Program-made: the position numbers and the translations under genes | Part shown: positions 1 through 64,000 of the stretch, one piece after another | Position numbering within the stretch: position 1 is the stretch's first letter | Layout of the letters: every line of letters starts with the position of its first letter | Notes under the pieces: model-generated | Seen by the model: the letters and a program-made list of their open reading frames with translations, nothing else | Database searches by the model: none | What the model was told of the DNA's origin: nothing | Sequence record: AP019521.1 | Strand: one strand, 5' to 3' | Length of the DNA stretch: 64,000 nt | Source: Escherichia phage KIT01

Positions 1-1286
<1,286 letters not shown>

Positions 1287-1315
1287 ACAATAAAGCATAA
1301 CCAAGAGGATTCAAA

Positions 1316-3298
1316 ATGGCTTTATTATCACCGGGCATTGAGCTCAAAGAAACGTCCGTACAGAGTACTGTCGTTCGTAACGCAACGGGTCGTGCAGCGC
1401 TGGTTGGTAAATTCCAGTGGGGCCCTGCTTTCCAGGTAACTCAGATTACTAATGAAGTTGAACTGGTCGACTTATTTGGAGGTCCTAATAACGAAGTTGC
1501 CGATTACTTCATGTCGGGTATGAACTTCCTCCAGTATGGTAACGACCTTCGTACTGTTCGTGTTGTTAACCGTGAATTCGCTAAAAACGCATCTCCGGTA
1601 GCAGGTAACGTCCAAACCACTATTACTACTGCAGGTTCTAACTATGCCGTAGGCGATAAAATTAATATCAAGCACAACCAAACTGTTGTTGAATCCGAAG
1701 GTCGTGTAACTTCAGTAGACACGGATGGTAAAATTCTATCAGTGTTTATTCCTACTGGCAAGATTATTTCTTATGCTCGTTCTCTTAACCAATATCCAGA
1801 CCTTGGGCCTGCATGGACTGCTGAAGTTACTTCAGCTTCTTCGGGTGTGTCCGGTACCATTACGGTCGGTAAAATCGTAACTGATTCCGGTATTCTATTG
1901 ACTGAAGCAGAGAACAGTGAAGAAGCTATTACCTCTCTGGAATTCCAAGCATCTCTTAAACAGTTTGGTATGCCTGGTGTAGTCGCTCTTTATCCTGGTG
2001 AAATTGGTAGTACTCTGGAAGTTGAAATTGTTTCTAAAGCGGCTTATGATGCGGGTTCTAATAAAATGTTGGATATTTATCCAAATGGCGGTACTCGTGC
2101 TTCTGTAGCTAAAGCGGTATTCAACTACGGTCCCCAGTCCGATAACCAGTATGCTATTATTGTTCGTCGTGATGGCGCAATCGTAGAATCCGTCGTACTT
2201 TCTACCAAAGAAGGCGAAAAAGACGTTTATGGTAATAACATTTATCTGGACGATTACTTTGCAAAAGGCACTTCTAATTACATCTATGCCACCTCGTTAA
2301 ACTGGCCTAAAGGCTTCAGTGGTATCATTAATCTGATGGGTGGTGTATCTGCTAACGACCAGGTTACTGCAGGTGATTTGATGCAGGGTTGGGATTTGTT
2401 TGCCGACCGTGAAGCATTACATATCAACCTTCTTATTGCAGGTGCTGTTGCCGGTGAAGGTGATGAAGTTGCTTCTACCGTCCAGAAACACGTTGTTAGT
2501 ATTGCTGATGAACGTCAGGATTGCTTGGCATTTATTTCTCCTCCTAAAGGCCTGTTGGTTAACGTTCCATTGACTCGTGCAGTAGATAATCTTATCGACT
2601 GGCGTACCGGTGCAGGTACTTTCGATACCAACAACATGAACATTAGCACCACTTATGCGGCAATTGACGGTAACTATAAATATCAGTATGACAAATATAA
2701 TGACGTAAACCGTTGGGTGCCTCTGGCCGCTGATATGGCTGGTTTGTGTGCGCGTACAGATGATGTTTCTCAGCCTTGGATGTCTCCGGCCGGTTATAAC
2801 CGTGGTCAGATTCTTAACGTTCTGAAATTGGCAATTGAACCTCGTCAAGCTCAACGTGACCGCATGTACCAAGAAGCTATTAACCCGGTTGTTGGTTTTG
2901 CTGGTGGCGATGGTTTCGTATTGTTTGGTGATAAGACTGCAACTAAAGTTCCATCTCCGATGGACCACATTAACGTTCGCCGTCTGTTCAACATGCTTAA
3001 GAAAAATATCGGTGATGCCTCTAAATATAAACTGTTTGAATTGAACGACAACTTCACTCGTTCAAGCTTCCGTATGGAAGTTTCTCAGTACTTAGATGGT
3101 ATTAAGGCACTTGGTGGGATTTATGAAGGACGTGTGGTTTGTGATACTACGGTGAACACCCCTGTGGTTATCGACCGTAACGAGTTTATTGCTAATATAT
3201 ACGTAAAACCTGCGAGATCGATAAACTACATCACGTTGAACTTCGTTGCAACGAGCACTGGTGCTGATTTTGATGAATTGATTGGACCTTTAGTATAA
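1316..3298 (+). CDS. 18: Tail sheath protein (gp18-like)
   Basis: 660-aa ORF; position after gene 17 and before tail tube gene; TATAAATA box about 30 nt upstream. Confidence 0.9.
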   Translation: MALLSPGIELKETSVQSTVVRNATGRAALVGKFQWGPAFQVTQITNEVELVDLFGGPNNEVADYFMSGMNFLQYGNDLRTVRVVNREFAKNASPVAGNVQTTITTAGSNYAVGDKINIKHNQTVVESEGRVTSVDTDGKILSVFIPTGKIISYARSLNQYPDLGPAWTAEVTSASSGVSGTITVGKIVTDSGILLTEAENSEEAITSLEFQASLKQFGMPGVVALYPGEIGSTLEVEIVSKAAYDAGSNKMLDIYPNGGTRASVAKAVFNYGPQSDNQYAIIVRRDGAIVESVVLSTKEGEKDVYGNNIYLDDYFAKGTSNYIYATSLNWPKGFSGIINLMGGVSANDQVTAGDLMQGWDLFADREALHINLLIAGAVAGEGDEVASTVQKHVVSIADERQDCLAFISPPKGLLVNVPLTRAVDNLIDWRTGAGTFDTNNMNISTTYAAIDGNYKYQYDKYNDVNRWVPLAADMAGLCARTDDVSQPWMSPAGYNRGQILNVLKLAIEPRQAQRDRMYQEAINPVVGFAGGDGFVLFGDKTATKVPSPMDHINVRRLFNMLKKNIGDASKYKLFELNDNFTRSSFRMEVSQYLDGIKALGGIYEGRVVCDTTVNTPVVIDRNEFIANIYVKPARSINYITLNFVATSTGADFDELIGPLV

Positions 3299-3423
3299 TC
3301 TATTATCCCAGGCTGTAATATAAAGAACCTAAAACCATTATACCATGAGTTTGGTTACAGCGTACATCACGTAGAATTGCGCCTGGGATTGATTATTCTT
3401 TAGGAATATGATTTATCAACTGT

Positions 3424-3431
3424 TATAAATA
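3424..3431 (+). promoter_or_regulatory. Late promoter box TATAAATA (gene 19)
   Basis: Exact TATAAATA upstream of the gene 19 start. Confidence 0.5.
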
Positions 3432-3483
3432 AATTAATCAGAACGTTCCTGGTGTGTCCAGGAACTGACTTATGAGGCATCCC

Positions 3484-3975
3484 ATGGAGTTGACAGATAT
3501 CACTCGTGCATTTGAGTCAGGTGACTTTGCACGCCCTAACCTTTTCGAAGTGGAAATTCCATTTCTTGGTAAAAACTTTAGCTTTAAATGTAAAGCAGCA
3601 CCTATGCCAGCAGGCATTGTAGAAAAAGTACCGGTTGGCTACATGAACCGTAAAATTAACGTAGCTGGTGACCGTACGTTTGATGATTGGACCATTACCA
3701 TTTATAACGATGATGCACATGACACTCGTCAAGCAATTGTTGATTGGCAGAATCTCTGTCATGGTATGACCAATGAAATTACCGGTGCAGCACCTGCAGA
3801 ATATAAGAAACAAGCAGTAGTTCGCCAGTTCCATCGTGACGGCAAGACTGTGACCAAAGAAGTTACAATTTACGGCTTATGGCCTACTAACGTTGGTGAA
3901 GTCCAGATGGATTGGGACAGTAACAACGAAGTTGAAACGTTTGAAAGTACGTTCGCTATCGATTGGTGGGAATGA
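3484..3975 (+). CDS. 19: Tail tube protein (gp19-like)
   Basis: 163 aa when started at the second ATG, which has a GAGG ribosome-binding site 6 nt upstream; sequence matches remembered T4 gp19 (ITRAFESGDFARPNLF..., ends DWWE). Confidence 0.85.
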   Translation: MELTDITRAFESGDFARPNLFEVEIPFLGKNFSFKCKAAPMPAGIVEKVPVGYMNRKINVAGDRTFDDWTITIYNDDAHDTRQAIVDWQNLCHGMTNEITGAAPAEYKKQAVVRQFHRDGKTVTKEVTIYGLWPTNVGEVQMDWDSNNEVETFESTFAIDWWE

Positions 3976-3976
3976 G

Positions 3977-3984
3977 TATAAATA
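3977..3984 (+). promoter_or_regulatory. Late promoter box TATAAATA (gene 20)
   Basis: Exact TATAAATA about 50 nt upstream of the portal ATG. Confidence 0.5.
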
Positions 3985-3992
3985 GAATTATC

Positions 3993-4010
3993 AAGGAGCT
4001 TCGGCTCCTT
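3993..4010 (+). terminator. Stem-loop aaggagc-ttcg-gctcctt after gene 19 (terminator or leader hairpin)
   Basis: 7-bp stem with UUCG tetraloop; lies between the late box and the gene 20 start. Confidence 0.4.
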
Positions 4011-4032
4011 ATCCCATTCATCGGAGACTCTA

Positions 4033-5607
4033 ATGGCAAACTTTAATACAATATTAAGTTTTCTTAAGCCATGGGCTAATGAAGACGAAAAAGAATATAA
4101 ACAACAAATTAATAACAATTTAGAGTCTGTCACCGCACCTAAGCTTGATGATGGCGCTCGCGAAATTGAGACACAAGAGCAAAATATCCCTTATAATGCT
4201 CTTATGCAACAGATGTTTGGTAGTAATGAGCCTGAAGTTAAAAATACCAGGGAACTTATTGATACCTACCGTAATTTAATGAATAACTACGAAGTCGACA
4301 ACGCTGTACAGGAAATTGTGTCTGACGCTATTGTCTATGAGGATGATAAAGAAGTAGTTGCATTGAATTTAGACGGGACAGAATTTAGTCAAGCAATTAA
4401 AGATAAAATCTTGGCTGAATTCAGTGAAGTTTTAAACCTTTTAAATTTCCAACGTAAAGGCACTGACCATTTCCAACGCTGGTATGTAGACTCAAGAATT
4501 TTCTTTCATAAAATTATAAACCCTAAAAAAATGAAAGATGGCGTACAAGAGCTTCGTCGCTTAGACCCACGCCAAGTCCAATATATTCGTGAAATCGTTA
4601 CACGTATGGAAGATGGTGTTAAAGTTGTAGACGGATATCGCGAGTTTTTCGTTTATGACACAGGTCATGAAAGTTATTGCGCTGATGGACGCATTTATTC
4701 AGCCGGGACTAAAGTTAAAATTCCTCGTGCTGCTGTGGTTTATGCACATTCTGGATTATTGGATTGTTGTGGTAAAAACATCATTGGCTATTTGCAACGT
4801 GCTATTAAGCCTGCAAACCAGCTTAAATTGATGGAAGACGCAATGGTCATCTACCGTATTACACGTGCTCCTGACCGTCGTGTGTTTTATATCGATACAG
4901 GTAATATGCCTTCACGTAAGGCTGCAGCACAAATGCAACATATCATGAACACGATGAAAAACCGTGTGGTGTATGATGCTTCGACAGGTAAAATTAAAAA
5001 CCAACAACACAATATGTCCATGACTGAAGACTATTGGTTGCAACGTCGTGACGGTAAAGCGGTAACAGAAGTTGATACAATGCCAGGTGCTACTGGTATG
5101 AGTGATATGGATGACGTTCTTTATTTCCGCACAGCACTTTACCGTGCACTGCGTATTCCAGAATCACGTATCCCTAGTGAATCTAATTCAGGAGTTATGT
5201 TTGATGCCGGTACAGCAATCACTCGTGATGAGTTGAAATTTGCTAAATGGATTCGTCAGTTACAAAACAAATTTGAAGAAATTTTCCTAGACCCGTTAAA
5301 AACAAACCTCATTCTTAAAAAGATTATTACAGAAGATGAGTGGGAAAAGGAAATAAATAATATTAAAGTTACGTTTAACCGTGATAGCTATTTCAGTGAA
5401 ATGAAAGATGCTGAAATCATGGAACGCAGAATCAATATGCTAACGATGGCTGAACCATTTATTGGTAAGTACATTTCACATCAAACGGCTATGAAAGATT
5501 TCCTCCAAATGACTGACGAAGAAATTAATCAAGAAGCTAAGCAAATTGAAGAAGAGTCTAAAGAGGCTCGTTTCCAAAACCCAGATGAAGAAGAAGAGGA
5601 TTTCTAA
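4033..5607 (+). CDS. 20: Portal vertex protein (gp20-like)
   Basis: 524-aa ORF at the T4 gene 20 position with TATAAATA upstream; acidic C-terminus. Confidence 0.9.
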
Positions 5608-5870
5608 TGGAAGATTTAATCGAAGCTATTAAATCAAACGACCTCGTAGCAGTTCGTAAAGCAGCAGGCCCGCTTATCGAATCTCGAGTAGCCGCTTTGA
5701 TTGAAGCCCGTAAAGCAGAAATTGCTCGCTCCGTTATGATTGAAGGCGAAGAAGCCGACGAAGATGACGAAGACGACAAAAAATCCGATAAAGCAGATAA
5801 GAAAGACAAAAAAGAATCTGACGATGCGGATGAAGGTGATGACAAAGACGAAGACGAGGACGACGAATAA
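5607..5870 (+). CDS. 67: Prohead core protein (gp67-like), highly acidic C-terminus
   Basis: 87-aa ORF between portal and gp68/gp21; D/E/K-rich tail; start overlaps portal stop. Confidence 0.65.
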
Positions 5871-6298
5871 TGTTCCTTATCCCTGATGATTACGAATTAA
5901 CTCTAGAAAGCGTAGAGGCTAAAATTCCAGAAGCACAGGGACGTTTTGCTGCTCTTTCTGAAGCGCTCGAGAAAAGCGATATAAATAATCTTGTAGAGAA
6001 CATGATTGCTGAAGGCGATATCGAATGTGCTATCGCTCTTGGTTCTTTAAATGAATCAATGGCTCTTAACGAATTTATCGTTAAACACGTTTCCTCTAAA
6101 GGTGTGCTTACTCGTACTAAAGATATTAAAACCCGTCAACGTAACGCATTCCAAACGACAGGTTTATCTAAAGCAAAACGCCGTCAGATTGCTCGCAAAG
6201 CATCTAAAACCAAACGTGCTAATCCATCTACTCAAGTGCGTGCTGAACGTAAGCGTAAGAAAGCCCGTTCTAAACGTAAAGCTTTTGGACTTAACTAA
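5870..6298 (+). CDS. 68: Prohead core protein (gp68-like)
   Basis: 142-aa ORF with basic C-terminus, immediately upstream of the prohead protease; ATGA-type overlap with neighbours. Confidence 0.65.
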
Positions 6299-6933
6299 TG
6301 AAACCTGAATTGCTCATCGAACATTGGGGACAACCAGGTGAAATTATCGATGGGGTTCCTATGTTGGAATCTCATGATGGAAAAAATTCTGGGCTTGCTC
6401 CCGGCCTTTATATAGAAGGCATTTTCATGCAAGCAGAGGTAGTTAACCGTAATAAACGCCTTTACCCAAAACCTATTTTGGAAAAAGCCGTTGCCGATTA
6501 TATGGCTGAACAGGTTGCTACTAAACAAGCTTTAGGAGAATTAAACCACCCACCTCGTGCTAACGTCGACCCTATGCAAGCTGCTATCATTATTGAAGAT
6601 ATGTGGTGGAAAGGTAATGATGTTTATGGACGTGCACGTATCATCGAAGGTGACCATGGCCCGGGTGATAAACTAGCCGCAAATATCCGAGCTGGCTGGG
6701 TTCCTGGTGTTAGTTCTCGCGGTCTTGGTTCTTTAACTGAAACCAATAAAGGATATAAGCGTGTAAACGAAGGTTATAAATTAACCGTCGGTGTTGATGC
6801 AGTATGGGGACCATCTGCTCCTGATGCTTATGTAACTCCAAAGCAAATTACAGAATCACAAACGGTAGAAACCGATACCAGTGCCGATGACGCCTTTATG
6901 GCTCTCGCAGAGGCCATGAAAAAAGCGTTATAA
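6298..6933 (+). CDS. 21: Prohead core protease (gp21-like)
   Basis: 211-aa ORF in the gp21 slot between gp68 and scaffold gene. Confidence 0.85.
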   Translation: MKPELLIEHWGQPGEIIDGVPMLESHDGKNSGLAPGLYIEGIFMQAEVVNRNKRLYPKPILEKAVADYMAEQVATKQALGELNHPPRANVDPMQAAIIIEDMWWKGNDVYGRARIIEGDHGPGDKLAANIRAGWVPGVSSRGLGSLTETNKGYKRVNEGYKLTVGVDAVWGPSAPDAYVTPKQITESQTVETDTSADDAFMALAEAMKKAL

Positions 6934-6936
6934 ATA
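6929..6936 (+). promoter_or_regulatory. Late promoter box TATAAATA (gene 22)
   Basis: Exact TATAAATA about 28 nt upstream of the ATG. Confidence 0.5.
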
Positions 6937-6963
6937 TTATTATCTAAACAACAGGACTACAAA

Positions 6964-7779
6964 ATGCTTAAAGAACAACTGATCGCCGAAGCACAGAATA
7001 TTGATGCTTCCGTTGCTCTTGACAGTATTTTCGAATCAGTTAATATTTCTCCGGAAGCAAAAGAAACTTTCGGCACTGTATTCGAAGCTACCGTCAAGCA
7101 ACACGCCGTGAAACTGGCTGAATCTCACATCGCTAAAATCGCTGAAAAAGCGGAAGAAGAAGTAGAGAAAAATAAAGAAGAAGCTGAAGAAAAAGCCGAT
7201 AAGAAAATCCAAGAAGCTGCCGGTCGTTTCCTTGACCACGTTGCTAAAGAATGGATGGCTGAAAACCAGCTGGCTGTTGATAAAGGTATTAAAGCCGAAC
7301 TGTTCGAATCCATGTTGATGGGTATGAAAGAACTGTTTGTTGAACACAATGTGGTTGTTCCAGAAGAAGCAGTAGATGTTGTTGCTGAAATGGAAGAAGA
7401 GCTCCAAGAGCAGAAAGATGAAACCGCTCGTCTGTTCGAAGAAGTTGGTATGCGCGATGCGTATATTAATTACGTGCAGCGTGAAGTTGCTGTTACGGAA
7501 GCAACTAAAGACCTGACTGAATCTCAAAAAGAAAAAGTTAGTTCTCTGGTAGAAGGCATGGATTATTCCGATGCATTCGGTAAAAAAATTGGCGCTATTG
7601 TTGAAATGGTTAAAGGTCAATCTGACGTTGAAAACCCAATCACCGAAGCCGCTATAAATAAAAATGTAGACGATGCTGCGGCACTGAATTACATTTCAGA
7701 AGCAGTTGAAGAAAAAGGCGCTAAGCCTACCCTGTCCTTCGCGGACCTGTCTGCAATCGCAGCATCACGAATTTCTTAA
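6964..7779 (+). CDS. 22: Prohead scaffolding core protein (gp22-like)
   Basis: 271-aa, highly charged E/K/A-rich helical protein immediately upstream of the major capsid gene. Confidence 0.85.
   Translation: MLKEQLIAEAQNIDASVALDSIFESVNISPEAKETFGTVFEATVKQHAVKLAESHIAKIAEKAEEEVEKNKEEAEEKADKKIQEAAGRFLDHVAKEWMAENQLAVDKGIKAELFESMLMGMKELFVEHNVVVPEEAVDVVAEMEEELQEQKDETARLFEEVGMRDAYINYVQREVAVTEATKDLTESQKEKVSSLVEGMDYSDAFGKKIGAIVEMVKGQSDVENPITEAAINKNVDDAAALNYISEAVEEKGAKPTLSFADLSAIAASRIS
7653..7660 (+). promoter_or_regulatory. Candidate late promoter for gene 23, inside the gene 22 3' end
   Basis: TATAAATA about 140 nt upstream of the gene 23 start. Confidence 0.4.
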
Positions 7780-7800
7780 TTTAATAAGGTTATACAACAC

Positions 7801-9360
7801 ATGAAAAAGAATGCATTAGTTCAAAAATGGTCCGCTCTGCTGGAAAACGAAGCCCTTCCTGAAATCGTGGGTGCTTCTAAACAAGCTATCATCGCTAAAA
7901 TTTTCGAAAACCAGGAGCAAGACATCCTGACTGCTCCGGAATACCGTGATGAAAAAATCTCTGAAGCATTTGGTTCTTTCCTGACCGAAGCTGAAATCGG
8001 TGGTGACCACGGTTATGATGCTACCAATATCGCAGCTGGCCAGACTTCTGGTGCTGTAACTCAGATTGGGCCGGCAGTAATGGGTATGGTTCGTCGTGCT
8101 ATTCCTCATCTGATTGCTTTTGATATTTGTGGTGTTCAGCCTCTGAATAACCCTACCGGCCAGGTATTTGCCCTTCGTGCAGTTTATGGTAAAGACCCTA
8201 TCGCTGCTGGCGCTAAAGAAGCTTTCCATCCGATGTATTCTCCGGACTCTATGTTCTCTGGTCAGGGTGCTGCTGAATCTTTCGAAGCACTGGCTGCAAG
8301 CAAAGTTCTGGAAGTTGGTAAAATTTATTCTCACTTCTTCGAAGCTACCGGTGCTGCACACTTCCAGGCTGTTGAAGCCGTAACCGTTGATGCTGCTGCT
8401 ACTGATGCCGCTAAACTGGATGTTGCTGTTACCGCTTTGATTGAAGCTGGTAAGTTGGCTGAATTGGCTGAAGGTATGGCTACTTCTATCGCTGAACTTC
8501 AGGAAGGCTTTAACGGTTCTACCGATAACCCGTGGAACGAAATGGGCTTCCGCATCGACAAACAAGTTATCGAAGCTAAATCCCGTCAGCTGAAAGCAAG
8601 CTACTCTATCGAACTGGCACAGGACCTTCGTGCAGTACACGGTATGGATGCAGATGCTGAACTGTCCGGTATCCTTGCTACCGAAATTATGCTCGAAATC
8701 AACCGTGAAGTTATCGATTGGATTAACTACTCTGCACAGGTTGGTAAATCTGGCCAGACTCAGACCGTTGGTTCTAAAGCTGGTGTGTTTGACTTCCAGG
8801 ACCCGATTGATATCCGTGGTGCTCGTTGGGCCGGTGAGAGCTTTAAAGCCCTTCTGTTCCAGATTGATAAAGAAGCAGCCGAAATCGCTCGTCAGACCGG
8901 TCGTGGTGCTGGTAACTTCATCATCGCTTCCCGTAACGTAGTTAACGTACTGGCTGCAGTTGATACTTCTGTAAGTTATGCAGCTCAAGGTCTGGGTCAA
9001 GGTTTCAACGTTGACACAACCAAAGCAGTATTTGCCGGTGTTCTTGGTGGTAAATATCGCGTTTACATCGACCAGTATGCACGTTCCGATTACTTCACCA
9101 TCGGTTATAAAGGCGCTAACGAAATGGACGCAGGTATCTACTACGCTCCGTACGTTGCACTGACCCCGCTGCGTGGTTCCGATCCGAAGAACTTCCAACC
9201 GGTAATGGGCTTCAAAACTCGTTACGGTATCGGTATCAACCCGTTCGCTGACCCGTCTGCACAGGCTCCTACCAAACGTATTCAGAGCGGTATGCCTGAC
9301 ATCGTTAACAGCCTTGGTCTGAATGGTTACTTCCGTCGCGTATATGTTAAAGGTATCTAA
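7801..9360 (+). CDS. 23: Major capsid protein (gp23-like)
   Basis: 519-aa ORF with gp23-type codon usage; followed by a strong stem-loop; paralogous to the downstream gp24-like ORF. Confidence 0.95.
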   Translation: MKKNALVQKWSALLENEALPEIVGASKQAIIAKIFENQEQDILTAPEYRDEKISEAFGSFLTEAEIGGDHGYDATNIAAGQTSGAVTQIGPAVMGMVRRAIPHLIAFDICGVQPLNNPTGQVFALRAVYGKDPIAAGAKEAFHPMYSPDSMFSGQGAAESFEALAASKVLEVGKIYSHFFEATGAAHFQAVEAVTVDAAATDAAKLDVAVTALIEAGKLAELAEGMATSIAELQEGFNGSTDNPWNEMGFRIDKQVIEAKSRQLKASYSIELAQDLRAVHGMDADAELSGILATEIMLEINREVIDWINYSAQVGKSGQTQTVGSKAGVFDFQDPIDIRGARWAGESFKALLFQIDKEAAEIARQTGRGAGNFIIASRNVVNVLAAVDTSVSYAAQGLGQGFNVDTTKAVFAGVLGGKYRVYIDQYARSDYFTIGYKGANEMDAGIYYAPYVALTPLRGSDPKNFQPVMGFKTRYGIGINPFADPSAQAPTKRIQSGMPDIVNSLGLNGYFRRVYVKGI

Positions 9361-9376
9361 GATATAACCTTATTAT

Positions 9377-9394
9377 GGGAGACTTCGGTCTCCC
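9377..9394. terminator. Stem-loop gggagac-ttcg-gtctccc after gene 23 (between convergent genes)
   Basis: 7-bp GC-rich stem with UUCG tetraloop. Confidence 0.6.
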
Positions 9395-9409
9395 ATTCTT
9401 GTTTCTGTA

Positions 9410-9676
9410 CTATGCAATCTTAACTCGGCGGTTGATGATATCACGGAAGTCAATACGATTTTCTTGGATTTTCAGCCAGTTACCAGATTTGTCTTTGGTA
9501 TGGGTAGAGTATTCACCGTTCCACCAGAAGTCAGTTTCATAAGCCAGAGCTTCGTATTTCTTAACCAATGCATTAACTGCATTACCGTTAGGATTGGTAC
9601 CGAATTTTTCTACCAGAGCTTTGATGTCTTTGTCAAGGTTAGAAAGCGTGGTACGGATAAAGTTTAATTTGTTCAT
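9410..9676 (-). CDS. Hypothetical small protein between genes 23 and 24
   Basis: Minus-strand ORF; start taken at internal ATG preceded by GAGGAGA ribosome-binding site; early-type promoter upstream at about 9706-9735. Confidence 0.45.
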   Translation of the reverse strand: MNKLNFIRTTLSNLDKDIKALVEKFGTNPNGNAVNALVKKYEALAYETDFWWNGEYSTHTKDKSGNWLKIQENRIDFRDIINRRVKIA

Positions 9677-9705
9677 TTTTAATCTCCTCATGTTTTGATA
9701 GGTCT

Positions 9706-9735
9706 ATAGTAACACGACGCTTTTTGTGTGTAAAC
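9706..9735 (-). promoter_or_regulatory. Early-type sigma70-like promoter (GTTTAC -35, about 17-18 nt spacer, TACTAT -10)
   Basis: Reverse complement reads GTTTAC-N18-TACTAT; shares the extended block tatagacctatcaa with promoters near 53.1 and 53.9 kb. Confidence 0.5.
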
Positions 9736-9741
9736 CACTTT

Positions 9742-9749
9742 TATAAATA
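9742..9749 (+). promoter_or_regulatory. Late promoter box TATAAATA (gene 24)
   Basis: Exact TATAAATA about 30 nt upstream of the ATG. Confidence 0.5.
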
Positions 9750-9778
9750 AAATTATATTCTCAATAAGGAAAATAGCA

Positions 9779-11059
9779 ATGGCTAAAATTAACGACCTTT
9801 TAAAAGAGTCGACCATTACTTCGAGTTCTTCGATTGGTCGTCCAAATTTAGTAGCTTTAACCAGAGCTACGACCAAACTTGTTTATACCGACCTTGTAGC
9901 TCAGCAGCGTACTAACCAACCTTTGGCTGCTCTATATGGTATCAAATATCTTACAGAAAAAGACGAATTATCTTTCCAGACGGGTGCTACTTATTCCGGC
10001 GCAGTATCCGCTAAAGACCGTGCCACTATCCCAGTTTTCACTGCAGGCGCTGTTTATGCTAAAGATGATTTGTTCCAATTTGAAAACGTAGTTTATAAAG
10101 CTTTGGTAGCAAGCCCATTTGCCGGTGCTACTGGTGATGAATACGAACAACTTCAAGAAGCTATTGTTAAGTTGACTATCCGTATTATGTCCGAAGCCGC
10201 ACTGACTGAGCGTTTTGAAGGTCCTCAAGAAGTAGATATCTCTGAAGCCAGATTCATCGTTAATAAATGGAACGCCCCGGTTAAATCACGTAAGTTGAAG
10301 AGTACTGTTACCGTAGAACTGGCTCAAGACCTCGAAGCAAATGGTTTCGATGCCCCTAATTTCTTGGAAGACCTCCTGGCTACTGAAATGGCTGATGAAA
10401 TCAACAAAGATATTCTTCAGTCCCTGGTTACGGTTTCCAAGCGTTATAAAGTTGAAGGTTTGTGTGATGATGGCTTAATTGACCTGAGTTATGCTAACTC
10501 ACCGGAAGCTTCTCGCAAGCTTTATGAATTGGTGTGTGAAATGGTTTCTCATATCCAGCGCGCAACCTCTTATACGGCAACTTATGTAGTAGCGAGTACT
10601 CGTGTAGCTGCTGTTCTGGCTGGTTCCGGATGGTTGAGACATACCCCACAGAACGACAAATATCTTTCTGCAAGTGCATACGGATTCCTGGAAAATGGTT
10701 TGCCTCTGTATTGTGATACCAACACGCCGATTGATTATGTTACTGTAGGTGTTAAAGAGGAATTTGGTGGGAAGGAAGCGGTAGGTTCTCTGTTCTATGC
10801 ACCGTATACCGAAGGCCTTGATTTGGCTGACCCTGAACATGTGGGTACATTTAAAGTGGTCGTTGACCCTGAAAGCCTGCAACCATCTATTGCATTAATG
10901 GTTCGTTATGCACTGGCTGCCAACCCTTATACGGTTACTGCTGATGATAAACAAGCCCGTATTATTGATGCGACTAATATGGATTTGATGGCGGGACGTT
11001 CTGATATGTCCGTATTGCTTGGTGTGAAACTTCCTAAAGTTTTGACTGAATTAAACTAA
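9779..11059 (+). CDS. 24: Capsid vertex protein (gp24-like, gp23 paralog)
   Basis: 426-aa ORF after gene 23 with TATAAATA box upstream; size and position match T4 gp24. Confidence 0.9.
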   Translation: MAKINDLLKESTITSSSSIGRPNLVALTRATTKLVYTDLVAQQRTNQPLAALYGIKYLTEKDELSFQTGATYSGAVSAKDRATIPVFTAGAVYAKDDLFQFENVVYKALVASPFAGATGDEYEQLQEAIVKLTIRIMSEAALTERFEGPQEVDISEARFIVNKWNAPVKSRKLKSTVTVELAQDLEANGFDAPNFLEDLLATEMADEINKDILQSLVTVSKRYKVEGLCDDGLIDLSYANSPEASRKLYELVCEMVSHIQRATSYTATYVVASTRVAAVLAGSGWLRHTPQNDKYLSASAYGFLENGLPLYCDTNTPIDYVTVGVKEEFGGKEAVGSLFYAPYTEGLDLADPEHVGTFKVVVDPESLQPSIALMVRYALAANPYTVTADDKQARIIDATNMDLMAGRSDMSVLLGVKLPKVLTELN

Positions 11060-11066
11060 CAAAAAA

Positions 11067-11082
11067 GGGACCTTACGGTCCC
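11067..11082. terminator. Stem-loop gggacc-ttac-ggtccc between convergent gene 24 and rnlB
   Basis: 6-bp GC stem flanked by A-run and T-run (bidirectional). Confidence 0.6.
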
Positions 11083-11090
11083 TTTATCAT

Positions 11091-12098
11091 TTATTTGGAT
11101 ACTAATTCAATCCATACGGCTCGTAAGGTATCTTTTACGCACTCAACAAGCTGCTTTTTAACTTCAACAGGATTTTCTGCGTCGGTTAATTCTAATTCTT
11201 CACGGGCAGCTTCTTCAAGGATATCCTGGACTGTCAAGCCCATTACCTTTCCAAAATCCTTCGGCGATACTTCACCAATCTTACTGATGACATTGTTAAT
11301 GCGGTTAACAGTCACATAATCAGTGAATTGCCACATCAAATCCATATCATCTTGGGATAAAACCACTGCAACTTTAATAGGCTTATCAGACTTTTTCTTC
11401 TCGCTGAATTTAGAGTTCTTACATTTAATCGCTACACGATTTCCATTAGGAAGCCAGGTAGGAACATCAGGTTTCAGTACAAAGCCTTCAGCCGTGAATA
11501 CTTTACCTTCTACCTTAGGAATAAAGTCTGTCGAGTTTGCAATAGTTAAGCCAGCGTTATCCACTGCAAAATTATAATCGGGAACAACCGAATCAAAATC
11601 ATTAGGAAGTTTAATAAGGTCTTCAAAGCTACCAGTGGCCAGACATGGAGCTACCTTAAACTTATGAATAATACAGAAGGCTTCCATCAATGTATCGGTT
11701 AGAACAGATTCAGTACCGTCTTCCTTAGTAACTCGGATATCAAACACATAAAAGTCTTTATCACCGTAGTCCACATTCTTCTGAATACCTGTCCCAGCGA
11801 ATTCGCCATAAATCTGGTACGACTGGTAATTAATCGATTCAATTAGTTGTTGAACGGATTTAATAGAATCAGCATAGTTCTTAAGTACAATTTCATAACC
11901 ATAGAAATCTTCAGCAGGGAGAATTGGGCCAGTGCGCTTGGCGCATGTGACTGCGTCACGTTCTATGATTAAACTAAAGTTGGTTCCATGAATCTTCTCA
12001 CGTGCTACCCATTCACCGCCAGTCAAACCATTAGTACGGAGTTTTTCGATAAACTTATTGTTGTAGTGGTTTTCGAGACTGCTATATTTCTTGAACAT
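11091..12098 (-). CDS. rnlB: RNA ligase 2 (Rnl2)
   Basis: 335 aa; N-terminus [19 protein letters not shown]... and nucleotidyltransferase motif KIHGTN match remembered T4 Rnl2; same position as T4 rnlB. Confidence 0.9.
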
Positions 12099-12212
12099 AA
12101 ATCACCATAATAAATATAATTAAATAGAAGAGCTAGTAATCTTCTGTCACCAAGCCAAATGGTTTAACGGAAGGACCTAGACCCATTATAACACATCTAA
12201 ATTTAAAGCATA

Positions 12213-12434
12213 TTACTTTGAACTAGAACGCGCTTTGCGCCGAACCTTGTTGTTCAATCTTTTACGATAAACAACCTTTTCTTTCGATTTAAACTTGGCC
12301 TTGGCTTGTTCCACATCAACCCATGCTTTGGCCATGTCCTTAGCGGTACCACCTAATTTTTTAGCAATTTCTATAAAATTCAGTCCAGATTCGTGTAAAA
12401 AATGTACTTTAACCTTATCCATAACAATTCTCAT
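12213..12434 (-). CDS. Hypothetical small basic protein (possible helix-turn-helix; T4 24.x slot)
   Basis: 73-aa ORF with K/R-rich C-terminus; early-type promoter (GTTTAC-18-TAGTAT) immediately upstream on minus strand. Confidence 0.5.
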   Translation of the reverse strand: MRIVMDKVKVHFLHESGLNFIEIAKKLGGTAKDMAKAWVDVEQAKAKFKSKEKVVYRKRLNNKVRRKARSSSK

Positions 12435-12451
12435 ATTAAGTGCGTAAATCT

Positions 12452-12481
12452 ATACTACCATGAGAATTTTAACTTGTAAAC
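12452..12481 (-). promoter_or_regulatory. Early-type promoter for the small basic ORF at 12213-12434
   Basis: Reverse complement GTTTAC-N18-TAGTAT; overlaps the region just upstream of the collagen-like gene on the other strand. Confidence 0.45.
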
Positions 12482-12491
12482 AGGAAATTTT

Positions 12492-14054
12492 ATGGCACAA
12501 ACTACCGGTGAAAAAGAAGGCGTATTTTACGGTTATTCTCTTTATGATTTGAATAAAGAAAAACTAATAACCTTTGACGAATTACTTACAGGTATTAAAG
12601 GCGACGCTGGGGAAAATGGTGATATCGGTCCTCAAGGTCCTATTGGTTTACCTGGCCCGCAAGGTATCCAAGGTGAAGTTGGGCCTAAAGGTCCTAAAGG
12701 CGATATCGGTCTTCAGGGTATAGCAGGGCCTGCTGGTCCTCAAGGTCCACAAGGTGAACGAGGAATACAGGGCTTAACAGGACCACAAGGCCAAATAGGT
12801 ATTGCAGGGCCACAAGGCGTCAAAGGTGATACCGGTCCTCAAGGTCCTGTCGGCCCACAAGGTCCAGCAGGTGTACAAGGCGTACAAGGCGTCAAAGGTG
12901 ATACAGGTCCAGCAGGCCCTGCAGGTTTAACTTGGAAAGGAACTTGGGACTCAGCTACGGAGTATTCAATAAATGAAGCCGTAGGATATGGAGGTTCTTT
13001 GTATTTTGCTACAGAAACCGTGCCTGTCGGCGAAATCCCATCTTTAGCCTCCGACTATTGGGAAGTTTTGGCTACCGAAGGTCCAGAAGGTCCTCAAGGA
13101 CCACAAGGCATTCAGGGACCTATGGGTCCTCAGGGTATTCAAGGTCCTTTGGGTCCTGTAGGCCCGCAAGGTATCCAAGGACCAAGAGGCTTACAAGGAC
13201 CTGAAGGCGAAATAGGACCTCGTGGTTTGCAGGGGTTAAAAGGTGAAACAGGTGCTCAAGGACCGCAGGGCATTCAAGGGCTTAAAGGCGAGCCAGGGGC
13301 CCAGGGACCTGATGGTATTGGTTTAACTGGGCCTCAAGGACCAATTGGCCTTACAGGTCCAGCGGGCCCTCAGGGTATAAGAGGAGCCATAGGACCTAAA
13401 GGTGATACAGGTTTAACTGGTGCCCAAGGCGAGCAAGGTGCCCCAGGTGTTAAAGGTGATACCGGTCCTCAAGGATTACAAGGGGTTAAGGGAGATAAAG
13501 GGGATAAAGGAGATACTGGTGCCCAAGGATTACAAGGGGTTAAAGGAGATAAAGGAGACAAAGGAGATACCGCGCCTCATAATAAAGTATACTATTTAGG
13601 ACAAACCCCATGGTTCCACAACTCGTATGCTAAACATCAACTTCCAGGAACCAATGATTGGCGGATTACTGTAACAGGTACAACCAACTTTGAATCCTAT
13701 TCATCAGGTAACGTTAGAATAGGATTTTTTAATAATACTTCTGCATCCAGATCATGCACGTTTACATTGATTTCTTATGATGCTAACGGCTCACAGAAAA
13801 ATACAAAATACAATACTGTGCATAATGTTATGGTTCAAAGTTCTTATTATAAATTCTGGGGTGATAATGCCGATTCATTTATTATAGGCGGCACTTCTAA
13901 TATATGTGAAGGGTTTTTTACTGATAATGCCACCAATAAAACCTATCATATAAAATTTATAGGATTGGTCAAAGCCACAGCTACGGTACCAGGCAAATAT
14001 GTTCTTGAAGTTGAAGAGATTATTTCTGGTGGCGAACCTGTAAAATATTATTAA
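12492..14054 (+). CDS. Collagen-like repeat protein: two Gly-X-Y blocks split by a W/Y-rich module, plus a C-terminal globular domain
   Basis: 520-aa ORF; two long uninterrupted Gly-X-Y tracts (about aa 37-146 and 198-364); intervening [27 protein letters not shown]...DYWEVLA segment; AGGAAA ribosome-binding site before the ATG. Confidence 0.8.
12600..13570 (+). repeat. Gly-X-Y triplet (collagen-type) coding repeats, two tracts split by a non-repeat module
   Basis: 9-nt periodicity of GGN-NNN-NNN codons visible directly in the sequence within the 12492-14054 ORF. Confidence 0.85.
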
Positions 14055-14064
14055 TGGAGGTTGA

Positions 14065-14928
14065 ATGGAACCGGTACAAGCTATATTAGAGCCTGGCGTA
14101 ATAGATGTAGAATATGGTAATACTTATTCAGCAACAGTAACTCTAACTCCTATAGAAAATATCCCAGATGGTTCCGTGATAAGATATGATTGGGTTGTTA
14201 ATAACAAGTTTGTTGGTACGGGTGAAGCTACTCGTACCACCCAACCATCTCAGACCGGAAATTATGTGTTATCATGTAGAGTATTCATTACCCCGCCTAA
14301 TGAAAATACTGTAATGATAACAACTAATAAATCATATGGGTATGTATATAAAAATTCTGATACAAGTCCAGTAGATGCAGAAATATTATACGATAATAAA
14401 ATATACCAAATAGGGAGCAAAGTTAGATTATTAGCTACGGCTAATAACCCCGATACTAACTATGTTAAAGGTATTATATGGAAGGATGCTGACGGGAATA
14501 TAATAGGTATAGGGCGGGAATATATCCATACAATGCAATCTGAATATGATATAGTTCGTGCTAAAGTCACAATGGATTCGCCTACTAGAGATGAATTCAG
14601 TAAGAACTTTACCATACATTTATATGCTATAAATGTTCAAGAAGGAACTTGTATAAGATACATTCATCCTTTAGACCATCGGGATGCTGGATTTATCTGG
14701 TGCGGATGGTGGGTTATGGATGAAGTTCAACGAGCAGTAAAACTTGGATTGGATTGGAAAAATCCTGAAGGAACTGAGTTAAATTATAAATGTGATTTAG
14801 AAACACTGTCATTATTGCTCAAAACATATCCTGAAGCTGAAGTTCAGGAATCAAGGCACGGGCATATAATAACCAGACCGCAAATTGAGTCCGGTGAAAT
14901 ATATGAAAAGCCATATGAAGTAAAATAA
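14065..14928 (+). CDS. Hoc-like paralog: Ig-like N-terminal region plus Hoc-type capsid-binding C-terminal domain
   Basis: 287 aa; C-terminal HPLDHRDAGFIWCGWWVMDEVQ...YPEAEVQESRHGHII aligns with canonical Hoc C-terminus (HPLPVRNSAYIWCGWWVMDEIQ...YPEVDVQESRNGYIV) encoded convergently downstream; GGAGG ribosome-binding site. Confidence 0.75.
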   Translation: MEPVQAILEPGVIDVEYGNTYSATVTLTPIENIPDGSVIRYDWVVNNKFVGTGEATRTTQPSQTGNYVLSCRVFITPPNENTVMITTNKSYGYVYKNSDTSPVDAEILYDNKIYQIGSKVRLLATANNPDTNYVKGIIWKDADGNIIGIGREYIHTMQSEYDIVRAKVTMDSPTRDEFSKNFTIHLYAINVQEGTCIRYIHPLDHRDAGFIWCGWWVMDEVQRAVKLGLDWKNPEGTELNYKCDLETLSLLLKTYPEAEVQESRHGHIITRPQIESGEIYEKPYEVK

Positions 14929-14933
14929 AAAAG

Positions 14934-14949
14934 GGACCTTACGGTCCCT
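14934..14949. terminator. Stem-loop gggacc-ttac-ggtccc between Hoc-like gene and hoc (same sequence as at 11067)
   Basis: aaaaagggaccttacggtcccttttattt: identical hairpin flanked by A/T runs, shared by convergent genes. Confidence 0.6.
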
Positions 14950-14954
14950 TTTAT

Positions 14955-16085
14955 TTATGGATAGAAATAAATTATTCCTGCCTCCAATGAGGTTTTGTGT
15001 ACGATATATCCATTACGAGATTCTTGTACATCAACCTCTGGATAGTCGGTAATCATTTTTTGAAGTGTATATCGGTGCAAATAATACGGGCTATCCGGGT
15101 CATCGGTTTTCCAGTCTTTGCCTTCAAGAGTCATTTTCTGGATTTCATCCATAACCCACCATCCACACCAGATATAAGCTGAATTGCGAACTGGCAATGG
15201 ATGTACATAAGGTAATTCACCATCTGGAACTGGTGCGACTTTAGCCGTGACTGTCACATTACCGGTTTTGGTAACGGTCGCAGGGTTATAATCAGTCGCC
15301 GAAACCACAACAGAAACTTCAATAACCTGTGAACCTTCAGTGTTTGTATCGATTGCTAGAGTATCTGTGGTACCAGCAATACCAATGCCATCTTTCTTCC
15401 AAGAATAAGCAAAAGTGGCACCACTAGGCGCACCTGCTACGGTAGCTTTAAAAGAAGCCGGAGTTCCTTCAGGTACATTAATAGAGGCTGGCGTTAAATT
15501 AACAGAAACCCCAGACATTGTTTTCTTAACAAAAGAAACCGTTATGCCTTTAGCAGCAGTTGCTGAACCGTATTCCGGAGAGGTAACAGTAACTTCACAA
15601 TTCAAGGTATAATTTGCTTCGGCTGCTTCAGTTAGTGTAATAGTTTTAGAGGTTTGGCCTGAAATTACGGTGGTATTTCGTTTCCAAACATAATTAATTG
15701 TTGCATCAGCAGGAGCACCGGTTACATTAGCCGTAACAACTTGGGATTGGCCGACTTCTTTAGAAACGGAAGTAGGGTCCAAAGCCAAAGAGATATCCAT
15801 AGTTTTATTAGATACGGTAACTTCAAAGGTGTCTTCGGCTGTCTCAAGAGGGCCCGCATCGCCAGGGTCAGAAGTTACTACTACTTTTATAACTTTCTTA
15901 CCCGCAGGAGCAGCACCCGTATATCTCAAAACATTAGTGGTTTCTGGGTTAGCAGCTCCATCAACGGTCCATACATATGCAATGGTTCCCCCTGTTACAA
16001 CTGGGTCGGTTGCGGTAGCAGTGTAATTAGCGCTTTCGCCTATTTTCATAGACGCTGCGCCGGCTATACTTACAGTAAAGGCCAT
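14955..16085 (-). CDS. hoc: Highly immunogenic outer capsid protein Hoc
   Basis: 376 aa, same length as T4 Hoc; near-identical C-terminal capsid-binding region (ELPYVHPLP...IWCGWWVMDEIQKMT...DWKTDDPDS) and Ig-like repeats. Confidence 0.9.
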   Translation of the reverse strand: MAFTVSIAGAASMKIGESANYTATATDPVVTGGTIAYVWTVDGAANPETTNVLRYTGAAPAGKKVIKVVVTSDPGDAGPLETAEDTFEVTVSNKTMDISLALDPTSVSKEVGQSQVVTANVTGAPADATINYVWKRNTTVISGQTSKTITLTEAAEANYTLNCEVTVTSPEYGSATAAKGITVSFVKKTMSGVSVNLTPASINVPEGTPASFKATVAGAPSGATFAYSWKKDGIGIAGTTDTLAIDTNTEGSQVIEVSVVVSATDYNPATVTKTGNVTVTAKVAPVPDGELPYVHPLPVRNSAYIWCGWWVMDEIQKMTLEGKDWKTDDPDSPYYLHRYTLQKMITDYPEVDVQESRNGYIVHKTSLEAGIIYFYP

Positions 16086-16094
16086 AGTTTACCC

Positions 16095-16772
16095 TTATTT
16101 TAAAGTGACAAAAGATGAATTACGCGTTTCACGTACTAATACTGAGCCATTACGATTGATGTAATAAATCAGACTGAATAATGTTTGGTGGGCTGAAGGA
16201 TGTTGGAAATCTTTAGGACGTTCTTTCCAATCAGGGGTTTCAGAAATCCATTGATAAATCCACCAAGGAACAGTACAGTAACCTGGGTTTTTACCAATAA
16301 GCAAAAGATTGGGACTAAAGTTTTCAGGGAGTTCAAATTTAGGTTTTTCTGATTCTTTAACCAAGGTTATAGCTTGATTGAATTTCTCTTCGACAAACGG
16401 GACATCCTCTTCAATAATCTCTACCTTAGGAAGTTCGGCTACCTCAACGACTTCAACAACTGCCTCAGGAGCATCGAACAACAGGGTGGCTTCTTCTTTA
16501 GCCGGTTCAGCACCATCAACAAATTCGTTAGCACCATTGAGTTCGTCGGCAGCATCAATCAAATCAGAAATAGACAAACCTTCGGTTTCCGGAAGTGGTT
16601 CGTCAGCCAAGGCTTTAAGACCTTCAGTGATATTGATAATCAAATTATCAACCGAACGGGTTTTCTTAAGTTTTAAACCGAACTGTTCACCGTATTCGAT
16701 TAACTTAGCTTTAGCTTCTTTTTTATCTTCGAGTGCACGAAGCTCTTCAATATATTGATGGTCCATAATCAT
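16095..16772 (-). CDS. inh: Inhibitor of prohead protease (Inh-like)
   Basis: 225-aa ORF adjacent to hoc in the T4 inh position; acidic middle region. Confidence 0.7.
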   Translation of the reverse strand: MIMDHQYIEELRALEDKKEAKAKLIEYGEQFGLKLKKTRSVDNLIINITEGLKALADEPLPETEGLSISDLIDAADELNGANEFVDGAEPAKEEATLLFDAPEAVVEVVEVAELPKVEIIEEDVPFVEEKFNQAITLVKESEKPKFELPENFSPNLLLIGKNPGYCTVPWWIYQWISETPDWKERPKDFQHPSAHQTLFSLIYYINRNGSVLVRETRNSSFVTLK

Positions 16773-16786
16773 TCTCTTTTCTAGTG

Positions 16787-16794
16787 TATAAATA
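16787..16794 (+). promoter_or_regulatory. Late promoter box TATAAATA (uvsW)
   Basis: TATAAATA about 28 nt upstream of the uvsW ATG. Confidence 0.45.
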
Positions 16795-16822
16795 TAACTA
16801 TATTTATAACTGAGAATTACTT

Positions 16823-18319
16823 ATGCAAATTCAAGTACATTTTGATAATTTTAGTCATGTTCGTGTTGAATGCGATGAATCTACATTCTACGAACTCAGA
16901 GACTATTTTAGCTTTGAAGCTGATGGATATAAATTCAACCCTAAATTTCGTTATGGGCAATGGGATGGACGTATTCGTCTTCTAGATTATAACCGTAAAC
17001 TGCCTTATGGACTCGTCCCTCAAATTAAAAAGTTCGCTGAACAATTTGAATACTCTCTGTGGATTGACCCACGTATTCTTGAACAGGAAGATATTTCTCG
17101 TGAAGATTTTGACTCATGGGTGGCTTCTCAAGAAATTTATTCAGGGTCTACCAAGATTGAGCCGCATTGGTATCAGAATGAAGCCGTATACAACGGCCTG
17201 ACAAAACGTCGCGCAATTCTGAATTTACCTACATCCGCAGGTAAATCATTAATCCAGGCACTCCTGAGTCGATATTACGTTGAGAACTATGAAGGTAAAA
17301 TCCTCATCTTAGTTCCTACTACTGCACTTGTCGACCAGATGATTAATGACTTCATCGATTATCGTTTGTTCCCTAAAGCCGCAATGCTTGGTATTCGTTC
17401 AGGTACCGCTCGTGATTCTGATGCAATGATTTACGTTTCGACTTATCAAACTGCTATTAAGCAACCTAAAGAATGGTTTGCTCAGTTTGGTATGTTTATG
17501 AACGACGAATGCCACTTGGCTACAGGTAAATCTATTTCTACCATCATCGAAGGCCTAACCAACTGTATGTTTAAATTCGGTTTGTCTGGTTCTTTAAAAG
17601 ATGGTAAAGCTAATTTAATGCAATATATGGGTTTGTTTGGTGATGTGTTTAAGCCAGTATCCACCTCCCAGTTAATGGAAGAAGGACAGGTTACAGACCT
17701 TAAAATCAACAGTATTTTCCTTCGATACCCGGACGAATTCACCGTTAAAATGAAAGGTAAAGATTACCAATCAGAAATTAAAGTCATTACTAAGGCTACT
17801 CGTCGTAATAAATGGGTTGCTAATTTAGCTGTTAAACTCGCTAAGAAAGAAGAGAACGTATTCCTGATGTTTAAAAACATTGAACACGGTAAAACTCTTT
17901 TTGAAATGGTTAAAGAGCAACATAAAGAAGTTTATTACGTATCAGGTGAAGTTAATACCGAAACGCGTAATGCTCTGAAAGTAATGGCGGAAAATGGTAA
18001 GGGTATTATTGTTGTGGCAAGTTATGGTGTGTTCTCTACTGGTATTTCCGTTAAGAACCTTCACCACGTTGTATTTGCCCATCCAGTAAAATCTAAAATC
18101 ATTGTACTCCAGACAATTGGTCGTGTACTCCGTAAACATGCCTCTAAATCAACAGCACAGGTGTGGGATATCATCGACGACATGGGTGTTAAGCCTAAAT
18201 CAGCTACGGCTAAAAAGAAATATGTTCATTTGAACTACGCCCTCAAACACGCTTTAGAACGTATTCAACGTTATGCTGATGAGAAATTTAATTACGTAAT
18301 GAAACAGGTGGATTTATGA
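16823..18319 (+). CDS. uvsW: UvsW helicase (SF2, recombination/repair)
   Basis: 498 aa; Walker A GKS (LPTSAGKSL), DECH box (MNDECH); TATAAATA box upstream; position matches T4 uvsW. Confidence 0.9.
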   Translation: MQIQVHFDNFSHVRVECDESTFYELRDYFSFEADGYKFNPKFRYGQWDGRIRLLDYNRKLPYGLVPQIKKFAEQFEYSLWIDPRILEQEDISREDFDSWVASQEIYSGSTKIEPHWYQNEAVYNGLTKRRAILNLPTSAGKSLIQALLSRYYVENYEGKILILVPTTALVDQMINDFIDYRLFPKAAMLGIRSGTARDSDAMIYVSTYQTAIKQPKEWFAQFGMFMNDECHLATGKSISTIIEGLTNCMFKFGLSGSLKDGKANLMQYMGLFGDVFKPVSTSQLMEEGQVTDLKINSIFLRYPDEFTVKMKGKDYQSEIKVITKATRRNKWVANLAVKLAKKEENVFLMFKNIEHGKTLFEMVKEQHKEVYYVSGEVNTETRNALKVMAENGKGIIVVASYGVFSTGISVKNLHHVVFAHPVKSKIIVLQTIGRVLRKHASKSTAQVWDIIDDMGVKPKSATAKKKYVHLNYALKHALERIQRYADEKFNYVMKQVDL

Positions 18320-18543
18320 AAACCTTTAAAGAAGTTATTCAGGAAGCATCTATTGAAAGCTTCATGGCTAAAATTGGTTCTTGTCAGACTATGGATGGTC
18401 TGAAGGAATTGGAAAAGTATTACAAAACTCGTAGTAAGGAAGCCGAACTTCGTGATTCGGACGATATTAGCGTGCGTGATGCATTGGCTGGTAAGAGAGC
18501 TGAATTGGAGTCGATGGACGACGAGGAAGAGGAAGATTTCTAA
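18316..18543 (+). CDS. uvsW.1: UvsW.1-like small acidic protein
   Basis: 75-aa ORF overlapping the uvsW stop (ATGA), followed by a stem-loop. Confidence 0.6.
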   Translation: MKTFKEVIQEASIESFMAKIGSCQTMDGLKELEKYYKTRSKEAELRDSDDISVRDALAGKRAELESMDDEEEEDF

Positions 18544-18551
18544 ACAAAAAA

Positions 18552-18573
18552 GGCCCAACCTTTCGGAAGGGCC
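18552..18573 (+). terminator. Stem-loop after uvsW.1
   Basis: ggcccaacctttcggaagggcc: nested GC stem with tetraloop. Confidence 0.5.
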
Positions 18574-18602
18574 AATAACCATAAATGGCTATACACACTA
18601 GA

Positions 18603-18770
18603 CTAAAGTAGTAATTGGGTTTCGTTCAGCTGTTCTTCAGTGTTTTCCGTAACTGGCAAGCTTTGAACGTAATTATAGCATGAGCCCGGATGAACCGGAC
18701 CTTTTTCTGTTTCAACAACCAATGCAGCATCGATTGGAGTTTTACAGACAACGCAAATCTTATCTGACAT
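18603..18770 (-). CDS. Hypothetical small Cys-containing protein (not in ORF track, below 60 aa)
   Basis: Manually translated 55-aa minus-strand ORF MSDKICVVCKTPIDAALVVETEKGPVHPGSCYNY...; coordinates approximate. Confidence 0.3.
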   Translation of the reverse strand: MSDKICVVCKTPIDAALVVETEKGPVHPGSCYNYVQSLPVTENTEEQLNETQLLL

Positions 18771-18893
18771 GATTGTCTCCTTAGTTTAACTTACATACCT
18801 ATTTATTACTTGCTAAAGCAGCATTAATGAATTCTTGGAGAAGTTTCATCTTATCGGCATCTACTTTAATGGGTTTGGTATTTTTAGTACGTC

Positions 18894-19325
18894 TCATTTT
18901 TCACCTGCTTCAAATTTCCTGAGCTCCAACATATTCTTTAACGAGAACCCTCTAGCTTTGACTGCATCAAGTGCTGAACTACAAAAGTCCTGTAATAAAG
19001 CCCAATACTGAATTGATGTATCGATTTTAATTACACTAGAATCCGCAGCCATAACGGTCTTTAATTCAGACTTCTCATATTGGTCCATACAAACCTCATC
19101 ACCAGGCTCTCCACGTCCCGTGTAGAAATCTAATCGCTTCTTAAGTGAGGTCTTTTTCTGGATTTCTAATCTCATTATTTCTTTCTTGCAATTCGTATAC
19201 AGCCTTAGCCATTTGCTGTGCAGCAAAACGTTGTTCTGTACTTCATATTGTAAACGAGTTCCATCAATCTTTAAATCCTCGTCTAATGCATCTTGAAACG
19301 ACTCCAACTTGTACTCAATTTCCAT
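18894..19325 (-). CDS. uvsY: Recombination mediator UvsY
   Basis: 143 aa; matches remembered T4 UvsY (KLQYE..NNV.L.SKWL...EKSE.KTV...D.S.QYW..L.DFCS.ALDA.K.RGF). Confidence 0.85.
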   Translation of the reverse strand: MEIEYKLESFQDALDEDLKIDGTRLQYEVQNNVLLHSKWLRLYTNCKKEIMRLEIQKKTSLKKRLDFYTGRGEPGDEVCMDQYEKSELKTVMAADSSVIKIDTSIQYWALLQDFCSSALDAVKARGFSLKNMLELRKFEAGEK

Positions 19326-19941
19326 TGTATTTCCTCATAAAAGTAATAACCATACCATCATACCACACTTCCGGATATTTGTGTTCTATTGCTATAGTTC
19401 TAAACCTTCTAGCTTTAGGCATTCCAGATTCTACCCATAATGAATACAGTTCATCCTCTTTATCCCAAGGTATATTTTTACTTCGTCTGTTTGGCCTTGG
19501 TACATCTTTAGCCCAATGGACCTGATGCTTGAATTTTTCCTTCATTGTTTTAGATTGCCGTTCTCTACCTATCTTAGTAGAAGGATTTTTCTTTCCTAAC
19601 ATAGGATGAACTTCCATTAATTGCCCGCCGACACCGCCTTTAGCTATATTAACACAATTACTAAATTTAATTTTGGCTTCGCCAACTAAGAGTTCTTCAA
19701 ACTCAGCATTCAATTCTAGGGTAGGTTGAACGGACAGAATATGTTTTACAAATCTAGTATTTGGGTTTTTCTTGGCAGATTTTATAAAAATACCAGACCC
19801 TAAATAACTATTATTTAGAGAAGTGCTGGTGTGCTTACCAAAATAGACCCAGTAATTATTATCTGTAAATATTTCTGTCATATAACAATAATGTATTTTA
19901 TCTCTCATCGCATGTTTCCTGTGTAATAACCATAGGACCAT
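19315..19941 (-). CDS. Putative free-standing homing endonuclease (GIY-YIG-like, Seg family)
   Basis: 208 aa; N-terminal HYCYMTEIF...YWVYFGKHTS resembles a GIY-(10-13 aa)-YIG module; basic C-terminal half; occupies the uvsY-25 junction. True start may be the internal ATG with an AGGAAA ribosome-binding site (about 19908). Confidence 0.5.
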   Translation of the reverse strand: MVLWLLHRKHAMRDKIHYCYMTEIFTDNNYWVYFGKHTSTSLNNSYLGSGIFIKSAKKNPNTRFVKHILSVQPTLELNAEFEELLVGEAKIKFSNCVNIAKGGVGGQLMEVHPMLGKKNPSTKIGRERQSKTMKEKFKHQVHWAKDVPRPNRRSKNIPWDKEDELYSLWVESGMPKARRFRTIAIEHKYPEVWYDGMVITFMRKYNGN

Positions 19942-19966
19942 TATACACTATTCATTTGAACAGCAA

Positions 19967-20356
19967 TTAACCACTCTGTGAGAGCTGGATTCTAATTTGC
20001 TCTAATGTATCAGGGTCATCAACTATACTAAACTGAACCGTTACTATAATCGAGTTATCATCGTACACGGGTGTCACACCTACAGCTAGAGCAGAAATTC
20101 TAGGTTCGAAGTTCCGCACGGCGGAAACTATATTACGCTTAATGGTATCCGTGATTAATGGGGTGATATTCTCAAACAATTGGTTACTGATGTCACAACC
20201 AAATTCCGGCATAAAAGGGCGTGAACCTTTGCGAGTAGTAATAATGCCTAACAAACTATTTTTTACTGCACGAGCACCTGTAGCTTTAGCGACGTCTCTA
20301 TTCCAAGACGTCCTCATTTCAGGGTCTAAATCTGAATACATTTTATTGATATTCAT
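19967..20356 (-). CDS. 25: Baseplate wedge protein gp25 (lysozyme-like GPW/gp25 family)
   Basis: 129-aa ORF at the T4 gene 25 position, abutting gene 26. Confidence 0.85.
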   Translation of the reverse strand: MNINKMYSDLDPEMRTSWNRDVAKATGARAVKNSLLGIITTRKGSRPFMPEFGCDISNQLFENITPLITDTIKRNIVSAVRNFEPRISALAVGVTPVYDDNSIIVTVQFSIVDDPDTLEQIRIQLSQSG

Positions 20357-20979
20357 TACATCACCTTAAAGAACTCTTTAAGTCCCTCAATAACGTGGAC
20401 GGTATGTTCACCACATTCACAAGAAATAGGTATGGCCAAAATAGGCTTAGGGGTAACTAGTGCATCATAAACTTCTTTTATATCTTTTTCTGTTATCACA
20501 GAATAAAGGTCATCAAGTTCCGCATCGCTTAAATCGGAAAGAAGAAGCTTTTCGCCTGCAGAAGTTAAAATATAATCGATACACCCTGCGACCATCATAG
20601 CTCTATTTTTATCTTCAAAGAGTTTAGGGTATCTGAAAACAATTTTAAAGTTGCCAAAGTCTTTAATAACATCCGGCTCTTTGCCCAATGTTGCGCGAGT
20701 TAGTGTCATAGGGACAACCTGTGAGCGACCACAACTACAACTCCACTCACGTTCTATATTCACTTCAGCTAATGAATGGGCCCACAGGTTTATCACCAGG
20801 AGCTCAGATTCTTGCTTGTTTAAATCACGAGCATCTGTACAATTCGAAATGAGTTCATTGATAAAGGACTCTATTCTGCCTTCTAATTTAGCTTGGAGCA
20901 AGTCCTTATACTCTCTGAGGGTAAATGCTCTGCATTTTATGGTTTTGTTTTTAATTTTTACGTCAAAAGTATAATTCAT
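20356..20979 (-). CDS. 26: Baseplate hub protein gp26
   Basis: 207-aa ORF divergent from gene 51 across a palindromic late-promoter box. Confidence 0.75.
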   Translation of the reverse strand: MNYTFDVKIKNKTIKCRAFTLREYKDLLQAKLEGRIESFINELISNCTDARDLNKQESELLVINLWAHSLAEVNIEREWSCSCGRSQVVPMTLTRATLGKEPDVIKDFGNFKIVFRYPKLFEDKNRAMMVAGCIDYILTSAGEKLLLSDLSDAELDDLYSVITEKDIKEVYDALVTPKPILAIPISCECGEHTVHVIEGLKEFFKVM

Positions 20980-20998
20980 TGTCTTCTCCTTTAAGCTT

Positions 20999-21010
20999 AT
21001 TTATAAATAC
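20999..21010. promoter_or_regulatory. Palindromic TATTTATAAATA: candidate bidirectional late promoter for divergent genes 26 and 51
   Basis: 12-nt perfect palindrome reading as TATAAATA on both strands in the 50-nt gap between divergent starts. Confidence 0.45.
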
Positions 21011-21029
21011 ATCAATAAGAGGACACCCT

Positions 21030-21782
21030 ATGGCTAATATAGTACGTTGTGAAATGCCTGATGGAATCCACCGATTTAAACCTTTTACAGTAGCTGATTA
21101 TCGTGATTTTATTTTGATTCGAAATGACATGAATAATAAATCGCCTGAAGAGCAAAAACAAATTTTAGATGAGTTACTGGAAGAATACTTCGGTGAATAT
21201 CCTATGTCATGGCGCCCGTATATGTTCATTGAACTTTACACGTCATCACTCGGCAAGACCAAAATTCCTATCCGATACACTTGTAGTAAGTGTGAAAAGG
21301 ATAGACAAGTTTTATTCAATTTGAAACAGACCAAGTTAGATAATCCCACAATTGAAGTGGCCGGCTTGAAGCTAACATTCAAATTTCCGGAAATAGAATA
21401 TCAAGACAAATCCGAATTGATTCTGAACACCCTCCAAACCGTGGAAGATGAAAACGGAAAATATAATTGGTCGGACCTTTCTGAAGAGGACCAATTAGCC
21501 GTAATAGATGCTATAGACTTATCCACTTTAGAGGATATAGTCAAACAAACTAGCCCTATTAATTTTGAACTAAAATATGGATGCTGTAATCGTAGAACAA
21601 TTACGTATACCGATATTTTAGAGGTGTTTAAGCTTATAGTCAACCCGGATGAGATATTTTTATTTTACCAAATAAACCATTTATTGGTAAAGAACAATTA
21701 TTCATTAGAAAGCATTATGCAGATGATTCCAATCGAACGCGGTATTGCTTTGTCTTTGGTTGAAAAGGACCTTAAGAAATGA
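21030..21782 (+). CDS. 51: Baseplate hub assembly catalyst gp51
   Basis: Start moved to the internal ATG ([12 protein letters not shown]) preceded by an AAGAGGA ribosome-binding site; gives about 250 aa, near T4 gp51 size. Confidence 0.7.
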
Positions 21783-22948
21783 GTTCAAAAACTATGCAAC
21801 GTGAAGGCTTTCCTAATATTAGTATACGCCTTTACGAAGATTATGACGCCTGGTTAGAGCATCGTTTTGTTGAACTAGGCGCGACATTTACTACTCTAAC
21901 AATGCGAGATGGACTTTACGGTAGTAATGAAGGATTGCTCCAGTTTTATGATGCAAAGAACCTTCATACTAAAATGGACGGCGAACAGATTATCCAAATT
22001 TCTGTTAAAAACGCTAACTCTGAGCGTACCCAGTCAAGAATTTATGGAAGCAAACACTTTGCTGTAGGAGTGGATTCGAAGGGCGACAATATCATAACAA
22101 TACAACTCGCCCCAATCCACTTTTTAGAGAATCTTAAATTTAGTCGTATGTTCTTCCCTAGTGTTCAAGAAACATTAACTGAAATGATTGGTGTTATTTA
22201 TCAAGACCGTCCACTTCTTGCTCCTCCTTTGAACGGGATAAACGTTTACGTTCCTAATGTTCCTTGGTGTGATTCAATGGACCGATATATGGAATTTGTA
22301 CGTGAAGTAGGTATGGCTGTTGAATCTGATAAATTTGTATTTGTCTGGGAAGATATAGATGGTATTTCTATCATGGACTACGAATTTATGGTTAATCAAG
22401 AACCAATTAATTTTGTGGTAGGTGAGCCTCGTTTAATAGGCCAATACGTCCAAGATATGGACACACCTATCGCATTTGATTTTGAATGGTTAACTAAAGC
22501 CAACCAGCATTCCAGAAAGCCATATGAAAACGCTACTGTATACGCCCACTCTTTCTTAGACAAAAACGCCACACGAATTACTTTTGGCGATGGGCAAAAC
22601 AGTATATTGGTTTCTCGCTCTGGTGGATATTCCGATTATACCTACCGAAACGGATTTGAAGAAGCTGATAGATTAGTTACTATGGCCCAGTATGATGGAT
22701 ACGCCCATTGTAAGGTATACGGTAACTTTGAACTAACTCCAGGCGATAAGATTAATTTCTATGACCCTAAAAACCAATTCCAATACGATTTTTATGTAGA
22801 CGAAGTTATTCATGAAGTGAGTAACAATACATCAATTACAAACCTTTATATGTTTACTAATGGTAAGCCTATTAAGATTGAAGAACCACCGAAGGTTAAA
22901 AATGAACTTAAAACTGATACTCCCGATCAAGAAAATAACGCTGGGTGA
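21779..22948 (+). CDS. 27: Baseplate hub protein gp27
   Basis: 389-aa ORF in the gp27 slot. Confidence 0.85.
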
Positions 22949-23429
22949 CAAAGAGATTTCCATTCCTAAATTGGGTCTTAAACACCAGAAATTGGTTAAA
23001 GATGAAAAGGACCCTTACAAGGCCCTCCATATGACAATGGATTCCATTTGTAAAGGATTAACTGCAGCAGAAACAGATTTTGCTGCTTTGCACCTTTTAG
23101 AATTCAATGGAAGATTAAAAAGTAAAGTAACCAAAGACGGGTTCACATATAATTTAAACGACCTTTATATTTGCCAGCGGCTTGAATTCCAATTCCAAGG
23201 TAAAACGTTTAAATTTAAATCACATGAACCATTTCAAACATTTGGGCCTGTTGATAGTGTATTACAATCCCTTTACCTTGGTGATGATGTACCAGATTTT
23301 CTGGATATGCCTGCCTTTGTTGCTACATGGGCCGACGATATAACTTCTACTGTAGCTATCCCTGGCCCTAATGGTCCTATCAAAGGATTGCTTAAAATCA
23401 TGGATATCTTAAATGAAGAACGAATCTAA
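22902..23429 (+). CDS. 28: Baseplate hub distal subunit gp28
   Basis: Start at internal ATG ([11 protein letters not shown]) giving about 175 aa, near T4 gp28 size; overlaps gene 27 3' end out of frame. Confidence 0.7.
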
Positions 23430-25149
23430 TCAGAATAGTTTTCGTCGCAATAAACTGATTGAAGAAATGGCCCCTCAGCGTCGTGCTGAGGCGCTAGCCC
23501 AAACTCAGAACGACGAATTAGGAAATATATCAGATGTTTTATCTGATTCCCAGGCGGCGTCTGAATTGCTCTCTGAAGTGGTTGAGACAAAGTCCAATCA
23601 GATTATTAGTTCTGTGGACCGAGTAGATAAAAGCGTCCAAGATGTTGTTGCCGGAACCGAATTAACGGCCGAAGCTATATCAGAACAAACCCAACAATCT
23701 AAAGCTCTTTCGGATGCATTAAACGAAAAGATTAATAAGCTTTCTAATATGTTGGAGGCTAAATTTTCTGGTATTTCTATTCCGCCGGAAGGGAGTTCGT
23801 TAAAGGTTATTGAAGACTCTATTCCGGAAGAACCTAAGGCTGAAACTCCTAAAGTTCCTGCTGTTATTGAAGATATTCTTCCGCCTGAAGATAATAAACC
23901 TGACGCTGAATTTATGCCTGAACCTCCTAAAAATTCAGATGAAGGTAAAGAAGGTGATAAGACTTCTCTTTCTGATAAAATTGAAGCCCTTACTAAAATA
24001 ACTGAAAAGGGATTTAAAGCTTCTATAGGCGTCGCTGATAGAATTTCAGGCATGCTTTTTAAGTATACTATTACCGCTGCTGCTGAAGCTGCTAAACTCG
24101 CCGCAGGTTTAGTCCTTTTAATATTTGGTATAGATGCCATTCGTGTATACTTCCAATATTTCATGGACCAATTTGAGTCAGGGTGGAAAGAATTTAACGA
24201 TAAGTTTAAAGAGTGGGGACCATTACTTGAAGGGCTAATGACATGGGCCAAGAATGCCGAAGCCATGTTTAGTGAAGGGAACTGGTTAGGTCTGGCTGAA
24301 GCTATTATTCGCGGTATGGTTAATCTTACTAAAAATATGGCACAACTTTTAATGCTTGGTATTTCTAAGTTGATTTCTGCTATTTTAAGCAAAATACCTG
24401 GTATGGGTGAGTTGGCCGAAAACGTAGAGGCTTCCGCCTTAATGTCGTATCAACAAAATACCGGAGCCACTTTAGATGACGAAGACCAAACTAAAGTAGC
24501 CAAATACCATGATAGACGTTCTGCTGAGGCTTTAGAAACTGCCGAGAAAATGAATAAGAAGTATAAGGATAAACCCGAGCTTATAAACCAGGCAGAGAAA
24601 TACGGTAATCTTACTAAAGAACAAGCCGACCAATTACGCGCAGGTGGAATTGACACAAGCTTCCGTGACCTCCCTGAAGAAGAACGTTTAGAGTATTTCA
24701 AGAAACGTGATAAGGCCCAAGCTGATATTATTCGTTTGACTCAAACTGCTGATAATATAATGAAGCCTGATTCTAAAGATATCGAAAATGCTAAAGCATT
24801 TAAAGCTGATATCGAGAAACAATTAGCCGACCCTATTATGGCTAAAGGCGGAGCACCGAAGGACCTTAATATCCAACAATTACTTGATAAGATGAATAAA
24901 TCTTTAGAGAAATTTAATGAAGCTGAAAAGCCTAAACCTGCTTCTGTAGCGGAATCTCCTGAAAATACCCAGGTTAAAAAGGTTGATGAGCAAATGAGAG
25001 CAAAGGAAAATGCTAAATATAGTCAGCAAGCTCCAACTCAAATAAATCAGCAAACGAATATCAAGAAAACGAGTAAGACTAGTTATAATTTACCTCCACA
25101 GTCCTCTACTCCGGCTCCTGGTATGCGTCAAGCTACTAAAGTTAATTAG
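23413..25149 (+). CDS. 29: Baseplate hub / tail length determinant gp29
   Basis: 578-aa extended, helical, charged protein in the gp29 slot. Confidence 0.8.
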   Translation: MKNESNQNSFRRNKLIEEMAPQRRAEALAQTQNDELGNISDVLSDSQAASELLSEVVETKSNQIISSVDRVDKSVQDVVAGTELTAEAISEQTQQSKALSDALNEKINKLSNMLEAKFSGISIPPEGSSLKVIEDSIPEEPKAETPKVPAVIEDILPPEDNKPDAEFMPEPPKNSDEGKEGDKTSLSDKIEALTKITEKGFKASIGVADRISGMLFKYTITAAAEAAKLAAGLVLLIFGIDAIRVYFQYFMDQFESGWKEFNDKFKEWGPLLEGLMTWAKNAEAMFSEGNWLGLAEAIIRGMVNLTKNMAQLLMLGISKLISAILSKIPGMGELAENVEASALMSYQQNTGATLDDEDQTKVAKYHDRRSAEALETAEKMNKKYKDKPELINQAEKYGNLTKEQADQLRAGGIDTSFRDLPEEERLEYFKKRDKAQADIIRLTQTADNIMKPDSKDIENAKAFKADIEKQLADPIMAKGGAPKDLNIQQLLDKMNKSLEKFNEAEKPKPASVAESPENTQVKKVDEQMRAKENAKYSQQAPTQINQQTNIKKTSKTSYNLPPQSSTPAPGMRQATKVN

Positions 25150-25157
25150 GATTAATA

Positions 25158-26246
25158 ATGAAAGTAAAAGAACTTGACTTTGATGTAGCCTCCTTGTTTA
25201 AAGGAGGTTCAAAGACCTCCGCAGGTCAATCTAAAACACAAGCAATAAAAACCACGGTAACCGCTCAGTACCCAGCTGAGCGTGCTTCAGGTAATGATAC
25301 CTCAACCGATATGGTATTAAACGACCTCTATAAAAATGGATTGCTTTTTACTGCATATAATTTTAGTTCTCGTGTATCTCCGGATTTGCGTAACGACCGT
25401 TCGAGTCAAATGACTAAAAAGTTCTCAAGTGCAGCCAGCAAATTAACAGGCAATAGTGGAACATATAGTGCTGTTAAAAACTTATTTGGTGGAAATACTA
25501 AGGGCGTTAAATTTGATACCCAAGCCTTAGCCAATATTCTTTTACCTCGTTCTAAATCTGATGTGGATTCCGTGTCACATAAATTTAACGATGTAGGCGA
25601 ATCATTGATTACTAAAGGTGGTGGTACTGCTACAGGTATTTTGAGTAACGTTGCAAGTACTGCGGTATTTGGTGCATTGGAATCTGTGACTAATGGTGTA
25701 ATGGCTGATTCAGGTGAGCAGATATACACCACCGCTCGTAGTATGTACGCAGGGCCGGATAACCGTACTAAGGTATTTACCTGGGAAATGACTCCACGAA
25801 ACGCCCAAGACCTTATCCAGATTATTAAAATATATGAAATCTTTAATTACTATTCTTATGGCGAAACAGGCAATTCAGCCTTCGCAGGTGAATTAAAAGA
25901 TAAGATTGATACTTGGTACCGTTCTACATTTAAAAAAGAAGCTATTGACAAGTTTGATGGTAAGCTATTAGGGGAAAGTATTACAAGCTTCCTTTCTAAT
26001 GTTATTGTGGTAAGTAACCCGACCATTTGGTATATCCGAAACTTTGGCGATAGCAGTTCATATGATGGTCGTGAAGATATTTTTGGTCCATGCCAAATCC
26101 AGAGTATACGATTTGATAAAACCCCTGATGGCCATTTTAACGGATTAGCTATTGCTCCTAACTTACCATCTACATTTAGTTTAGAAGTTACTTTCCGTGA
26201 AATTATTACTCTTAACCGTGGCTCACTTTATACGGAAGGATTCTAA
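25158..26246 (+). CDS. 48: Baseplate tail-tube cap gp48
   Basis: 362-aa ORF after gene 29; size and order as in T4. Confidence 0.8.
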   Translation: MKVKELDFDVASLFKGGSKTSAGQSKTQAIKTTVTAQYPAERASGNDTSTDMVLNDLYKNGLLFTAYNFSSRVSPDLRNDRSSQMTKKFSSAASKLTGNSGTYSAVKNLFGGNTKGVKFDTQALANILLPRSKSDVDSVSHKFNDVGESLITKGGGTATGILSNVASTAVFGALESVTNGVMADSGEQIYTTARSMYAGPDNRTKVFTWEMTPRNAQDLIQIIKIYEIFNYYSYGETGNSAFAGELKDKIDTWYRSTFKKEAIDKFDGKLLGESITSFLSNVIVVSNPTIWYIRNFGDSSSYDGREDIFGPCQIQSIRFDKTPDGHFNGLAIAPNLPSTFSLEVTFREIITLNRGSLYTEGF

Positions 26247-27199
26247 TGTATACTTTACAAGAATTTCAGAACCAGGCAATTAATATTGACCTACAGAGGA
26301 ATAACCTGTTTAGTGTAGTATTTGCTACGGTTCCTTCTTCTAAATCCCAGGCGCTCCTCGACCAGTTCGGTGGAGCTTTATTTAACAATATCCCATTGAA
26401 TACCGATTTGTTTGGTATTACACAAGGAGAGTTGACCCAAGGTGTTACGACATTAGTGACAGCGGGCACTCAGAAGTTGATTCGTAAGTCAGGCATAAGT
26501 AAATATCTGATTGGAGCTATGTCATCCAGGGTTGTGCAGAGCTTACTAGGAGAGTTTGAAGTAGGTACATATCTGATGGATTTTTTCAATATGGCCTATC
26601 CTACGGCAGGTCTTTTAGTCCACGCCGTTAAAATCCCGGATAATACTTTGAACTATGAAATGGATTTGAACCACAACTCGCCTAACATCAAAATTACCGG
26701 AAGAGAATATTCTCCATTGGTATTAAGCTTCCGTATGGATTCTGAAGCTGCTAACTACCGTGCTTTTAATGATTGGGTCAATAGTGTCCAAGACCCTATT
26801 ACACAATTAAGAGCATTGCCTGAGGATGTTGAAGCCGACATTCAAGTCAACCTTCATTCTCGTAATGGATTACCCCATACAGTAGTAATGCTTAATGGTT
26901 GTGTTCCTGTTGGTGTTTCGTCACCAGAATTATCTTATGACGGTGATAACCAAATTGCTTCGTTTGATGTTACATTTGCTTATAGAAGTGTACAGACGGG
27001 TGCAGTTGGCAAACAAGCTGCTTATGAATGGTTGGAAGATAAAGTCCTTAAAGGCGTGGCAGGGATAAGTGAGAGCAATTCGCTGAGTTCTTCAGTAGCT
27101 AAATTAAGCCGACTTTCAGGAGCTTCTAGTGGATTAACAGGATTAGTTAATACATTTGGTGGGCGTGCTATTAATAATGGAATATCGAGGTTGTTATAA
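26246..27199 (+). CDS. 54: Baseplate tail-tube initiator gp54
   Basis: 317-aa ORF after gene 48; followed by a bidirectional stem-loop. Confidence 0.8.
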   Translation: MYTLQEFQNQAINIDLQRNNLFSVVFATVPSSKSQALLDQFGGALFNNIPLNTDLFGITQGELTQGVTTLVTAGTQKLIRKSGISKYLIGAMSSRVVQSLLGEFEVGTYLMDFFNMAYPTAGLLVHAVKIPDNTLNYEMDLNHNSPNIKITGREYSPLVLSFRMDSEAANYRAFNDWVNSVQDPITQLRALPEDVEADIQVNLHSRNGLPHTVVMLNGCVPVGVSSPELSYDGDNQIASFDVTFAYRSVQTGAVGKQAAYEWLEDKVLKGVAGISESNSLSSSVAKLSRLSGASSGLTGLVNTFGGRAINNGISRLL

Positions 27200-27206
27200 C
27201 AAAAAA

Positions 27207-27224
27207 GGAGAGCATATGCTCTCC
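27207..27224. terminator. Palindromic stem-loop ggagagcatatgctctcc between gene 54 and the alt-region ORF
   Basis: 18-nt perfect palindrome flanked by A-run and T-rich sequence. Confidence 0.55.
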
Positions 27225-27233
27225 TTTAGGGGT

Positions 27234-27524
27234 TTATTTACGGAACGAAATGAAACCTGCTGTGGTCATTAGTGGTTGCTTTTTAACAAAGACCGTGATA
27301 GAAATAGGAGCTTCAGATTCAAGCTGACCGGTTACTACACCATTAAAGATATTTTCAGTTTGTTCTGGATGAGAAAAATTCTCAACAGGTCGGATATCAA
27401 ACTGTTTGTCTTCACCGAAAACTCGACGTAATTCATTACCTACTGCACTGTCAAACTCTTCGGAAGCAGGGATAACGTTTTCAACCACCAGTTCTTGACC
27501 ATTAAAACGGAATGCAGATTTCAT
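27234..27524 (-). CDS. Hypothetical protein downstream of alt array
   Basis: 96-aa minus-strand ORF between the gene 54 terminator and the alt array. Confidence 0.45.
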   Translation of the reverse strand: MKSAFRFNGQELVVENVIPASEEFDSAVGNELRRVFGEDKQFDIRPVENFSHPEQTENIFNGVVTGQLESEAPISITVFVKKQPLMTTAGFISFRK

Positions 27525-27581
27525 AATGTTCTCCTCATGTTTGTGTAAGGTAATAGTACCACATCCTTGTGGTGTTGTAAA

Positions 27582-29705
27582 CTACATTTTGAATTTATTT
27601 GATAAAGAAGAGATATCCAAAGACGCGGCAAGGATTTCCATAGCTTCGTTGCTTTCAGAAACGGATTCATTAACCAAGAATTGACTGAATCCATCCATCA
27701 GGCGAACTTCACCAGTTTCCATCAAATGGTCACCATCGTAAACAGATTCGCTGAGCTCTGAAGGAGGCGTTACGGTAGCTTCCATAAGGTATTTGTGAGA
27801 TACTCTATCATTCATGGCAAAAGCCGCTACTTTATCAACCTTCAACAATAATCCACGCGGAAGGATAATTTCTGCTTCTTCGGCATATTCTGTAAGGTCA
27901 CCAGGAGCGATAACTTTAACTGCTTCAGCACCTCGAATAACCATACCAATTTCAGCAATTCTATCCGCAGGACCTTCAGGTGCAATTGGATTACCGAACT
28001 CGTCTTCTTCCCATTCTACCTCTTCGTCATCGACTTCACCCACATCAGATGAACTACCACTAGCCAATTTAAACAACTCATCAGCAGAGGATAAAGAACC
28101 TTCACCACCAACAAAAACGGCTTGGTTGTCGAGGGCCATATAATTTTTACCAAATTCACCAAAGATGTTAGGCTTTAATGAGGCTGACACAAAGTTCTTA
28201 AAGTAAAATGTTTTGTTATCGATATTATGGCGCAGAATTTTGTATGGCAAATCCTGACCACGATACAAAATAGTACCCTTAGGAAGTTTAATACCCTTAG
28301 TAAATGCTGAGTCTAAATCCTTAATCAATTTAATAGCCGTTGTATTGTTTTCGGATTCAGGTTTACCTAAAAGGAATAAGTTCATAGGAGCATATTCAGC
28401 CGCGCAATATTCAATAATAGCATTGCTTTCGTCTTTGGTTAGGTCCTTAGGTTTAATGAGCTCGCCTGAATAAGCATATGCATCACTAATAGAATCGTTA
28501 ACCAGTTTATAAACGGCTTCCATAGCGAAAGCAATTCGAGATGCTTTCTCTGAAGGGGAACCCTTAAAACGGGTACTCAGGTTATTAACAATTTTCTTAA
28601 TAATATCCAGACTATTGGTTGTATTGATTTGCGAAAGGCCACTTAAAAGTCTATCGACTTCTGTATTAAAAAATGCCATATTATTAGAGTAAATTTCAAA
28701 CCCTTGTTTATCTCTATTAGCATAATTTAGTTTAAATTTACTATCAGTCATTAAAGCGTGTGTGAGAGCAATAGTGTATCTAAAGTTGGCAAGGTCCTCG
28801 CTCTTAGATTTAAACTGAGAAGCCTGGCGCATTTTAGTAATAGCACCTTTTTTAAAGTTCTGACTAATCTGTTCAATACCTTCGTTCTCAGGGCCTTCAG
28901 CCGTGTGAACCGGTACAGAAGCTTCAAACTCGTTATAAACCTGCAATTCTTTAGGGGACAAAGTTTCAGGCTCAGCAGTAGAATACTGCGCGGCCGCTGC
29001 CATACGACGCGAAATCTTAGTACGAGTAATAACAGCCTTATCAGTACGTTTCTCTTCAACTTGTGCAATAGATGCCGCTACGGCTTCGACCTTACTTACG
29101 GCCTGGCCAGTTTTCTTAGAAACATACACTTCGCCAACTTTAGACTCAACTTTAGTATAAAGATCGGCATTAATTTCAGGCATACCCTTGATATCTTCAA
29201 TATTAGCACCACGACGTACTAAAAGAACGTAGGTATGTTTTCCGCTGAATTGGAACATGTCGTCAACAACTTTAAACTTACCACCGGTACGAGCCATAGC
29301 CAAACGAGCTAATACGCGCTGGACGGTAGGACCTTTACCTTTCATTTTCTTAGTAGGGAAACGGAACAAAACCGCGTCCATTTTAAGTTTGTTTACTTGT
29401 TCGTATATGGTATCGAAAATGGTGTTCAGTGTACCGAGTGGATCGGTACCCAAACCACCCTTGAGTTCTGCCGGAGCGCCTTTAGCAGATAAACTCATTA
29501 AGATAACATGGACGTACTTATCACCATTTTTAACCATCTTAATAGCGTCGCCTTCAGACGCATAAGATACCATACGTGCTACTAAATTGTCATTACCAGG
29601 AGCATGTACCGCAAAAATCTGCGGTACGCCTGAGCCAGGTTTAAGATTTGTTACTGGGTAATTTTTTTTATCGCTTTTATCAAAAACTTCGTTTAAATTT
29701 TCCAT
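27582..29705 (-). CDS. alt: Alt-type ADP-ribosyltransferase, paralog A (most 3' in transcription order)
   Basis: 707 aa; N-terminal about 230 aa aligns with remembered T4 Alt; catalytic signatures R (LYRGQ), S-A-S (YFKNFVSASLKP), E-x-E (EAEIILPRG); conserved C-terminal DGDHLMETGE. Confidence 0.8.
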   Translation of the reverse strand: MENLNEVFDKSDKKNYPVTNLKPGSGVPQIFAVHAPGNDNLVARMVSYASEGDAIKMVKNGDKYVHVILMSLSAKGAPAELKGGLGTDPLGTLNTIFDTIYEQVNKLKMDAVLFRFPTKKMKGKGPTVQRVLARLAMARTGGKFKVVDDMFQFSGKHTYVLLVRRGANIEDIKGMPEINADLYTKVESKVGEVYVSKKTGQAVSKVEAVAASIAQVEEKRTDKAVITRTKISRRMAAAAQYSTAEPETLSPKELQVYNEFEASVPVHTAEGPENEGIEQISQNFKKGAITKMRQASQFKSKSEDLANFRYTIALTHALMTDSKFKLNYANRDKQGFEIYSNNMAFFNTEVDRLLSGLSQINTTNSLDIIKKIVNNLSTRFKGSPSEKASRIAFAMEAVYKLVNDSISDAYAYSGELIKPKDLTKDESNAIIEYCAAEYAPMNLFLLGKPESENNTTAIKLIKDLDSAFTKGIKLPKGTILYRGQDLPYKILRHNIDNKTFYFKNFVSASLKPNIFGEFGKNYMALDNQAVFVGGEGSLSSADELFKLASGSSSDVGEVDDEEVEWEEDEFGNPIAPEGPADRIAEIGMVIRGAEAVKVIAPGDLTEYAEEAEIILPRGLLLKVDKVAAFAMNDRVSHKYLMEATVTPPSELSESVYDGDHLMETGEVRLMDGFSQFLVNESVSESNEAMEILAASLDISSLSNKFKM

Positions 29706-29708
29706 TAT

Positions 29709-31754
29709 TTACCCTTGGGTGAATTTTTCTGGGGTTTCGTCAAAATTAATACATGAAGCTAAAATAGGCATTATATCCACCTTGGTCGATTTGACGAATG
29801 AATCAAAAGACACAGGGTTGTCGGTCTCTGTTTCTACGCCTTGGTAAACAACCAATTCGCCGGTTTCCATCAATGCATCACCATCATAGATAACCGCATT
29901 TTCTGCTAGTTGGTCTGTGGTCTGGATGTCAGCTTCCAATAATTTGGTGTTGTAGTTTCCTTTATATGAGGCATCTGTAATTTTAGTAATCTTAACAGTA
30001 GTTCCACGTGGAAGAATAACCTCTTGTTCTGTTGGAGAACCTGACAATTCACCGGGCACAATTACGTTAATAGAGTCTGCACCGGAAATTTTCCAACCGA
30101 TGTTCATCATTGTATTTTCGGAACTCGTCAGCATACTTGGAAGAACAATTTCATTATCGCCTTGGAAAGATGTCCCAGCACGATAGTCCTGATGAACTGC
30201 GGCCATTGCGACGTTTGATACCCAGCCGCCAAAGATAATCGGCTTAAGGGACGTTGATACATAGTTCCTGAAATAAAACAATTTTGAGTGTTTGATTTTA
30301 TCAAAAGTGTTAACATTTAAATATTGACCACGCCAAAGTGTAATATCAGGTGGCAATTTATGGCCAATTTCAAATGCCGCATCCATATCATTAATTACTT
30401 CAATTACACGATAACTATCAATAAATTCTGCATCCTCTTCATAATAATTACCCAACAAATAATTATTAACATCGGTATAATATTGGCCGCAATAAGAAGA
30501 AATAGCCTCACGCTGCTCATACTCAAATCGATTATCGCTATAACTGGCTGTAAAATGCATAACACTTTCTGACGCTTCATTAGCAAAGTCGCTAACAGCA
30601 GCACTTATACGTTGAGCATACTCTTGTTCCCAAAGCTCTGCCGCATATTCTGCCGCATCCATATTAGGAGGAGCCTCATTCATTTTTCTTTCGATAAATG
30701 CAGCTTTGCGAAGGTTAAGAACCTCTGCACATGATTCGGCAAAAATCTGCATCTGCTTCATACTGCCGACAGGAGCACGTTTAAGTTCACGATGCATACG
30801 GTTAAAAATTGGGTCGGAGTCTTCGACTCGAATTTCTTCTTTCCAAACACCGTTTGCTCGCATAGCCATATCTGCCGCGCGCATACGCTCCATAGTATTC
30901 GTTTCAGAAGGTTGAATAAAAATTTCTAGTTCTTCATAATCATCGATAAGTTCTGCTGTTGCTGGGGCGCTAAATTTTGATGCCTCTGCATCAATCTCAT
31001 CCCAACCTTCCGGAACTTCATCTCGAGGAGAATACTGGGCTGCGGCTACAGCACGCCTAGAAATCTTGGTAGTAGTAATAACAGCCTTATCCGTACGTTT
31101 TTCTTCGACTGCAGCTATACTAGCAGATAGTGCTTCTATTTTGGTTACTGATTGGCCTGTTTTCTTGGATACATAAACCTCACCAACTTTAGACTCAACC
31201 TTAGTGTAAAGGTCTGCATCAATTTCAGGCATACCTTTTATGTCCTCAATATTAGCTTGTTTACGAACCAGTAAAACGTATGTATGTTTGCCTGTAAATT
31301 GATACAAATCATCGACAACTTTAAACTTGCCGCCAGTACGAGCCATCGCCAAACGTGCCAATACACGTTGAACAGTAGGACCTTTACCTTTCATTTTCTT
31401 GGTAGGGAACCGGAAAAGAACTGCATCCATACGAAGAGCTTTAACTTGTTCGTATACAGTATCAAAAATGGTATTCAGCGTACCAAGTGGGTCAGAACCT
31501 AACCCGCCTTTCAACTCGGCTGGGGTACCCTTAGCAGACAAACTCATCAAAATAACATGAACATATTTATCGCCCGGCTTAACCATTTTAATAGCGTCTC
31601 CTTGAGACGCATAAGATACCATACGAGCAACCAGGTTATCGTTACCTGGTGCTTGGATAGAGAAAATCTGTGGAATACCGGAACCCGGTTTAAGATTTAC
31701 TACTGGATAGTTTTTAGCGGAATCACTATCAAAAACCTCGTTTAAATTTTCCAT
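29709..31754 (-). CDS. Alt-type ADP-ribosyltransferase, paralog B
   Basis: 681 aa; same N-terminal module; LWRGQ, YFRNYVSTSLKP, EQEVILPRG motifs; divergent central region. Confidence 0.8.
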   Translation of the reverse strand: MENLNEVFDSDSAKNYPVVNLKPGSGIPQIFSIQAPGNDNLVARMVSYASQGDAIKMVKPGDKYVHVILMSLSAKGTPAELKGGLGSDPLGTLNTIFDTVYEQVKALRMDAVLFRFPTKKMKGKGPTVQRVLARLAMARTGGKFKVVDDLYQFTGKHTYVLLVRKQANIEDIKGMPEIDADLYTKVESKVGEVYVSKKTGQSVTKIEALSASIAAVEEKRTDKAVITTTKISRRAVAAAQYSPRDEVPEGWDEIDAEASKFSAPATAELIDDYEELEIFIQPSETNTMERMRAADMAMRANGVWKEEIRVEDSDPIFNRMHRELKRAPVGSMKQMQIFAESCAEVLNLRKAAFIERKMNEAPPNMDAAEYAAELWEQEYAQRISAAVSDFANEASESVMHFTASYSDNRFEYEQREAISSYCGQYYTDVNNYLLGNYYEEDAEFIDSYRVIEVINDMDAAFEIGHKLPPDITLWRGQYLNVNTFDKIKHSKLFYFRNYVSTSLKPIIFGGWVSNVAMAAVHQDYRAGTSFQGDNEIVLPSMLTSSENTMMNIGWKISGADSINVIVPGELSGSPTEQEVILPRGTTVKITKITDASYKGNYNTKLLEADIQTTDQLAENAVIYDGDALMETGELVVYQGVETETDNPVSFDSFVKSTKVDIMPILASCINFDETPEKFTQG

Positions 31755-31757
31755 TAT

Positions 31758-33845
31758 TTACCCTTGGATGAATTTTTCTGGGATGTCATAGAGGTCTATG
31801 CATGAAGCCAAAAGAGACAGTACATCAAACCGTGTAGATTTAACAAATGAATCAAAAGATACGGGGCTTTCGGAAGTATCGAAATCATCTTGATATACGA
31901 CCAACTCACCGGTTTCCATTAGTACGTCACCATCATATACCACAGATTCTTGAAGCTCATCTGATGTCATAACTTCAGCTTGAATAAATTTATTGTTAGA
32001 CCCAGCCCCAGAACCAGTATTGGCTGATGCATCCACGATTTTATCTATTTTTACAAGTAGCCCGCGTGGTAAAATTATTTCCTTTTCGTTGGCATGCATG
32101 CTTAATTGGCCAGGATAAATCACGTTAACCTTATGAGCGCCACTAATAGCCCAGCCAACATCAACCCGGATTTGATCCGGTGCATACATATGTGTACGCA
32201 CTTGACTATCAGAGATGGTAACGCCTTCGTCATTATTATCAACGTTTAATTCTTTTCGAACATCATCGGAAGCAAGACCAATAGCCGCATTCTCTTTAAA
32301 GCCACCAAAAATGATTGGAGCCAATGAGGTTGAAACATAGTTTCTAAAATAGAATACCTTATTTTTAACTAATGCTTCGTAGATAGGCGCGCGCAAAGAT
32401 TGGGCTCTATAAACCATTATTCCTTCAGGTAAACGGTCACCATTTTTAAAGGCCGAATCCATTCCATCAATAGCACGTTTAACTTCGCTTTCGTCCAAAA
32501 CTTCATAAAAGCCTGGTTTATAACGGCCAAGAAGGACATTGTTGATATCAACATAAGCTGAAGAGGCGTATTCTCTGATAGCTCGTTTTTCTGCAAGTGT
32601 ATATTGTTTAGGGTCTCGAGATGTTGTTATATTAAGAATTTCTCTAGTTGATTCTATAGCGTATGTATACATTATCTTAGACAAGAATGAAGACTTACGT
32701 TGTTTCCATACTCTTTCACTGTTTTCATTCAATATCTCTTTTTCCAAATGGAAATTGTCTTTTCTATAATCTTCAAACCAATCACTTTTAATAGATTCTG
32801 CGATTTCATTAGCAGCTTCAACAAAGGCAGCTAAAGCTTTAACTGACGTGGTTTTTTCATTTTTAATTTTTTTGACAAATTTTTCTAAAGAAGAGTTAAT
32901 TTTATCACCGTAAGAAACTTCATCCGCAAATTTAAATGAATCATCCATAGTATTATAAATTTTAAAATCAATAGCCGTAGCCAGCTTATCCTTAGCTGTT
33001 TCGGATGATAATGATAATTCAACTTCGGCTGCTTGTGGAATTAATTCCGCCGTAGCAGGTGCACTGAACTCATTGGCAGTTTGTTCATATTTCTGAAACA
33101 ATTCACCTTCATTACGGTCTGCTTCTAATGACTGACTTGCTGCAATAGCACGACGGGAAATCTTAGTTTTGGTTATAACCATTTTATCAGTGCGACGTTC
33201 TTCAACTTTAGCAATACTGCCGGCAATAGCAGTTTCTTTAGTAACCTGCATGCCTTCTTTTTTAGAAATATAAACTTCACCGACATCAGAATCTACCTTA
33301 GTATATAATTCAGCATTAATTTCTGGTATACCCTTAATATCTTCAATGTTAGCTTGTTTACGAACTACCAGAATATAAGTATGTTTGCCGGTGAATTCAT
33401 ACATGGCTGGAACTACTTTAAATCGTCCACCAGTTTTCTGTGCTACTAAACGTTGAATAATACGTTGAACGATAGGACCTTGTCCTTTCATTTTCTTGGT
33501 AGGGAACCGGAACATCACGGCATCCATACGAAGAGCTTTAACTTGTTCGTAGACAACACTAAAGATAGTATTAATTGCATCGATAGGAGTAGGGCCAAGG
33601 CCACCCTTAAGTTCTGCTGGAGTACCTTTAGCTGATAAACTCATCAGAATAACGTGGGCATATTTATCACCTAATTTAACTTGTTTGATCGCGTCTCCTT
33701 GAGACGCATAAGATACCATACGAGCAACTAATTGGGACTCTGCATCGCCAATCTTCCAAATCTGGGGTACTTTAAGTTTAGGGTTCAAGTTTACTGTAGG
33801 CAGTGTGCCTTCGGACTCAAACACTTCATTTAATTGTTCGGTCAT
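31758..33845 (-). CDS. Alt-type ADP-ribosyltransferase, paralog C
   Basis: 695 aa; closest of the three to remembered T4 Alt (REYASSAYVDINNVLLG, VYRAQ, YFRNYVSTSLAP, EKEIILPRG). Confidence 0.8.
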   Translation of the reverse strand: MTEQLNEVFESEGTLPTVNLNPKLKVPQIWKIGDAESQLVARMVSYASQGDAIKQVKLGDKYAHVILMSLSAKGTPAELKGGLGPTPIDAINTIFSVVYEQVKALRMDAVMFRFPTKKMKGQGPIVQRIIQRLVAQKTGGRFKVVPAMYEFTGKHTYILVVRKQANIEDIKGIPEINAELYTKVDSDVGEVYISKKEGMQVTKETAIAGSIAKVEERRTDKMVITKTKISRRAIAASQSLEADRNEGELFQKYEQTANEFSAPATAELIPQAAEVELSLSSETAKDKLATAIDFKIYNTMDDSFKFADEVSYGDKINSSLEKFVKKIKNEKTTSVKALAAFVEAANEIAESIKSDWFEDYRKDNFHLEKEILNENSERVWKQRKSSFLSKIMYTYAIESTREILNITTSRDPKQYTLAEKRAIREYASSAYVDINNVLLGRYKPGFYEVLDESEVKRAIDGMDSAFKNGDRLPEGIMVYRAQSLRAPIYEALVKNKVFYFRNYVSTSLAPIIFGGFKENAAIGLASDDVRKELNVDNNDEGVTISDSQVRTHMYAPDQIRVDVGWAISGAHKVNVIYPGQLSMHANEKEIILPRGLLVKIDKIVDASANTGSGAGSNNKFIQAEVMTSDELQESVVYDGDVLMETGELVVYQDDFDTSESPVSFDSFVKSTRFDVLSLLASCIDLYDIPEKFIQG

Positions 33846-33881
33846 AATAATTCCTCTTTAATAACCTTATTTATGCCAGAA

Positions 33882-33897
33882 AAGGCCCGAAGGCCTT
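33882..33897 (-). terminator. Stem-loop aaggcc-cgaa-ggcctt upstream of alt paralog C
   Basis: 6-bp stem with GNRA-like loop; may be a terminator or RNA processing/stability element. Confidence 0.4.
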
Positions 33898-34066
33898 AAA
33901 GTGGTAGCAACGTACGGTATACTTCGAATGTCGGGCCTTTTTCGTAGCCATCAAATGTGTCTTTAAAATCGGCAAAAGCTATTTCGTCCTCAAAATCAAG
34001 GATGATTTGAGAGACTGCCGTGGTATTTGTATTTGATACAACAACTGTTTCTAAATAAACTTTCAT
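33896..34066 (-). CDS. Hypothetical small protein
   Basis: Minus-strand ORF between ligase and alt array; start set at the internal ATG to avoid a 41-nt overlap with gene 30. Confidence 0.35.
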   Translation of the reverse strand: MKVYLETVVVSNTNTTAVSQIILDFEDEIAFADFKDTFDGYEKGPTFEVYRTLLPL

Positions 34067-34067
34067 A

Positions 34068-35591
34068 TTATAACCCAGTTTGAGACCAATCGCCAAATAC
34101 ATCTTCAAATGTATCAGCTTCTGTTTTATCGAAACGCCAACCTTTAATGATTGGAAGGAAAATACCTACAGTATCGGTACGTCCTTTAGAATGAACCCAA
34201 CCATTACATTCACAGTCGGCAATACGGCCAATCAATTTACCTTCACGAGCTTGTTTCATAAGAAGTTCACGGTCTAAATCAGGACGGTCTTCCAATGGAA
34301 TCAATACCTTTTTACCTGATTTATCTTTCTTATGGGTGGTATCTTTAAAGCCTGAACCACAGTCACTTGTAATTCTACGACAACGTGATACCAATTCAAC
34401 ACCACCAAGTTTGTTAGGGTCTTTCGAGTGTTCATAGTAACCTACTACTTCTAAAGCGATATCGATTACTTCTTTGAACTTGATAAGATTCTTAGAACGG
34501 CGGTTTTCCCAGTAGGAGTCCATGTTCTTAAGGATAATACCTTCCAGACCTTGGTCGACATATTTCTTATAAACGACTTTAGCTTCTTCAAGATTATTAA
34601 CCCACCGGTTTTCGATAGCTTCAACACGCGTTGTACCGTGCAATACGACATTATGAGCAACCATAAGTTCTAAGGCTGTAAAGCGTACATCGTACTTATC
34701 GCCTTTAATTTTACCTTCGGAATACACGACATCCAGTGGAACATAATCCCATGCCTGTAATACCATACCGGCAGCTTCAGTAGCGGAAATAGTTCCTTGG
34801 AGAGCTTTATTAGCCAGGCCATTTGACGTAGAACGATCGGCGACAGTTTGGAATTCCTTAGCCTTACTTAATTCAGGAAGTTCCTCATCAAACATACTAA
34901 ACAAATCATTAGATGCTTTAGGTTCTACTTTAGGAGTATGGTAAACTAATTCGCCATCAATCATAACACCATTAGGATGGCGTTGTCGAGCTTCTTCGGT
35001 CATGGCCATTAATTCAGCAGCTAAAAGATGAAGCCCTTGGTATTCATTACCACCACGAGTAAGGAATGTCACACCATCGTTACGAACTTCAGCAAAACAA
35101 CGGGCGCCATCAGCTTTTAATTGAGCAAACGCTGGCCATTTAATATTTTTCTTAATCAAATCTTCATCATAAGAGCTAGCTAACATTTGAGGTTGTTCAG
35201 GGATTAAACCTTTCCAAACCTTGTTAGCAATGGAAATCGATGCACCGCATTCAAGGTCGCGCATCATTACACGACGTAATACCTCGGCATCTTGAGCCTT
35301 AGCATCGGCAATGATTTGAGCCAGTTCTTCAATAGCTGCATTACCGGTAACCTTACGAGTGGCTAATGTGAATTCAGCGAAATCAAGAAGGTCTTCAAGA
35401 GTAATCATACCAAAGGATTGAGACGTAAATCCAGGTTCAGGCCACTTTTTAATACCGTAGTTCAGACGACGAGTATAAGCCATACGATATACGCGTTTCA
35501 GAAGCTCATTATCCTTTTCACGAGCAATAATAGCTTCTTTAGCTTTAGTAGAATCAATAGAAGCAATTTCGTTTAAAATATCTAAAATCAT
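34068..35591 (-). CDS. 30: ATP-dependent DNA ligase (gp30)
   Basis: 507 aa; adenylation motif KADG (FAQLKADGARC); position as T4 gene 30. Confidence 0.9.
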   Translation of the reverse strand: MILDILNEIASIDSTKAKEAIIAREKDNELLKRVYRMAYTRRLNYGIKKWPEPGFTSQSFGMITLEDLLDFAEFTLATRKVTGNAAIEELAQIIADAKAQDAEVLRRVMMRDLECGASISIANKVWKGLIPEQPQMLASSYDEDLIKKNIKWPAFAQLKADGARCFAEVRNDGVTFLTRGGNEYQGLHLLAAELMAMTEEARQRHPNGVMIDGELVYHTPKVEPKASNDLFSMFDEELPELSKAKEFQTVADRSTSNGLANKALQGTISATEAAGMVLQAWDYVPLDVVYSEGKIKGDKYDVRFTALELMVAHNVVLHGTTRVEAIENRWVNNLEEAKVVYKKYVDQGLEGIILKNMDSYWENRRSKNLIKFKEVIDIALEVVGYYEHSKDPNKLGGVELVSRCRRITSDCGSGFKDTTHKKDKSGKKVLIPLEDRPDLDRELLMKQAREGKLIGRIADCECNGWVHSKGRTDTVGIFLPIIKGWRFDKTEADTFEDVFGDWSQTGL

Positions 35592-35884
35592 TTTACCGTC
35601 CTTACAGTTTGTGTACTTCTATTATAAGCTACTTCATCTAAAAGCTCATTTAAAGTTTTGTGATACGATATAATACGCTTATCTTTAATATCGTATTCAG
35701 TAACATACATAAATCCGCGCCGAACACATTGGATAAAGATATCTTCATCTTTGGCTTGGAAATACACAGGGTTCAATCGAAGGAATTGTCTAACGTTTCC
35801 ATAATCGTGGGATTTAGGCGTTCCATCAGTAATAGTATGAACTACAAACATATTAACCTCGAGCAATCCATTCAACTGCGGCAT
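35588..35884 (-). CDS. Hypothetical protein (30.1-like slot)
   Basis: 98-aa minus-strand ORF abutting the ligase gene. Confidence 0.45.
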   Translation of the reverse strand: MPQLNGLLEVNMFVVHTITDGTPKSHDYGNVRQFLRLNPVYFQAKDEDIFIQCVRRGFMYVTEYDIKDKRIISYHKTLNELLDEVAYNRSTQTVRTVK

Positions 35885-36491
35885 TATTACGAAGGGATTC
35901 GATTGCTGCTATATCGTCCCACGAATTAACCTTTACGGCTAAATTAGGTTTAAAGTCACGTTCACCACGAGCCAACCAATAAACTTGGATATCCATGAGA
36001 ACATTAGATGCAGCATCACAGTGGTGAGCTAAATCATCAACATAAAACTTAATACGTTTGCCGTATGTATTTTTAGCTCTTATGAAAAGGTCTTCTTTTG
36101 ATTCTGAATGACCACACATCAGAATCTCCTTGAATGCGCCAGGGAACAATGCATTCAAATTGAATTGTCTATTCAGCAGAGCATCAATTGAGTCGCCTAG
36201 CGCAGTCACGGCTACAAAATCAAAGTCTTTTTTGAGCCTGTTGATGTGTTTTAATGCGTCCATGTAAGGAGACAGATAACGAATAAAATCCGACTGATTA
36301 TATTTCTCGATTAAACGAGCGCCTAATTCGTTGTCACAATTAAACAGCTCGCCTGGAGATAAGAAACGTTCGTCCTGAATCATATTCAGAATATGTTCTA
36401 AAGGCAAATTATATTTCTGTGCGAAATAAGGCAAGCCGGACTGCCAACTTAAACATACTCCATCGATATCTGTTAAGATAACTGGTTTCAT
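35853..36491 (-). CDS. Conserved hypothetical protein (30.2-like)
   Basis: 212-aa ORF; N-terminus MKPVILTDIDGV suggests a HAD-like fold; T4 30.2 slot. Confidence 0.55.
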   Translation of the reverse strand: MKPVILTDIDGVCLSWQSGLPYFAQKYNLPLEHILNMIQDERFLSPGELFNCDNELGARLIEKYNQSDFIRYLSPYMDALKHINRLKKDFDFVAVTALGDSIDALLNRQFNLNALFPGAFKEILMCGHSESKEDLFIRAKNTYGKRIKFYVDDLAHHCDAASNVLMDIQVYWLARGERDFKPNLAVKVNSWDDIAAIESLRNNAAVEWIARG

Positions 36492-36955
36492 AATAAATCT
36501 CTCAATTTGTTTAGGATGTCGATAAACTCTTTTTCAGTTAGTATTGTATCACATTCTGTAAGGTGGCTTGCCATAGAATGCTTTAAAACCCTACCTTTTG
36601 TGGATTGTAATGCATCGCGAAATCCTGGGTTTTGGATCGCTGCTTCAAAATAAGCATTTTCGTACAACTCTTTCCATGCTGTAGAGTATCTTGAAATGGG
36701 AGTTCCAAGCCAGAACAGCGTCCCACGGTCCTGAGCTCTAGCATAAGTTCGTCCAGCTTTTTGTGCGTCCAGGCCTGACATTCTGAATATACGTTTTTGT
36801 TGTTCATGATTTTTCACCTTACATCCTTGGAGGAATCCTTCGAGTCCACCAAATTGGATACCGTCCATAACGAAAGGCCATTTGGCAAAGTTACTTAATG
36901 CGCATGATGGCCATGGAAAATTGCTTCTGATTTCTAACTCAGACATCTTTGACAC
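36488..36955 (-). CDS. Conserved hypothetical protein (30.3-like)
   Basis: 155-aa ORF in the 30.x cluster. Confidence 0.5.
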   Translation of the reverse strand: MSKMSELEIRSNFPWPSCALSNFAKWPFVMDGIQFGGLEGFLQGCKVKNHEQQKRIFRMSGLDAQKAGRTYARAQDRGTLFWLGTPISRYSTAWKELYENAYFEAAIQNPGFRDALQSTKGRVLKHSMASHLTECDTILTEKEFIDILNKLRDLL

Positions 36956-37151
36956 TTATAATTTCGACATCAGCCCAATGTCCGTACCCAGGCAGACGGT
37001 CTTCAATAGATAATCCGCCATCAGATTTCAGCATTTTAATTGTTTTAGTATATGGTTCATCTTGCGGATGCACAGGAGATAAATCAGTTACACGATAAGT
37101 CACTTCGACCATTTCCGTACCTAATAATTTCTGAATCAATTTCTTAAACAT
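36939..37151 (-). CDS. Hypothetical small protein
   Basis: 70-aa ORF, same strand and tight packing in the 30.x cluster. Confidence 0.4.
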   Translation of the reverse strand: MFKKLIQKLLGTEMVEVTYRVTDLSPVHPQDEPYTKTIKMLKSDGGLSIEDRLPGYGHWADVEIISVKDV

Positions 37152-37152
37152 A

Positions 37153-37347
37153 TTATCCTCGCTTTAAACATTTGATTACAGACAGTTCGCCGCCCATGCG
37201 AACGTCTTCAGTTCCATCGACCCATAGGACGGTGTAGGCTTCTTTAATAGTAACATTACCTAATTTAAAAGCAGGTAGAACCTTGGAAATCATTCCAGGA
37301 ATACCTACACCTTTTAGCTGAACAGTTTGTGATAAGAATAGTTGCAT
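37153..37347 (-). CDS. Hypothetical small protein
   Basis: 64-aa ORF abutting neighbours. Confidence 0.4.
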   Translation of the reverse strand: MQLFLSQTVQLKGVGIPGMISKVLPAFKLGNVTIKEAYTVLWVDGTEDVRMGGELSVIKCLKRG

Positions 37348-37667
37348 TAGAACCTCATCTGAAAGCCGTGCGATTTAACATTACCACCATAGATGTCAGA
37401 CGTATTGACTTCACGTGCAGCACTTGGGTCGATATTGATATCATGGTTGAGCTTAGTGATTGCCAGGGTATCACGACCATTAACAGTACGGAATTCCACC
37501 GGGCATACAACATCGGCATAAGCCTTAATAGATTCACGAGTAGGTTGTTTGTCGGCAGGAACATCTTTACCTGCTTTAGAGAAAACAACTTCACAGAAAT
37601 TTTTACGAGTATCAAAATAAGTGGTCATAAACATAATATTTTCCTCAAAGGAGGCCGAAGCCTCCAT
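37347..37667 (-). CDS. Hypothetical protein
   Basis: 106-aa ORF; start codon immediately follows a stem-loop. Confidence 0.45.
   Translation of the reverse strand: MEASASFEENIMFMTTYFDTRKNFCEVVFSKAGKDVPADKQPTRESIKAYADVVCPVEFRTVNGRDTLAITKLNHDINIDPSAAREVNTSDIYGGNVKSHGFQMRF
37649..37664 (-). terminator. Stem-loop ggaggc-cgaa-gcctcc between 30.x ORFs
   Basis: 6-bp GC stem with tetraloop, followed by T-run on the plus strand. Confidence 0.4.
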
Positions 37668-37675
37668 TTTTAAGA

Positions 37676-38041
37676 TTAGATATCGAATTCGTTCAGAACT
37701 ACATCAAAGATTGCTTCCAGGTGTTCAGGTTTAGCTCGGTTGCTCAGGATGTGACGAATCCAGGTTTTAACCAGAAGCTTACGATTAACGCCGTTCCAGC
37801 AAGGATGGGTACCTAAATCACGTTGACGGAAATCGTCATCTAAAGCGATTTTAAAAGTAGAACCTTCCATTGTGATTGAAACCGTAATACCATTTTCAAA
37901 GCGCATATAAACGTAGTTAGGAGTCATGCACTGTTCGATTTCGCACACGGTGCCGTTGTTGTGTTTCCACAGGCAAATAACTTCAGAAGAACCAGCGATA
38001 CCGTTAGAAACATATTTACGTTCGAAGTTGATGTAGTTCAT
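37676..38041 (-). CDS. Hypothetical protein
   Basis: 121-aa ORF preceded by a conserved promoter/leader cassette with GGAG ribosome-binding site. Confidence 0.5.
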   Translation of the reverse strand: MNYINFERKYVSNGIAGSSEVICLWKHNNGTVCEIEQCMTPNYVYMRFENGITVSITMEGSTFKIALDDDFRQRDLGTHPCWNGVNRKLLVKTWIRHILSNRAKPEHLEAIFDVVLNEFDI

Positions 38042-38100
38042 TTTATTCTCCAGTTTGTTTTCGTATTATTTGGTACAGGTCTATAATAACACAACCTGTA
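38041..38100 (-). repeat. Promoter/leader cassette, copy 1
   Basis: ttattctccagtttgttttcgtattatttggtaca...tctata; near-identical to 38448-38507; contains ribosome-binding site, -10 element and a 9-bp inverted repeat. Confidence 0.7.
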
Positions 38101-38114
38101 CCAAAGTAAAACAT

Positions 38115-38447
38115 TTATTTCACAACATTCCAATTTTTCATATCAAGTTTACCAACTTTTTTCATCTGAGCAATCAGACGTTCAGCGCGTGTACGGGCAT
38201 TAACGTAATAGAATTCACCAATTTTGTTTTCTTCAATACGGCCAGTAATTACAGTTTTCAGTTCATAAATCCAACCTGTAAAGAAGTTGTGAAGCTCGAT
38301 GGTAAATGTGAAATCAGTACCCATACCTTCAGTTGTTTCAACTTCGATGATATCACCTTCAACTGCAGTCAGGACCCACATGGTTTCTTGATATCCGCCG
38401 TTGAAACATTTAGCTTTAACAGATGCATTCAGATTTACAGTTTTCAT
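38115..38447 (-). CDS. Hypothetical protein
   Basis: 110-aa ORF preceded by a second copy of the same leader cassette. Confidence 0.5.
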   Translation of the reverse strand: MKTVNLNASVKAKCFNGGYQETMWVLTAVEGDIIEVETTEGMGTDFTFTIELHNFFTGWIYELKTVITGRIEENKIGEFYYVNARTRAERLIAQMKKVGKLDMKNWNVVK

Positions 38448-38507
38448 TTTATTCTCCAGTTTGTTTTCGTATTATTTGGTACATGTCTATAGTATCACGC
38501 CTACCGG
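38448..38507 (-). repeat. Promoter/leader cassette, copy 2
   Basis: About 40 of the first 45 nt identical to copy 1. Confidence 0.7.
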
Positions 38508-38545
38508 AGATGTACACCTTTTTTTAAAGATTTAGAAACAAAAAT

Positions 38546-38563
38546 GGGACTCCGAAGAGTCCC
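38546..38563 (-). terminator. Stem-loop gggactc-cgaa-gagtccc downstream of the small basic ORF
   Basis: 7-bp stem with tetraloop; A/T runs on both sides. Confidence 0.5.
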
Positions 38564-38568
38564 ATAAC

Positions 38569-38730
38569 TTATGCCTGAGGCTTACCAAAGCAAGCAGCAT
38601 CTGCACGCAATACTGCACGAGCACGAGCTTGAAGCTTATCAACTACCTGATTGATACGCTTGTTGGACGCACGCTTGTAACCAGCGCGTTTAGAGGTACC
38701 GTCAACTACTTTAACTTCTTTCTTAGCCAT
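38569..38730 (-). CDS. Hypothetical small basic protein (not in ORF track)
   Basis: Manually translated 53-aa ORF MAKKEVKVVDGTSKRAGYKRASNKRINQVVDKLQARARAVLRADAACFGKPQA; stem-loop just downstream. Confidence 0.35.
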   Translation of the reverse strand: MAKKEVKVVDGTSKRAGYKRASNKRINQVVDKLQARARAVLRADAACFGKPQA

Positions 38731-38998
38731 TTTTAAATCTCTTAAATTAGAATGCAGGACTTATTGGCATTGCCTGCGCAAGCCCTCAAGGGGAACATAG
38801 GTTTCGGATATTTAACGACAGGATAACCATAAACCTCGTCATCATACCGACCACGACTTAGACAGATAACCTTTTTCTGACGCGTGATAGTACAAAATAC
38901 ATTCAAGAGGTACACCGTAAAATTGTCGGGGCGGTACTTCTAAAACATATCGATTCGTAAATCGATAATCAGACAATTCGACGGCTCCTCGATTTAAC

Positions 38999-39247
38999 TT
39001 ACTTCAGGGTAATAATAAAATGACGTACTGCTTTACGAGCTGCTGAAGCCAAAGGCTTAGCAAATTTCAGTTCATCTTTAGCTTCCAGTTCAGCAGCCAG
39101 AGTAGCCTGAGCAGGATTCAGATGTTTGAAATAACGCAGGATTTCCAGTGCTTCGGCTTCAACATCAATAGATGCGCCATAGTTTTCGTGACCGTTGTTC
39201 CAAGCGTTGCGTTGCAGTTCAAGAGCGTGATTCAGTTGTTTGTTCAT
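38999..39247 (-). CDS. rIII: rIII-like lysis-inhibition accessory protein
   Basis: 82 aa, the size of T4 rIII, and adjacent to gene 31 as in T4; assignment by size and position. Confidence 0.6.
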   Translation of the reverse strand: MNKQLNHALELQRNAWNNGHENYGASIDVEAEALEILRYFKHLNPAQATLAAELEAKDELKFAKPLASAARKAVRHFIITLK

Positions 39248-39393
39248 TTTAGTTTCTCAATTCGAGATAAAGATTGGTGGACACGTTCTTCTGAATTTCA
39301 CTTCCTTTCGGCAAGTCTCTCAGTTGTAGTCCACCGCTTAGGATTCTCCGGTTAACTAACTAGTCCGGCAGCCAATCCATATTATTATTTATA

Positions 39394-39717
39394 TCACTTA
39401 TAAAGGCAAGGAATTGCTTTATAATGACAGGTAACGAATTTTTGTTTAATTTCTTTAGGTTGTTTAATACCCAATGCAACCAACGGATGAGGCACGTTAG
39501 CAATCTTACCAACAGGAAGTGGAGTCAAATCACCTACTTCACAAAAATCTTCAGGGACATCAGGTCCTACAGAATAAATTTCACAAAGTTCAGGGATTTC
39601 ACCTTGATGAAGTTTGCCAATAACGATACCAGATGCAGTGGTTTCTTCATCGCCAGCTTGTTTTGGTTCGGAAACGAGAATAACATATTCTCCGACCGCT
39701 TTAATAGGAAGTTCCAT
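39394..39717 (-). CDS. 31: Co-chaperonin gp31 (GroES-like)
   Basis: 107 aa; matches remembered T4 gp31 ([18 protein letters not shown]...[19 protein letters not shown]...[15 protein letters not shown]). Confidence 0.85.
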
Positions 39718-39775
39718 ATTTAATCCATATTGTTTTGTTGATAGATTAATAATAACACGCTATTCTTAAAGCATA

Positions 39776-40075
39776 TTACAGGACAAGCAGAGTTTCGGTC
39801 TGAAGGCCGTTAATAGAAATCAGCTTATCGAAACGGAATGAGCGCCAATCATTAACCTTGGTATCAAATACTCTGATGTAATTAACAGGTTCTTTATTGG
39901 CTTCTGGTCCAGGGGCCTGGACTTCTTTATACGGAAGCAGGTCTAAGTCACGTGTACAAGTCATACGACGGGCACTACCATCGGCCTTTTCAAACAGGAC
40001 TTCGTGAGTACCCACAGACAAAATAGTCTTGACTTTTTCACGGAGACGAATTGTTTCTTGTTCAGTTAAAATCAT
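39776..40075 (-). CDS. Hypothetical protein (31.1-like slot)
   Basis: 99-aa ORF between gene 31 and cd. Confidence 0.5.
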   Translation of the reverse strand: MILTEQETIRLREKVKTILSVGTHEVLFEKADGSARRMTCTRDLDLLPYKEVQAPGPEANKEPVNYIRVFDTKVNDWRSFRFDKLISINGLQTETLLVL

Positions 40076-40077
40076 AA

Positions 40078-40311
40078 TTATTCCAGAATAGTTTTGATAG
40101 TGGTTGCATTACGCTCTTTTAGAGCTCTTAATAGGCTATGGCAATTATCAAGAATAGGCACCGTTTTATATTTCATTTCGGCGCGAACCCACTCGGATTT
40201 ATAGTACGTTTTCCAACGAGAGAAAAAGTACTTTTTATATTCTACTGAATAGGCTATCAGGTTTTCACCTTTTGAGTTAAGACCTGAAAATTTAACTAGA
40301 CGAAATTTCAT
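40078..40311 (-). CDS. Hypothetical protein (31.2-like slot)
   Basis: 77-aa ORF abutting cd. Confidence 0.45.
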   Translation of the reverse strand: MKFRLVKFSGLNSKGENLIAYSVEYKKYFFSRWKTYYKSEWVRAEMKYKTVPILDNCHSLLRALKERNATTIKTILE

Positions 40312-40856
40312 TATTCACCACAATAGTTTTGAATTGATTCCCAGTTCAGAGAACGGAGCCCTGTACGATTATACTGGATAACCTCAATGCCTGATTCACG
40401 GAGGATATCGTCCCACCCTTCAGGATTTCGGTCATAGAGCTCAGCATAAACCAATGTTTTAATTCCGGACTGCGCAATAGACTTAGCACAATCAGCGCAC
40501 GGAGATAACGTCACGTACATCGTAGCGCCATCAATAGAACTTCCGGTACGAGCTGCAAACAAAATAGCATTCAGTTCAGCATGGATTTCATTTTTAGATG
40601 ACCATGCAGCGTGAGCCATACGGTGTTCTTTAAGAAGAACAGATTTATGCGACATCCGCGCTGGGTCATACACAACACGGGTCCAGTCTTGTTCCACAGC
40701 GTGGTCACAACAGTTAACACCACCGGATGGTGAGCCGTTATAGCCTGTAGAGATAATGCGGCCATTCTTTTCAATAACCGCGCCTACTTTCCATGAACAA
40801 CATTTTGATTCCTGAGAAATCAGATAGGCAATCTGAAGATATGTGCTTGCTTTCAT
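40311..40856 (-). CDS. cd: dCMP deaminase
   Basis: 181 aa; zinc-binding deaminase motifs HAE...PCADC. Confidence 0.85.
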   Translation of the reverse strand: MKASTYLQIAYLISQESKCCSWKVGAVIEKNGRIISTGYNGSPSGGVNCCDHAVEQDWTRVVYDPARMSHKSVLLKEHRMAHAAWSSKNEIHAELNAILFAARTGSSIDGATMYVTLSPCADCAKSIAQSGIKTLVYAELYDRNPEGWDDILRESGIEVIQYNRTGLRSLNWESIQNYCGE

Positions 40857-41086
40857 TCTATGAACACTCGCTGCGCTTCGACCAGACCATCAGAACCAAG
40901 TTTCAACTGGGTAATCTGGCCGCCATTTTTAGGATTAACGATAACCAATACCGCACGTGGTGATTCCTGAATTACTCGCAGAGTTGCATCAGGAAAACGT
41001 ACAGAAACCTTATTAATCAGGGCCTGAGCAAATTCTTTAACTTTAACTTGGAACTGCTCTACAGTAATAGGTTGTTCGCTCAGCAT
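40853..41086 (-). CDS. Hypothetical protein (cd.x)
   Basis: 77-aa ORF with ATGA-type overlap. Confidence 0.45.
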   Translation of the reverse strand: MLSEQPITVEQFQVKVKEFAQALINKVSVRFPDATLRVIQESPRAVLVIVNPKNGGQITQLKLGSDGLVEAQRVFIE

Positions 41087-41691
41087 TAGATAGTCTCCAA
41101 CTTAAGTTGTTTGGTAGTGGTAGCTTGGGTAACGTCGCCTTTAACAATATAACACACTTGTTGGAACGAACTGGTCAAAAGCTCTTCGGCTTGACGATCT
41201 GCTTGTTCCTTTGTGTTATGGCGAGAATGAACTTCAATTTTACCATTTTTAACAATAAGCACTTTCCAATCGGCTGTAGCTTTTACTGGCTTAGGTTCCG
41301 GCTTTACAGCAATACTCGTAGTAGCCAGTGGACGTACTACTTCAATAAAGTATTCGAATTCATGGGCAAAGGCGCCTACTGAATTAAAAAGAACACTAGT
41401 TGCATCATCGGGATTACCTGTGATTTTGCTCAGGTCAACAAACATCAACTCATCGTATACACGAATTCGGCTTACACGTGGCTTCCCGTTATGGTAATCA
41501 ATTTCAACTTCAAACGGGTTCATACCTACATACTTGGCAAAAGCTGTATTGAGGCCATAAGCACCGTTATTAGTGAATTTGTTTTTAGTGTATTCACCAA
41601 CGAACTTATAAAACTTACGCTCTTCAAAGAACTGGCTCATTTCGATTTCCTCATTTGTTTCGGTAGGACTACTATACCACAGTCCTACCAT
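41086..41691 (-). CDS. Hypothetical protein (cd.x)
   Basis: 201-aa ORF; true start may be an internal ATG. Confidence 0.5.
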   Translation of the reverse strand: MVGLWYSSPTETNEEIEMSQFFEERKFYKFVGEYTKNKFTNNGAYGLNTAFAKYVGMNPFEVEIDYHNGKPRVSRIRVYDELMFVDLSKITGNPDDATSVLFNSVGAFAHEFEYFIEVVRPLATTSIAVKPEPKPVKATADWKVLIVKNGKIEVHSRHNTKEQADRQAEELLTSSFQQVCYIVKGDVTQATTTKQLKLETI

Positions 41692-41702
41692 AGTGTAAAC
41701 AC

Positions 41703-41981
41703 TTAAATTGCTTCAACAACTACCGTTTGTTTCTGGAAGTCCATTTTGCATGAAATAGCCAAAATGTGGTTATCAATTTTAAATGGAACAATTGCAAATG
41801 CTGCACCAGGCGTGAGTTGAACAGTGATTGCATCAACTGCATCAGGGAACATGATTTCCAGAATAGCAGACAAACGACCATGCACCTTTAGTTCAGTCGA
41901 CACGTCGACGGGTTCGTATAGGTAATCAGATACAATCTGACTAAAAATGGTTTTAACAATTTCAGAATAAGTAGGGAACAT
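41703..41981 (-). CDS. Hypothetical protein (cd.x)
   Basis: 92-aa ORF. Confidence 0.45.
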   Translation of the reverse strand: MFPTYSEIVKTIFSQIVSDYLYEPVDVSTELKVHGRLSAILEIMFPDAVDAITVQLTPGAAFAIVPFKIDNHILAISCKMDFQKQTVVVEAI

Positions 41982-41988
41982 AATTACC

Positions 41989-42204
41989 TCAGTGTACTGT
42001 ATGGACCTTCACGTTAACAATAAACCGGTCAACGACTTCAGTCAGAGGAACAAACTCAACATAGTACTCGCCTTTGTAACGTTCATTAAGGTCATTACGA
42101 AGGGCTGCTAGTGAGTTAATGAGGGTAGGAGACATATTCTGGCCTACCAGTTTCTGAAGCTCTTTATAAGCTTCTTCTTCAACTTCGTGGTGTTTGTTAT
42201 ACAT
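41989..42204 (-). CDS. Hypothetical protein (cd.x)
   Basis: Start set at internal ATG to remove a long overlap with the next ORF. Confidence 0.4.
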   Translation of the reverse strand: MYNKHHEVEEEAYKELQKLVGQNMSPTLINSLAALRNDLNERYKGEYYVEFVPLTEVVDRFIVNVKVHTVH

Positions 42205-42393
42205 AATGTTCTTCCAAGAAGGCAAGGAGTTCAGGAGCGGATTTAAAAATACCACCATCGACCTTGTCTTCATCTTTATAGTCCATCACATCCAGGCCAA
42301 TACGTCCGTCAGTTAAAGGCCACACGCCGAAGAAAAAGCATTTACGGTTTTCAATTTCTTCGATTGTACGAAAAATCTTTTCGATATTATTCA

Positions 42394-42394
<1 letters not shown>
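42197..42394 (-). CDS. Hypothetical protein (cd.x)
   Basis: Start set at internal ATG (MNNIEK) abutting the pseT stop. Confidence 0.4.
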
Positions 42395-43591
<1,197 letters not shown>

Positions 43592-43595
<4 letters not shown>

Positions 43596-44110
43596 ACGCC
43601 AAGTTCCTTATAAAGTTCTTCACGGCAAGTTTTAAGGGTTTTACCTGATTCGTAAGCAACACTTTCAGGAACATCACCAAGGGTTACTGCGGATTGCATT
43701 TGGCCATGGCGTTTAGCCGCATATTCAAAACTTTTCACCAGTTCACGAATACGTTCTTTTTCATTGTACTCTTCAATGAATTCAGGGTATTCCCAAACAG
43801 GTCGCATCATACGATACCAATGCTGAATAGTAATATAATTACTTCCATCCAGATTAATAATTTGCGAAGGCTTAATAGACCCTGGAGCATAAAAAGTTAC
43901 CTGTCTTACTACATCAATACCGTCCACCATAGCCCAAGCAAAATCAAAAGTTGCCTTCTTTTCAATTGGTGTACTTGCACAGGACCCTAGTTTTAGGAGC
44001 TTTTGTAATGCAGGTGATTTAACACCTGAAATGTATTCAGGCTTAGCCACAAAACTGTTATCACGTAAAGTCATAGTCATTTCCTCAAATTTTATAATCC
44101 GTAGGAGCAT
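43592..44110 (-). CDS. Hypothetical protein (pseT.1-like slot)
   Basis: 172-aa ORF. Confidence 0.5.
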
Positions 44111-44241
44111 TATACTCTGCTCCCAAGAGTTTGTAAACTACTTTCCAAAAAGACCATGCATACACATACTGAACACAATCCCAAAACAAAAGAATGCAGC
44201 GCCAAATCTAACGGCATCCCAACCGCAAACACATGTCTCAA

Positions 44242-44532
44242 TCATTTGCACTTCCCCTCTTTTAGTCCGGAACGATAATAACATAACATAGATTTCTGGT
44301 CTTGTACATATCTTTTTACGTCATTCAACCAAATACGATGTTCTTGGGAATCTTCAAAAGGCATTCCAACCCAAGCTTTACCGTCGATTACCTTAACCTG
44401 CCACTTAACATTATGTTCGGCAATAGGTTGCGGCCATGAAGGATGCAGTTGTTGCTTAGGCACTACAGGGATATCCTGGGAACATCCAACTAACAAGCCA
44501 ATAGATAATACTAATGCAGCTGATTTAATCAT
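44242..44532 (-). CDS. Outer-membrane spanin lipoprotein (o-spanin, PseT.2-like)
   Basis: 96 aa; signal peptide with lipobox LLVGC; adjacent to the i-spanin candidate. Confidence 0.7.
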   Translation of the reverse strand: MIKSAALVLSIGLLVGCSQDIPVVPKQQLHPSWPQPIAEHNVKWQVKVIDGKAWVGMPFEDSQEHRIWLNDVKRYVQDQKSMLCYYRSGLKEGKCK

Positions 44533-44882
44533 TCTGTAATGCTCCTGAAGTCTTCTGTAAAGGAATCGAAGGACTTGTTGATTTGTTTTTCGACCAGTCC
44601 TGGCTTACTTGCCACCACGTGCGCCTTCTTCGAATCTTTACGGAGCTTTTCATTTTCTACCTTAATTTTATCCATTCGGGCATTCATTTCAGTAGTACGG
44701 AATTCAATATCAGAATATTGACCACGAAGGTCCTCTACAGCTTCAGCGTTCTGTTTGGCCGTTTGCTGGGTAGTTTTCAGTTCTTCAGTAAGGGTATCAA
44801 TACGGCTTGATTGGTACGAAATAAAACCGTAAGCACCTACTGCAATGGCTCCAGCTAAAAGGTAAATACTTAATTTAGACAT
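44529..44882 (-). CDS. Inner-membrane spanin (i-spanin, PseT.3-like)
   Basis: 117 aa; N-terminal transmembrane segment (IYLLAGAIAVGAYGFI) then charged coiled-coil region. Confidence 0.7.
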   Translation of the reverse strand: MSKLSIYLLAGAIAVGAYGFISYQSSRIDTLTEELKTTQQTAKQNAEAVEDLRGQYSDIEFRTTEMNARMDKIKVENEKLRKDSKKAHVVASKPGLVEKQINKSFDSFTEDFRSITE

Positions 44883-45370
44883 TTGGTAATAATCTCGATG
44901 ATGTCATCACGTGACAGGGAATTAATAAGAACCGTTTTAGGGTTTTCACACTGAATTTTATACGTTTCAAACATAAAACACAATTCTTCAGCGGTATGGT
45001 AAGGACTTGAAATGCCAAGGCGATTAAACTTGTCGCTTAATGGGTCACAAATCAAATAGAAAGTGATGCCTGAGATTTTGACATTAGGTTGACTAATATT
45101 AATGAACACCTCGGCATCATACTTGGAAAGGTTGTTTTGGAGAAACTCAACCATAGAGTTGACAGCTTCAGGCATGGCTTCACGCTTTTCTTCTGCGTAA
45201 CGGGTAGAGTATTCTTTTTGCTTGATTTTCTTTTTAGCATTTTTAGCTAAAGTAACACGAAGATCGGTCAGGTAACCTACTGCACGAGAACCTTTAAAAA
45301 CTTGGATACCGTCAGTAGAATCACCAAAAGCCTTAACAACCATTTCGTTAGTAATCATTTGCATATTCAT
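44870..45370 (-). CDS. alc: Alc-like protein (host transcription shutoff), tentative
   Basis: 166 aa, size and position (between spanins and rnlA) as T4 alc; GAGGAG ribosome-binding site; early promoter upstream. Confidence 0.55.
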   Translation of the reverse strand: MNMQMITNEMVVKAFGDSTDGIQVFKGSRAVGYLTDLRVTLAKNAKKKIKQKEYSTRYAEEKREAMPEAVNSMVEFLQNNLSKYDAEVFINISQPNVKISGITFYLICDPLSDKFNRLGISSPYHTAEELCFMFETYKIQCENPKTVLINSLSRDDIIEIITKCLN

Positions 45371-45401
45371 TTTGTTTTTCTCCTCATTAGTTGGTAAGTC
45401 T

Positions 45402-45430
45402 ATACTAACACATCATGAGGAGATGTAAAC
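45402..45430 (-). promoter_or_regulatory. Early-type promoter upstream of the alc-like gene
   Basis: Reverse complement GTTTAC-N17-TAGTAT. Confidence 0.5.
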
Positions 45431-46578
45431 TACTCTAACACAATTTCTTTCAAATATTTTTCAGGGATTTGAGCCTTATGATTTTTCAAGAACACAGAGT
45501 TAATCTGGTCCATGACCGTATCATAATTAATGCCACCTACGTACGCCTGCATAAGAATAGAGAACAGCCCTGGGAAGTCCTTAAGGATTAATTGACCTGT
45601 AACGGCGTAGTCCTTACGGTCACGTCCCTTGAGTTGGGAGTACGCTGCTTCTAACAAAGCCAATGATTGTTCTAAGTAATCTAAATGGATACGTTCAAAG
45701 GCATCGATTTTCTCGATAGCAAACGAATCTGTACTGAACAGGCCACGAAGGTCGTCAGTTCCGCCAGCCACTACAACTTCAAACAAACGTTCGTTATTGT
45801 TAATGGAATCTTTGGTATGGTGCAGTGCACTGTACCAAGCGGTTTTGAGTTTAAAGAACGTACCATCTTTCAGTACAAAGATGAAACCTTCAACACCCTC
45901 TTGTTTACGGATGTTTTCTACGAAATCACCTTCAGTGAGGTCATAGCTTTCAACCAAATGCTTACGCAGCGCGCCGTCCTTAAACAATTCTGCATACGGA
46001 ATATATTCACCCGTTTCATTATTACGAACGTTCAACAGGATAAGATTTGTTTCTTGGTAAGCCAGCACGATACGGTTGGTAGGTGCAACATATTCAAGGT
46101 TACAGGTGTACCCGGCTTTGGTGATTTCTTCCAGACGGGCAGCAAAAGCCTCGTTCTCAGGGAGACGAAGGAAACGTAAAGAATCATGCACCATTGATGA
46201 ATGGATAGAGCCTTTAGATTTAACAGAAAGATACTGACGGTCCATGAATGTAGAAATCAGAGAACCATCTTCCTTAGCCATTACGAGGTCAATATTTTCC
46301 GGCGACAAATCTAGACCGATGGTCAGAGGGTTTTCGTCAAGGTTAAAGAACTTTTGCATAGGACGAGCAGCAATACGCACTGGACCGTTCTCGTCCATTT
46401 CAAACATAATGCCTCGGCACTCTAGTGCGCCGTCTTCCAACCAATCACTGTACGATGCATAGTTATAACTAAAGATGCGATAGTTGACTCCTAGCGCACT
46501 CTGAAAGTCTTTAAAGAAGAACTTAGATTTAGTCGAGTTTTTAACCAGGGCCATCAAGTTATCATATAATTCAATCAT
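45430..46578 (-). CDS. rnlA: RNA ligase 1 (Rnl1)
   Basis: 382 aa; matches remembered T4 Rnl1 (YRIFSYNYASYSDWL...ALECRGIMFEM; KEDGSL lysine motif). Confidence 0.9.
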   Translation of the reverse strand: MIELYDNLMALVKNSTKSKFFFKDFQSALGVNYRIFSYNYASYSDWLEDGALECRGIMFEMDENGPVRIAARPMQKFFNLDENPLTIGLDLSPENIDLVMAKEDGSLISTFMDRQYLSVKSKGSIHSSMVHDSLRFLRLPENEAFAARLEEITKAGYTCNLEYVAPTNRIVLAYQETNLILLNVRNNETGEYIPYAELFKDGALRKHLVESYDLTEGDFVENIRKQEGVEGFIFVLKDGTFFKLKTAWYSALHHTKDSINNNERLFEVVVAGGTDDLRGLFSTDSFAIEKIDAFERIHLDYLEQSLALLEAAYSQLKGRDRKDYAVTGQLILKDFPGLFSILMQAYVGGINYDTVMDQINSVFLKNHKAQIPEKYLKEIVLE

Positions 46579-46988
46579 TGCTTTATCCTATGTTGGGTAT
46601 TCCAAGGTGGATTAAATTTCTTTATGAACATTGGCTCTTCAAGAGACATGGTCTCAACTGACATAGTTCCAAGTTCGTTAGTCATCGACAGATTAAAGCA
46701 CTGCCGTGCATAGAACTCTACCTTTTTACCTGCCATTAATGCTTCATGAATCAGAATGGACTTAGTCGAATCTGACGTTTGGTCCTTACGATTAATAGCG
46801 GTTCGGTAGTAGTTGATGCGCTTACGAAGATTTTTAGTCTTCCCGACGTAGACTAATATATCATCAACCGCTATAGCATATATGACATTTTGTTTATTTG
46901 GTACTGTGAGTGGAGCTATGGTGGCGTCATCTTGGAGTTCTAGGGTGACGTACTTGATAAAGCTAAATTCGTCTGCGATTTCTTTCAT
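46575..46988 (-). CDS. denA: Endonuclease II (GIY-YIG family)
   Basis: Start at internal ATG (MKEIADEFSFIKY...) matching remembered T4 EndoII; GIY-YIG module VIYAIAVDDILVYVGKT..R; stem-loop just upstream. Confidence 0.85.
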   Translation of the reverse strand: MKEIADEFSFIKYVTLELQDDATIAPLTVPNKQNVIYAIAVDDILVYVGKTKNLRKRINYYRTAINRKDQTSDSTKSILIHEALMAGKKVEFYARQCFNLSMTNELGTMSVETMSLEEPMFIKKFNPPWNTQHRIKQ

Positions 46989-46996
46989 AGCAATAA

Positions 46997-47010
46997 GGGG
47001 CCGAAGCCCC
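46997..47010 (-). terminator. Stem-loop ggggc-cgaa-gcccc at the nrdB-denA junction
   Basis: 5-bp GC stem with tetraloop between the nrdB stop and the corrected denA start. Confidence 0.4.
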
Positions 47011-47015
47011 ATTCC

Positions 47016-48224
47016 TTAAAAATATTTCTTGTACGATGCCATTACTTTTTCATCAACATCGTTATCAATTTGTGCTACAAGGTAAGAACTGATTTCCACT
47101 TCCTGAGGAGCAGCCTGTACAGCATCAGAGTTCAGGTATTCTCGAATCCAAGGATACGGATGGCGAGTAGGGGCATCAGTAATAGGACATGGTAAGCCAC
47201 ATTGCTTCATACGAGAAACTGTCAGGTAATCGACAAAAGCACCCATGTTCTGAGTATTTAATCCAGGGCAAGTACCATCTTTGAACAGGTGAGTGGCCCA
47301 TTCTTTTTCTTGACGGTTAACTTCCATGAAAATATCAACTGCTTCTTGTTCGCACTCTTGAGCAATTTTAACCCATTCATCACCATCAGTACCAAGTTGA
47401 AGTTGACGAATAATGTACTGAGTACCTTTAAGGTGAAGCTGTTCATCACGTGCAATGAACTTCATAATCTTAGCATTACCTTCCATGATTTCCATGTTTT
47501 TATGGAAGTTAAAGGTACATGCGAAAGATACGTAAAAACGAATAGCTTCCAGCGCGTTGATTACATGCAGACAGAGGTAAAGAGAACGCATTAGTTCACG
47601 TTTCCAATACATCTCATGCTCTATGGCATCTTCAATATCATCTTCGTCTGCGTTAATTTCTTTTTGGTACTCAATATCAGCTTTAGCATTCTGCCAATAT
47701 CTAGTTTTCTCAATAACGTCGTCGTAATAACGACCAATAGATTCAGCACGTTTCATAATAGCGTCATCTAACAGAATTTCATCAAATACCTTTGATGGGT
47801 CTGTATAGAGGTTACGCATGATATGGGTATATGAACGAGAGTGAATAGTCTCACTAAAGGTCCATGTAGCCACCCATGTATCAAGGCTAGGGTCTGAAAT
47901 CAAGGCTTGAAGTGCAGCAGAAGGAGCACGTCCTTGAATACTGTCCAGAAGTGATTGATACTTCAAGTTATTGGTAAAAATATTTTGTTGGAATTGCGGA
48001 AGCTTATTAAATTGAGCAGCATCCATCATCAAGTTGACTTCTTCTGGGCGCCAGAAAAAACTCAACTGCTTCTCACAAAGCTCTTCGAACACTTTATGAC
48101 GTTGGATATCATAACGAGCAATACCCAATCCTGAACCAAAGAACATCGGTTCGACTAAAACATCAACTGGGGTGGTATTAAAAACTGTAGACATGTTATT
48201 CTCATTTGTTAGTGACTCGTCCAT
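47016..48224 (-). CDS. nrdB: Ribonucleotide reductase beta subunit
   Basis: 402-aa uninterrupted ORF; di-iron ligand context (EAIRFYVSF, ARDEQLHL). Confidence 0.9.
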   Translation of the reverse strand: MDESLTNENNMSTVFNTTPVDVLVEPMFFGSGLGIARYDIQRHKVFEELCEKQLSFFWRPEEVNLMMDAAQFNKLPQFQQNIFTNNLKYQSLLDSIQGRAPSAALQALISDPSLDTWVATWTFSETIHSRSYTHIMRNLYTDPSKVFDEILLDDAIMKRAESIGRYYDDVIEKTRYWQNAKADIEYQKEINADEDDIEDAIEHEMYWKRELMRSLYLCLHVINALEAIRFYVSFACTFNFHKNMEIMEGNAKIMKFIARDEQLHLKGTQYIIRQLQLGTDGDEWVKIAQECEQEAVDIFMEVNRQEKEWATHLFKDGTCPGLNTQNMGAFVDYLTVSRMKQCGLPCPITDAPTRHPYPWIREYLNSDAVQAAPQEVEISSYLVAQIDNDVDEKVMASYKKYF

Positions 48225-48247
48225 GAGTCAATTATAATCAGATTTTA

Positions 48248-50503
48248 TTAAAGCTTACAAGCTGCACAATCGTCGGCTTTAGGAGTTTCGATTTCATAGT
48301 CATCAGTACCGGAGCCGTCACGGGTGTTATGATAGTAAAGGTTCTTACCACCGTAGTACCAGAAATATAGCAGGTCATCAAGCATTACTGACATCGGAAC
48401 TTTTCCTTTTGGAAAAATCTGTGGGTCATAATATGTATTAGCTGATGCCGATTGACACACCCATTTCAACGCTATTGCCACTTGGGTAAGATAAGGTTTA
48501 TTACCTTTCTTAGCAAGGGTCCAAGCATAATCATACAGACCTTGGTTATGTTCTACATTAGGAACTACCTGACGGAAGTTACCTTCTTTAGATTCTTTAA
48601 TACTTACCGGACCACGTGGAGGTTCGATACCGTTTGTAGAGTTGGAAACCTGGCTGCTTGATTCACACGGCATAAGTGCTGATAATGTGCTATTACGGAT
48701 GCCATGTTTAGCCAAGTCTTCCCGCAACGACGTCCAGTCACAAACGTAGTTTGGAGCTGCGATTTGGTCAATCTTTTTATTGTACCAGTCGATAGGTAAT
48801 TCGCCTCGAGACCATTTAGTGTCTGAATAATACTCGCAAGGTCCTTTTTCTTCGGCCAGCTTGATGGATGCTCGGATAAGTCCATATTGTAATCTCTCAA
48901 ACAGTTCATGAGTTAAATCATTAGCATCTTCATAAGAAGCAAAGTTGCTTGCCAACCAAGCGGCGTAGTTAGTAACACCGACACCCAGGTTACGACGTTT
49001 CTTGGCCTTCAGAGCTTCAGGAACAGGATAATCTTGGTAGTCCAACAGGTTATCAAGTGCACGTACTTGTACTTCAGCCAGCTCGTTGATTTTGTCTTGG
49101 TCCTGCCAATCGAAGTTATCCAATACGAATGCAGACAACGTACACAAACCGATTTCAGCGTCCGGGCTATTCACATCAGTAGTTGGGATAGCAATTTCAC
49201 AACACAAGTTGCTCTGGCGAATAGGAGCTTTCTCACGAATAAATGGTGTGAAGTTGTTAGTGTTATCAACGAACTGAGGATAAATTCGTGCAGTGCCTGA
49301 ACGTTCAGTCATGAACAATTCAAAAAGGTCACGTGCCTTAATACGTTTCTTACGAATACTAGGGTCTTTTTCTGCGGCTTCATACAATTCACGGAAACGG
49401 TCTTGGTCTTCGAAATAAGAATAATAAAGCTCACCACTCATTTCATGAGGACTAAACAGGGTAATATAATCATTTTTACCGAAACGTTCCATCATCAGGT
49501 CGTTCAACTGGATTCCGTAGTCCATATGACGAATACGGTTCTCATCGACACCTTTGTTGTTTTTCAGAACGAGCAGATTTTCAACTTCCAAATGCCAAAT
49601 AGGATAATAAGCAGTAGCAGCGCCGCCACGGATTCCACCTTGTGAACATGATTTAACAGCAGTCTGGAAATGTTTCCAGAATGGAATAACACCGGTATGC
49701 TTGACTTCGCCCATGCCAATACGAGAACCTTCAGCACGAATCATACCAACGTTGATACCAATACCTGCACGTTTAGAAATGTATTCAATTATTGAGTTAG
49801 CAGTTTTGTTAATAGATTTCAGCGAGTCGCCTGCTTCAATAACCACACAAGAACTAAATTGACGGGTTGGTGTACGTGCTCCAGCCATAATAGGAGTAGG
49901 CAACGAAACCTGACGAGTACTTACAGCATCATAAAAACGAATAATATGGGCTAAACGATTACCCGGTTCGTCTTGATGTAAGGCCATACCAATACACATT
50001 ATAGCGAACTGAGGGGTTTCGTAGATTTTACCGGTTGTTTTATCTTTAACCAGATATTTCTCTTTAAGCTGCATCGCACCAGCATAAGTCAATTCGAAAT
50101 CACGTTCATGCTTGATATGAGATTCTAAGAAAGTAATTTCTTCTGCAGAATATCGAGACAGCAATTCAGGGTCATATTTACCTTCGTTAACACAATAGGA
50201 AATATGGTCGATAAAGCTACGTGGTTCGAACTGCCCATAAACTTCTTTACGCAGTGCAAACATCAATTCTTTTGCAGCAACATATTGGTAATCAGGCTCT
50301 TCAACCGAGATAAGGTTGGCTGCTACCTTAACAGTCAGATTTTGGATATCTTTGGTAGTCATACCGTCACGAAGATGGGATTTGATTTCTTCGTATAATT
50401 CATAGGGATCGATTTGGGTTCCTTCACAGCCCCAAGTCAGAACTTTAATAATTTTTTGTGCGTCAAAATCTTGGGATACACCACTACTTTTTTGTACTTG
50501 CAT
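48248..50503 (-). CDS. nrdA: Ribonucleotide reductase alpha subunit
   Basis: 751 aa; class Ia active-site region (NLCCEI...; C-terminal CAACKL). Confidence 0.9.
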   Translation of the reverse strand: MQVQKSSGVSQDFDAQKIIKVLTWGCEGTQIDPYELYEEIKSHLRDGMTTKDIQNLTVKVAANLISVEEPDYQYVAAKELMFALRKEVYGQFEPRSFIDHISYCVNEGKYDPELLSRYSAEEITFLESHIKHERDFELTYAGAMQLKEKYLVKDKTTGKIYETPQFAIMCIGMALHQDEPGNRLAHIIRFYDAVSTRQVSLPTPIMAGARTPTRQFSSCVVIEAGDSLKSINKTANSIIEYISKRAGIGINVGMIRAEGSRIGMGEVKHTGVIPFWKHFQTAVKSCSQGGIRGGAATAYYPIWHLEVENLLVLKNNKGVDENRIRHMDYGIQLNDLMMERFGKNDYITLFSPHEMSGELYYSYFEDQDRFRELYEAAEKDPSIRKKRIKARDLFELFMTERSGTARIYPQFVDNTNNFTPFIREKAPIRQSNLCCEIAIPTTDVNSPDAEIGLCTLSAFVLDNFDWQDQDKINELAEVQVRALDNLLDYQDYPVPEALKAKKRRNLGVGVTNYAAWLASNFASYEDANDLTHELFERLQYGLIRASIKLAEEKGPCEYYSDTKWSRGELPIDWYNKKIDQIAAPNYVCDWTSLREDLAKHGIRNSTLSALMPCESSSQVSNSTNGIEPPRGPVSIKESKEGNFRQVVPNVEHNQGLYDYAWTLAKKGNKPYLTQVAIALKWVCQSASANTYYDPQIFPKGKVPMSVMLDDLLYFWYYGGKNLYYHNTRDGSGTDDYEIETPKADDCAACKL

Positions 50504-50569
50504 AATTTCCTCAATATGTTAGGTTCTATAATTATTCTATCATAGAACCTGTTAAGCATGGACTGATAT

Positions 50570-50863
50570 TTATAGGTCTTCTAATGAGAACGTGTCTTTG
50601 AAAAGTTTGTTAACAACCAGGGCTATCACATCCCCATGACAGTCCTTAGGTTTACAGGTACACGCTATACGCATACCTCTAAGGGTTTCAAGATGTTCTC
50701 TTTTAATTTCGCCCGATTTTATTTTAGCAATAAAGTATTCTTTAAAGTTCTTGATGTTTTCCTCGCGGGTTCCATCTTTAAATGGATTACCCCACATAGT
50801 CCCACGTTGGATATTGACATCAAAATCTTCTTTATACTTGTTAACAACTCTGCAGACTCTCAT
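50570..50863 (-). CDS. Hypothetical protein (nrdA.1-like slot)
   Basis: 97-aa ORF with CxC...CHG cysteine/histidine cluster. Confidence 0.5.
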   Translation of the reverse strand: MRVCRVVNKYKEDFDVNIQRGTMWGNPFKDGTREENIKNFKEYFIAKIKSGEIKREHLETLRGMRIACTCKPKDCHGDVIALVVNKLFKDTFSLEDL

Positions 50864-50924
50864 TATAGCACCAAATTAAGCCCGACCATAATAACCAAAA
50901 ACAGAGTACAGATTATTTGAATTT

Positions 50925-51787
50925 TCATACAGCCATTTTAGCCTTAATAGTAGGGTGTGATTCGTAACCTTTAAGAACGAAATCTTCAGGATACATCATT
51001 CCGGTAACCCAAGCCAACTGTTGTTCTGTTGTCCACTCATGGAAATCTTTATGCCAATACCGTATTTCCAGTTCACAAAGCTCTTTAGGTTCGCGACGCA
51101 ATACTTCTTGGCATTGTTCAACGTGGTTAGAATAGATGTGCGTATTGCCGCCTGAGAACACTAAATCGCCAGGAATAAGATTACACATCTTAGCTACAAT
51201 ATGCACAAGAGCGGCGTAAGAGGCGATATTAAATGGCAATCCTAAGAACACGTCAACAGAACGCTGATACCACTGGAGGTCAAGATGACCGTTACGAACG
51301 TTGAACTGGTAAAAACAGTGGCATGGTGGAAGAGCCATCTGGTTAATTTCAGCCGGGTTCCATGCTGATACGATTTGACGACGGTCATTAGGCATTTTCT
51401 TAATGCGTTCAACAATTTCTACAACCTGGTCGATACCACCAAAATCTCGCCATTGTTTCCCGTACACAGGACCCAGTTCGCCATCAGAATATCCCAAATC
51501 AACTGCTTGATTTTCATAATTCTCGTCCCAAATAGTTTTGCCTTCAGTGCGTGAACCGTGAGTACGATGACGCAGGTCATTAACGTTGGTTGAACCTGAA
51601 AGGAACCAAAGGAGCTCAGCAATACAGGCTTTCCATGCTAATTTTTTAGTTGTTACCGCCGGGAAGCCTTTAGTTAAATCAAAACGTAATTTAGTACCGA
51701 ACAGTGCAATTGTACCGGTGCCGGTACGGTCGTCAGTTTCGTAGCCGTTTTCCAGGATATCTTTAATTAAAAATTGGTATTGTTTCA

Positions 51788-51800
<13 letters not shown>
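50925..51800 (-). CDS. td: Thymidylate synthase
   Basis: 291-aa uninterrupted ORF; active-site PPCHCFYQF; no intron. Confidence 0.9.
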
Positions 51801-52832
<1,032 letters not shown>

Positions 52833-52857
52833 TTTATTCTCCTTAGTTGACCAGGCT

Positions 52858-52887
52858 ATAGTATCACTACCATAGCCTGGTGTAAAC
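52858..52887 (-). promoter_or_regulatory. Early-type promoter with inverted repeat across the -10
   Basis: Reverse complement GTTTAC-N18-TACTAT; arms ccaggctat / atagcctgg flank the -10. Confidence 0.5.
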
Positions 52888-53115
52888 TTATTTTTGAATT
52901 AAGCCCATATAAAATTTAGCGTCTTCCGGGTGCATACCGTCACAATACTCGTAAGCCATAAAGCGGGTAAGGTCTTCAAGAGGACCTTGGACTTCAATTT
53001 GCATACTACAGAATTGAGTATCTTTAATATGGGTCATAACTAAAGAAGGATAACGATTACGGATAACTTCGTAAGTGTATTCAAAATCAACGATATCAAT
53101 ATTAACCTTAGCCAT
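52888..53115 (-). CDS. Hypothetical protein (frd.x)
   Basis: Start moved to the internal ATG (MAKVNIDIV) that has a GAGGAAA ribosome-binding site. Confidence 0.45.
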
Positions 53116-53147
53116 TTTATTTTCCTCACTCATTAGTTGATAGGTCT

Positions 53148-53176
53148 ATAGTATCATGTTTAAAGCAGATGTAAAC
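53148..53176 (-). promoter_or_regulatory. Early-type promoter
   Basis: Reverse complement GTTTAC-N17-TACTAT followed by agacctatcaac. Confidence 0.5.
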
Positions 53177-53178
53177 AC

Positions 53179-53439
53179 TTATTTTTGAATTTTATCAAGC
53201 CACTTACCAAGTTTAATCATTTCTTTGGTAGCTTTTTCCATACTTCTGAATTTAACCAGTAAAGGTTGGGCATCAACACCCATAACTAAGGTGGTTACAA
53301 GACTATGTTCACCTACAAGCCATAATGAATACGTTTGGATATCGAGCCCATAATTTCTGTCTTTATGAACTCGTACACCCATCACTTCAAATTTCTCACT
53401 GGCTTTTTCTACTGCATCCAGGAAATCATCTTTAGTCAT
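53179..53439 (-). CDS. Hypothetical protein (frd.x)
   Basis: Start moved to the internal ATG (MTKDDFL) so that it abuts the upstream ORF. Confidence 0.45.
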   Translation of the reverse strand: MTKDDFLDAVEKASEKFEVMGVRVHKDRNYGLDIQTYSLWLVGEHSLVTTLVMGVDAQPLLVKFRSMEKATKEMIKLGKWLDKIQK

Positions 53440-53440
53440 A

Positions 53441-53830
53441 TTAGGCCTTAAAAGTTTTTTGCAAAAGTTCAATGATTTGGTCAACGTTCTGTTCGGTAAC
53501 AATGCAATGGATTTGAGTTACGCCGGTCTTAGCAATAGGCTCATCGATTTCTTTATCTTCCGCAACATATTCACGGAAGCAATAGAACTCGTCTTCATGC
53601 AACTCAAAATAATTTGGCGCCAACCCGTCTGCACTAAAAATCTCGCCATTAGCGCATTCGATTTCAGTCACAAATTTGTCGCCATCCACAGTCAACATAT
53701 CCTTTACTTCAAACCAACCACCGTTGTCTTGGATAAGGTCGACCATGTTTTTATTATTTTCATATTCGTCCATTTCAATAAAGTCTTTAATGCATTCAGG
53801 ACGAAGTTCATAAGTTTTACCGATTTCCAT
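53441..53830 (-). CDS. Hypothetical acidic protein (frd.x)
   Basis: 129-aa ORF; AGGAAA ribosome-binding site; early promoter upstream. Confidence 0.5.
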   Translation of the reverse strand: MEIGKTYELRPECIKDFIEMDEYENNKNMVDLIQDNGGWFEVKDMLTVDGDKFVTEIECANGEIFSADGLAPNYFELHEDEFYCFREYVAEDKEIDEPIAKTGVTQIHCIVTEQNVDQIIELLQKTFKA

Positions 53831-53858
53831 TTTATTTCCTCATGTAGTTGATAGGTCT

Positions 53859-53887
53859 ATAGTATCACGTTTAAAGGCATTGTAAAC
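53859..53887 (-). promoter_or_regulatory. Early-type promoter
   Basis: Reverse complement GTTTAC-N17-TACTAT followed by agacctatcaac. Confidence 0.5.
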
Positions 53888-53903
53888 CGTTAAATGCCAA
53901 AAA

Positions 53904-53923
53904 GGGAAGACCGAAGTCTTCCC
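53904..53923 (-). terminator. Stem-loop gggaagac-cgaa-gtcttccc downstream of gene 32
   Basis: 8-bp stem with tetraloop about 15 nt after the gene 32 stop. Confidence 0.6.
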
Positions 53924-53939
53924 ATTATAAATCAATAAC

Positions 53940-54845
53940 TTATAGACCAGCTAACAGGTCATCCAGACCATCGTCATCAGAAGGACTTACTGACGGCTCA
54001 GGAGTAGTGGAACGAGTAGGTGTAGACGGTTTGGAATCATATGCATCAAGGTCTGCACTGAATGCGTCCAGGTCATCACCAATCTTATCAGCGGCTGCAG
54101 AAGCTTTAGCGGCAGCACCACCAAGAGCAGCTGTACCAACAACTTTCTTAAACTTGGCTTCGTTAGTTTCGAATGATTTGAAATCGAGCAGTTTAGAAAG
54201 GTCGTGCATTTCTTCCATCAATTTAGCTTGGTAAGCTTCATCATTGATGTTAGGAATTTCAGACTGACCCATGAATTTAGAATCGTCGTAGTTTTTGAAG
54301 TCGCCAACTTTCTTAGATTTCAGTACGAAGTTCGCACCATCAAACGGACATGTTACGTCAACCGGCACTTCACCAATATCGGTATCAACTTCAACCATCT
54401 GGTTGATTTTATCCATAATTTTCTGACCGAAACGGAATTTAAACACTTTACCTTCGTTAGCAGGCACTGCACTATCCTTAATAACAAGGATGTTAGCCCA
54501 GAAGGAAGTTTTACGTTTCATCAGTTTGTATTCGGCATTATTAGTATTAAAAGTATCGTTCTGGTTCATGTATTTACATACAGGACACGAATCGAAATCA
54601 CCGTGAGTAGACGTACAGTTTTCAATATACCATTGGCCATTTTTCTTGAAGCCGTGGTTAACGAGCTTAATGAATGGAGATGGATTTTCTTCGTTTTTCG
54701 AAGGTAGGAAACGAATTACCGCAGTACCAACACCGTTGTCATCTTTCAATTTCCATTCAGCTTTATCATCGGAAGAGAAAGAAGAACCACCTTTCATTGC
54801 AGACAGTTGAGCAGCCAGTTGGGAAGGGTCTTTACGTTTAAACAT
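53940..54845 (-). CDS. 32: Single-stranded DNA-binding protein gp32
   Basis: 301 aa, same as T4 gp32; zinc-binding region [10 protein letters not shown]; acidic C-terminal tail [12 protein letters not shown]. Confidence 0.9.
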
Positions 54846-54936
54846 ATTATTTACCTTAGCAGATTTAGCAGTTGTATTTTATTGACAGTTTTTTTAACAG
54901 ATTGAGTTAGTATATTAACACAGTTGATTTGAAGCA

Positions 54937-55590
54937 TTAAAACTTACAAGATTTGATAGTTTCAATGAACAATTTACGAGCTTCTAAATTATCGATTATA
55001 AGAATTTTCTTATAAGCATTTAATTTAGTCGAATACTTAGACCACACTAAATCGTTGGTCTGTTCATCATGTTTATTTATTATGTCCATAAATGAATCAA
55101 GCAAAATAAACGTTTCGAATGAAATAACATTCGATTGAAGGAGCTTAAAAATATAGCTCGAGTTAACTTTTTTATTATAATCAAAAATTTCAGAAAGCGA
55201 TTGAACTTCCACTTTCTTACTAAAATAATAAATGTTTTTGGTATCATCCTCAAAAACTTGTTTTATTCTTTTAAGTCTACCGATATATTCTCGGTAAAAG
55301 ACTAAGGCGTCAGCATCACTGATGTCGCCAATCCATGCATCTTGGTTAGCCACCAAGTTACTCATGAAGATAAGAGCAAGCTCTTTCAAAGTGTATTTAT
55401 CACTCAATTTCTCAAAGAAATATTTGTCGCGACGTTTTTGATAAGCCGTATCAGAGATTCGCATGACCCAGTTATATTTGATAACGTCGTATTTGGCATT
55501 GAAGTGATGTTTGAGCATTAAGTATAGTGAATATACGCTCTTACCATTCACCATACGGTTATTGTTTGGTGGCATGCGAATCTTAATCAT
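54937..55590 (-). CDS. 59: Helicase loader gp59
   Basis: 217 aa; close match to remembered T4 gp59 (YDVIKYNW, FISNLVANQDAWIGDISDADALVFYREYIGRLK). Confidence 0.85.
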   Translation of the reverse strand: MIKIRMPPNNNRMVNGKSVYSLYLMLKHHFNAKYDVIKYNWVMRISDTAYQKRRDKYFFEKLSDKYTLKELALIFMSNLVANQDAWIGDISDADALVFYREYIGRLKRIKQVFEDDTKNIYYFSKKVEVQSLSEIFDYNKKVNSSYIFKLLQSNVISFETFILLDSFMDIINKHDEQTNDLVWSKYSTKLNAYKKILIIDNLEARKLFIETIKSCKF

Positions 55591-55889
55591 AACAAGAAAT
55601 CCAGGGTATTAGTCTTTTGCGTTCGGGCCATTGAAGGTCGAAGCAAGTTATCATCAATGGCTTCGTTCATAATTTTATCAATAATTCCTGCAGGCAAATA
55701 ACGAGCAAAGTTACCTTCAGGGATACTGTTCTCTTCCAACCATGCGGTAGCCGCTTCGAGGTAGCTACAACCTTCAGCCTCAACAAAGGCCTCAATATCA
55801 AGGCCATTCTGTTGTTTGTTTACCAATACATGGACAGGTTCGGAAGCGGTATTAACCGCTCCATCAAAATCATTCAAAGATTGTGTCAT
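55587..55889 (-). CDS. 33: Late transcription co-activator gp33
   Basis: 100 aa; C-terminus ...NLLRPS...KTNTLDFLL matches remembered T4 gp33. Confidence 0.7.
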   Translation of the reverse strand: MTQSLNDFDGAVNTASEPVHVLVNKQQNGLDIEAFVEAEGCSYLEAATAWLEENSIPEGNFARYLPAGIIDKIMNEAIDDNLLRPSMARTQKTNTLDFLL

Positions 55890-56142
55890 ACAGTTCTACC
55901 ACTTCAGTTTTTTCGTCTTCGAAACGTTCACGAGTGCCTTTATGGTACAGGGAGAACAGTTGGTTAAACATTTTACCGTCTACACCGAGTTCAGTCTTAG
56001 CACGGTCTTTGATATCTTTAATTTCGTCGCCATAAGCTTCCATTTTTAATTTAGTATCGGAAGCAGACTTAATCAATTGGGCCAATGTGTTACCATGTTC
56101 TTCTTGGTTGAATTCAATTTTCTCTTTAGCCATTATATTCAC
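55870..56142 (-). CDS. dsbA: DsbA-like double-stranded DNA-binding protein
   Basis: 90-aa ORF between rnh and gene 33, as in T4. Confidence 0.6.
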   Translation of the reverse strand: MNIMAKEKIEFNQEEHGNTLAQLIKSASDTKLKMEAYGDEIKDIKDRAKTELGVDGKMFNQLFSLYHKGTRERFEDEKTEVVELYDTIFE

Positions 56143-56143
56143 C

Positions 56144-57091
56144 TTAATAAAAATCAGCTACTGTAGCAGTTAGTTTAGACAAACCAGATTTAACGAAATA
56201 AGGATAGACTTTAGATTTCGAAGGTTTGTTATATGTATTATATCTTTCAGTAATTAAAGCAACAATATCATCTGGAATAAAGTCCATATCAATTAAGATT
56301 TGGTTTTCACAGAAACGTTCATATTGTTCTTCAGTAAGAAGTGTTTTAATTATATCATGGTCATAATAATTAAGAGCAATCGCTTCAAGTTCCTTGGCAC
56401 GAGTGCTAGGAGTACGTTCGCCTTCAACCATTGTCAACCAGTAATCACCACGAACTTTAATACTCGCAACGTTATCCTTGCGGTCACCTTTAATAACCTT
56501 AGTCACGCAATCAAGCAATGCATCGCCGGATTTTGTTTTGACGAATTTTTTCTGCATTGGGGACCATTGTTTTACCCCAGGGAATTTATGGAGTTGGGTA
56601 AAGTCACCATCAGAAGAACCAATCATAACGGGATGACCTAAAGCTGTAAGGATACGAGTCAATACAGCAATATGGTCATCAGCCTCGATTGTATCGATAT
56701 TCATAACAATATAAGGCATATTATGTTCCAATTCATCGACAATAACATGCATTGCTGTAAATAGGCCTTCCCAATCAAATGGTGATTCGTCACGTGCCTT
56801 AGCACGGTTTTTCTTATAATAAGAAGAATAACGACGGCGCCAATATCCTGATTTGGAATTATCGACACAAATAATTAATTGGTTGTAACCTTGTTTTTTA
56901 AAGTCTTTAATGTTTTTCTTAATTGAATTCAACACGAGGTGTCGAAGCATTGCTGTAGTTACTTTAGGAAATCCGGCATTCTCGCCAAACTCTTGGAAAG
57001 CCGCAGCCATAATGATTTGGCTGAAATCTAGGAGTAAAAACCCATCTTTTTGTTGGTCTTCTTCAGGAAGTAAAAAATCTAAATCGTTCAT
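56144..57091 (-). CDS. rnh: RNase H (5'-3' exonuclease, FEN family)
   Basis: Matches remembered T4 RNase H (CIDN.KSGYWRR, EADDHIAV, SSDGDFTQLHK); start set at the internal ATG with a GAGG ribosome-binding site because the first ATG lies inside the promoter -10 box. Confidence 0.85.
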   Translation of the reverse strand: MNDLDFLLPEEDQQKDGFLLLDFSQIIMAAAFQEFGENAGFPKVTTAMLRHLVLNSIKKNIKDFKKQGYNQLIICVDNSKSGYWRRRYSSYYKKNRAKARDESPFDWEGLFTAMHVIVDELEHNMPYIVMNIDTIEADDHIAVLTRILTALGHPVMIGSSDGDFTQLHKFPGVKQWSPMQKKFVKTKSGDALLDCVTKVIKGDRKDNVASIKVRGDYWLTMVEGERTPSTRAKELEAIALNYYDHDIIKTLLTEEQYERFCENQILIDMDFIPDDIVALITERYNTYNKPSKSKVYPYFVKSGLSKLTATVADFY

Positions 57092-57122
57092 ATGAACCTC
57101 TGTCCAATTAGTGTAGAGGTTC

Positions 57123-57151
57123 ATTATATCATGACCCTAGAAGAAGTAAAC
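57123..57151 (-). promoter_or_regulatory. Early-type promoter for rnh (GTTTAC-N17-TATAAT)
   Basis: Reverse complement gives a near-consensus -35/-10 pair; the -10 TATAATG includes the first ATG of the ORF-track rnh ORF. Confidence 0.55.
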
Positions 57152-57158
57152 ACTTTGC

Positions 57159-57166
57159 TATAAATA
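57159..57166 (+). promoter_or_regulatory. Late promoter box TATAAATA (gene 34)
   Basis: TATAAATA about 33 nt upstream of the gene 34 ATG. Confidence 0.5.
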
Positions 57167-57198
57167 GTTCTATACCCTGAAAACGAAAAGGAAATAAA

Positions 57199-60100
57199 AT
57201 GGCCGATATTTTAAAACCTGCCTTCCGTGCTACATCCGGACTCGATGCTGCAGGCGAGAAAGTTATCAATGTTGCCAAAGCCGATTACAATGTATTAGAC
57301 GACGGCGTCAACGTTGAATTCTTTATAGATGAGAACACCATCCAGGCGTACGACGAGACGCGCGGATATAAGAAAGGGTTTGCCGTAATCCATGACCAAC
57401 GTATCTGGGTTGCTCAACGTGATATCGATGCTCCGGCAGGAGCCTTTGTACCAGGTTATTGGACTGCTACCCGTACTGACCCTAAATGGATTACTGTAGC
57501 GTCTCCTACACGCCAACTGGCTTCTGGTGAATATATTGCGGTGGATTCTGCTGCTAGCTTTACTACATTTACCCTGCCTCCTAACCCTACAGATGGCGAT
57601 ACCGTTGTAATTAAAGATATCGGTGGACGTGTTGGTTATAATGAAATAAAGGTCCAATCTAGTTCTGCTCCTGGCGGCGGTAACCAGAAAATTGTTCGTT
57701 TTGGTAATCAGTTTACTGAGACCTTAATTACGAAGCCTTTTTCTTATAACATGCTTATCTTTGCTAACCGTCTTTGGCATTTCTGGGAATCGGGTAACGA
57801 AGAACGTGGTATCCGTGTAGAACCTAACACCGCTCAGTTCCAAGCTCAAGCCGGTGATAACATTCTCCGTCGTTATACTTCAGGTGCAGTAATTAAGTTT
57901 ACTCTTCCTAAGTATGCGAACCAAGGCGATATTATTAAAACCGCTGATATCGATGGTTTAGGAAGTAAATTCCACTTAATCGTTGAAACATTCGATGCGT
58001 CATCTTCATTAGGTAAGCTAGGTCAGCATAGCATGGAATTCCGTACCTCCGGTGACGGATTCTTTGTTTATAACTCTACCGAAAAATTATGGTATGTTTG
58101 GGACGGCGACCTTAAAACCCGTTTACGTGTAATTCGCGATGATGTTGAACTCTTGGCTAATGAAAGTATTATTGTTTTTGGTCCTAATAATACAACGCCA
58201 CAGACGATTAATATCACATTACCTACAGGCGTAGCCCAAGGTGATGTCGTTAAGATTGCTCTGAACTATCTCCGTAAAGCTCAGACGGTAAATATTAAGG
58301 CTGCTGTAGGAGATAAAATAGCTTCTTCGGTTCAATTGCTCCAGTTCCCTAAACGTTCTGAATATCCGCCGGATACTGAATGGGTATTGAATGATGTATT
58401 GACCTTCAATGGTAACTTAAGTTATACTCCGGTTATTGAACTGAGTTATATCGAAGACATCACTACAGGTGGCAAATATTGGGTTGTTGCTCAAAACGTT
58501 CCTACTGTAGAACGTGTGGATTCTAAAGATGATTTAACCCGTGCTCGTCTTGGTGTTATTGCTCTGGCGTCACAGACCCAAGCAAACGTCGACCATGAAA
58601 ATAATCCTGAAAAAGAACTTGCAATTACTCCTCAGACTTTAGCTAATCGTGTAGCGACTGAATCTCGTCGTGGTATTGCTCGTATTGCTACTACTGCTCA
58701 GGTGAACCAGGATACAACCTTCGCATTCCAGGACGATTTGATTATTTCTCCTAAGAAATTAAACGAACGTACTGCAACCGAAACTCGTCGTGGTGTTGCT
58801 GAAATTGCTACGCAAGTTGAAACCAATGCTGGTATAGATGACACTACAATCATCACTCCTAAGAAGCTACAAGCGCGCCAGGGTTCGGAAAGTCTTTCAG
58901 GTATTGTAACATATACCTCTACTGTAGGAACCACTCCTGCGACTGCTAGGGACACCGTAGGTACTAACGTTTATAATAAGAACGTAGGCAATTTGGTTAT
59001 TTCTCCTAAAGCTCTTGACCAGTATAAAGCTACCCAAGTTCAACAGGGTACGGTATATCTTTCTAACCAATCTGAAGTTAACGCAGGCCAATCGGCAAGT
59101 GGATTTGCCAACAGTGCTGTTTCTCCTGAAACATTACATGCTCGTGTGGCTCTTGATACTCGTACAGGGTTAATTGAAATTGCTACGCAAACAGAGACTG
59201 ATACTGGAACAGATTATACTCGTGCGGTAACGCCTAAGACGTTAAATGATAGGAAAGCTACGGAAGGATTGACTGGTATTGCTAGAATTGCAACACAGGT
59301 AGAATTTGATGCAGGTGTATTAGATAATGTTATTTCAACTCCGTTGAAAATTAAAACAAGATTTAATGATACTGCTAGAACTTCTGTCTCAGCAGCCAGC
59401 GGTTTGGTTGAATCAGGAACCTTATGGAACCATTATACACTAGATATTAGAGAAGCAAATGAGACACAACGTGGCACTGCTCGCCTGGCAACCCAGACCG
59501 AAGTCAACGTTGGTACTGATGACAAAACTATCATCACTCCTTTGAAATTACATTCTAAAAAATCTACTGAAAGTTCTGAAGGTATTATTCGTGTTGCAAC
59601 GAATACCGAAACAACCGCAGGAACTTCTAAAGTTCTGGCTGTAAGCCCTTCTGGTTTAAAATATGTAGTACAGACCGAAACCACTTGGGAAGCTACTGCA
59701 CTTCGTCGTGGATTTGTTAAATTAACTGAAGCTGCTTTAACTTACTCAGGAAATAAAGTTACTGGTTCTGGTGTTAAATTTAACTCAGGTACAGGCCTTT
59801 ATGAGAATGACGATACTGTTCTGAATGCAGCTAACTACCCTAAAACAGGTTATGCTGTTTCATCTTACGAGATGAATAAAACTTTACAGAACTTTTTACC
59901 TATAAATGCTACGGCTGTGAACTCCGAGAAATTGGATGGCCTAGATTCACTCCAGTTCATTCGTAGAGACGTCGACCAAACGGTTAATGGTTCTTTAACC
60001 CTGACCAAACAATTGAACCTGGCAGCACCTCTAGTGTCTTCTAGTACTGCTACATTTACGGATGTTACGGCTACAAATTCTACCTTTGGTACAGTGAACG

Positions 60101-61218
60101 TTGTTAATGGAACCAATAAATGGAAAATAACAGCTCCATCTACCGGAACTACATTAACCATTGGTGATACGACTACTAACGTATTGACTATGAACACCGC
60201 TACAGGTAATGTGGCTGCTCTGAATAACCTTAGTGCTGGAAATGATGTCCAGGCCAAAAATAACTTTGTCCTGAATGGAAGAACCATCGCAACCACCACC
60301 GGTGAAGCTTCTGGTGCTACATTGTCTTTAGGCGATAATTCTCAGAATTTGGTTCTTAAAACATTAGATGCAGGAAATATCGTAGCTAATGGTGGTGGTG
60401 CTTATAAAGTTCTGACCGAGAAAAACGCTGTAGAAATTGTAGACCGAAACTTTGTTAACCAGGCCGGCGACACAATGACAGGTGTTCTCCGTGTTAATGC
60501 TCCGGTACGTGCATTTGGTACTAAGCCTACATTAGCATCCCAGGCTCCTACTGCAGAAACAGTTGGCTTCTGGTCTGTTGATATCAATGACGAGGCTACT
60601 TATAGTAAGTTCCCTGGTTATTGGACAATGGTTACCAAGCGCCAGATTAATATTGATACGGTCCAGACTAAACCTGCTGGGATGTCTTATAAAGATTGGA
60701 ACAACTCTGGGTGGTTAACTGAAAGCGGTACAAATGGAAGAGATGAAAACAACGACCCTATAAAAGGCCCGGATAACCAACCGATTCAGGTTGTACCTAT
60801 TCGTTATCGTAAACCGGATGGAACTTTAGGTGACCCAGTTAGTACACCAGAGGCTCCTATACGTGGTACTTGGTTTGATTATTCTGTTCGTGATAAGGAA
60901 GTTAAATATCCTGGTACGTTAACTCAGTTTGGTAATACATTGGATTCATGTTATCAGGATTGGGTGTGCTATCCTACAGGATTGAATGGTGGTACTATTC
61001 GTTATACACGTACCTGGCAGAAAAATAAAAACGCATGGACTACGTTCTCTATGGTCTATACCGCAGATAACCCTCCTTCTGCTGAAGAGGTTGGTGCATT
61101 GCCTGCTGATAACGCTACAATGGGTAACATTACAATCCTTGATTGGTTACGTATTGGTAACGTTCGTATTATTCCTGACCCGGTCACTAAATCTGTTAAG
61201 TTTGAGTGGATTGAATAA
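57199..61218 (+). CDS. 34: Long tail fiber proximal subunit gp34
   Basis: 1339-aa ORF with TATAAATA box upstream; internal repeated x-RRG-x-A-x-IAT motifs. Confidence 0.9.
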   Translation: MADILKPAFRATSGLDAAGEKVINVAKADYNVLDDGVNVEFFIDENTIQAYDETRGYKKGFAVIHDQRIWVAQRDIDAPAGAFVPGYWTATRTDPKWITVASPTRQLASGEYIAVDSAASFTTFTLPPNPTDGDTVVIKDIGGRVGYNEIKVQSSSAPGGGNQKIVRFGNQFTETLITKPFSYNMLIFANRLWHFWESGNEERGIRVEPNTAQFQAQAGDNILRRYTSGAVIKFTLPKYANQGDIIKTADIDGLGSKFHLIVETFDASSSLGKLGQHSMEFRTSGDGFFVYNSTEKLWYVWDGDLKTRLRVIRDDVELLANESIIVFGPNNTTPQTINITLPTGVAQGDVVKIALNYLRKAQTVNIKAAVGDKIASSVQLLQFPKRSEYPPDTEWVLNDVLTFNGNLSYTPVIELSYIEDITTGGKYWVVAQNVPTVERVDSKDDLTRARLGVIALASQTQANVDHENNPEKELAITPQTLANRVATESRRGIARIATTAQVNQDTTFAFQDDLIISPKKLNERTATETRRGVAEIATQVETNAGIDDTTIITPKKLQARQGSESLSGIVTYTSTVGTTPATARDTVGTNVYNKNVGNLVISPKALDQYKATQVQQGTVYLSNQSEVNAGQSASGFANSAVSPETLHARVALDTRTGLIEIATQTETDTGTDYTRAVTPKTLNDRKATEGLTGIARIATQVEFDAGVLDNVISTPLKIKTRFNDTARTSVSAASGLVESGTLWNHYTLDIREANETQRGTARLATQTEVNVGTDDKTIITPLKLHSKKSTESSEGIIRVATNTETTAGTSKVLAVSPSGLKYVVQTETTWEATALRRGFVKLTEAALTYSGNKVTGSGVKFNSGTGLYENDDTVLNAANYPKTGYAVSSYEMNKTLQNFLPINATAVNSEKLDGLDSLQFIRRDVDQTVNGSLTLTKQLNLAAPLVSSSTATFTDVTATNSTFGTVNVVNGTNKWKITAPSTGTTLTIGDTTTNVLTMNTATGNVAALNNLSAGNDVQAKNNFVLNGRTIATTTGEASGATLSLGDNSQNLVLKTLDAGNIVANGGGAYKVLTEKNAVEIVDRNFVNQAGDTMTGVLRVNAPVRAFGTKPTLASQAPTAETVGFWSVDINDEATYSKFPGYWTMVTKRQINIDTVQTKPAGMSYKDWNNSGWLTESGTNGRDENNDPIKGPDNQPIQVVPIRYRKPDGTLGDPVSTPEAPIRGTWFDYSVRDKEVKYPGTLTQFGNTLDSCYQDWVCYPTGLNGGTIRYTRTWQKNKNAWTTFSMVYTADNPPSAEEVGALPADNATMGNITILDWLRIGNVRIIPDPVTKSVKFEWIE
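58540..59650 (+). repeat. Tandem tail-fibre repeat motifs within gene 34
   Basis: At least six copies of E-x-RRG-x-A-x-IAT-Q-x-E-x-N-x-G spaced about 40-60 aa apart. Confidence 0.6.
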
Positions 61219-61226
61219 GAGGTATT

Positions 61227-62348
61227 ATGGAAAGATTTATGGCAGAATTTGGACAAGGATATGTCCAGGTTCCTACATTATCTGAAAACAATGCTGTAAG
61301 GTATAAACTTAGTATAGCGGGTAGTTGTACTAAGTCTACCACAAAAGCATATGTTAAATTTCAAGATGGGAACTTCGGTTCCCAGAATTTTCAAAATGGA
61401 TTAAACCTTATAGAAATCGATGTTAGTGCTGAACCCAAAATAGTGGCTAACAAAACTTATAGTTTTACAAAAGATTTTGATGTTATTTCTGAAGCTTTTA
61501 TAACGTATATAAATTCTATACCAGCCAATAGAATAGTTTGTTTAGTATCTTCTGGTAGATTAAATGCTTCACAAAAACTTATTGATTGGTTCCATGCAGC
61601 AGGAAGTACCGCATTCCCGACTAAATGGTTAATAGACCGGTTTGAGCCATCTTATTCTGCATTTTATGTTTCAGGAAGGAATGCTATAGTAATGGAACAT
61701 GTGCTTTATAATGATGGGGTATTGATCGAAGATGTTTCTACTCCATTAGAAGTGGTATTTGATGATATCAGCGACGTCGGTGGTACAGGATATCCTGTCA
61801 GAATTGTTGAAGATGAAAACACTTATCTAAGCAATGATGGAGATGAAATTAAGAGATTTCCTACCGAATCTCCTACCACCCCATTAACAGATTATAATAT
61901 GAAACCAGGTGAATTCTTTTACCTTAAGTTTCAATTAATGTGCGACCAAGCTTTAAAAGACGTCGGGACCTCTCAGATGTCTGTTAGATTTTTTAATGCC
62001 TCAGGTGCTTTAACCGGGACAGTTAATATGGACGTTCCTTCCAACGTTCCTGCTGGTGCATGGATGACATTTGAACGAGTAGTAATGGTTCCTGAAGGTA
62101 CTACAGACTTCACCCTTTATGCCAGAAAAACAGCTTCGGCCGGACAAGGTGGAGTTCGAAATGTTATGTTCGGTGAGATATCTGAATCAGAACCTCAGCC
62201 AAAACCTGCTGAATTTGGTGTTAACGGTATTCGTATGAACTTTGGTACAGAAACTAAAAATATGGGTACTACCATAGCCCAGCTATATGATAAAACAGGT
62301 ACTAAACCTGGTCAGGTTTGGGTCGCTGAATTTAGAGAAAAATATTAA
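61227..62348 (+). CDS. 35: Long tail fiber hinge protein gp35
   Basis: 373-aa ORF following gene 34; followed by a stem-loop with T-run. Confidence 0.8.
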   Translation: MERFMAEFGQGYVQVPTLSENNAVRYKLSIAGSCTKSTTKAYVKFQDGNFGSQNFQNGLNLIEIDVSAEPKIVANKTYSFTKDFDVISEAFITYINSIPANRIVCLVSSGRLNASQKLIDWFHAAGSTAFPTKWLIDRFEPSYSAFYVSGRNAIVMEHVLYNDGVLIEDVSTPLEVVFDDISDVGGTGYPVRIVEDENTYLSNDGDEIKRFPTESPTTPLTDYNMKPGEFFYLKFQLMCDQALKDVGTSQMSVRFFNASGALTGTVNMDVPSNVPAGAWMTFERVVMVPEGTTDFTLYARKTASAGQGGVRNVMFGEISESEPQPKPAEFGVNGIRMNFGTETKNMGTTIAQLYDKTGTKPGQVWVAEFREKY

Positions 62349-62366
62349 GGAACCTTCGGGTTCCTT
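62347..62366 (+). terminator. Stem-loop aaggaacc-ttcg-ggttcctt plus T-run after gene 35
   Basis: 8-bp stem, UUCG loop, followed by tttttcgttttt. Confidence 0.65.
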
Positions 62367-62422
62367 TTTCGTTTTTACGACCATAAATATATAAAAGGCT
62401 ATAACTCCCAAAGGAAACTCAA

Positions 62423-63070
62423 ATGGCAGATTTAAAATTAGGTTCTACAGCAGGAGGTTCGGTATTATGGCACCAAGGTAATTTTCCCTTAACGCCTGTA
62501 TCAAATGACCTTCTTTACAAAACATATAAAGTTTACACCGAATATAATAAACCACAAGCCACTGATAACGACTTTGTTTCAAAAGCAAATGGTGGTAATT
62601 ATAAGAATAACGTGTATTTTGAAAAAGGCCTGACCTTTAATGATACTAATGGATATGGTATTAAATTAGGAGCAAGAACTGGCGGAGCACCGTTCACGGC
62701 TTCTTTCCGTATTAAAGGCGCTTTTGGATATGAAACGGAAGACGGTACTCCGTTCATGATATTCAACCCAAGTACAGTAGTAGGTGCTAAACGCCTTACA
62801 GTAATGGGTGATTCATTATTCCGTCAAGTTTATGACGAATCAGGTCGTGTATTCAGTCCAGGCAACACCCCTACTAAAGCTCAAGTAGGATTATCGTTAG
62901 TAGATAACGCAAAACAGGTCCAAATAAATAATACTAACATGCAAACAATGACCGGAGTACTTGCTGCTCCTAACTTTATTTCGCTGAATCCGGCCTCTGA
63001 CGCAGGACACGTTCCTCGTTTTGACCAGATTGTTATTAAAGATTCTATCCAAGATTTTGGTTATTATTAA
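62423..63070 (+). CDS. 36: Long tail fiber distal connector gp36
   Basis: 215-aa ORF in the gp36 slot. Confidence 0.75.
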   Translation: MADLKLGSTAGGSVLWHQGNFPLTPVSNDLLYKTYKVYTEYNKPQATDNDFVSKANGGNYKNNVYFEKGLTFNDTNGYGIKLGARTGGAPFTASFRIKGAFGYETEDGTPFMIFNPSTVVGAKRLTVMGDSLFRQVYDESGRVFSPGNTPTKAQVGLSLVDNAKQVQINNTNMQTMTGVLAAPNFISLNPASDAGHVPRFDQIVIKDSIQDFGYY

Positions 63071-63078
63071 GAGGCATT

Positions 63079-64000
63079 ATGGCTACTTTAAAGCAAATCC
63101 AATTTAAAAGAAGTAAAGTAGCCGGTGTACGTCCAGCACCGGCCCAGTTGGCTGAAGGCGAACTGGCTATTAACTTAAAGGACCGTTTACTTTTTACTAA
63201 AGACGACTCTGGCGCTATCATCGACCTTGGCTTTGCTAAGGGTGGAAATATCGATGGTAATGTTATTCATAAAGGCAATTACAACCAAACCGGCGATTAT
63301 ACACTTAATGGTGTATTTACTCAAATTGGTGATTTCAATCTCAATGGTATTGCTCGTGTAACTCGTGACATCATTGCGGCAGGGCAGATAATGACCCACG
63401 GCGGTGAACTTATTTCTAAGAGCGCCTCAACTTCTCACCTTCGTTTCTTTGATGGTGATGATCGTGAACGTGGTATTATCTTTTCTCCAAATAATGCGGG
63501 TCTTACCAATCAAGTAGTTAATATTCGCGTCCAAGATTACGCTGCAGGAAGTGAAAGCACCTACGCGTTTTCAGGCAATGGTGTATTTTCTTCACCAGAA
63601 GTTTTTGGGTGGAAATCTGTATCAACTCCGGTAATTTATACCAATAAAGTTATTACCAACGGTAAAGTTGCAGGAGATTATGATATCTATTCATTGGCCG
63701 ATAATACCCCATTGGCAGAAAGTGAAACAGCTATTAACCATCTCCGTGTTATGCGAAATGCAGTTAGTTCGAGCATTTTCCATGAAGTTAAAGATAATGA
63801 CGGGATAACCTGGTATGCTGGAGATGGATTAGACGCTTATCTTTGGTCGTTTACCTGGTCTGGCGGATTGAAAGCCGGTCATTCTATTTCTGTAGGCACC
63901 CCAGGCAACTCTAAAGGATATTCTGAATTAGGGACGGCTTCAATTGCTCTTGGCGATAATGATACCGGGTTAAAATGGCATCAGGATGGATATTATTTCA
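63079..64000 (+). CDS. 37: Long tail fiber distal subunit gp37, 3'-truncated at window edge
   Basis: ORF starting MATLKQIQFKRSKVAGVRPAPAQLAEGELAINLKD... (typical gp37/gp12 N-terminus) runs open to the window end. Confidence 0.8.
   Translation, partial: MATLKQIQFKRSKVAGVRPAPAQLAEGELAINLKDRLLFTKDDSGAIIDLGFAKGGNIDGNVIHKGNYNQTGDYTLNGVFTQIGDFNLNGIARVTRDIIAAGQIMTHGGELISKSASTSHLRFFDGDDRERGIIFSPNNAGLTNQVVNIRVQDYAAGSESTYAFSGNGVFSSPEVFGWKSVSTPVIYTNKVITNGKVAGDYDIYSLADNTPLAESETAINHLRVMRNAVSSSIFHEVKDNDGITWYAGDGLDAYLWSFTWSGGLKAGHSISVGTPGNSKGYSELGTASIALGDNDTGLKWHQDGYYF

Follow-up and report, generated by a model that had tools for sequence, protein, structure and literature searches.

The DNA analyzed here, called the window, is a 64,000-nucleotide stretch of Escherichia phage KIT01 (sequence record AP019521.1). 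Next to hoc, it carries a collagen-like gene followed by a Hoc-like gene. The question raised by this locus is whether the two products work together and, if they do, on which part of the virion. The initial annotation had proposed a two-gene cassette encoding a possible fibre and its capsid anchor. The cassette itself is real. It contains two intact plus-strand ORFs, at 12492 to 14054 (520 aa) and 14065 to 14928 (287 aa), with a gap of exactly 10 nt (14055 to 14064), as had been claimed. Each gene has its own ribosome-binding site, again as described. The collagen-like gene has a weaker AGGA (12482 to 12485, plus strand), read from the sequence 6 nt before the first ATG. The Hoc-like gene has GGAGG (14056 to 14060, plus strand), which lies in the gap 4 nt before the second ATG.

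The left boundary of the cassette faces a divergent gene. The early promoter that had been placed there is plausible. A promoter scan retrieved an early-type promoter of the DUF2774/24.3-like gene (12213 to 12434) at 12452 to 12480 on the minus strand, with TTTACA (12480 to 12475), 17 nt, and TG-TAGTAT (12457 to 12452). The boundary block TTGTAAACAGGA (12474 to 12485) was kept in all relatives compared (VR5, VR7, VR26, TH15, ABTNLsp5, Esco_phi_B-01, and IME08) and also in the cassette-free phage JS98. A plus-strand sigma-70-like promoter at 12428 to 12456 (9/12 match) was rejected as not above chance (21 sites against 16.7 expected).

The right boundary is a bidirectional terminator hairpin, GGGACCTTACGGTCCC, which serves the Hoc-like gene and the convergent hoc. 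It is identical to the hairpin at 11067 to 11082 and common to hoc, as had been noticed; its position is 14933 to 14948, not 14934 to 14949. The two copies are identical over 25 nt (AAAAAAGGGACCTTACGGTCCCTTT), and a 64-kb sequence is estimated to contain about 2e-6 such pairs by chance. Each copy is located where two genes converge (gene 24/rnlB and Hoc-like/hoc) and scores as terminator-like. Close variants follow gene 24 in VR5, JS98, ABTNLsp5, and Esco_phi_B-01; in IME08, one separates the two hoc genes. Because these variants recur in relatives, the hairpin is a reused T4-type terminator and in itself no mark of insertion. The identical hairpin was thus ruled out as an insertion scar, the same hairpin type being the usual terminator in relatives. 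Beyond it lies canonical hoc (376 aa; 14955 to 16085, minus strand; PHROG 1149, E 1e-108), in synteny with IME08, JS98, and VR26.

The suggestion that the cassette is an inserted module was borne out by synteny with related T4-like genomes, as an insertion or a replacement. The closest backbone is Dhakavirus IME08 (92 to 95% nucleotide identity), and homology to it breaks at 12497 and 14921. JS98 has only about 92 bp at this locus. The cassette is therefore an exchangeable module. It is accessory and horizontally exchanged as one unit. VR7 (ORF196/ORF197) and VR25/VR26, of Gaprivervirus, contain the same cassette at the same locus, and the N-terminal 360 aa of their collagen-like proteins are about 60 to 76% identical to that of the window. 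The window differs from these phages in its Dhakavirus backbone, in encoding a C-terminal domain of family C1 and not C2 or C3, and in its leader. The VR phages contain an extra 73 nt, with a mini-ORF and a AATAAATA box, between the AGGA site and the collagen ATG, and this is absent from the window. The cassette is not unique to the window: it has been annotated since VR7 as "tail fiber protein" plus "Hoc-like."

The second gene encodes a Hoc paralogue in which two outward Ig-like domains are followed by a conserved capsid-binding domain at the C-terminus. It had been called Hoc-like, and PHROG, BLASTP, invariant columns, AF2, and Foldseek all identify a true Hoc paralogue with an intact capsid-binding domain. 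It matched phrog_1149 (E 9.8e-55) and phrog_21694 (E 3.4e-16). It also matched the window's own Hoc by BLASTP (E 7e-29), with an identity of only 28%. Its homologues in VR25/VR26 are 95 to 96% identical in amino acid sequence, and those in VR5, VR7, and Kosakonia 305 about 34%. The two N-terminal Ig-like domains (aa 1 to 95 and 100 to 190; 14065 to 14649, plus strand) form two beta-sandwich domains in the AF2 model (pLDDT 85.9). Foldseek matched this model to tandem Ig folds, Fc receptors, and RB49 Hoc (3SHS; E 1.7e-6).

The capsid-binding domain (YIHPL...IWCGWWVMDE...VQESR; aa 196 to 287 plus stop; 14650 to 14928, plus strand) was assigned by homology and invariant columns. Of 21 columns invariant across 13 Hoc and Hoc-like sequences, 19 fall in this domain, and the invariant set includes Y199, H201, P202, L203, W212, G214 to M218, and Q261 to S263. 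Hoc of T4 and RB49 shares the IWCGWWVMDE...VQESR domain and the tandem N-terminal Ig-like domains, but it contains three Ig-like domains and the Hoc-like protein contains two. In T4, Hoc sits at the centre of gp23 hexamers. Canonical Hoc would be expected to compete with the Hoc-like protein for one capsid site.

The first gene encodes the predicted fibre. A collagen stalk with a binding module had been proposed; the stalk is present as Gly-X-Y repeats and the module as a putative CBM5/12-like knob, and the trimeric form is putative as well. The protein begins with a type A N-terminal segment (aa 1 to 33; 12492 to 12590, plus strand), which may serve in virion attachment or trimer nucleation. 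These 33 aa are 97% identical to VR26 and VR7 and 56 to 60% identical to Kosakonia 305 and Cronobacter CR3 gp011. Collagen region 1 follows, with 38 triplets (aa 34 to 147; 12591 to 12932, plus strand), defined by Pfam Collagen (PF01391, E 4e-43) and the triplet count. Regions 2 and 3 contain 27 triplets each (aa 197 to 277 and 280 to 360; 13080 to 13571, plus strand), with a two-residue break between them. In total there are 92 triplets (38 + 27 + 27), or about 79 nm, with Pro enriched at X (35/92) and Gln at Y (34/92).

The knob (aa 148 to 196; 12933 to 13079, plus strand) lies between regions 1 and 2. Its profile, built from 12 homologues, was compared with PDB and matched chitin-binding CBM5/12 domains (3wx7, E 9e-4; 1ed7, E 3e-3). 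The top matches were mostly CBM5/12-type domains of chitinases and chitin deacetylases, at marginal E values of 9e-4 to 0.02. The match to Pfam CBM_5_12 (E 0.037, 14.5 bits) was below the cut-off of 26.2.

The C-terminal, presumably all-beta domain, family C1 (aa 361 to 520 plus stop codon; 13572 to 14054, plus strand), is presumed to be the distal ligand-binding end. It is rare. No tblastn match was found in 50,697 phage records, and two word-indexed protein searches, one of them over 5.8 billion proteins, gave no match either. Only two real homologues were retrieved among 1.84 billion representative proteins. C1 has no family in PHROG or Pfam and no PDB relative by profile search. By hhalign (85%, E 6.6e-6), C1 is a distant relative of the C4 domain found in IME08, CR3, and L035. 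The single-sequence AF2 model of C1 (pLDDT 31.7) was too low to use. P0001 joins a type A N-terminus to the window's C1 domain, and a scan of IMG/VR for the context of this combination returned collagen-repeat matches only. The whole collagen-like protein had no exact record in a look-up of 153 billion genes. Similarity to VR26 stops at about 13483, and the gene contains a 54-nt tandem duplication at 13451 to 13579. The collagen repeats are crossover sites that swap the distal domain.

The two genes recur as a pair. In about 25 T4-like phages from two subfamilies, a second Hoc-like gene is immediately preceded by a collagen-like gene. A type A collagen gene directly precedes Hoc-like A in the window, VR5, VR7, VR25, VR26, and ESCO10, and the same pair is present in Kosakonia 305 and the metagenomic contig L035. 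Hoc-like A forms a clade separate from Hoc that is always preceded by a collagen-like gene; its role as an adaptor is hypothetical. Direct inspection of TH15, ABTNLsp5, Esco_phi_B-01, CGG4-1, and Aeromonas phages 65 and AS4 showed a type B collagen gene immediately 5' of Hoc-like B. A collagen gene also adjoins Hoc-like B in JS10, dhaeg, dhabil, CLBP2, Ec2-ASingh, Cronus, IT22, FBB1, and AhFM11, as read from the coordinates of separate tblastn matches. Within this group, dhaeg, dhabil, CLBP2/CLB_P2, Ec2-ASingh, Cronus, and IT22 also gave a match to the type B N-terminus itself. At 31 single-Hoc T4-like loci, no collagen gene was found within 7 to 8 kb.

The pair is kept down to 27 to 35% identity in the N-terminal part of the Hoc-like protein, across the two subfamilies. 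The gene gap is 9 to 10 nt in the window, VR26, TH15, ABTNLsp5, and L035. The genes overlap by 4 nt in Aeromonas 65 and AS4, and larger distances of 29 nt and 127 nt separate them in Kosakonia 305 and VR7, respectively. In Aeromonas phage 65, tk lies between hoc-1 and the pair. In Kosakonia 305, canonical hoc is absent and the pair is kept, and the Hoc-like protein is the only Hoc. The collagen N-terminal type always matches the Hoc-like type despite the shuffled C-terminal domain that lies between them, in a comparison of only two types (A and B); the co-occurrence of the two genes is phylogenetically non-independent. The C2 and C4 domains were each found with both A and B N-termini. No phage lacking Hoc-like B was found to carry the type B N-terminus. 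IME08 has a frameshifted collagen gene 2.5 kb from Hoc-like B, so a Hoc-like gene can persist without an adjacent intact partner.

This recurring pairing suggests that the extra Hoc anchors a collagen fibre to the phage head. The functional pairing first proposed from one locus is strengthened in that co-location is kept across Tevenvirinae and Emmerichvirinae and the N-terminal type tracks the Hoc-like type; the interaction itself is only inferred. We tentatively read the cassette as a two-component head-surface fibre, a fibre-plus-anchor module, and give this reading just under an even chance. The Hoc-like protein would occupy the capsid position of T4 Hoc, at the gp23 hexamer centre, and act as a docking adaptor for the collagen-like protein. 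The latter would trimerize into a fibre of about 80 nm and attach through its conserved 33-aa N-terminal segment. The knob midway along it and the variable beta-rich tip domain may bind surface glycans or other ligands. Such a fibre could plausibly let the phage pre-adsorb reversibly to cells, or adhere to mucus or particulate matter. The points counted in favor include the Hoc-family identity of gene 2, the conserved pair, the negative single-Hoc loci, the persistence of the pair away from hoc-1 in Aeromonas 65 and in the absence of hoc in Kosakonia 305, the tight spacing, and the type match.

Collagen-like genes outside the T4-like phages bear on where such a fibre would sit. The type A N-terminus is present in Vequintavirinae (CR3, A7_1, PBES02, and others). 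CR3 gp011 and A7_1 gp112 resemble the window protein in containing a type A N-terminus, collagen, a CBM5/12-like knob, collagen, and a C-terminal domain. They differ in that this last domain is C4 or C2 and the gene has no Hoc-like neighbor. In CR3 and A7_1, the collagen gene is upstream of neck genes, and in CR3 it is also downstream of the major capsid gene. Rogue1 contains a related collagen gene with another N-terminus, flanked by a Phage_cement decoration gene on one side and the major capsid gene on the other. In the T4-like phages, the collagen gene is beside hoc, inh, and gene 24. The gene thus lies among head, decoration, or neck genes in every group examined, not in a tail or baseplate module. 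These head-module positions in unrelated phages were also counted for the fibre-plus-anchor reading.

They weigh against a rather improbable alternative, in which the collagen-like protein would serve as an accessory fibre of the tail or whiskers, the Hoc-like protein would be functionally unrelated, and the two genes would be neighbors through descent from one or two ancestral cassettes. The best PHROG matches of the collagen-like protein do carry the tail fiber label (phrog_5073, E 7e-118, and others), and the swapping of its C-terminal domains resembles the behavior of receptor-binding tips. Phage tail fibres commonly contain collagen repeats (PMC4621102). However, the labels come from collagen repeats and not from experiments, the gene lies outside the tail-fibre cluster, and the pair is tightly coupled across two subfamilies at the low Hoc-like identity given above. 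The "tail fiber protein" label, resting on collagen repeats, is a systematic annotation problem. Some Rogue1-like records label the collagen homologue "DNA polymerase."

Evidence against the reading we prefer comes in part from these relatives. No Hoc or Hoc-like Ig homologue was found near the collagen genes of Vequintavirinae or Rogue1 by tblastn and Ig-domain HMMs. The anchor segment is 97% identical between the window and VR7, but the Hoc-like Ig domains are only 20 to 43% identical, and a partner surface on the Hoc-like protein would be expected to be conserved as well. The Hoc-free type A N-terminus and this mismatch in conservation therefore argue against a simple model of anchor to Ig surface. 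Stoichiometry and symmetry also count against the fibre-plus-anchor reading, because Hoc is a monomer and a collagen fibre is a trimer. Further points counted against this reading are the IME08 arrangement, the restriction of the type match to two types, the phylogenetic non-independence of the co-occurrence, the missing late box before the window's cassette, and the literature. A literature search found no proteomic, EM, or interaction results for any member, and within the collection searched no paper connected VR7, Rogue1, or Kc305 with virion data on these genes.

An unlikely, though more serious, alternative fits several of these points. Both products would be head-surface proteins that make no contact. 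The Hoc-like protein would be an alternative decoration that competes with Hoc, and the N-terminus of the fibre would itself bind directly to the capsid, to a vertex, or to the neck, in the manner of SPP1 gp12. As accessory late head genes sharing one hypervariable slot, the two would be carried along together. The type A N-terminus works without Hoc in Vequintavirinae, its conservation far exceeds that of the Hoc-like Ig domains, and Rogue1 collagen genes with other N-termini adjoin capsid genes. CR3 gp008 also has a weak Fibritin_C match (E 0.0012). SPP1 gp12 binds the capsid hexamers directly and is tiny, at about 6.6 kDa and 8 triplets. This alternative leaves unexplained why searches of T4-like loci lacking a second Hoc-like gene never turned up a collagen gene, why the pair moved jointly in Aeromonas 65, and why the N-terminal type tracks the Hoc-like type across swapped C-terminal domains.

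SPP1 gp12 is also a precedent for the fibre-plus-anchor reading, as a collagen-like trimer at hexamer centres (PMC7602432). Its gene is beside the capsid gene, and the Rogue1 homologue of the window protein is comparable to it in gene position only. The window protein is set apart from gp12 by its length of 92 triplets, by two globular domains, and by a putative adaptor derived from Hoc. Other trimeric accessory fibres, such as the phi29 gp8.5 head fibres and T4 fibritin, are dispensable and aid attachment (PMC7602432). Unlike the predicted fibre, gp8.5 and fibritin are alpha-helical coiled coils and not collagen, and they attach directly at quasi-3-fold sites or the neck.

The timing of expression was also considered. 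The initial annotation had reported no canonical late box immediately upstream of either gene, and the exact TATAAATA box is indeed absent from the plus strand between 11000 and 14100. With one mismatch allowed, the closest boxes are those at 12109 and 12115. The further idea that the timing may differ from that of core structural genes is weakened: the late box is absent here and in Esco_phi_B-01, but the relatives TH15 and ABTNLsp5 carry perfect TATAAATA boxes before the homologous collagen gene. Late structural timing is therefore the family norm, and these boxes were counted for the fibre-plus-anchor reading. They count against a very improbable alternative, in which the Hoc-like protein is a folding or assembly factor for the fibre, in the manner of the chaperones encoded downstream of tail-fibre genes, or in which neither protein belongs to the virion. 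The position of the Hoc-like gene immediately downstream of the fibre gene and the missing late box in the window would fit it. The Hoc-like protein nevertheless retains all residues conserved in capsid-binding Hoc domains, and it is the only Hoc in Kosakonia 305.

A literature search found no published description of the collagen/Hoc-like pairing and, within the collection searched, no paper that combines "Hoc-like" and "collagen." At least two T4-like subfamilies may carry an undescribed two-component capsid adhesin, a broader claim that we put at somewhat less than an even chance. It would consist of Hoc-derived adaptors A and B, each matched to its own fibre N-terminus, and fibres of about 80 nm with distal domains from a pool shared with Vequintavirinae and Drexlerviridae. 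Hoc is the standard example of how phages adhere to mucus, and it is widely used for display. If the claim is true, exchangeable ligand-binding specificity would reside on the phage head and not on the tail alone, and capsids could bear swappable adhesins. It would give a natural plug-in system for capsid display. It would also explain why some T4-like phages keep two hoc genes. The comparative pattern turns this into a testable hypothesis in the isolated phages VR26, TH15, CGG4-1, Aeromonas 65, and Kosakonia 305.

The window is a segment of a T4-like (Straboviridae) genome, and its 64 kb holds only one collagen ORF and two Hoc ORFs. Gene 24 (9779-11059, plus strand) is followed by a terminator hairpin (11067-11082), rnlB (11091-12098, minus strand) and a DUF2774/24.3-like gene (12213-12434, minus strand). 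Gene 24 is present as a single copy between upstream minus-strand ORFs and rnlB; the gene is tandemly duplicated in JS98, VR7, VR26 and Kosakonia phage 305, and a 24b is annotated in IME08. The collagen-like gene (12492-14054, plus strand) encodes 520 aa and the Hoc-like gene (14065-14928, plus strand) 287 aa. They are followed by the hairpin GGGACCTTACGGTCCC (14933-14948), the canonical hoc (14955-16085, minus strand), inh (16095-16772, minus strand) and uvsW (16823-18319, plus strand). As the initial annotation described, the two plus-strand ORFs are 10 nt apart and each has its own ribosome-binding site: GGAGG, 4 nt 5' of the ATG, for the Hoc-like gene and a weaker AGGA, 6 nt 5' of the ATG, for the collagen-like gene. 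The hairpin is identical to the copy after gene 24, as had also been noted, although it had been placed one base off, at 14934-14949. The identity stretches 25 nt, far above chance. Both copies score terminator-like, each at convergent gene ends. In relatives, this hairpin type recurs 3' of gene 24 and in the gap between the hoc genes; it is thus a standard terminator, and its reading as an insertion scar was rejected.

Synteny with T4-like relatives indicates that the cassette is an exchangeable module, in keeping with the earlier proposal of an insertion. Among phages in the collection, Dhakavirus IME08 has the closest backbone, with 92% identity over 11081-12497 and 95% over 14921-18808. 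Between 12497 and 14921, the window contains 2.4 kb, whereas IME08 contains 942 bp with a different Hoc-like gene. The corresponding stretch in JS98 is about 92 bp and contains no gene. The Hoc-like gene, the hairpin and the hoc 3' end share 84.5% DNA identity with Gaprivervirus VR26. Over its first 1 kb, the collagen gene matches VR26 at 74% identity, and this similarity ends near 13483, within the collagen repeats, at a 54-nt tandem duplication (13451-13579; 2.4 copies, 84% match) that encodes repeated GDKGDKGDT triplets. The duplication may mark a recombination junction. On its left the module is bounded by the conserved block TTGTAAACAGGA, present even in JS98; on the minus strand, this block includes the -35 element of the early-type promoter that serves the 24.3-like gene.

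The earlier statement that no late box precedes the cassette holds for this phage but not for the family. TH15 and ABTNLsp5 carry an exact TATAAATA late box between the TTGTAAACAGGA block and the collagen ATG, so its absence is a local peculiarity. At that spot, a 20-codon mini-ORF and a AATAAATA box are present in VR5, VR7 and VR26. The window and Esco_phi_B-01 have neither late box nor mini-ORF ahead of the collagen gene, and the window's collagen ATG occupies the start position of the VR mini-ORF. Exact TATAAATA late boxes are found at 9742, 5' of gene 24, and as a back-to-back pair at 16787 (plus strand) and 16801 (minus strand) between inh and uvsW. Canonical late promoters are in use near the cassette, yet not ahead of it. 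The rnlB/24.3 intergenic region (12105-12125) carries TAATAAATATAATTAAAT, similar to the TAATAAATATTAAAT box ahead of the collagen gene in the VR phages. Lying 380 nt 5' of the cassette, it could serve as a variant late promoter or could be a chance match, the DNA being AT-rich.

The Hoc-like protein is a genuine Hoc paralogue. It matches Hoc families (phrog_1149, E 1e-54) and shares 28% identity with the phage's own Hoc (E 7e-29). Its AF2 model (pLDDT 85.9) folds as a pair of Ig-like beta-sandwiches with an alpha/beta domain at the C-terminus, and Foldseek retrieved tandem Ig structures, among them RB49 Hoc (3SHS, E 1.7e-6). The C-terminal domain retains every residue invariant across 13 Hoc and Hoc-like sequences. 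The protein is expected to bind the capsid.

The collagen-like protein contains a conserved N-terminal segment (aa 1-33), 38 Gly-X-Y triplets (aa 34-147), a globular knob (aa 148-196), two runs of 27 triplets (aa 197-277 and 280-360) and a C-terminal domain (aa 361-520). Folded as a triple helix, its 92 triplets would reach a length of about 79 nm. The best PDB matches to a knob profile of 12 homologues were mostly CBM5/12-type chitin-binding domains (3wx7, E 9e-4; 1ed7, E 3e-3), and its match to Pfam CBM_5_12 was sub-threshold. The knob appears CBM5/12-like, with membership unproven. An exact look-up returned no recorded copy of the whole protein. A search of 50,697 phage records and a word-indexed one of 5.8 billion proteins returned no match to the C-terminal domain; of 1.84 billion representatives searched exhaustively with phmmer, just two proved real homologues (P0001 and P0002). 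By hhalign, the domain is distantly akin to the C-terminal domains of the proteins from IME08, CR3 and L035 (85%, E 6.6e-6). A PDB profile search found no solved relative, and a single-sequence AF2 model was useless except for a hint of an all-beta fold.

The initial annotation paired the two genes from co-location only; their adjacency is conserved well beyond this genome. The Hoc-like Ig region matched only VR25, VR26, VR5, VR7, ESCO10 and Kosakonia phage 305 (tblastn), and the collagen N-terminal half had full-length matches in those same T4-like phages. The collagen gene of this type A cassette lies directly 5' of the Hoc-like gene in the five inspected, all except ESCO10. The same pair is found in L035, a 173-kb metagenomic T4-like contig (Hoc-like identity 42%). 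Type B cassettes differ in the collagen N-terminus (64-86 aa, motif LFGHDGRGxFxG) and in the Hoc-like clade, here Hoc-like B. Direct inspection placed the collagen gene immediately 5' of Hoc-like B in TH15, ABTNLsp5, Esco_phi_B-01, CGG4-1, AS4 and Aeromonas phage 65 (subfamily Emmerichvirinae). Coordinates of separate tblastn matches make the two genes neighbours in JS10, dhaeg, dhabil, CLBP2, Ec2-ASingh, Cronus, IT22, FBB1 and AhFM11 also; the collagen-gene check left aside the Hoc-like B carriers GomatiRiver_11 and Aeromonas 65.2. A gap of 9-10 nt separates the genes in the window, VR26, TH15, ABTNLsp5 and L035; it widens to 29 nt in Kosakonia 305 and 127 nt in VR7, and in the Aeromonas phages the genes overlap by 4 nt. 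In Aeromonas 65, tk and another gene separate the pair from hoc-1, and Kosakonia 305 retains the pair without canonical hoc. Because the pair survives in both, the link is gene-to-gene and not merely to the hoc locus. Kosakonia 305 has no minus-strand hoc between the pair and inh (6434-7648 of its locus), and the Hoc-like protein appears to be its sole Hoc. No collagen gene was found within 7-8 kb in 31 single-Hoc T4-like loci from IMG/VR and metagenomes.

IME08 is an apparent exception. A 23-codon type B remnant, MPDNPLYGHDGRG..., lies directly 5' of its Hoc-like B (3374-3476 of its locus). Its 'tail fiber-like' collagen gene after gene 24b (566-1962) is a second type B gene, whose N-terminus one frameshift puts out of frame with the collagen body. 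Either this gene is a pseudogene or the shift is a sequencing error.

At least five families can be distinguished among the C-terminal domains. C1 is found in the window (type A), P0001 and P0002. C2 is found in VR26 and Kosakonia 305 (type A), Esco_phi_B-01 (type B) and A7_1 of the Vequintavirinae. C3 is found in VR5 and VR7 (type A). C4 is found in L035 (type A), IME08 (type B) and CR3 of the Vequintavirinae. C5 is found in TH15, ABTNLsp5, CGG4-1, Aeromonas 65 and AS4 (type B). C2 and C4 are thus each combined with both N-terminal types. By contrast, the collagen N-terminus always matches the Hoc-like protein in type, though swapped C-terminal DNA separates them, and the type B N-terminus was seen only in phages with Hoc-like B. 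This matching resembles the pattern expected of a cognate anchor. A conserved proximal and a shuffled distal end would fit a fibre attached to the virion N-terminally, with a ligand-binding C-terminus.

We tentatively favour a two-component head fibre. The Hoc-like protein would hold the capsid by its conserved C-terminal domain and act as adaptor. The collagen protein, as a trimer, would attach to it by its N-terminus and project the CBM5/12-like knob and variable tip. The analysis establishes the family assignments, the insertion, the conserved adjacency, the type matching and the domain shuffling; capsid location, contact between the two proteins, trimerisation and ligand binding are inferred. 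Four points count against the head fibre. The Vequintavirinae use the type A N-terminus, in the same architecture (CR3 gp011, A7_1 gp112, PBES02, CR8 and POP phages), and no Hoc or Hoc-like Ig homologue was found near it there. The type A N-terminus is 97% identical between the window and VR7, and the Hoc-like Ig domains only 20-43%. A monomeric Hoc is also mismatched with a trimeric collagen fibre. Lastly, the literature yielded no virion data on the cassette. With independent head proteins, the fibre would bind directly to the capsid or neck; given the A/B matching, we consider this doubtful. A chaperone or non-structural role is highly improbable.

The Vequintavirinae collagen gene lies upstream of neck genes, in CR3 downstream of the major capsid gene, and is adjoined by one or two other collagen-like genes. 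CR3 has three (1093, 103 and 456 aa) between its major capsid and neck genes (1663-7362 of its locus), the largest with a weak Fibritin_C match (E 0.0012). The cluster hints at neck or head fibres in this subfamily. Rogue1 (Drexlerviridae) encodes a homologue with a DUF1737-type N-terminus between a decoration gene (Phage_cement PF22758, E 3e-23) and the major capsid gene (2858-5903 of its locus). P0002 joins this N-terminus to the window's C1 domain. Several Rogue1-related records and phrog_22681 call this homologue 'DNA polymerase', which looks like an annotation error. In SPP1, this slot belongs to gene 12. The gp12 protein of SPP1 forms a collagen-like trimer and attaches at the centres of hexamers (PMC7602432).

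Across the three phage groups, members of the collagen family lie among head, decoration or neck genes and outside tail-fibre clusters. Their database name, 'tail fiber protein', seems to derive from the collagen repeats. An accessory tail or whisker fibre, with adjacency kept through descent, is accordingly unlikely.

Annotation of the cassette genes in public genomes goes back to VR7, and we found no description of their pairing in the searchable literature. The collagen/Hoc-like hypothesis is well motivated and unproven. The window adds a Dhakavirus with a type A cassette and a very rare distal domain. If real, the head fibre would make the cassette a variant of known capsid decoration and head-fibre systems.

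What the first reader, a model, noticed from the sequence alone, without database searches (positions are those of the whole stretch)
12492..14054. Collagen-like repeat protein encoded in the capsid-decoration neighbourhood
The 520-aa ORF has two long uninterrupted Gly-X-Y tracts (roughly 37 and 55 triplets) that should form a collagen-type triple helix, so probably a trimer. Between them is a W/Y-rich module ([48 protein letters not shown]) whose W-x-G-x-W...Y...Y-x-A...W pattern resembles small carbohydrate-binding modules (CBM5/12-like) seen in some phage fibre proteins. After the second tract comes a 155-aa Cys-containing, beta-rich C-terminal domain that could be a trimerising head, as in BclA/C1q-like proteins. 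The gene lies where, from memory of the T4 map, the 24.x ORFs abut hoc and no collagen-like gene exists; it is on the opposite strand to its upstream neighbours and has no TATAAATA box directly upstream. Hypothesis: an auxiliary fibre on the capsid (given the adjacent Hoc-like genes) or tail that binds glycans.
Basis: partly seen in the sequence, partly recalled or inferred. Interest (0 to 1): 0.82.

Follow-up and report, generated by a model that had tools for sequence, protein, structure and literature searches.

The report
Collagen-like fibre paired with Hoc paralog
A T4-like phage encodes a long collagen-like fibre protein with a sugar-binding-type module, always next to a short copy of the head-decoration protein Hoc; it is probably an accessory sticky fibre on the virion, possibly on the head, but nobody has shown where it sits.

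Summary
The ORF is real: 12492-14054 (+), 520 aa, Pfam Collagen E=4e-43. It has 38 Gly-X-Y triplets, then a 49-aa insert, then 27+27 triplets with one short break.

The insert is CBM5/12-like. It is the only Pfam family hit: below threshold here, above it in the JS10 orthologue.

The 160-aa C-terminal tip models as a beta-sandwich. It is not C1q/BclA-like and has no close solved relative. Its only structural relatives are tips of other phage collagen-like fibres. By sequence it is very rare.

The gene is not new. It belongs to PHROG 5073, deposited as "tail fiber-like" or "collagen-like" in JS10, VR7 and Aeromonas phage 65. A homologue, W70_129, is a virion protein by mass spectrometry.

What I found no report of is the pairing. 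In each of about 16 T4-like phages looked at (gene layout read in 14), the fibre gene accompanies a short Hoc paralog. In all but IME08 it lies directly upstream on the same strand. The fibre's N-terminal anchor type (N1 or N2) matches the paralog type (A or B). The pair survives in four genomic contexts. Here a Gaprivervirus-type cassette sits in a Dhakavirus-type backbone.

Siphovirus homologues replace the anchor with two DUF1737 capsid-binding domains and lie in the head gene module.

Best reading (confidence about 0.5): a head fibre tethered through the Hoc paralog. A tail or neck location is not excluded.

The parts
12435..12491 (.). Divergent intergenic region upstream of the fibre gene. 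It has no T4 late-promoter box. It holds a minus-strand early-type promoter-like site (GTTTACA-17-TAGTAT with TG, 12480-12452) facing the 24.3-like gene and rnlB, and only a weak plus-strand sigma-70-like site (TTCTCA-17-TATACT, 12428-12456). AGGA lies 8 nt before the ATG.
12492..14054 (+). Collagen-like fibre protein (CLP), 520 aa, PHROG 5073.
12492..12590 (+). N-terminal anchor, type N1 (aa 1-33, [29 protein letters not shown]). It is shared with VR7/VR25/VR26 and with the rV5-like W70_129, A5-4_226 and P0001. It aligns with the N2 anchor (FGHDGRGxFxG...F.D[IL]L) of JS10, CGG4-1 and Aeromonas phage 65.
12591..12932 (+). Collagen tract 1, aa 34-147, 38 Gly-X-Y triplets (about 33 nm if triple-helical at 0.286 nm per residue).
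   Evidence: Pfam Collagen
12933..13079 (+). CBM5/12-like module, aa 148-196, inserted in the stalk.
13080..13571 (+). Collagen tract 2, aa 197-360: 27+27 triplets with a break at aa 278-279 (GIG-LT-GPQ). It contains a 54-bp tandem duplication at 13451-13579 (about 46 nm in total).
13572..14051 (+). C-terminal tip domain, aa 361-520. Predicted beta-sandwich of about 10 strands, 2 Cys. No Pfam, PHROG or PDB sequence match. Only two real relatives among 1.84 billion representative proteins.
14056..14060 (+). GGAGG ribosome-binding site for the Hoc paralog. It starts 2 nt after the CLP stop codon and ends 4 nt before the ATG at 14065, an arrangement that would allow coupled translation.
14065..14928 (+). 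Short Hoc paralog (Hoc2, type A), 287 aa: two Ig-like-sized N-terminal domains plus the Hoc capsid-binding C-terminal domain (WCGWWVMDE...QESRHG). 93% identical to VR26_194. Exact match to KIT01_185.
14929..14952 (.). Hairpin between the convergent Hoc2 and hoc genes, called terminator-like by the scan on the minus strand only. The same stem sequence recurs after gp24 at 11064-11085, where the scan called it on both strands.
14955..16085 (-). Canonical hoc, 376 aa, Dhakavirus-type (94% to IME08). Context only. It follows inh (16095-16772), which has a minus-strand TATAAATA box just upstream at 16801-16808.

Best explanation
The ORF encodes the shaft-and-tip subunit of an accessory virion fibre.

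Proposed anatomy (inferred except where marked):
- Three chains form a collagen triple helix about 80 nm long.
- The helix is interrupted by a node of three CBM5/12-like modules.
- It ends in a variable beta-sandwich tip.
- The short N-terminal motif (N1) is the attachment end.

Proposed attachment (inferred): the fibre is made together with the downstream short Hoc paralog. The paralog's C-terminal domain is the Hoc capsid-binding domain, which seats Hoc at the centre of gp23 hexamers. I propose the paralog is the adaptor that holds the fibre on the head. The two genes would then be a portable 'head-fibre kit'.

Proposed function (inferred): weak, multivalent, reversible adhesion to polysaccharide-rich surfaces such as the host envelope or mucus glycans. 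This would raise the encounter rate and would not trigger injection.

Shown here: the domain anatomy; the CBM5/12 relationship; the conserved gene pairing with matching types; transfer of the cassette as a unit; virion presence of a homologue.

Inferred: the trimer, the physical CLP-Hoc2 contact, the head location and the ligand.
For: 1. Conserved pairing. In each of about 16 T4-like phages looked at, the fibre gene accompanies a short Hoc paralog.
- Gene layout read: window, VR26, VR25, VR5, VR7, JS10, CGG4-1, Cronus, Aeromonas phage 65, dhaeg, TH15, Phynn, AhFM11, FBB1.
- Consistent by hit coordinates only: ESCO10 and Kosakonia phage 305.
- In these the fibre gene lies directly upstream of the paralog on the same strand, with a gap of 1-127 nt or an overlap.
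- In the window a GGAGG starts 2 nt after the CLP stop codon.

2. Matching types.
- Type A Hoc2 occurs only in VR5, VR7, VR25, VR26, ESCO10 and Kosakonia 305. These are exactly the T4-like phages with an N1 fibre.
- All type B paralogs checked follow an N2 fibre.
- The two paralog types share only the capsid-binding domain.

3. The pair is kept in four different genomic contexts: 24.3|pair|hoc; gp24|pair|rnlB; next to tk; next to nadV.

4. Transfer as a unit. The window's rnlB, hoc and inh are 93-99% identical to Dhakavirus. Its Hoc2 (93%) and CLP aa 1-326 (76%) are Gaprivervirus VR26-type, and only 27-28% identical to Dhakavirus Hoc2. Docking specificity therefore travels inside the cassette, while gp23 is conserved.

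5. Homologues in siphovirus head modules. Sd1 gp45 and P0002 share the stalk, and P0002 has the same tip type (32%). Both carry two DUF1737 repeats at the N-terminus (24.3 and 34.7 bits, both above the cutoff of 24). P0002 lies between a cement-protein gene and the major capsid gene; Sd1 gp45 lies between an SGNH-hydrolase-domain gene and the major capsid gene. A cryo-EM preprint shows DUF1737 as a capsid-hexamer-centre binding domain (bioRxiv 10.64898/2026.04.10.717836).

6. W70_129 has the same N1-collagen-CBM-collagen-tip architecture. It is a virion protein with 728 spectra (PMC11370258).

7. Relatives TH15 and Phynn have exact TATAAATA boxes upstream of the fibre gene. The four VR phages examined (VR5, VR7, VR25, VR26) have AATAAATA.

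8. Precedents: the Hoc capsid-binding domain is used to display other modules (PMC10385173), and SPP1 gp12 is a collagen-like trimeric capsid decoration (PMC7602432).

9. The window keeps ORFs of gp34, gp35 and gp36 size in the T4 tail-fibre position (identified by size and map order only), so this fibre does not replace the tail fibres.
Against: - No direct evidence places any member on a T4-like head.
- Adjacent genes co-transfer by linkage alone.
- Hoc binds as a monomer and the fibre would be a trimer, so the stoichiometry is unexplained.
- N1-anchored homologues exist in rV5-like phages. No Hoc-like gene was found within about 5 kb of them (tblastn). There they lie between the major head gene and the neck/adaptor genes.
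- IME08 has the two genes apart.
- The window, JS10, dhaeg and CGG4-1 lack any late-promoter box upstream, so late expression is unproven here.
- The first Ig-like domain of Hoc2 is only modestly better conserved than the second.
Confidence: 0.5

Rival explanations
1. It is an auxiliary tail or neck fibre, as the database labels say ('tail fiber protein'). The N-terminal motif would dock on a baseplate, collar or whisker component. The fibre would act as an extra receptor-binding or adsorption-enhancing fibre. The adjacent Hoc paralog would be an unrelated passenger in a hypervariable region.
For: - PHROG 5073 and most other PHROG hits are labelled tail fibre.
- N1-type homologues in rV5-like phages sit next to a 1263-aa collagen protein with a fibritin C-terminal (foldon) domain, and next to neck/adaptor genes. 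Those phages show bundles of thin tail fibres in EM (PMC11370258; PMC7344957).
- Prophage collagen-like proteins of E. coli O157 are trimeric side-tail-fibre candidates (PMC3368898).
Against: - The 'tail fibre' labels are inferred from collagen repeats, not from localisation.
- This reading does not explain why anchor type and Hoc-paralog type match in every T4-like phage examined.
- It does not explain why the pair stays together in four genomic contexts, often with overlapping stop and start codons.
- It does not explain how a Gaprivervirus-type anchor would fit a Dhakavirus-type tail.
- Siphovirus homologues sit in head modules with a capsid-binding N-terminus.
Confidence: 0.3
2. It is a head fibre that binds the capsid directly through its own N-terminal motif, for example at quasi-threefold sites that suit a trimer. 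Hoc2 would be a separate, co-regulated decoration occupying hexamer centres. The two would be functionally related but not physically linked.
For: - Trimer symmetry fits threefold sites better than a monomeric Hoc adaptor (inference).
- SPP1 gp12 and phi29 gp8.5 are trimeric head fibres that bind the capsid directly (PMC7602432).
- The head-module homologues support a head location without needing an adaptor.
Against: - A 33-aa motif shared with rV5-like phages, whose capsid proteins differ, is unlikely to recognise gp23 directly.
- The strict matching of anchor type and Hoc2 type is then unexplained, except by linkage.
Confidence: 0.1
3. In this phage it is not a virion component. It would be an early-expressed or poorly expressed accessory gene, or a decaying one, carried in a plastic region.
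For: - There is no late promoter within 150 nt.
- The only plus-strand promoter-like sites are sigma-70-type: 12428-12456 (9 of 12) and 12091-12120 (10 of 12).
- IME08's orthologue is frameshifted in the deposited sequence.
Against: - The 520-codon ORF is intact, with a good ribosome-binding site.
- The N-terminal 326 aa are 76% identical to VR26.
- The homologue W70_129 is an abundant virion protein.
- Relatives have canonical late boxes.
Confidence: 0.07

Closest known systems
Orthologous 'tail fiber-like' or 'collagen-like' genes of T4-like phages: JS10 EpJS10_0176, VR7 gp196, VR26_193, CGG4-1_166, Aeromonas phage 65 65p147
   Same: Same locus logic: directly upstream of a short Hoc paralog. 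Homologous N-terminal motif, collagen stalk and CBM5/12-like insert. VR26_193 is 76% identical over aa 1-326.
   Different: The tip differs. VR26, JS10 and A5-4 share one tip type, and CGG4-1, Cronus and dhaeg another. The window's tip type was not seen in any T4-like record. None of these proteins has been characterised experimentally, as far as the searched literature shows.
W70_129 of Escherichia phage W70 (Septuagintavirus, Vequintavirinae), PHROG 5073
   Same: Same architecture: N1 anchor, collagen, CBM5/12-like module, collagen, beta tip. Shown to be a virion structural protein by ESI-MS/MS with 728 spectra.
   Different: It belongs to an rV5-like myovirus, with no Hoc-like gene found nearby. 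It is encoded between the major head gene and the neck genes. Its tip is a different type. Its position on the virion is unknown.
DUF1737-anchored collagen proteins of T1-like siphoviruses (Shigella phage Sd1 gp45; metagenomic P0002), with phi24B gp84 as the structural reference for DUF1737
   Same: Shared collagen stalk and homologous tip. P0002's tip is 32% identical to the window's; Sd1's is 21%. Sd1 also has the CBM5/12 insert. Both are encoded immediately upstream of the major capsid gene.
   Different: The N-terminus is two DUF1737 repeats rather than the N1 motif. No Hoc paralog is involved. DUF1737 is shown as a hexamer-centre capsid binder only for phi24B gp84, in a preprint.
SPP1 gp12, the collagen-like capsid auxiliary protein
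   Same: A collagen-like trimer displayed on capsid hexamers, with a proposed adhesion role (PMC7602432).
   Different: As I recall it, gp12 is a very small protein with only a few Gly-X-Y repeats, and it binds the capsid directly. It has no CBM insert and no globular tip. Sequence relatedness was not tested here.
T4 Hoc and second Hoc-like proteins (Muldoon, PG7)
   Same: The downstream partner has the Hoc capsid-binding domain. The idea that this domain is reused to display other functions on the head is published (PMC10385173).
   Different: The collagen protein itself has no Hoc domain. Display through a separate, non-covalently bound fibre has not been described. Muldoon-type second Hoc genes occur without a fibre gene (locus L015).
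EPclA/EPclB prophage collagen-like proteins of E. coli O157:H7
   Same: Phage-borne collagen-like proteins shown biophysically to be trimeric triple helices with a C-terminal trimerisation domain (PMC3368898).
   Different: Their architecture differs (PfN, coiled coil, collagen, PfC). They come from lambdoid prophages, as side-tail-fibre candidates. They have no CBM5/12 insert and no Hoc partner.
BclA / C1q-type collagen proteins with a TNF-like trimeric head
   Same: The overall layout: a collagen stalk followed by a globular all-beta C-terminal domain.
   Different: The modelled tip does not match C1q, TNF or BclA folds.

Membership tests
Collagen triple-helix repeat proteins (PF01391) | Long runs of Gly-X-Y with Gly at every third position, recognised by the family HMM above its threshold. 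| tested here: met
   92 triplets in three runs. PF01391 E=4.1e-43, 145 bits against a cutoff of 27.2, in 4 stretches.
Collagen triple-helix repeat proteins (PF01391) | Assembly into a homotrimeric triple helix. | not testable with these tools
   Only monomer prediction is available. Trimerisation is inferred from the repeat and from EPclA biophysics.
CBM5/12 carbohydrate-binding module (PF02839) | HMM match above the gathering threshold. | tested here: inconclusive
   Window copy 14.8 bits, E=0.03, against a cutoff of 26.2. Aligned orthologous copies: JS10 27.7 bits (above cutoff), Sd1 22.2 bits. No other Pfam family hits. A profile of nine copies against the PDB finds only CBM5/12 domains, best 1ED7 at E=0.0018.
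CBM5/12 carbohydrate-binding module (PF02839) | Binding to chitin, cellulose or another glycan through surface aromatic residues. | not testable with these tools
BclA / C1q-like collagen proteins | C-terminal TNF/C1q-type jelly-roll head. | tested here: not met
PHROG 5073 ('tail fiber protein') | Match to the family profile along its length. | tested here: met
   E=7.1e-118; best stretch aa 1-276 on profile positions 59-340. The N1 motif alone matches positions 59-91. The window's tip does not match the profile's C-terminal part (386-517), whereas the VR26 and Sd1 tips do.
PHROG 5073 ('tail fiber protein') | Location on the tail, as the family label implies. | not testable with these tools
   The label is an annotation. 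The only experimental datum found is that W70_129 is in virions, position unknown.
Hoc-like head decoration proteins | C-terminal capsid-binding domain (W-x-G-W-W ... Q-E-S-R-N-G). | tested here: not met
   The collagen protein has no such domain. The downstream ORF 14065-14928 does: phrog_1149 E=9.8e-55, motif WCGWWVMDE...QESRHG.
DUF1737-anchored capsid decoration proteins | N-terminal DUF1737 (PF08410) domain. | tested here: not met
   No Pfam hit for window aa 1-46. The homologues Sd1 gp45 and P0002 have two repeats each, above threshold.
SPP1 gp12-like collagen-like capsid decoration | Sequence homology to gp12 and binding at hexamer centres. | not tested
The resemblance is functional only.

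The most novel reading that the evidence does not exclude
The short Hoc paralog is a dedicated capsid adaptor. Its conserved C-terminal domain plugs into gp23 hexamer centres. Its distal Ig-like domain captures the N-terminal motif of a roughly 80-nm collagen fibre studded with CBM5/12 modules. Together they would form a self-contained two-gene 'head-fibre kit'. It moves between T4-like genera as a unit and swaps its tip with fibres of siphoviruses and rV5-like phages. Many T4-like phages would then carry long adhesive hairs on their heads that have gone unnoticed.
Probability: 0.4. Interest if true: 0.7.

Novelty: new variant of a known kind. Interest (0 to 1): 0.52.

Why it matters
Hoc is the model for phage adherence to mucus and a widely used display platform. 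Suppose a Hoc paralog tethers a long collagen fibre to the head. Capsid decoration in T4-like phages would then be a two-component, exchangeable adhesion system, not just a single Ig-like protein.

That would bear on three things:
- how these phages find hosts in the gut or in sewage;
- why therapeutic Dhakavirus and Gaprivervirus phages differ in behaviour;
- whether there is a natural docking pair for capsid engineering.

Even on the conservative reading, the result is useful. It corrects 'tail fiber protein' labels that rest only on collagen repeats. It defines the family's modular anatomy: anchor, stalk, CBM node and variable tip.

Tried and rejected
- Word-indexed searches of the tip domain, alone and as a 5-sequence profile, in the 5.8-billion-protein database returned nothing. 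The exhaustive HMMER scan gave six hits, of which only two (P0001, P0002) are real. The other four are repeat-inflated matches to unrelated repetitive proteins and were discarded.
- The single-sequence AF2 model of the tip was useless (pLDDT 35). The 3-sequence alignment gave a usable model.
- The full-length protein search was swamped by generic collagen proteins. It showed only that collagen plus CBM5/12 architectures are common in metagenomes and bacterial genomes.
- I looked for a Hoc2-like partner beside the rV5-like and siphovirus homologues by tblastn and found none. The 211-aa gene upstream of W70_129 has no Pfam hit and no obvious resemblance to Hoc2.
- The phiTE cryo-EM paper does not mention whiskers, a collar or collagen, and does not resolve the homologue.
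- Spectral counts in the W70 proteome do not track copy number. By my arithmetic from the table, portal and sheath give similar counts per kDa. I therefore did not use them to argue head against tail.
- MotA-box or middle-promoter readings of the upstream region were considered by eye and dropped as unconvincing.
Full report
**1. The observation**

The window is a T4-like late region. The gene order is:
- gp23, 7801-9360
- gp24, 9779-11059
- rnlB, 11091-12098 (minus strand)
- a 24.3-like DUF2774 gene, 12213-12434 (minus strand)
- the ORF in question, 12492-14054 (plus strand)
- a 287-aa ORF, 14065-14928 (plus strand)
- hoc, 14955-16085 (minus strand)
- inh
- uvsW

The 520-aa product has Gly-X-Y runs at three places:
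- aa 34-147, 38 triplets
- aa 197-277, 27 triplets
- aa 280-360, 27 triplets

The last two are separated by a short break (GIG-LT-GPQ). The second tract is therefore interrupted once, contrary to the finding. Pfam Collagen scores E=4e-43. The quoted W/Y-rich insert is at aa 148-196. The non-collagen C-terminus is 160 aa with two Cys. There is no TATAAATA upstream, even with one mismatch within 150 nt.

**2. The parts**

*The insert.* PF02839 (CBM_5_12) is the only Pfam family that matches it.
- The window copy is below threshold: 14.8 bits against a cutoff of 26.2.
- The aligned copy in the JS10 orthologue is above it: 27.7 bits.
- A profile of nine copies finds only CBM5/12 chitin-binding domains in the PDB. 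The best is 1ED7 (chitinase A1) at E=0.0018.

Ligand binding is untested.

*The tip (aa 361-520).*
- It has no Pfam, PHROG or PDB sequence match.
- An exhaustive HMMER scan of 1.84 billion representative proteins found only two real relatives: P0001 (40% identical) and P0002 (32%).
- An AF2 model from the 3-sequence alignment (pLDDT 72, pTM 0.73) is a beta-sandwich of about ten strands.
- Foldseek against the PDB finds nothing at E<=0.001.
- Against predicted viral structures, the best matches are the C-terminal tips of other phage collagen-like or tail-fibre-like proteins. These include the JS10 orthologue and Aeromonas phage 65.2.

The tip is therefore a divergent member of a phage-specific family of fibre-tip domains. 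It is not a BclA/C1q head.

*The N-terminus (aa 1-33, 'N1').*
- It is identical in the VR7 and VR26 orthologues apart from residue 2.
- It is recognisably shared with the rV5-like proteins A5-4_226, W70_129 and P0001.
- It aligns with a second type, 'N2' (FGHDGRGxFxG...), found in the JS10, CGG4-1, Cronus and Aeromonas phage 65 proteins.

**3. It is not a new gene**

It belongs to PHROG 5073 (E=7e-118). Orthologues sit at the same place in several genera:
- Dhakavirus: JS10 'tail fiber-like protein'
- Gaprivervirus: VR7 gp196 'collagen triple helix repeat', and VR26_193, which is 76% identical over aa 1-326
- Gelderlandvirus: CGG4-1

In the open literature I could search, none is characterised.

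One homologue with the same architecture is W70_129 of a Septuagintavirus. It was detected in purified virions with 728 spectra and a visible gel band (PMC11370258). The family is therefore structural in at least one phage.

**4. The neighbour**

The ORF at 14065-14928 is a short Hoc paralog, Hoc2. It matches phrog_1149 at E=1e-54 and has the Hoc capsid-binding motif WCGWWVMDE...QESRHG. A GGAGG starts 2 nt after the CLP stop codon and ends 4 nt before the Hoc2 ATG. A hairpin follows Hoc2.

Three patterns emerged.

*(a) Adjacency.*
- I read the gene layout in 14 T4-like phages: the window, VR26, VR25, VR5, VR7, JS10, CGG4-1, Cronus, Aeromonas phage 65, dhaeg, TH15, Phynn, AhFM11 and FBB1.
- ESCO10 and Kosakonia phage 305 are consistent by hit coordinates only.
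- In all of them the fibre gene lies immediately upstream of a short Hoc paralog on the same strand. The gap is 1-127 nt, or the stop and start codons overlap.
- IME08 is the one exception. Its two genes are apart and its anchor is frameshifted.

*(b) Matching types.*
- Hoc2 comes in two types that share only the capsid-binding domain.
- Type A occurs only in VR5, VR7, VR25, VR26, ESCO10 and Kosakonia 305. These are exactly the T4-like phages with an N1 fibre.
- Every type B paralog checked follows an N2 fibre.

*(c) The pair behaves as a unit.*
- It is kept in four different genomic contexts.
- In the window, rnlB, hoc and inh are 93-99% identical to Dhakavirus. Hoc2 (93%) and CLP aa 1-326 (76%) are of the Gaprivervirus VR26 type.
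- Only the tip is swapped independently.
- Phynn's fibre has the anchor and the tip but no collagen at all, so stalk length is free to vary.

**5. Relatives outside T4-like phages**

- P0002 has the same tip type as the window. Shigella phage Sd1 gp45 has the CBM insert and a related tip.
- Both are encoded immediately upstream of the major capsid gene of T1-like siphoviruses. P0002 follows a cement-protein gene. Sd1 gp45 follows an SGNH-hydrolase-domain gene.
- Both start with two DUF1737 repeats, above the Pfam threshold.
- A 2026 cryo-EM preprint shows DUF1737 of phi24B gp84 bound as a hexamer at capsid hexon centres.
- Two repeats on each of three chains would give six domains. This symmetry match is my inference only.
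- The same stalk-and-tip module thus carries a capsid-binding N-terminus in siphoviruses. That supports reading the N-terminus as the attachment end and the capsid as a plausible site.
- In rV5-like phages the homologue lies between the major head gene and the adaptor or neck genes. It is next to a 1263-aa protein with collagen repeats and a fibritin-foldon domain. No Hoc-like gene was found nearby.

**6. Mechanism**

Best reading, confidence about 0.5: a trimeric fibre about 80 nm long. The length is 278 residues at 0.286 nm each, from standard collagen geometry.
- It would have a node of CBM5/12 modules and a variable tip.
- It would be co-produced with Hoc2 and held on gp23 hexamers through it.
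- It would serve weak multivalent adhesion to glycans.

Shown: the anatomy, the pairing, the matching types, the unit transfer, and a homologue in virions. Inferred: the trimer, the CLP-Hoc2 contact, the head location and the ligand.

Main rival, confidence about 0.3: a tail- or neck-attached auxiliary fibre, with Hoc2 as a linked passenger.

Weak points of the best reading:
- A monomeric Hoc would have to hold a trimeric fibre.
- N1 homologues exist without Hoc2 in rV5-like phages.
- The window has no late promoter, although TH15 and Phynn have exact TATAAATA boxes and the four VR phages examined have AATAAATA.

**7. Verdict**

The protein is a new member of a known family of phage collagen-like fibres, with a rare tip. 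I found no description of the conserved, type-matched, mobile pairing with a Hoc paralog. It makes a head-fibre hypothesis directly testable. The gene is widespread and already deposited, and the localisation is unproven.

Noticed in passing
window 11064-11085 and 14929-14952: The same G+C-rich hairpin (AAAGGGACC-ttac/gtaa-GGTCCCTTT) occurs after gp24 and between Hoc2 and hoc. It brackets the rnlB / 24.3-like / CLP / Hoc2 block. The scan called the first copy terminator-like on both strands and the second on the minus strand only. It might also be a recombination point: IME08, Cronus and FBB1 have the fibre gene right after gp24.
   Followed up: partly
window 12452-12480 (minus strand): A T4 early-type promoter-like site (GTTTACA, 17 nt, TG-n-TAGTAT) faces the 24.3-like gene and rnlB. 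The sequence TTAACTTGTAAACAGG is conserved in JS10, dhaeg, VR phages and TH15, and overlaps the 5' leader of the fibre gene.
   Followed up: partly
L002 3852-4000 (VR26), L004 2864-3000 (VR7); compare window 12470-12494: VR-type phages have a 20-codon mini-ORF (MPDILERKDLLYNRHYLNKY) and an AATAAATA box between the conserved promoter region and the fibre gene. In the window and JS10 this segment is absent, and the fibre ATG sits where the mini-ORF ATG is.
   Followed up: partly
window 12091-12120 (plus strand): The best sigma-70-like site near the gene (TTGAAC-18-TATAAT, 10 of 12) lies between rnlB and the 24.3-like gene. It would read antisense through the 24.3-like gene into the fibre gene. 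Whether it drives the cassette is unknown.
   Followed up: no
window 13451-13579: A 54-bp tandem duplication (2.4 copies, 84% match) encodes [18 protein letters not shown] at the end of the stalk. It suggests recent length change by slippage or unequal recombination.
   Followed up: no
window 14065-14928: The Hoc2 protein is identical to KIT01_185 (BBI57533.1) of Escherichia phage KIT01, so the window probably comes from that phage. The exact 520-aa fibre sequence is not in the 15-billion-protein collection, and KIT01 did not appear in the phage DNA search.
   Followed up: partly
L001 1587-2995 (IME08): IME08's 'tail fiber-like' CDS is annotated from an internal non-ATG start. An N2 anchor (MVDETLFGHDGRGNFSG...) lies upstream and ends in a stop codon. 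This is either a frameshifted pseudogene or a sequencing error. Here the fibre gene is also separated from Hoc2, between gp24b and rnlB.
   Followed up: partly
window 9361-9778: Only one gp24 copy is present, whereas IME08, JS10, VR26 and CGG4-1 have two in tandem. The gp23-gp24 gap holds a 93-aa minus-strand ORF (9410-9691) and a TATAAATA box at 9742.
   Followed up: no
L005 472-4263 (A5-4_224) and L043 184-3984 (W70_131): The large rV5-like 'tail fiber' encoded shortly downstream of the major head gene combines collagen repeats with a T4 fibritin C-terminal (foldon) domain. It gives the highest spectral count in the W70 virion proteome (2032). Its position on the virion seems unresolved.
   Followed up: no
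L047 3283-4002 (Pantoea phage Phynn): PHYNN_38 is a fibre homologue with an N2 anchor and a tip but no collagen or CBM. The Hoc paralog next to it is annotated as 'capsid vertex protein', which looks like a mis-annotation.
   Followed up: partly
L006 2159-3451 (Shigella phage Sd1 gp46): An SGNH-hydrolase-domain protein sits just upstream of the collagen protein in the siphovirus head module. This parallels the esterases displayed on capsids through Hoc-type (PG7) or DUF1737 (phi24B) binding domains.
   Followed up: no

Follow-up and report, generated by a model that had tools for sequence, protein, structure and literature searches.

A stretch of 64,000 nucleotides from Escherichia phage KIT01 (record AP019521.1; hereafter the window) carries, beside the canonical gene for the head decoration protein Hoc, an intact gene for a second and shorter protein of the same family. 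We refer to the two proteins as Hoc1 and Hoc2, respectively. Hoc2 is probably a functional head decoration protein, the gene for which was acquired horizontally within a cassette that also encodes a collagen-like fibre, and whose C-terminal domain (C-domain) would dock at the centres of gp23* hexamers. The features on which this reading is based are collected in Table 1 and described below.

Table 1. Features of the hoc region and of gp23 in the window
Feature	Position	Strand	Basis or remark
gp23 gene	7801-9360	+	
Hoc-binding stretch of gp23, GSKAGVFDFQDPIDIRGAR, T4 residues 326-344	8770..8826	+	presumed docking site of both Hocs
Collagen-like fibre gene, 520 aa, first in cassette	12492..14054	+	Pfam Collagen E 4e-43; PHROG tail-fibre families
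Shine-Dalgarno GGAGG for Hoc2	14056..14060	+	sequence
Hoc2, short Hoc-family decoration protein, 287 aa	14065..14928	+	ORF, ATG start, intact
Hoc2 Ig-like domain 1	residues ~1-97		
Hoc2 Ig-like domain 2	residues ~100-190		
Hoc2 capsid-binding C-domain, residues 193-287	14641..14925	+	AlphaFold2 model, contact residues
Hoc2 C-domain motifs	YIHPL 14659-14673; WCGWW 14698-14712; QESRHG 14845-14862	+	
Putative bidirectional intrinsic terminator between convergent Hoc2 and Hoc1	14929..14952	.	hairpin folding
Hoc1, canonical Hoc, 376 aa, three Ig-like domains and C-domain	14955..16085	-	PHROG 1149 E 1e-108
inh, prohead protease inhibitor	16095..16772	-	PHROG 1051 E 4e-89
T4 late promoter, consensus TATAAATA, ahead of inh-hoc1	16801..16808	-	perfect match

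The Hoc2 reading frame is intact, and the peptides quoted for it and for the Hoc1 frame in an earlier note on this DNA match the translations of both ORFs. The strands confirm that the two genes are convergent, as that note had described, and they lie 26 nucleotides apart. The GGAGG sequence ahead of Hoc2 begins 1 nucleotide past the stop codon of the fibre gene and ends 4 nucleotides before the ATG. Hoc2 is acidic (pI 5.0), as are other Hocs. Its exact sequence appears to be new, with an exact-sequence look-up returning no identical protein on record and the nearest known proteins being 93-94% identical. The nearest protein cluster (94% identical) has a 2-kb Logan contig as its source, and the nearest annotated orthologue is VR25_197 from phage VR25 (93% amino acid and 90% nucleotide identity).

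The similarity of Hoc2 to Hoc1 is far beyond chance. BLASTP aligns the two proteins with an E value of 7e-29 and 28% identity across 285 aligned positions, and their C-terminal ~105 residues are 39% identical. The C-terminal match reported in the earlier note is therefore significant. Hoc2 also matches PHROG 1149 (Hoc-like head decoration) over residues 5-280 (E 1e-54) and PHROG 21694 (E 3e-16). In a phmmer search against the PDB chains of T4 Hoc (5vf3, 8t1x, 8t9r and others), the E value is 2.5e-24 for 5vf3_Z, and residues 30-283 of Hoc2 align with residues 121-376 of T4 Hoc. The family assignment is based on these PHROG and PDB searches, as the Pfam copy used did not recognise the Hoc C-domain and a Pfam scan of Hoc2 yielded only a sub-threshold match to BiPBP_C.

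The earlier note had taken the two N-terminal Ig-like domains to be unrelated in sequence to those of Hoc, which proved to be wrong. When searched alone, the N-terminal 192 residues match PHROG 1149 (E 5e-13, residues 5-190) and the second Ig domain of Hoc1 (E 5e-5). In domain terms, Hoc2 corresponds to a Hoc without Ig domain 1.

Structure prediction leads to the same assignment. An AlphaFold2 model of the whole protein (mean pLDDT 86, built on a shallow alignment of 13 sequences) consists of two beta-sandwich domains followed by a C-domain with the order beta-beta-helix-helix-beta-beta-helix. A Foldseek search with the N-terminal part retrieves two-Ig receptors and the crystal structure of RB49 Hoc (3shs, E 4e-6). 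Modelled alone, the C-domain has a pLDDT of 89 and the beta-beta-helix-helix-beta-beta fold of the Hoc family. Its one significant match in the PDB is 8t1x_X, the C-domain of T4 Hoc on the gp23* capsomer (TM 0.83, rmsd 1.9 Å, E 2.3e-9), and all other Foldseek matches of this model in the PDB have E values above 1. The earlier proposal of a further member of the Hoc family, made up of two Ig-like domains and a canonical capsid-binding C-domain, is supported.

The residues of T4 Hoc that contact gp23* or shape the binding loop have been listed, together with the corresponding contact region of gp23 (T4 residues 326-344) (Fokine et al. 2023, PMC10385173). Thirteen of these 16 contact or structural residues are identical in Hoc2 (Y293, H295, H299, R300, W306, W309, W310, D313, Q354, E355, S356, R357 and G359 in T4 numbering), and the remaining three are changed (Y304F, N358H and Y360H). 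N358 of T4 Hoc forms a hydrogen bond with Arg344 of gp23. Because this residue and Y360 are both histidine in Hoc2, its affinity may differ from that of T4 Hoc. The ESRHG loop that results from N358H is also present in the Hocs of Kosakonia phage 305 and Serratia phage X20. On the capsid side, gp23 of the window is identical to that of T4 across residues 326-350, including Asp336 and Arg344. In Kosakonia phage 305 the docking stretch of gp23 has S327A as its sole change, and the locus has a single Hoc-domain gene, which carries a Hoc2-type C-domain, the canonical hoc being absent. A phage can thus have such a protein as its sole Hoc, together with a gp23 docking site that is essentially identical. 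A second gp24 as an alternative binding target was considered and rejected, since the number of gp24 genes, one in the window and two in some phages that carry Hoc2, shows no correlation.

With the contact residues of Hoc2 and its site on gp23 both conserved, the most reasonable inference is that Hoc2 and Hoc1 have one site on the gp23 hexamer in common. Hoc2 most likely binds the hexamer centres and competes there with the 376-residue Hoc. After expansion of the capsid, the C-domain of Hoc2 would dock at the centre of a gp23* hexamer in the manner of T4 Hoc, with one molecule per hexamer, and the 287- and 376-residue proteins would compete for the same ~155 sites. The resulting capsids would bear fibres of two lengths and two sets of Ig surfaces, in a ratio fixed by the relative expression and affinity of the two proteins.

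Hoc2 is the second gene of a cassette of ~2.5 kb that lies between gene 24.3 and hoc, on the strand opposite to hoc, and was inserted right after a conserved AAACAGGA motif. The cassette consists of the collagen-like fibre gene, a 10-nucleotide gap that contains the GGAGG, Hoc2 and the putative bidirectional terminator. The two genes are presumably co-transcribed. The fibre protein has a conserved N-terminus of 35 residues, two collagen tracts, a central domain rich in W and Y, and a variable C-terminal tip. Different phages share this N-terminus, which also recurs in tail-fibre proteins of Vequintavirinae, and the tip differs even from that of VR25. "Collagen-like fibre + short Hoc" cassette of Tevenvirinae is our own grouping and not a named family.

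The combination of fibre gene and short Hoc is also present in phages VR5, VR7, VR25, VR26, ESCO10 and JS10, in Kosakonia phage 305, in Salmonella phage CGG4-1 and in a 173-kb metagenome contig that has three ORFs with a Hoc domain. The fibre gene is directly upstream of the short Hoc in VR25, VR7, JS10, Kosakonia phage 305, CGG4-1 and the locus L009 (ENA ERZ27245996 k123_278436, positions 3992-8498). Both L009 and CGG4-1 (L038/L027) have three ORFs with a Hoc C-domain at the locus, which encode a short Hoc2, a protein of ~950-980 residues and one of 197-288 residues. CGG4-1 has the annotated 'Hoc I' and 'Hoc II' as well as a third protein of 944 residues with a Hoc domain. T4 carries a single hoc, as the earlier note had stated. 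A tblastn census of 1161 phage records gave 1201 Hoc places; a second, separate Hoc locus occurs in at most ~3% of Hoc-bearing records, a figure that leaves uncounted tandem pairs such as that of phage Muldoon, which were merged into one place. With an alignment of the Hoc2 clade as query, IMG/VR yielded known isolates and ordinary Hocs, and no new members of the clade.

Comparison with T4 Hoc shows that Hoc2 shares with it the C-domain (TM 0.83, 47% identity, 13 of 16 contacts), Ig-like domains of the Hoc type, an acidic pI and an identical docking stretch in gp23. In contrast to T4 Hoc, Hoc2 has two Ig-like domains rather than three, ESRHG in place of ESRNG, and the changes Y304F and Y360H, and it is encoded beside a canonical Hoc, on the opposite strand and in an accessory cassette that has no consensus late promoter. 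The closest counterpart is the orthologue in the Gaprivervirus phages vB_EcoM_VR25 (VR25_197) and VR26, which likewise has 287 residues, follows a collagen-like gene and is convergent with hoc. However, these phages differ from the window in their backbone, in the C-terminal tip of the fibre and in the sequence of the terminator. The Hoc of Kosakonia phage 305 (QYN80355) is a Hoc2-clade protein, with 41% identity across 97% of the length, and is part of the same cassette with the ESRHG loop, although, unlike in the window, no canonical hoc is present at the locus.

The second hoc of JS10 and IME08 and 'Hoc I' of CGG4-1 resemble Hoc2 in locus, orientation and size (285-288 residues). JS10 and CGG4-1, but not IME08, also have the fibre-plus-short-Hoc gene order of the window. 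Their C-domains are of a third type, which is only 33-35% identical to that of Hoc2 and in which the YxHPL motif is replaced. In IME08, a remnant of 24 codons (MPDNPLYGHDGRG...) from a fibre gene of the JS10 type lies just upstream of the second hoc (~3060-3136), and a full-length fibre-like gene is located between gp24 and rnlB.

Second Hocs have also been described by Fokine et al. 2023 (PMC10385173) in Serratia phage Muldoon, where the short Hoc has 314 residues with two Ig domains and a C-domain, and in Enterobacter phage PG7, which has two Hoc-like proteins; according to their proposal, other ligands are displayed on the capsid by means of the C-domain. Muldoon is like the window in having a long and a shorter Hoc with a common capsid-binding domain. 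Unlike Hoc2, however, its short Hoc is in tandem with the long one on the same strand, has no adjoining collagen-like gene, and has a C-domain with the adjacent Hoc as its nearest relative (64%). This last feature suggests that the short Hoc of Muldoon arose by local duplication. A tandem paralogue of this kind was rejected for the window, where the C-domain of Hoc2 is 39% identical to that of the neighbouring Hoc and 52-60% identical to Hocs of other phages.

The recurrent proximity of fibre and short Hoc genes might be taken to mean that Hoc2 on the capsid is the attachment point or partner of a trimeric collagen-like fibre, such that the head gains collagen-like hairs and not just a second Ig fibre. 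The two genes are adjacent, co-oriented and 10-30 nucleotides apart (128 nucleotides in VR7) in at least four genera, and two types of fibre N-terminus co-vary with two types of short Hoc, although linkage alone accounts for this co-variation equally well. A conserved N-terminus combined with a variable tip is what is expected of a virion-anchored adhesin, and the Ig part has invariant positions within the Hoc2 clade. However, the VR-type fibre N-terminus recurs in Vequintavirinae proteins such as CR3 gp011, which are encoded in a tail-fibre cluster with no Hoc nearby. Moreover, the full-length fibre gene of IME08 is elsewhere, with the remnant alone preceding the second Hoc, and the short Hoc of Muldoon stands without a fibre gene. 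We therefore consider such a partnership unlikely. A fuller proposal, in which the short Hoc would fill a share of the hexamer centres and recruit the fibre to form a switchable and horizontally exchangeable adhesion coat on the head, with the cassette types as matched pairs, is distinctly unlikely.

Hoc2 is under strong purifying selection. In comparison with VR25, dN/dS is 0.07 at a dS of 0.47, with little difference between the Ig part (0.06) and the C-domain (0.07). A pseudogene or decaying gene is ruled out by this ratio. A broader view is that the ORF is silent or in decay, or that its product stays outside the virion, for instance as a soluble decoy; two negative findings could be cited in its favour. 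No exact TATAAATA is present within 70 nucleotides upstream of the cassette, where there is only a weak sigma-70-like sequence (TTCTCA-17-TATACT). Searchable literature provided no experimental evidence for incorporation of any second Hoc into virions, no virion proteomics for any Hoc2 orthologue, and nothing usable on the second Hoc of JS10, IME08 or VR7. Even so, this view is very unlikely given the intact frame and strong Shine-Dalgarno sequence, the low dN/dS, and the intact orthologues in many phages, including Kosakonia phage 305, where this is the sole Hoc type. In addition, late octamers with one mismatch to the consensus are present 30-40 nucleotides before orthologous cassettes, with AATAAATA in VR25 and VR7 and CATAAATA in Kosakonia phage 305 and L009.

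The conserved intergenic sequence before the cassette is also found in the cassette-free phage MX01, and therefore belongs to the backbone. In VR25 (~2325-2390) and the equivalent region of VR7, the interval from the conserved backbone motif to the fibre gene contains a short upstream ORF, MPDILERKDLLYNRHYFNKY, and the AATAAATA octamer; the window is without both.

On the other side of the locus, inh is located 9 nucleotides upstream of Hoc1 and is probably co-transcribed with it. The C-domain of Hoc1 is 88% identical to that of T4 Hoc. The 50-nucleotide region between inh and uvsW contains back-to-back consensus TATAAATA sequences on both strands (16787-16808). Residues ~146-222 of Inh weakly resemble the capsid-binding domain of Hoc (BLASTP against Hoc1, E 0.003), and PHROGs 1051 and 1149 give reciprocal cross-matches for Inh and Hoc. 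This resemblance hints at a common gp23-binding module.

The 26 nucleotides between the stop codons of Hoc2 and Hoc1 form a hairpin, AAAAGGGACC-TTAC-GGTCCCTTTT, with folding energies on the two strands of -15.6 and -16.0 kcal/mol (z scores of -3.7 and -5.0, respectively). The hairpin looks like a bidirectional terminator because a run of U follows the stem on each strand. Its 16-nucleotide core, GGGACCTTACGGTCCC, occurs twice in direct orientation, after gp24 (11067-11082) and in the gap between Hoc2 and Hoc1 (14933-14948); 0.02 matches are expected by chance. Both copies are within stems of 22-24 nucleotides, and together they bracket rnlB, the 24.x genes and the cassette. In relatives, the core is found after gp24 only.

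The backbone of the window is that of a Dhakavirus of the MX01/AnYang/WG01 type, with 97% nucleotide identity over bases 1-12000. In MX01 the gene order is gp24, rnlB, 24.3, hoc, inh and uvsW, with ~100 base pairs from 24.3 to hoc; of the backbone relatives examined MX01 is the nearest, and it has no cassette. The best match to the cassette is that of the Gaprivervirus phages VR25 and VR26 (82-90% nucleotide identity), and hoc1 and inh are closest to hoc and inh of IME08 (94%). The locus is a mosaic, since these three parts have their nearest relatives in different phages. The Hoc2 C-domain is 89% identical to that of VR25 Hoc2 and 52-60% identical to those of the Hocs of Kosakonia phage 305, Proteus phage Pm5461 and Serratia phages 92A1 and X20. 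Identity is 39-43% with Hoc1 and T4 Hoc, and 33-35% with the second Hoc of JS10 and IME08. That the C-domain is nearer to the Hocs of other lineages (52-60%) than to Hoc1 (39%) argues for Hoc2 being a different Hoc allele gained horizontally with the cassette, and not a local duplicate. That Hoc2 arose recently in situ by duplication of the resident hoc, followed by loss of one Ig domain and divergence, is hardly credible. It does adjoin hoc, and its Ig domains align with domains 2 and 3 of Hoc1. However, its C-domain is closer to those of Hocs from Kosakonia, Proteus and Serratia phages, the 97%-identical MX01 lacks the entire cassette, the nearest copy belongs to another genus (VR25/VR26, 90% nucleotide and 93% amino acid identity), and the GC content of Hoc2 is 0.35 versus 0.43 for hoc1.

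The earlier note had implied that a second Hoc is a novelty, which does not hold. Annotated orthologues already exist: JS10 and IME08 each have two genes labelled 'hoc head outer capsid protein', VR7 and VR25 have 'similar to T4 Hoc', RefSeq uses 'Hoc-like head decoration', and CGG4-1 has 'Hoc I' and 'Hoc II'. Second, shorter Hocs were also treated by Fokine et al. 2023 (PMC10385173). The Hoc2 gene adds one more example of second short Hocs and no new principle. The comparison marks the hoc locus as a hot spot of recombination, at which whole Hoc alleles and the fibre-plus-Hoc cassette are swapped between genera. If Hoc2 and Hoc1 sit on the same capsid, they would form a natural mixed decoration layer, in which one site on the gp23 hexamer shows two different Ig fibres. 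Such a layer, if real, would bear on the adhesion of T4-like phages to mucus and cell surfaces and on the engineering of T4 Hoc for display.

Follow-up and report, generated by a model that had tools for sequence, protein, structure and literature searches.

The genes uvsY and 25 are adjacent in phage T4 (NC_000866 annotation). In Escherichia phage KIT01 (AP019521.1) an additional open reading frame, KIT01_193, lies between them, which raises the question of what this gene encodes and how it came to occupy this junction. The window referred to here is the whole stretch of KIT01 DNA that was analysed, 64,000 nt in length, and all positions are counted from its first letter. A sequence-only reading of the locus had given the T4 gene order correctly and had proposed a GIY-YIG-like homing endonuclease. 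We consider it likely that KIT01_193 encodes a homing endonuclease and belongs with the free-standing 'Seg' genes of T-even phages, where cleavage and homing are assigned by analogy. It is a new example of a known phage nuclease type and not a new kind of system. The features of the locus are collected in Table 1.

Table 1. Features of the KIT01 locus around KIT01_193, in positions of the window
Feature	Position	Strand	Description
gene 25 (baseplate wedge), upstream host gene	19967..20356	-	Pfam GPW_gp25 7e-16, PHROG 261
uvsY-type middle promoter (inferred), now ahead of the endonuclease gene	19940..19966	-	MotA-box-like TTGCTGTTC (19965-19957), -10 TATAAT (19945-19940)
12-nt direct repeat TATGGTTATTAC, upstream copy	19923..19934	-	uvsY 5' UTR
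captured uvsY translation-initiation region	19906..19920	-	AGGAAA (19920-19915), 6 nt, ATG (19908-19906), the endonuclease start
KIT01_193, putative homing endonuclease CDS	19315..19908	-	197 aa and stop; longest ORF reaches 19941
insertion-specific DNA	19324..19903	-	about 577-580 nt relative to endonuclease-less Dhakaviruses; boundaries ambiguous by a few nt
GIY-YIG catalytic domain, SegE-like	19618..19908	-	aa 1-97; Tyr9, Tyr22, Glu71, Asn87; I-TevI Arg27 helix deleted
basic linker	19468..19617	-	aa 98-147; one helix, aa 112-125, in the AlphaFold model
C-terminal Myb/GARP-like helix-turn-helix	19318..19467	-	aa 148-197; three helices; presumed DNA-binding module
12-nt direct repeat, downstream copy	19343..19354	-	endonuclease 3' end, 580 nt from the upstream copy; encodes conserved G-M-V-I-T
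replacement uvsY ribosome-binding site and start	19323..19336	-	GAGGAAA (19336-19330), ATG (19325-19323), within the endonuclease 3' end
uvsY, downstream host gene with displaced start	18894..19325	-	143 aa; Pfam UvsY 4e-53, PHROG 231
recoded uvsY 5' end	19290..19323	-	10 third-codon-position differences from QL01 in 34 nt (mismatch map)

The open reading frame and its start codon

The ORF listing gives an open reading frame on the minus strand at 19315..19941, with 208 aa from the first ATG. It is a stand-alone ORF, co-oriented with gene 25 and uvsY. As the sequence-only reading had stated, it lies between these two genes, both recognised by Pfam, and overlaps uvsY by 11 nt (ATGGAAATTGA), so that the endonuclease stop codon TGA falls within uvsY codons 3-4. 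The start codon needs a probable correction: the ORF of 208 aa exists, but the TATAAT -10 hexamer of the conserved uvsY promoter runs into its first ATG (19941-19939), which lies within 58 nt of intergenic sequence shared without change by relatives that lack KIT01_193. The second ATG is preceded by the ribosome-binding site AGGAAA, and in an alignment with gene-less relatives, including QL01, both fall on the translation start of uvsY. The available gene calls are also 197 aa long, both in GenBank (BBI57541.1, "hypothetical protein KIT01_193" of Escherichia phage KIT01, identical to our product) and in a metagenome (P0001). For these reasons translation most likely starts at 19908 and yields 197 aa.

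Within the family, pN is 0.17-0.36 and pS 0.65-0.83, and the ORF is kept in six lineages. By this sequence comparison the gene is under purifying selection and the ORF is beyond chance. A tblastn search of the protein against the window found no paralogue; we discounted a weak match at 10127-10195, which runs antisense to gene 24.

Relationship to GIY-YIG nucleases

T4 SegE is the best characterised relative of the KIT01_193 protein by sequence, with 29% identity over about 170 residues in a pairwise BLASTP alignment (E 2e-13). The two proteins share the pattern Y-x-Y ... YxGKH ... (D/N)xYxGSG ... E ... NxxxGGxGG without an Arg27 helix, and they are similar in size, SegE having 205 aa. Both genes are free-standing, co-oriented with their neighbours and adjoin a recombination gene. 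They differ in locus, which for segE is between inh and uvsW, and in the C-terminal half, which in KIT01_193 cannot be aligned with SegE and is predicted to form a Myb-like helix-turn-helix. Table 1 of PMC2988022 lists SegE among the active enzymes and gives uvsW as its target. SegE has its own upstream promoter (PMC2988022), whereas KIT01_193 appears to use the captured promoter, ribosome-binding site and ATG of uvsY.

The second reference point is I-TevI from the T4 td intron (PDB 1LN0). The hhalign comparison of the KIT01_193 family with I-TevI gives 93.7% probability (E 1.9e-7) and aligns Tyr9, Tyr22, Glu71 and Asn87 with I-TevI Tyr6, Tyr17, Glu75 and Asn90. The N-terminal motifs quoted in the sequence-only reading for their GIY-YIG spacing are present: 'HYCY' (Tyr9) and 'VYFG' (Tyr22) are 12 residues apart, the profile alignment sets both on the I-TevI tyrosines, and 'NCVNIAKGG' bears the Asn90 equivalent. 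Among 88 relatives retrieved by profile, Tyr9 and Tyr22 are conserved in at least 90% and Gly24 is invariant; Glu71 and Asn87 are invariant in these 88 and in six close homologues. No arginine can be aligned with I-TevI Arg27, as a gap of nine residues covers I-TevI residues 23-31 and the Arg27/His31 helix is missing. Lys25 and His26 of the invariant GKH may substitute for Arg27. Differences from I-TevI extend to the genetic context, KIT01_193 not being intron-encoded, and to domain content, with neither a zinc finger nor a match to NUMOD1 or I-TevI_DNA-bd.

Curated family models do not recognise the protein. The Pfam scan gave no GIY-YIG match (PF01541, PF19835) at E<=1, PHROGs did not recognise the protein, NCBIfam returned no matches at all, and for the nine closest profile relatives no curated family model was significant either. 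The family HMM search that had been proposed as a check therefore fails, by itself, to place the protein with Pfam or NCBIfam. The lack of a significant curated model speaks against our main reading, as does the missing catalytic Arg27 helix of I-TevI. SegE reaches PF19835 at 6e-9 while the KIT01_193 protein stays under every Pfam threshold. For PF01541, SegE scores 21.6 bits, under the cut-off of 22.6. An exhaustive profile search retrieved 5027 relatives. In the sample of 88, PF19835 (SegE_GIY-YIG) was matched by 34, PF01541 by 33 and NUMOD3 by 46. When the PDB was searched with profiles built from the 6-sequence and 88-sequence alignments, I-TevI was not retrieved and TRF2 Myb gave the only match, a weak one, so that the link to I-TevI depended on hhalign and on fold comparison.

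The predicted structure has the core beta-beta-alpha-beta-alpha fold in the catalytic domain. In the fold comparison, the I-TevI catalytic domain is the best match, followed by other GIY-YIG nucleases, and in BFVD the top Foldseek matches are Seg-like endonucleases of T-even phages, with E values as low as 1e-14. As in I-TevI, the protein is predicted to combine a nuclease, a flexible linker and a C-terminal helix-turn-helix DNA-binding module. AlphaFold pLDDT falls to 66-76 in blocks 91-110 and 131-140, and these segments of lower confidence suggest that the linker is flexible. The C-terminal half is basic, in agreement with the sequence-only reading (pI 10.0 over residues 98-197; 22 K+R, 12 D+E). 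It gives no NUMOD1 or NUMOD3 Pfam match, and its model consists of the linker helix and a Myb-like three-helix bundle.

This C-terminal half also produces matches that could point away from nucleases. A Bro-N or antirepressor-type DNA-binding protein would account for a Pfam Bro-N hit at E 0.006 (aa 110-183 of the 208-aa ORF) and for the PHROG 'anti-repressor Ant' at E 0.07. Both matches are sub-threshold (17.6 bits against a cut-off of 25.6 for Bro-N) and confined to the C-terminal half, where the predicted structure is all-helical and Myb-like, and the N-terminal half has the GIY-YIG fold. We rejected both families as explanations and regard such a protein as highly improbable.

SegE alignment, I-TevI profile comparison, Pfam matches of the relatives and predicted fold together bear out the Seg-type GIY-YIG identity. 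They support, at the level of sequence and model, a place in the SegE-like branch. A SegG-like placement was rejected because the tight family showed no significant hhalign match to T4 SegG.

I-TevI represses its own promoter, and this is a model for a different role of KIT01_193. It could be a domesticated or catalytically dead GIY-YIG derivative that binds DNA and is kept to regulate uvsY or an origin-type promoter, not for homing. The absent Arg27 helix and the absent Pfam GIY-YIG match would fit such a protein. However, Tyr, Tyr, Glu and Asn show little or no variation in the family and among the 88 distant relatives, and SegE, listed as active, has the same Arg-less layout (PMC2988022). 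We judge a dedicated regulator to be unlikely, also in view of the genomic evidence described below.

Captured and donated expression signals

The comparison with insert-less relatives, which had been suggested for defining the target site, places the insertion in the first codons of uvsY. In the MAFFT alignment with QL01 the gap spans 19324-19900, and homology is back with ATGAG at 19908-19904. The insert starts in the first 1-3 uvsY codons in all three comparisons of endonuclease-plus with endonuclease-minus genomes. An insert between uvsY and gene 25, as described before, is thus correct for the position of the gene but not for the insertion point, which is not in the intergenic spacer.

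The promoter sequence directly follows the gene 25 stop codon, and its position and spacing are those of T4 (AATGCTTCA, 13 nt, TATAAT) and of all other loci. From what is known in T4 (PMC3016281) we infer that it functions as a middle promoter. A scan for sigma-70 promoters and terminators gave nothing above chance; MotA-type promoters are invisible to it, and 19940..19966 is missed because it has no -35 element. In T4 this promoter doubles as the replication origin oriF, and a gene directly behind it is a position that would also suit a regulator.

The AGGAAA-ATG region in front of KIT01_193 is identical upstream of uvsY in the endonuclease-less phages QL01, IME281, LQ5, E33 and 005. At the other end, the layout GAGGAAA-N4-6-ATG/GTG is common to all homologous loci, and the 11-nt overlap suggests that uvsY is translationally coupled to the endonuclease gene. 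RNA folding of both translation-initiation regions found no structure above shuffled controls, so there is no sign of sequestration of the ribosome-binding site as in I-TevI or segB.

A recoded uvsY 5' end beside the insert

Downstream of the insert, the KIT01 uvsY gene is recoded relative to QL01 over a short tract, beyond which about 100 nt contain a single difference. KIT01 UvsY is two residues shorter than that of QL01 (MEIEY... vs MSKEIEY...). Recoding of the first 7-12 uvsY codons beside the insert is found in three independent comparisons, KIT01/QL01, GRNsp7/T4 and VPA32/Entb_43. The last is a near-isogenic Karamvirus pair, 99.8% identical across 4.2 kb. VPA32, which carries the gene, differs from Entb_43, which does not, by a 577-nt insert and nine substitutions over this distance, and six of the nine lie within uvsY nt 6-24, next to the insert. 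On these sequence comparisons, the tract at 19290..19323 in KIT01 is a candidate for one half of the homing site or for a co-conversion tract.

In Tequatrovirus and in the Karamvirus pair the tract is restricted to carriers. For Dhakavirus such a restriction was rejected: most of the recoded uvsY variants are also present in the endonuclease-less LQ5, E33 and 005, and for this reason the Dhakavirus tract is not diagnostic of the endonuclease. The presence of the tract in endonuclease-less genomes counts against our main reading.

Distribution and inheritance

None of the 588 related phage records retrieved by megablast carries KIT01_193, and of the 697 phage records with a match to the uvsY 5' end only 3 are carriers; the remaining 694 lack it. 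The ORF is thus not a common feature of the relatives. Karamvirus, Tequatrovirus and two metagenomic lineages have homologues with 55-75% identity at this same position, flanked by gene 25 and uvsY. The genes of Klebsiella phage vB_KpnM_VPA32 (WJJ59169.1, 'intron-associated endonuclease'), Enterobacter phage vB_Ent31 (WOF01333.1, 'endonuclease') and Salmonella phage GRNsp7 (USW07275.1, 'hypothetical protein') are 55-57% identical over their full length. They share the 11-nt uvsY overlap, the captured uvsY start and the donated GAGGAAA, although they belong to other genera (Karamvirus, Tequatrovirus). The junction shifts by 0-9 nt among these orthologues and lies after ATG in Karamvirus and after ATGAG in KIT01. 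A second Seg-like gene, found in the Dhakaviruses IME281, IME08, IME341 and FB (YP_010094232.1, 'putative endonuclease'), is a paralogue with 31% identity. It also adjoins uvsY with an 11-nt overlap, but on the other side, between uvsY and uvsY.-2, and it is absent from the KIT01 window.

The family is very rare: 5.8 billion proteins contained five clusters, and an IMG/VR scan yielded a single, distant (34%) relative locus. Empty sites between gene 25 and uvsY have an intergenic spacer of 58-76 nt, and no decayed endonuclease copies were found in them. Between lineages, the endonuclease has diverged in step with gp25 and UvsY, a congruence that counts against the main reading, and synonymous sites have reached saturation. 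Long residence with vertical descent would explain such parallel divergence at least as well as frequent transfer between genera. The mismatch distribution between KIT01 and contig L015 is uninformative on recent transfer.

These data bear on two alternatives. Strong purifying selection and congruence with the flanking genes across genera are unusual for a purely selfish element, which should decay, and would fit a regulator, but a useful regulator would not be absent from more than 99% of relatives. A near-isogenic pair with and without the gene and a recoded junction are, furthermore, a signature of gene conversion.

The second alternative keeps an active nuclease and assigns it chiefly to competition between phages, through marker exclusion or degradation of co-infecting relatives, or to local recombination or amplification. 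Self-copying would then be rare, and the patchy distribution would reflect ancient vertical descent with many losses. The endonuclease tree that parallels the host-gene tree, the saturated synonymous sites and the rarity of the family are compatible with this, and a non-homing benefit is reported for SegB (PMC13096335). In contrast, loss of the gene in the 99.8%-identical pair would require that precisely 577 nt were deleted and that six point changes arose, all of them within the neighbouring 19 nt, and the empty sites hold short spacers free of decayed copies. We consider a mainly competitive role quite improbable. The presence and absence of the gene in near-isogenic genomes, together with the recoded tract at the junction, instead agree with the mobility that the sequence-only reading had claimed, if indirectly.

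Proposed homing cycle

The KIT01_193 cassette brings no promoter with it and relies on the putative uvsY middle promoter and on the ribosome-binding site and ATG of uvsY for its transcription and translation. Its 3' end supplies a new ribosome-binding site and start, so that UvsY is still made, probably by translational coupling. By analogy with SegA-G, the enzyme would, in a mixed infection, cut a gene-less relative at or near the intact 25-uvsY junction or the uvsY start. Seg enzymes are able to cut hundreds of bp away from their insertion site. Recombinational repair would take the endonuclease-bearing genome as template and would pass the gene, with a few tens of nucleotides of flanking uvsY, to the recipient. 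The carrier would be immune, because the insert splits the site and the uvsY half is recoded.

Current understanding of homing endonucleases is unchanged by KIT01_193. The locus is a compact case of a selfish nuclease gene residing in an essential operon without harm, as it takes promoter, ribosome-binding site and ATG and returns a ribosome-binding site and a start. The analysis assigns a putative function to KIT01_193 and to the GRNsp7 gene, both deposited as 'hypothetical protein', and draws attention to a SegE-like sub-clade missed by the curated models of Pfam, PHROGs and NCBIfam. The genes segA (uvsX), segE (uvsW) and segG (gene 32) are listed in PMC2988022. If our reading is true, every main recombination gene of T4-type phages has its own Seg endonuclease, here uvsY. 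The VPA32/Entb_43 pair could serve to measure homing and very short co-conversion tracts.

Possible link to an origin and to earlier occupation

A joint and more speculative reading, which we regard as doubtful, ties the insertion also to the origin at the T4 oriF promoter and takes the 5' UTR as a possible scar. If Dhakaviruses use an oriF-type origin, the 5' end of the endonuclease gene, with about 70% A+T, now stands in place of the unwinding element. In that case the endonuclease mRNA would prime replication at the origin, and origin firing would be coupled to expression of the endonuclease and of the recombination mediator needed for homing.

In endonuclease-less Dhakaviruses, the uvsY 5' UTR resembles the endonuclease 3' end, including the exact 12-nt repeat, and the local similarity of the uvsY 5' UTR to endonuclease 3' ends exceeds that of 1000 shuffles. 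The Dhakavirus 5' UTR could be the scar of an earlier occupation in repeated cycles of gain and loss. The two copies of the repeat are placed such that a deletion between them would leave a working uvsY.

Position and start of the gene

The 208-aa ORF proposed between uvsY and gene 25 by the sequence-only reading is confirmed by the ORF listing and the sequence, including its overlap with uvsY: the stop codon lies 11 nt within uvsY (ATGGAAATTGA). The adjacency of the two flanking genes in T4 also holds, with a spacer of 76 nt.

Genes at the 25–uvsY locus
Feature	Position	Strand	Description
uvsY	18894..19325	-	downstream of endonuclease ORF; Pfam UvsY 4e-53, PHROG 231
Endonuclease ORF	19315..19941	-	longest ATG ORF, 208 aa
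gene 25	19967..20356	-	upstream of endonuclease ORF; Pfam GPW_gp25, PHROG 261

The ORF's first ATG is probably not the start codon. All relatives have a promoter ahead of uvsY, and its TATAAT hexamer (19945-19940) is overlapped by this ATG (19941-19939), which would be missing from that promoter's transcript. The whole 58-nt 25–uvsY spacer is homologous to that of the closest non-carriers, through ATGAG at 19908-19904. In the Dhakavirus QL01, which lacks the gene and is ~97.6% identical over 4.2 kb of flanks, the ATG at 19908 is the uvsY start codon, and an AGGAAA ribosome-binding site lies ahead of both. Two independent gene calls, P0001 and BBI57541.1, give 197 aa each. On the QL01 alignment and these calls, we take the gene to be 19315..19908. 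The protein from this second ATG is identical to BBI57541.1 ('hypothetical protein KIT01_193'), deposited without function for Escherichia phage KIT01 (172,558 bp), so the window stems from KIT01 or from a phage with the same gene. In L010 (2977-3000), a 177.7-kb metagenomic phage contig (SRR33868202) with a homologue, the called start is an internal ATG that loses the 'IHYCY' strand, which an upstream in-frame GTG (VEKIHYCYMTE...) recovers.

Since the TGCT(T/G)-N15-TATAAT arrangement is conserved and common to this promoter and T4 PuvsY, a MotA-type middle promoter probably transcribes the endonuclease, and the 11-nt overlap suggests translational coupling to uvsY. No RNA structure sequestering either ribosome-binding site was found in the endonuclease and uvsY initiation regions.

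Assignment to the GIY-YIG nucleases

The curated models did not back the proposed GIY-YIG-like nuclease: for this protein Pfam gives a sub-threshold Bro-N match alone (E 0.006), PHROGs a weak Ant match and NCBIfam none, and profile searches of PDB sequences with the family did not retrieve the intron-encoded reference I-TevI. The support comes from SegE, I-TevI and the relatives. T4 SegE is 29% identical (BLASTP, E 2e-13) and shares the pattern H(Y/F)xY...Y(F/I)GKH...L(N/D)(N/D)xYLGSG...E...N...GG(V/I)GG. A profile of six close homologues retrieved 5027 proteins in an exhaustive HMMER search (E<=1e-3); among 88 sampled relatives, Pfam detects PF19835 SegE_GIY-YIG in 34, PF01541 GIY-YIG in 33 and NUMOD3 in 46. 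Their alignment, in which Gly24, Tyr35, Gly37, Gly39, Glu71, Asn87 and Gly91 are invariant and Tyr9, Tyr22, Ser38 and Gly92 at least 90% conserved, matches I-TevI with 93.7% probability (hhalign, E 1.9e-7) and pairs Tyr9/Tyr6, Tyr22/Tyr17, Glu71/Glu75 and Asn87/Asn90. These independent lines agree on a GIY-YIG nuclease despite the silent curated models, and they establish the identity of the fold and the conservation of four catalytic-site residues.

A 9-residue deletion replaces the Arg27/His31 helix of I-TevI, so that the conserved arginine is missing. T4 SegE has the same layout without this helix, is listed as active (PMC2988022, Table 1) and falls narrowly below the PF01541 cut-off; for these reasons we place the protein among the SegE-like members of the superfamily. 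Alike in sequence and fold, it would work like the SegE-like free-standing homing endonucleases. It is not among the named T4 genes segA-G, PMC2988022 does not list the 25–uvsY position as an insertion site in T4, and we found no account of an endonuclease at this site in the literature searched. Homologues are named 'endonuclease', 'intron-associated endonuclease' or 'hypothetical protein' in GenBank. Elsewhere in the window, genes 23 (7801-9360) and 24 (9779-11059) are separated by a 93-aa minus-strand ORF (9410-9691) that runs opposite to them, at the place and in the orientation that segD has in T4.

Distribution and selection

The sequence-only reading had named presence of the ORF at this position in all relatives, with a conserved non-nuclease function, as an argument against a homing endonuclease. 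Megablast of the locus matched 588 records of phages, the majority belonging to Dhakavirus and other Tevenvirinae, and the ~577-nt insert is absent from all 588; no record covers it because the KIT01 genome is outside the INPHARED copy searched. By tblastn, three records only exceed 50% identity to the endonuclease: the Karamviruses VPA32 (Klebsiella) and Ent31 (Enterobacter) and the Tequatrovirus GRNsp7 (Salmonella), each with the gene between 25 and uvsY and the 11-nt uvsY overlap. A search of 5.8 billion proteins added one 99% twin and two metagenomic lineages (74% and 65% identity), also placed at this junction, and IMG/VR held one distant relative and nothing closer. The family is rare, patchy and specific to the 25–uvsY locus.

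Between lineages, pN is 0.17-0.36 and pS 0.65-0.83 with synonymous sites saturated, and dN/dS against the twin is 0.11; selection thus maintains the gene. At the nucleotide level its divergence (64-72%) runs parallel to that of gp25 and uvsY (60-74%), and it shares with them the grouping of Dhaka-like against Karam/Tequatro sequences. This argues for long residence in each lineage, or homing chiefly among close relatives, over frequent jumps between genera.

Insertion anatomy and proposed mechanism

Comparison with insert-free relatives, as earlier proposed, was made in three carrier/non-carrier pairs. In Karamvirus, VPA32 differs from Entb_43 by the 577-nt insert and, across 4.2 kb, by 9 substitutions, of which 6 fall in uvsY nt 6-24; the insert starts directly after the uvsY ATG and ends ...GAGGAAAGTGA GTG, which equips uvsY with another ribosome-binding site and makes GTG its start codon. 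In Tequatrovirus, 6 of the 92 mismatches between the aligned flanks of GRNsp7 and T4 fall in uvsY nt 7-21, and the GRNsp7 uvsY variant occurs in 0 of ~480 endonuclease-less records (closest 93% identical). In Dhakavirus, the window and QL01 show 103 mismatches in 4.2 kb, including 10 third-codon-position changes at 19290-19323 followed by one difference in the next ~100 nt. UvsY of the window begins MEIEY in place of MSKEIEY, and the endonuclease of contig L007 begins MSKQDK..., retaining the first three uvsY codons. Together these place the cassette within the first one to three uvsY codons. The pairs document how the gene is laid out for expression, that near-isogenic genomes differ in having it, and the recoded junction. 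The cassette borrows the uvsY promoter, ribosome-binding site and ATG, its own 3' end giving back a GAGGAAA ribosome-binding site and a start codon. LQ5, E33 and 005, Dhakaviruses without the gene, also carry most recoded uvsY positions; in this genus the tract is the mark of a recombination junction rather than an allele peculiar to carriers.

Outside the insert and the six substitutions beside it, VPA32 (L003) and Entb_43 (L017) share 99.8% identity across 4.2 kb around the locus, which makes them a naturally occurring near-isogenic pair of carrier and non-carrier. Erwinia phage COW86c and Enterobacter phage EnC15 show the same picture as Entb_43.

If it acts like SegA-G and I-TevI (PMC2988022), the enzyme would cleave DNA that lacks the gene, within or close to the intact start region of uvsY, and the carrier genome would serve as repair template, so that the gene and a short uvsY tract are copied. 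Carriers would be immune, their site being split and recoded. Of modest interest are the precise takeover of a host start codon, for which a replacement is donated, and a target in the recombination mediator gene uvsY that complements segA/uvsX, segE/uvsW and segG/32.

A different Seg-like gene (31% identity), absent from the window, lies on the far side of uvsY in the Dhakaviruses IME281 (L002 2007-2696), IME08, IME341 and FB, overlapping the uvsY stop codon by 11 nt. The uvsY 3' end of the window (18894-18999; ...DAVKARGFSLKNMLELRKFEAGEK), with 27 mismatches to QL01 in 18900-18999, is the IME281/005 allele and not that of QL01/LQ5/E33. Both uvsY ends are thus mosaic patches adjoining endonuclease insertion sites.

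Replication origin and direct repeat

The T4 record annotates the replication origin oriF (ori uvsY), primed by the uvsY transcript, in the 25–uvsY spacer (T4 115321, L006 3322; window 19880-19966). The endonuclease gene is inserted ~35 nt beyond the corresponding promoter, where T4 has an A+T-rich unwinding element, and the A+T content of the 100 nt following the -10 hexamer is 71% in the window vs 64% in QL01. The gene is located inside the oriF-equivalent (promoter and downstream unwinding element), which is likewise of modest interest.

A 12-nt exact direct repeat, TATGGTTATTAC, has one copy in the uvsY 5' UTR (19923-19934) and the other, at a distance of 580 nt, in the endonuclease 3' end (19343-19354). 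If the two recombined, the gene would be lost while the promoter, the ribosome-binding site and ATG-uvsY stayed intact; the phage collection searched contained no product of such a deletion. The 99% twin (L015) has 11/12 matches, and the similarity of Dhakavirus uvsY 5' UTRs to endonuclease 3' ends exceeds that of 1000 shuffles. This likeness could be due to chance, gene conversion or the scar of an earlier occupation.
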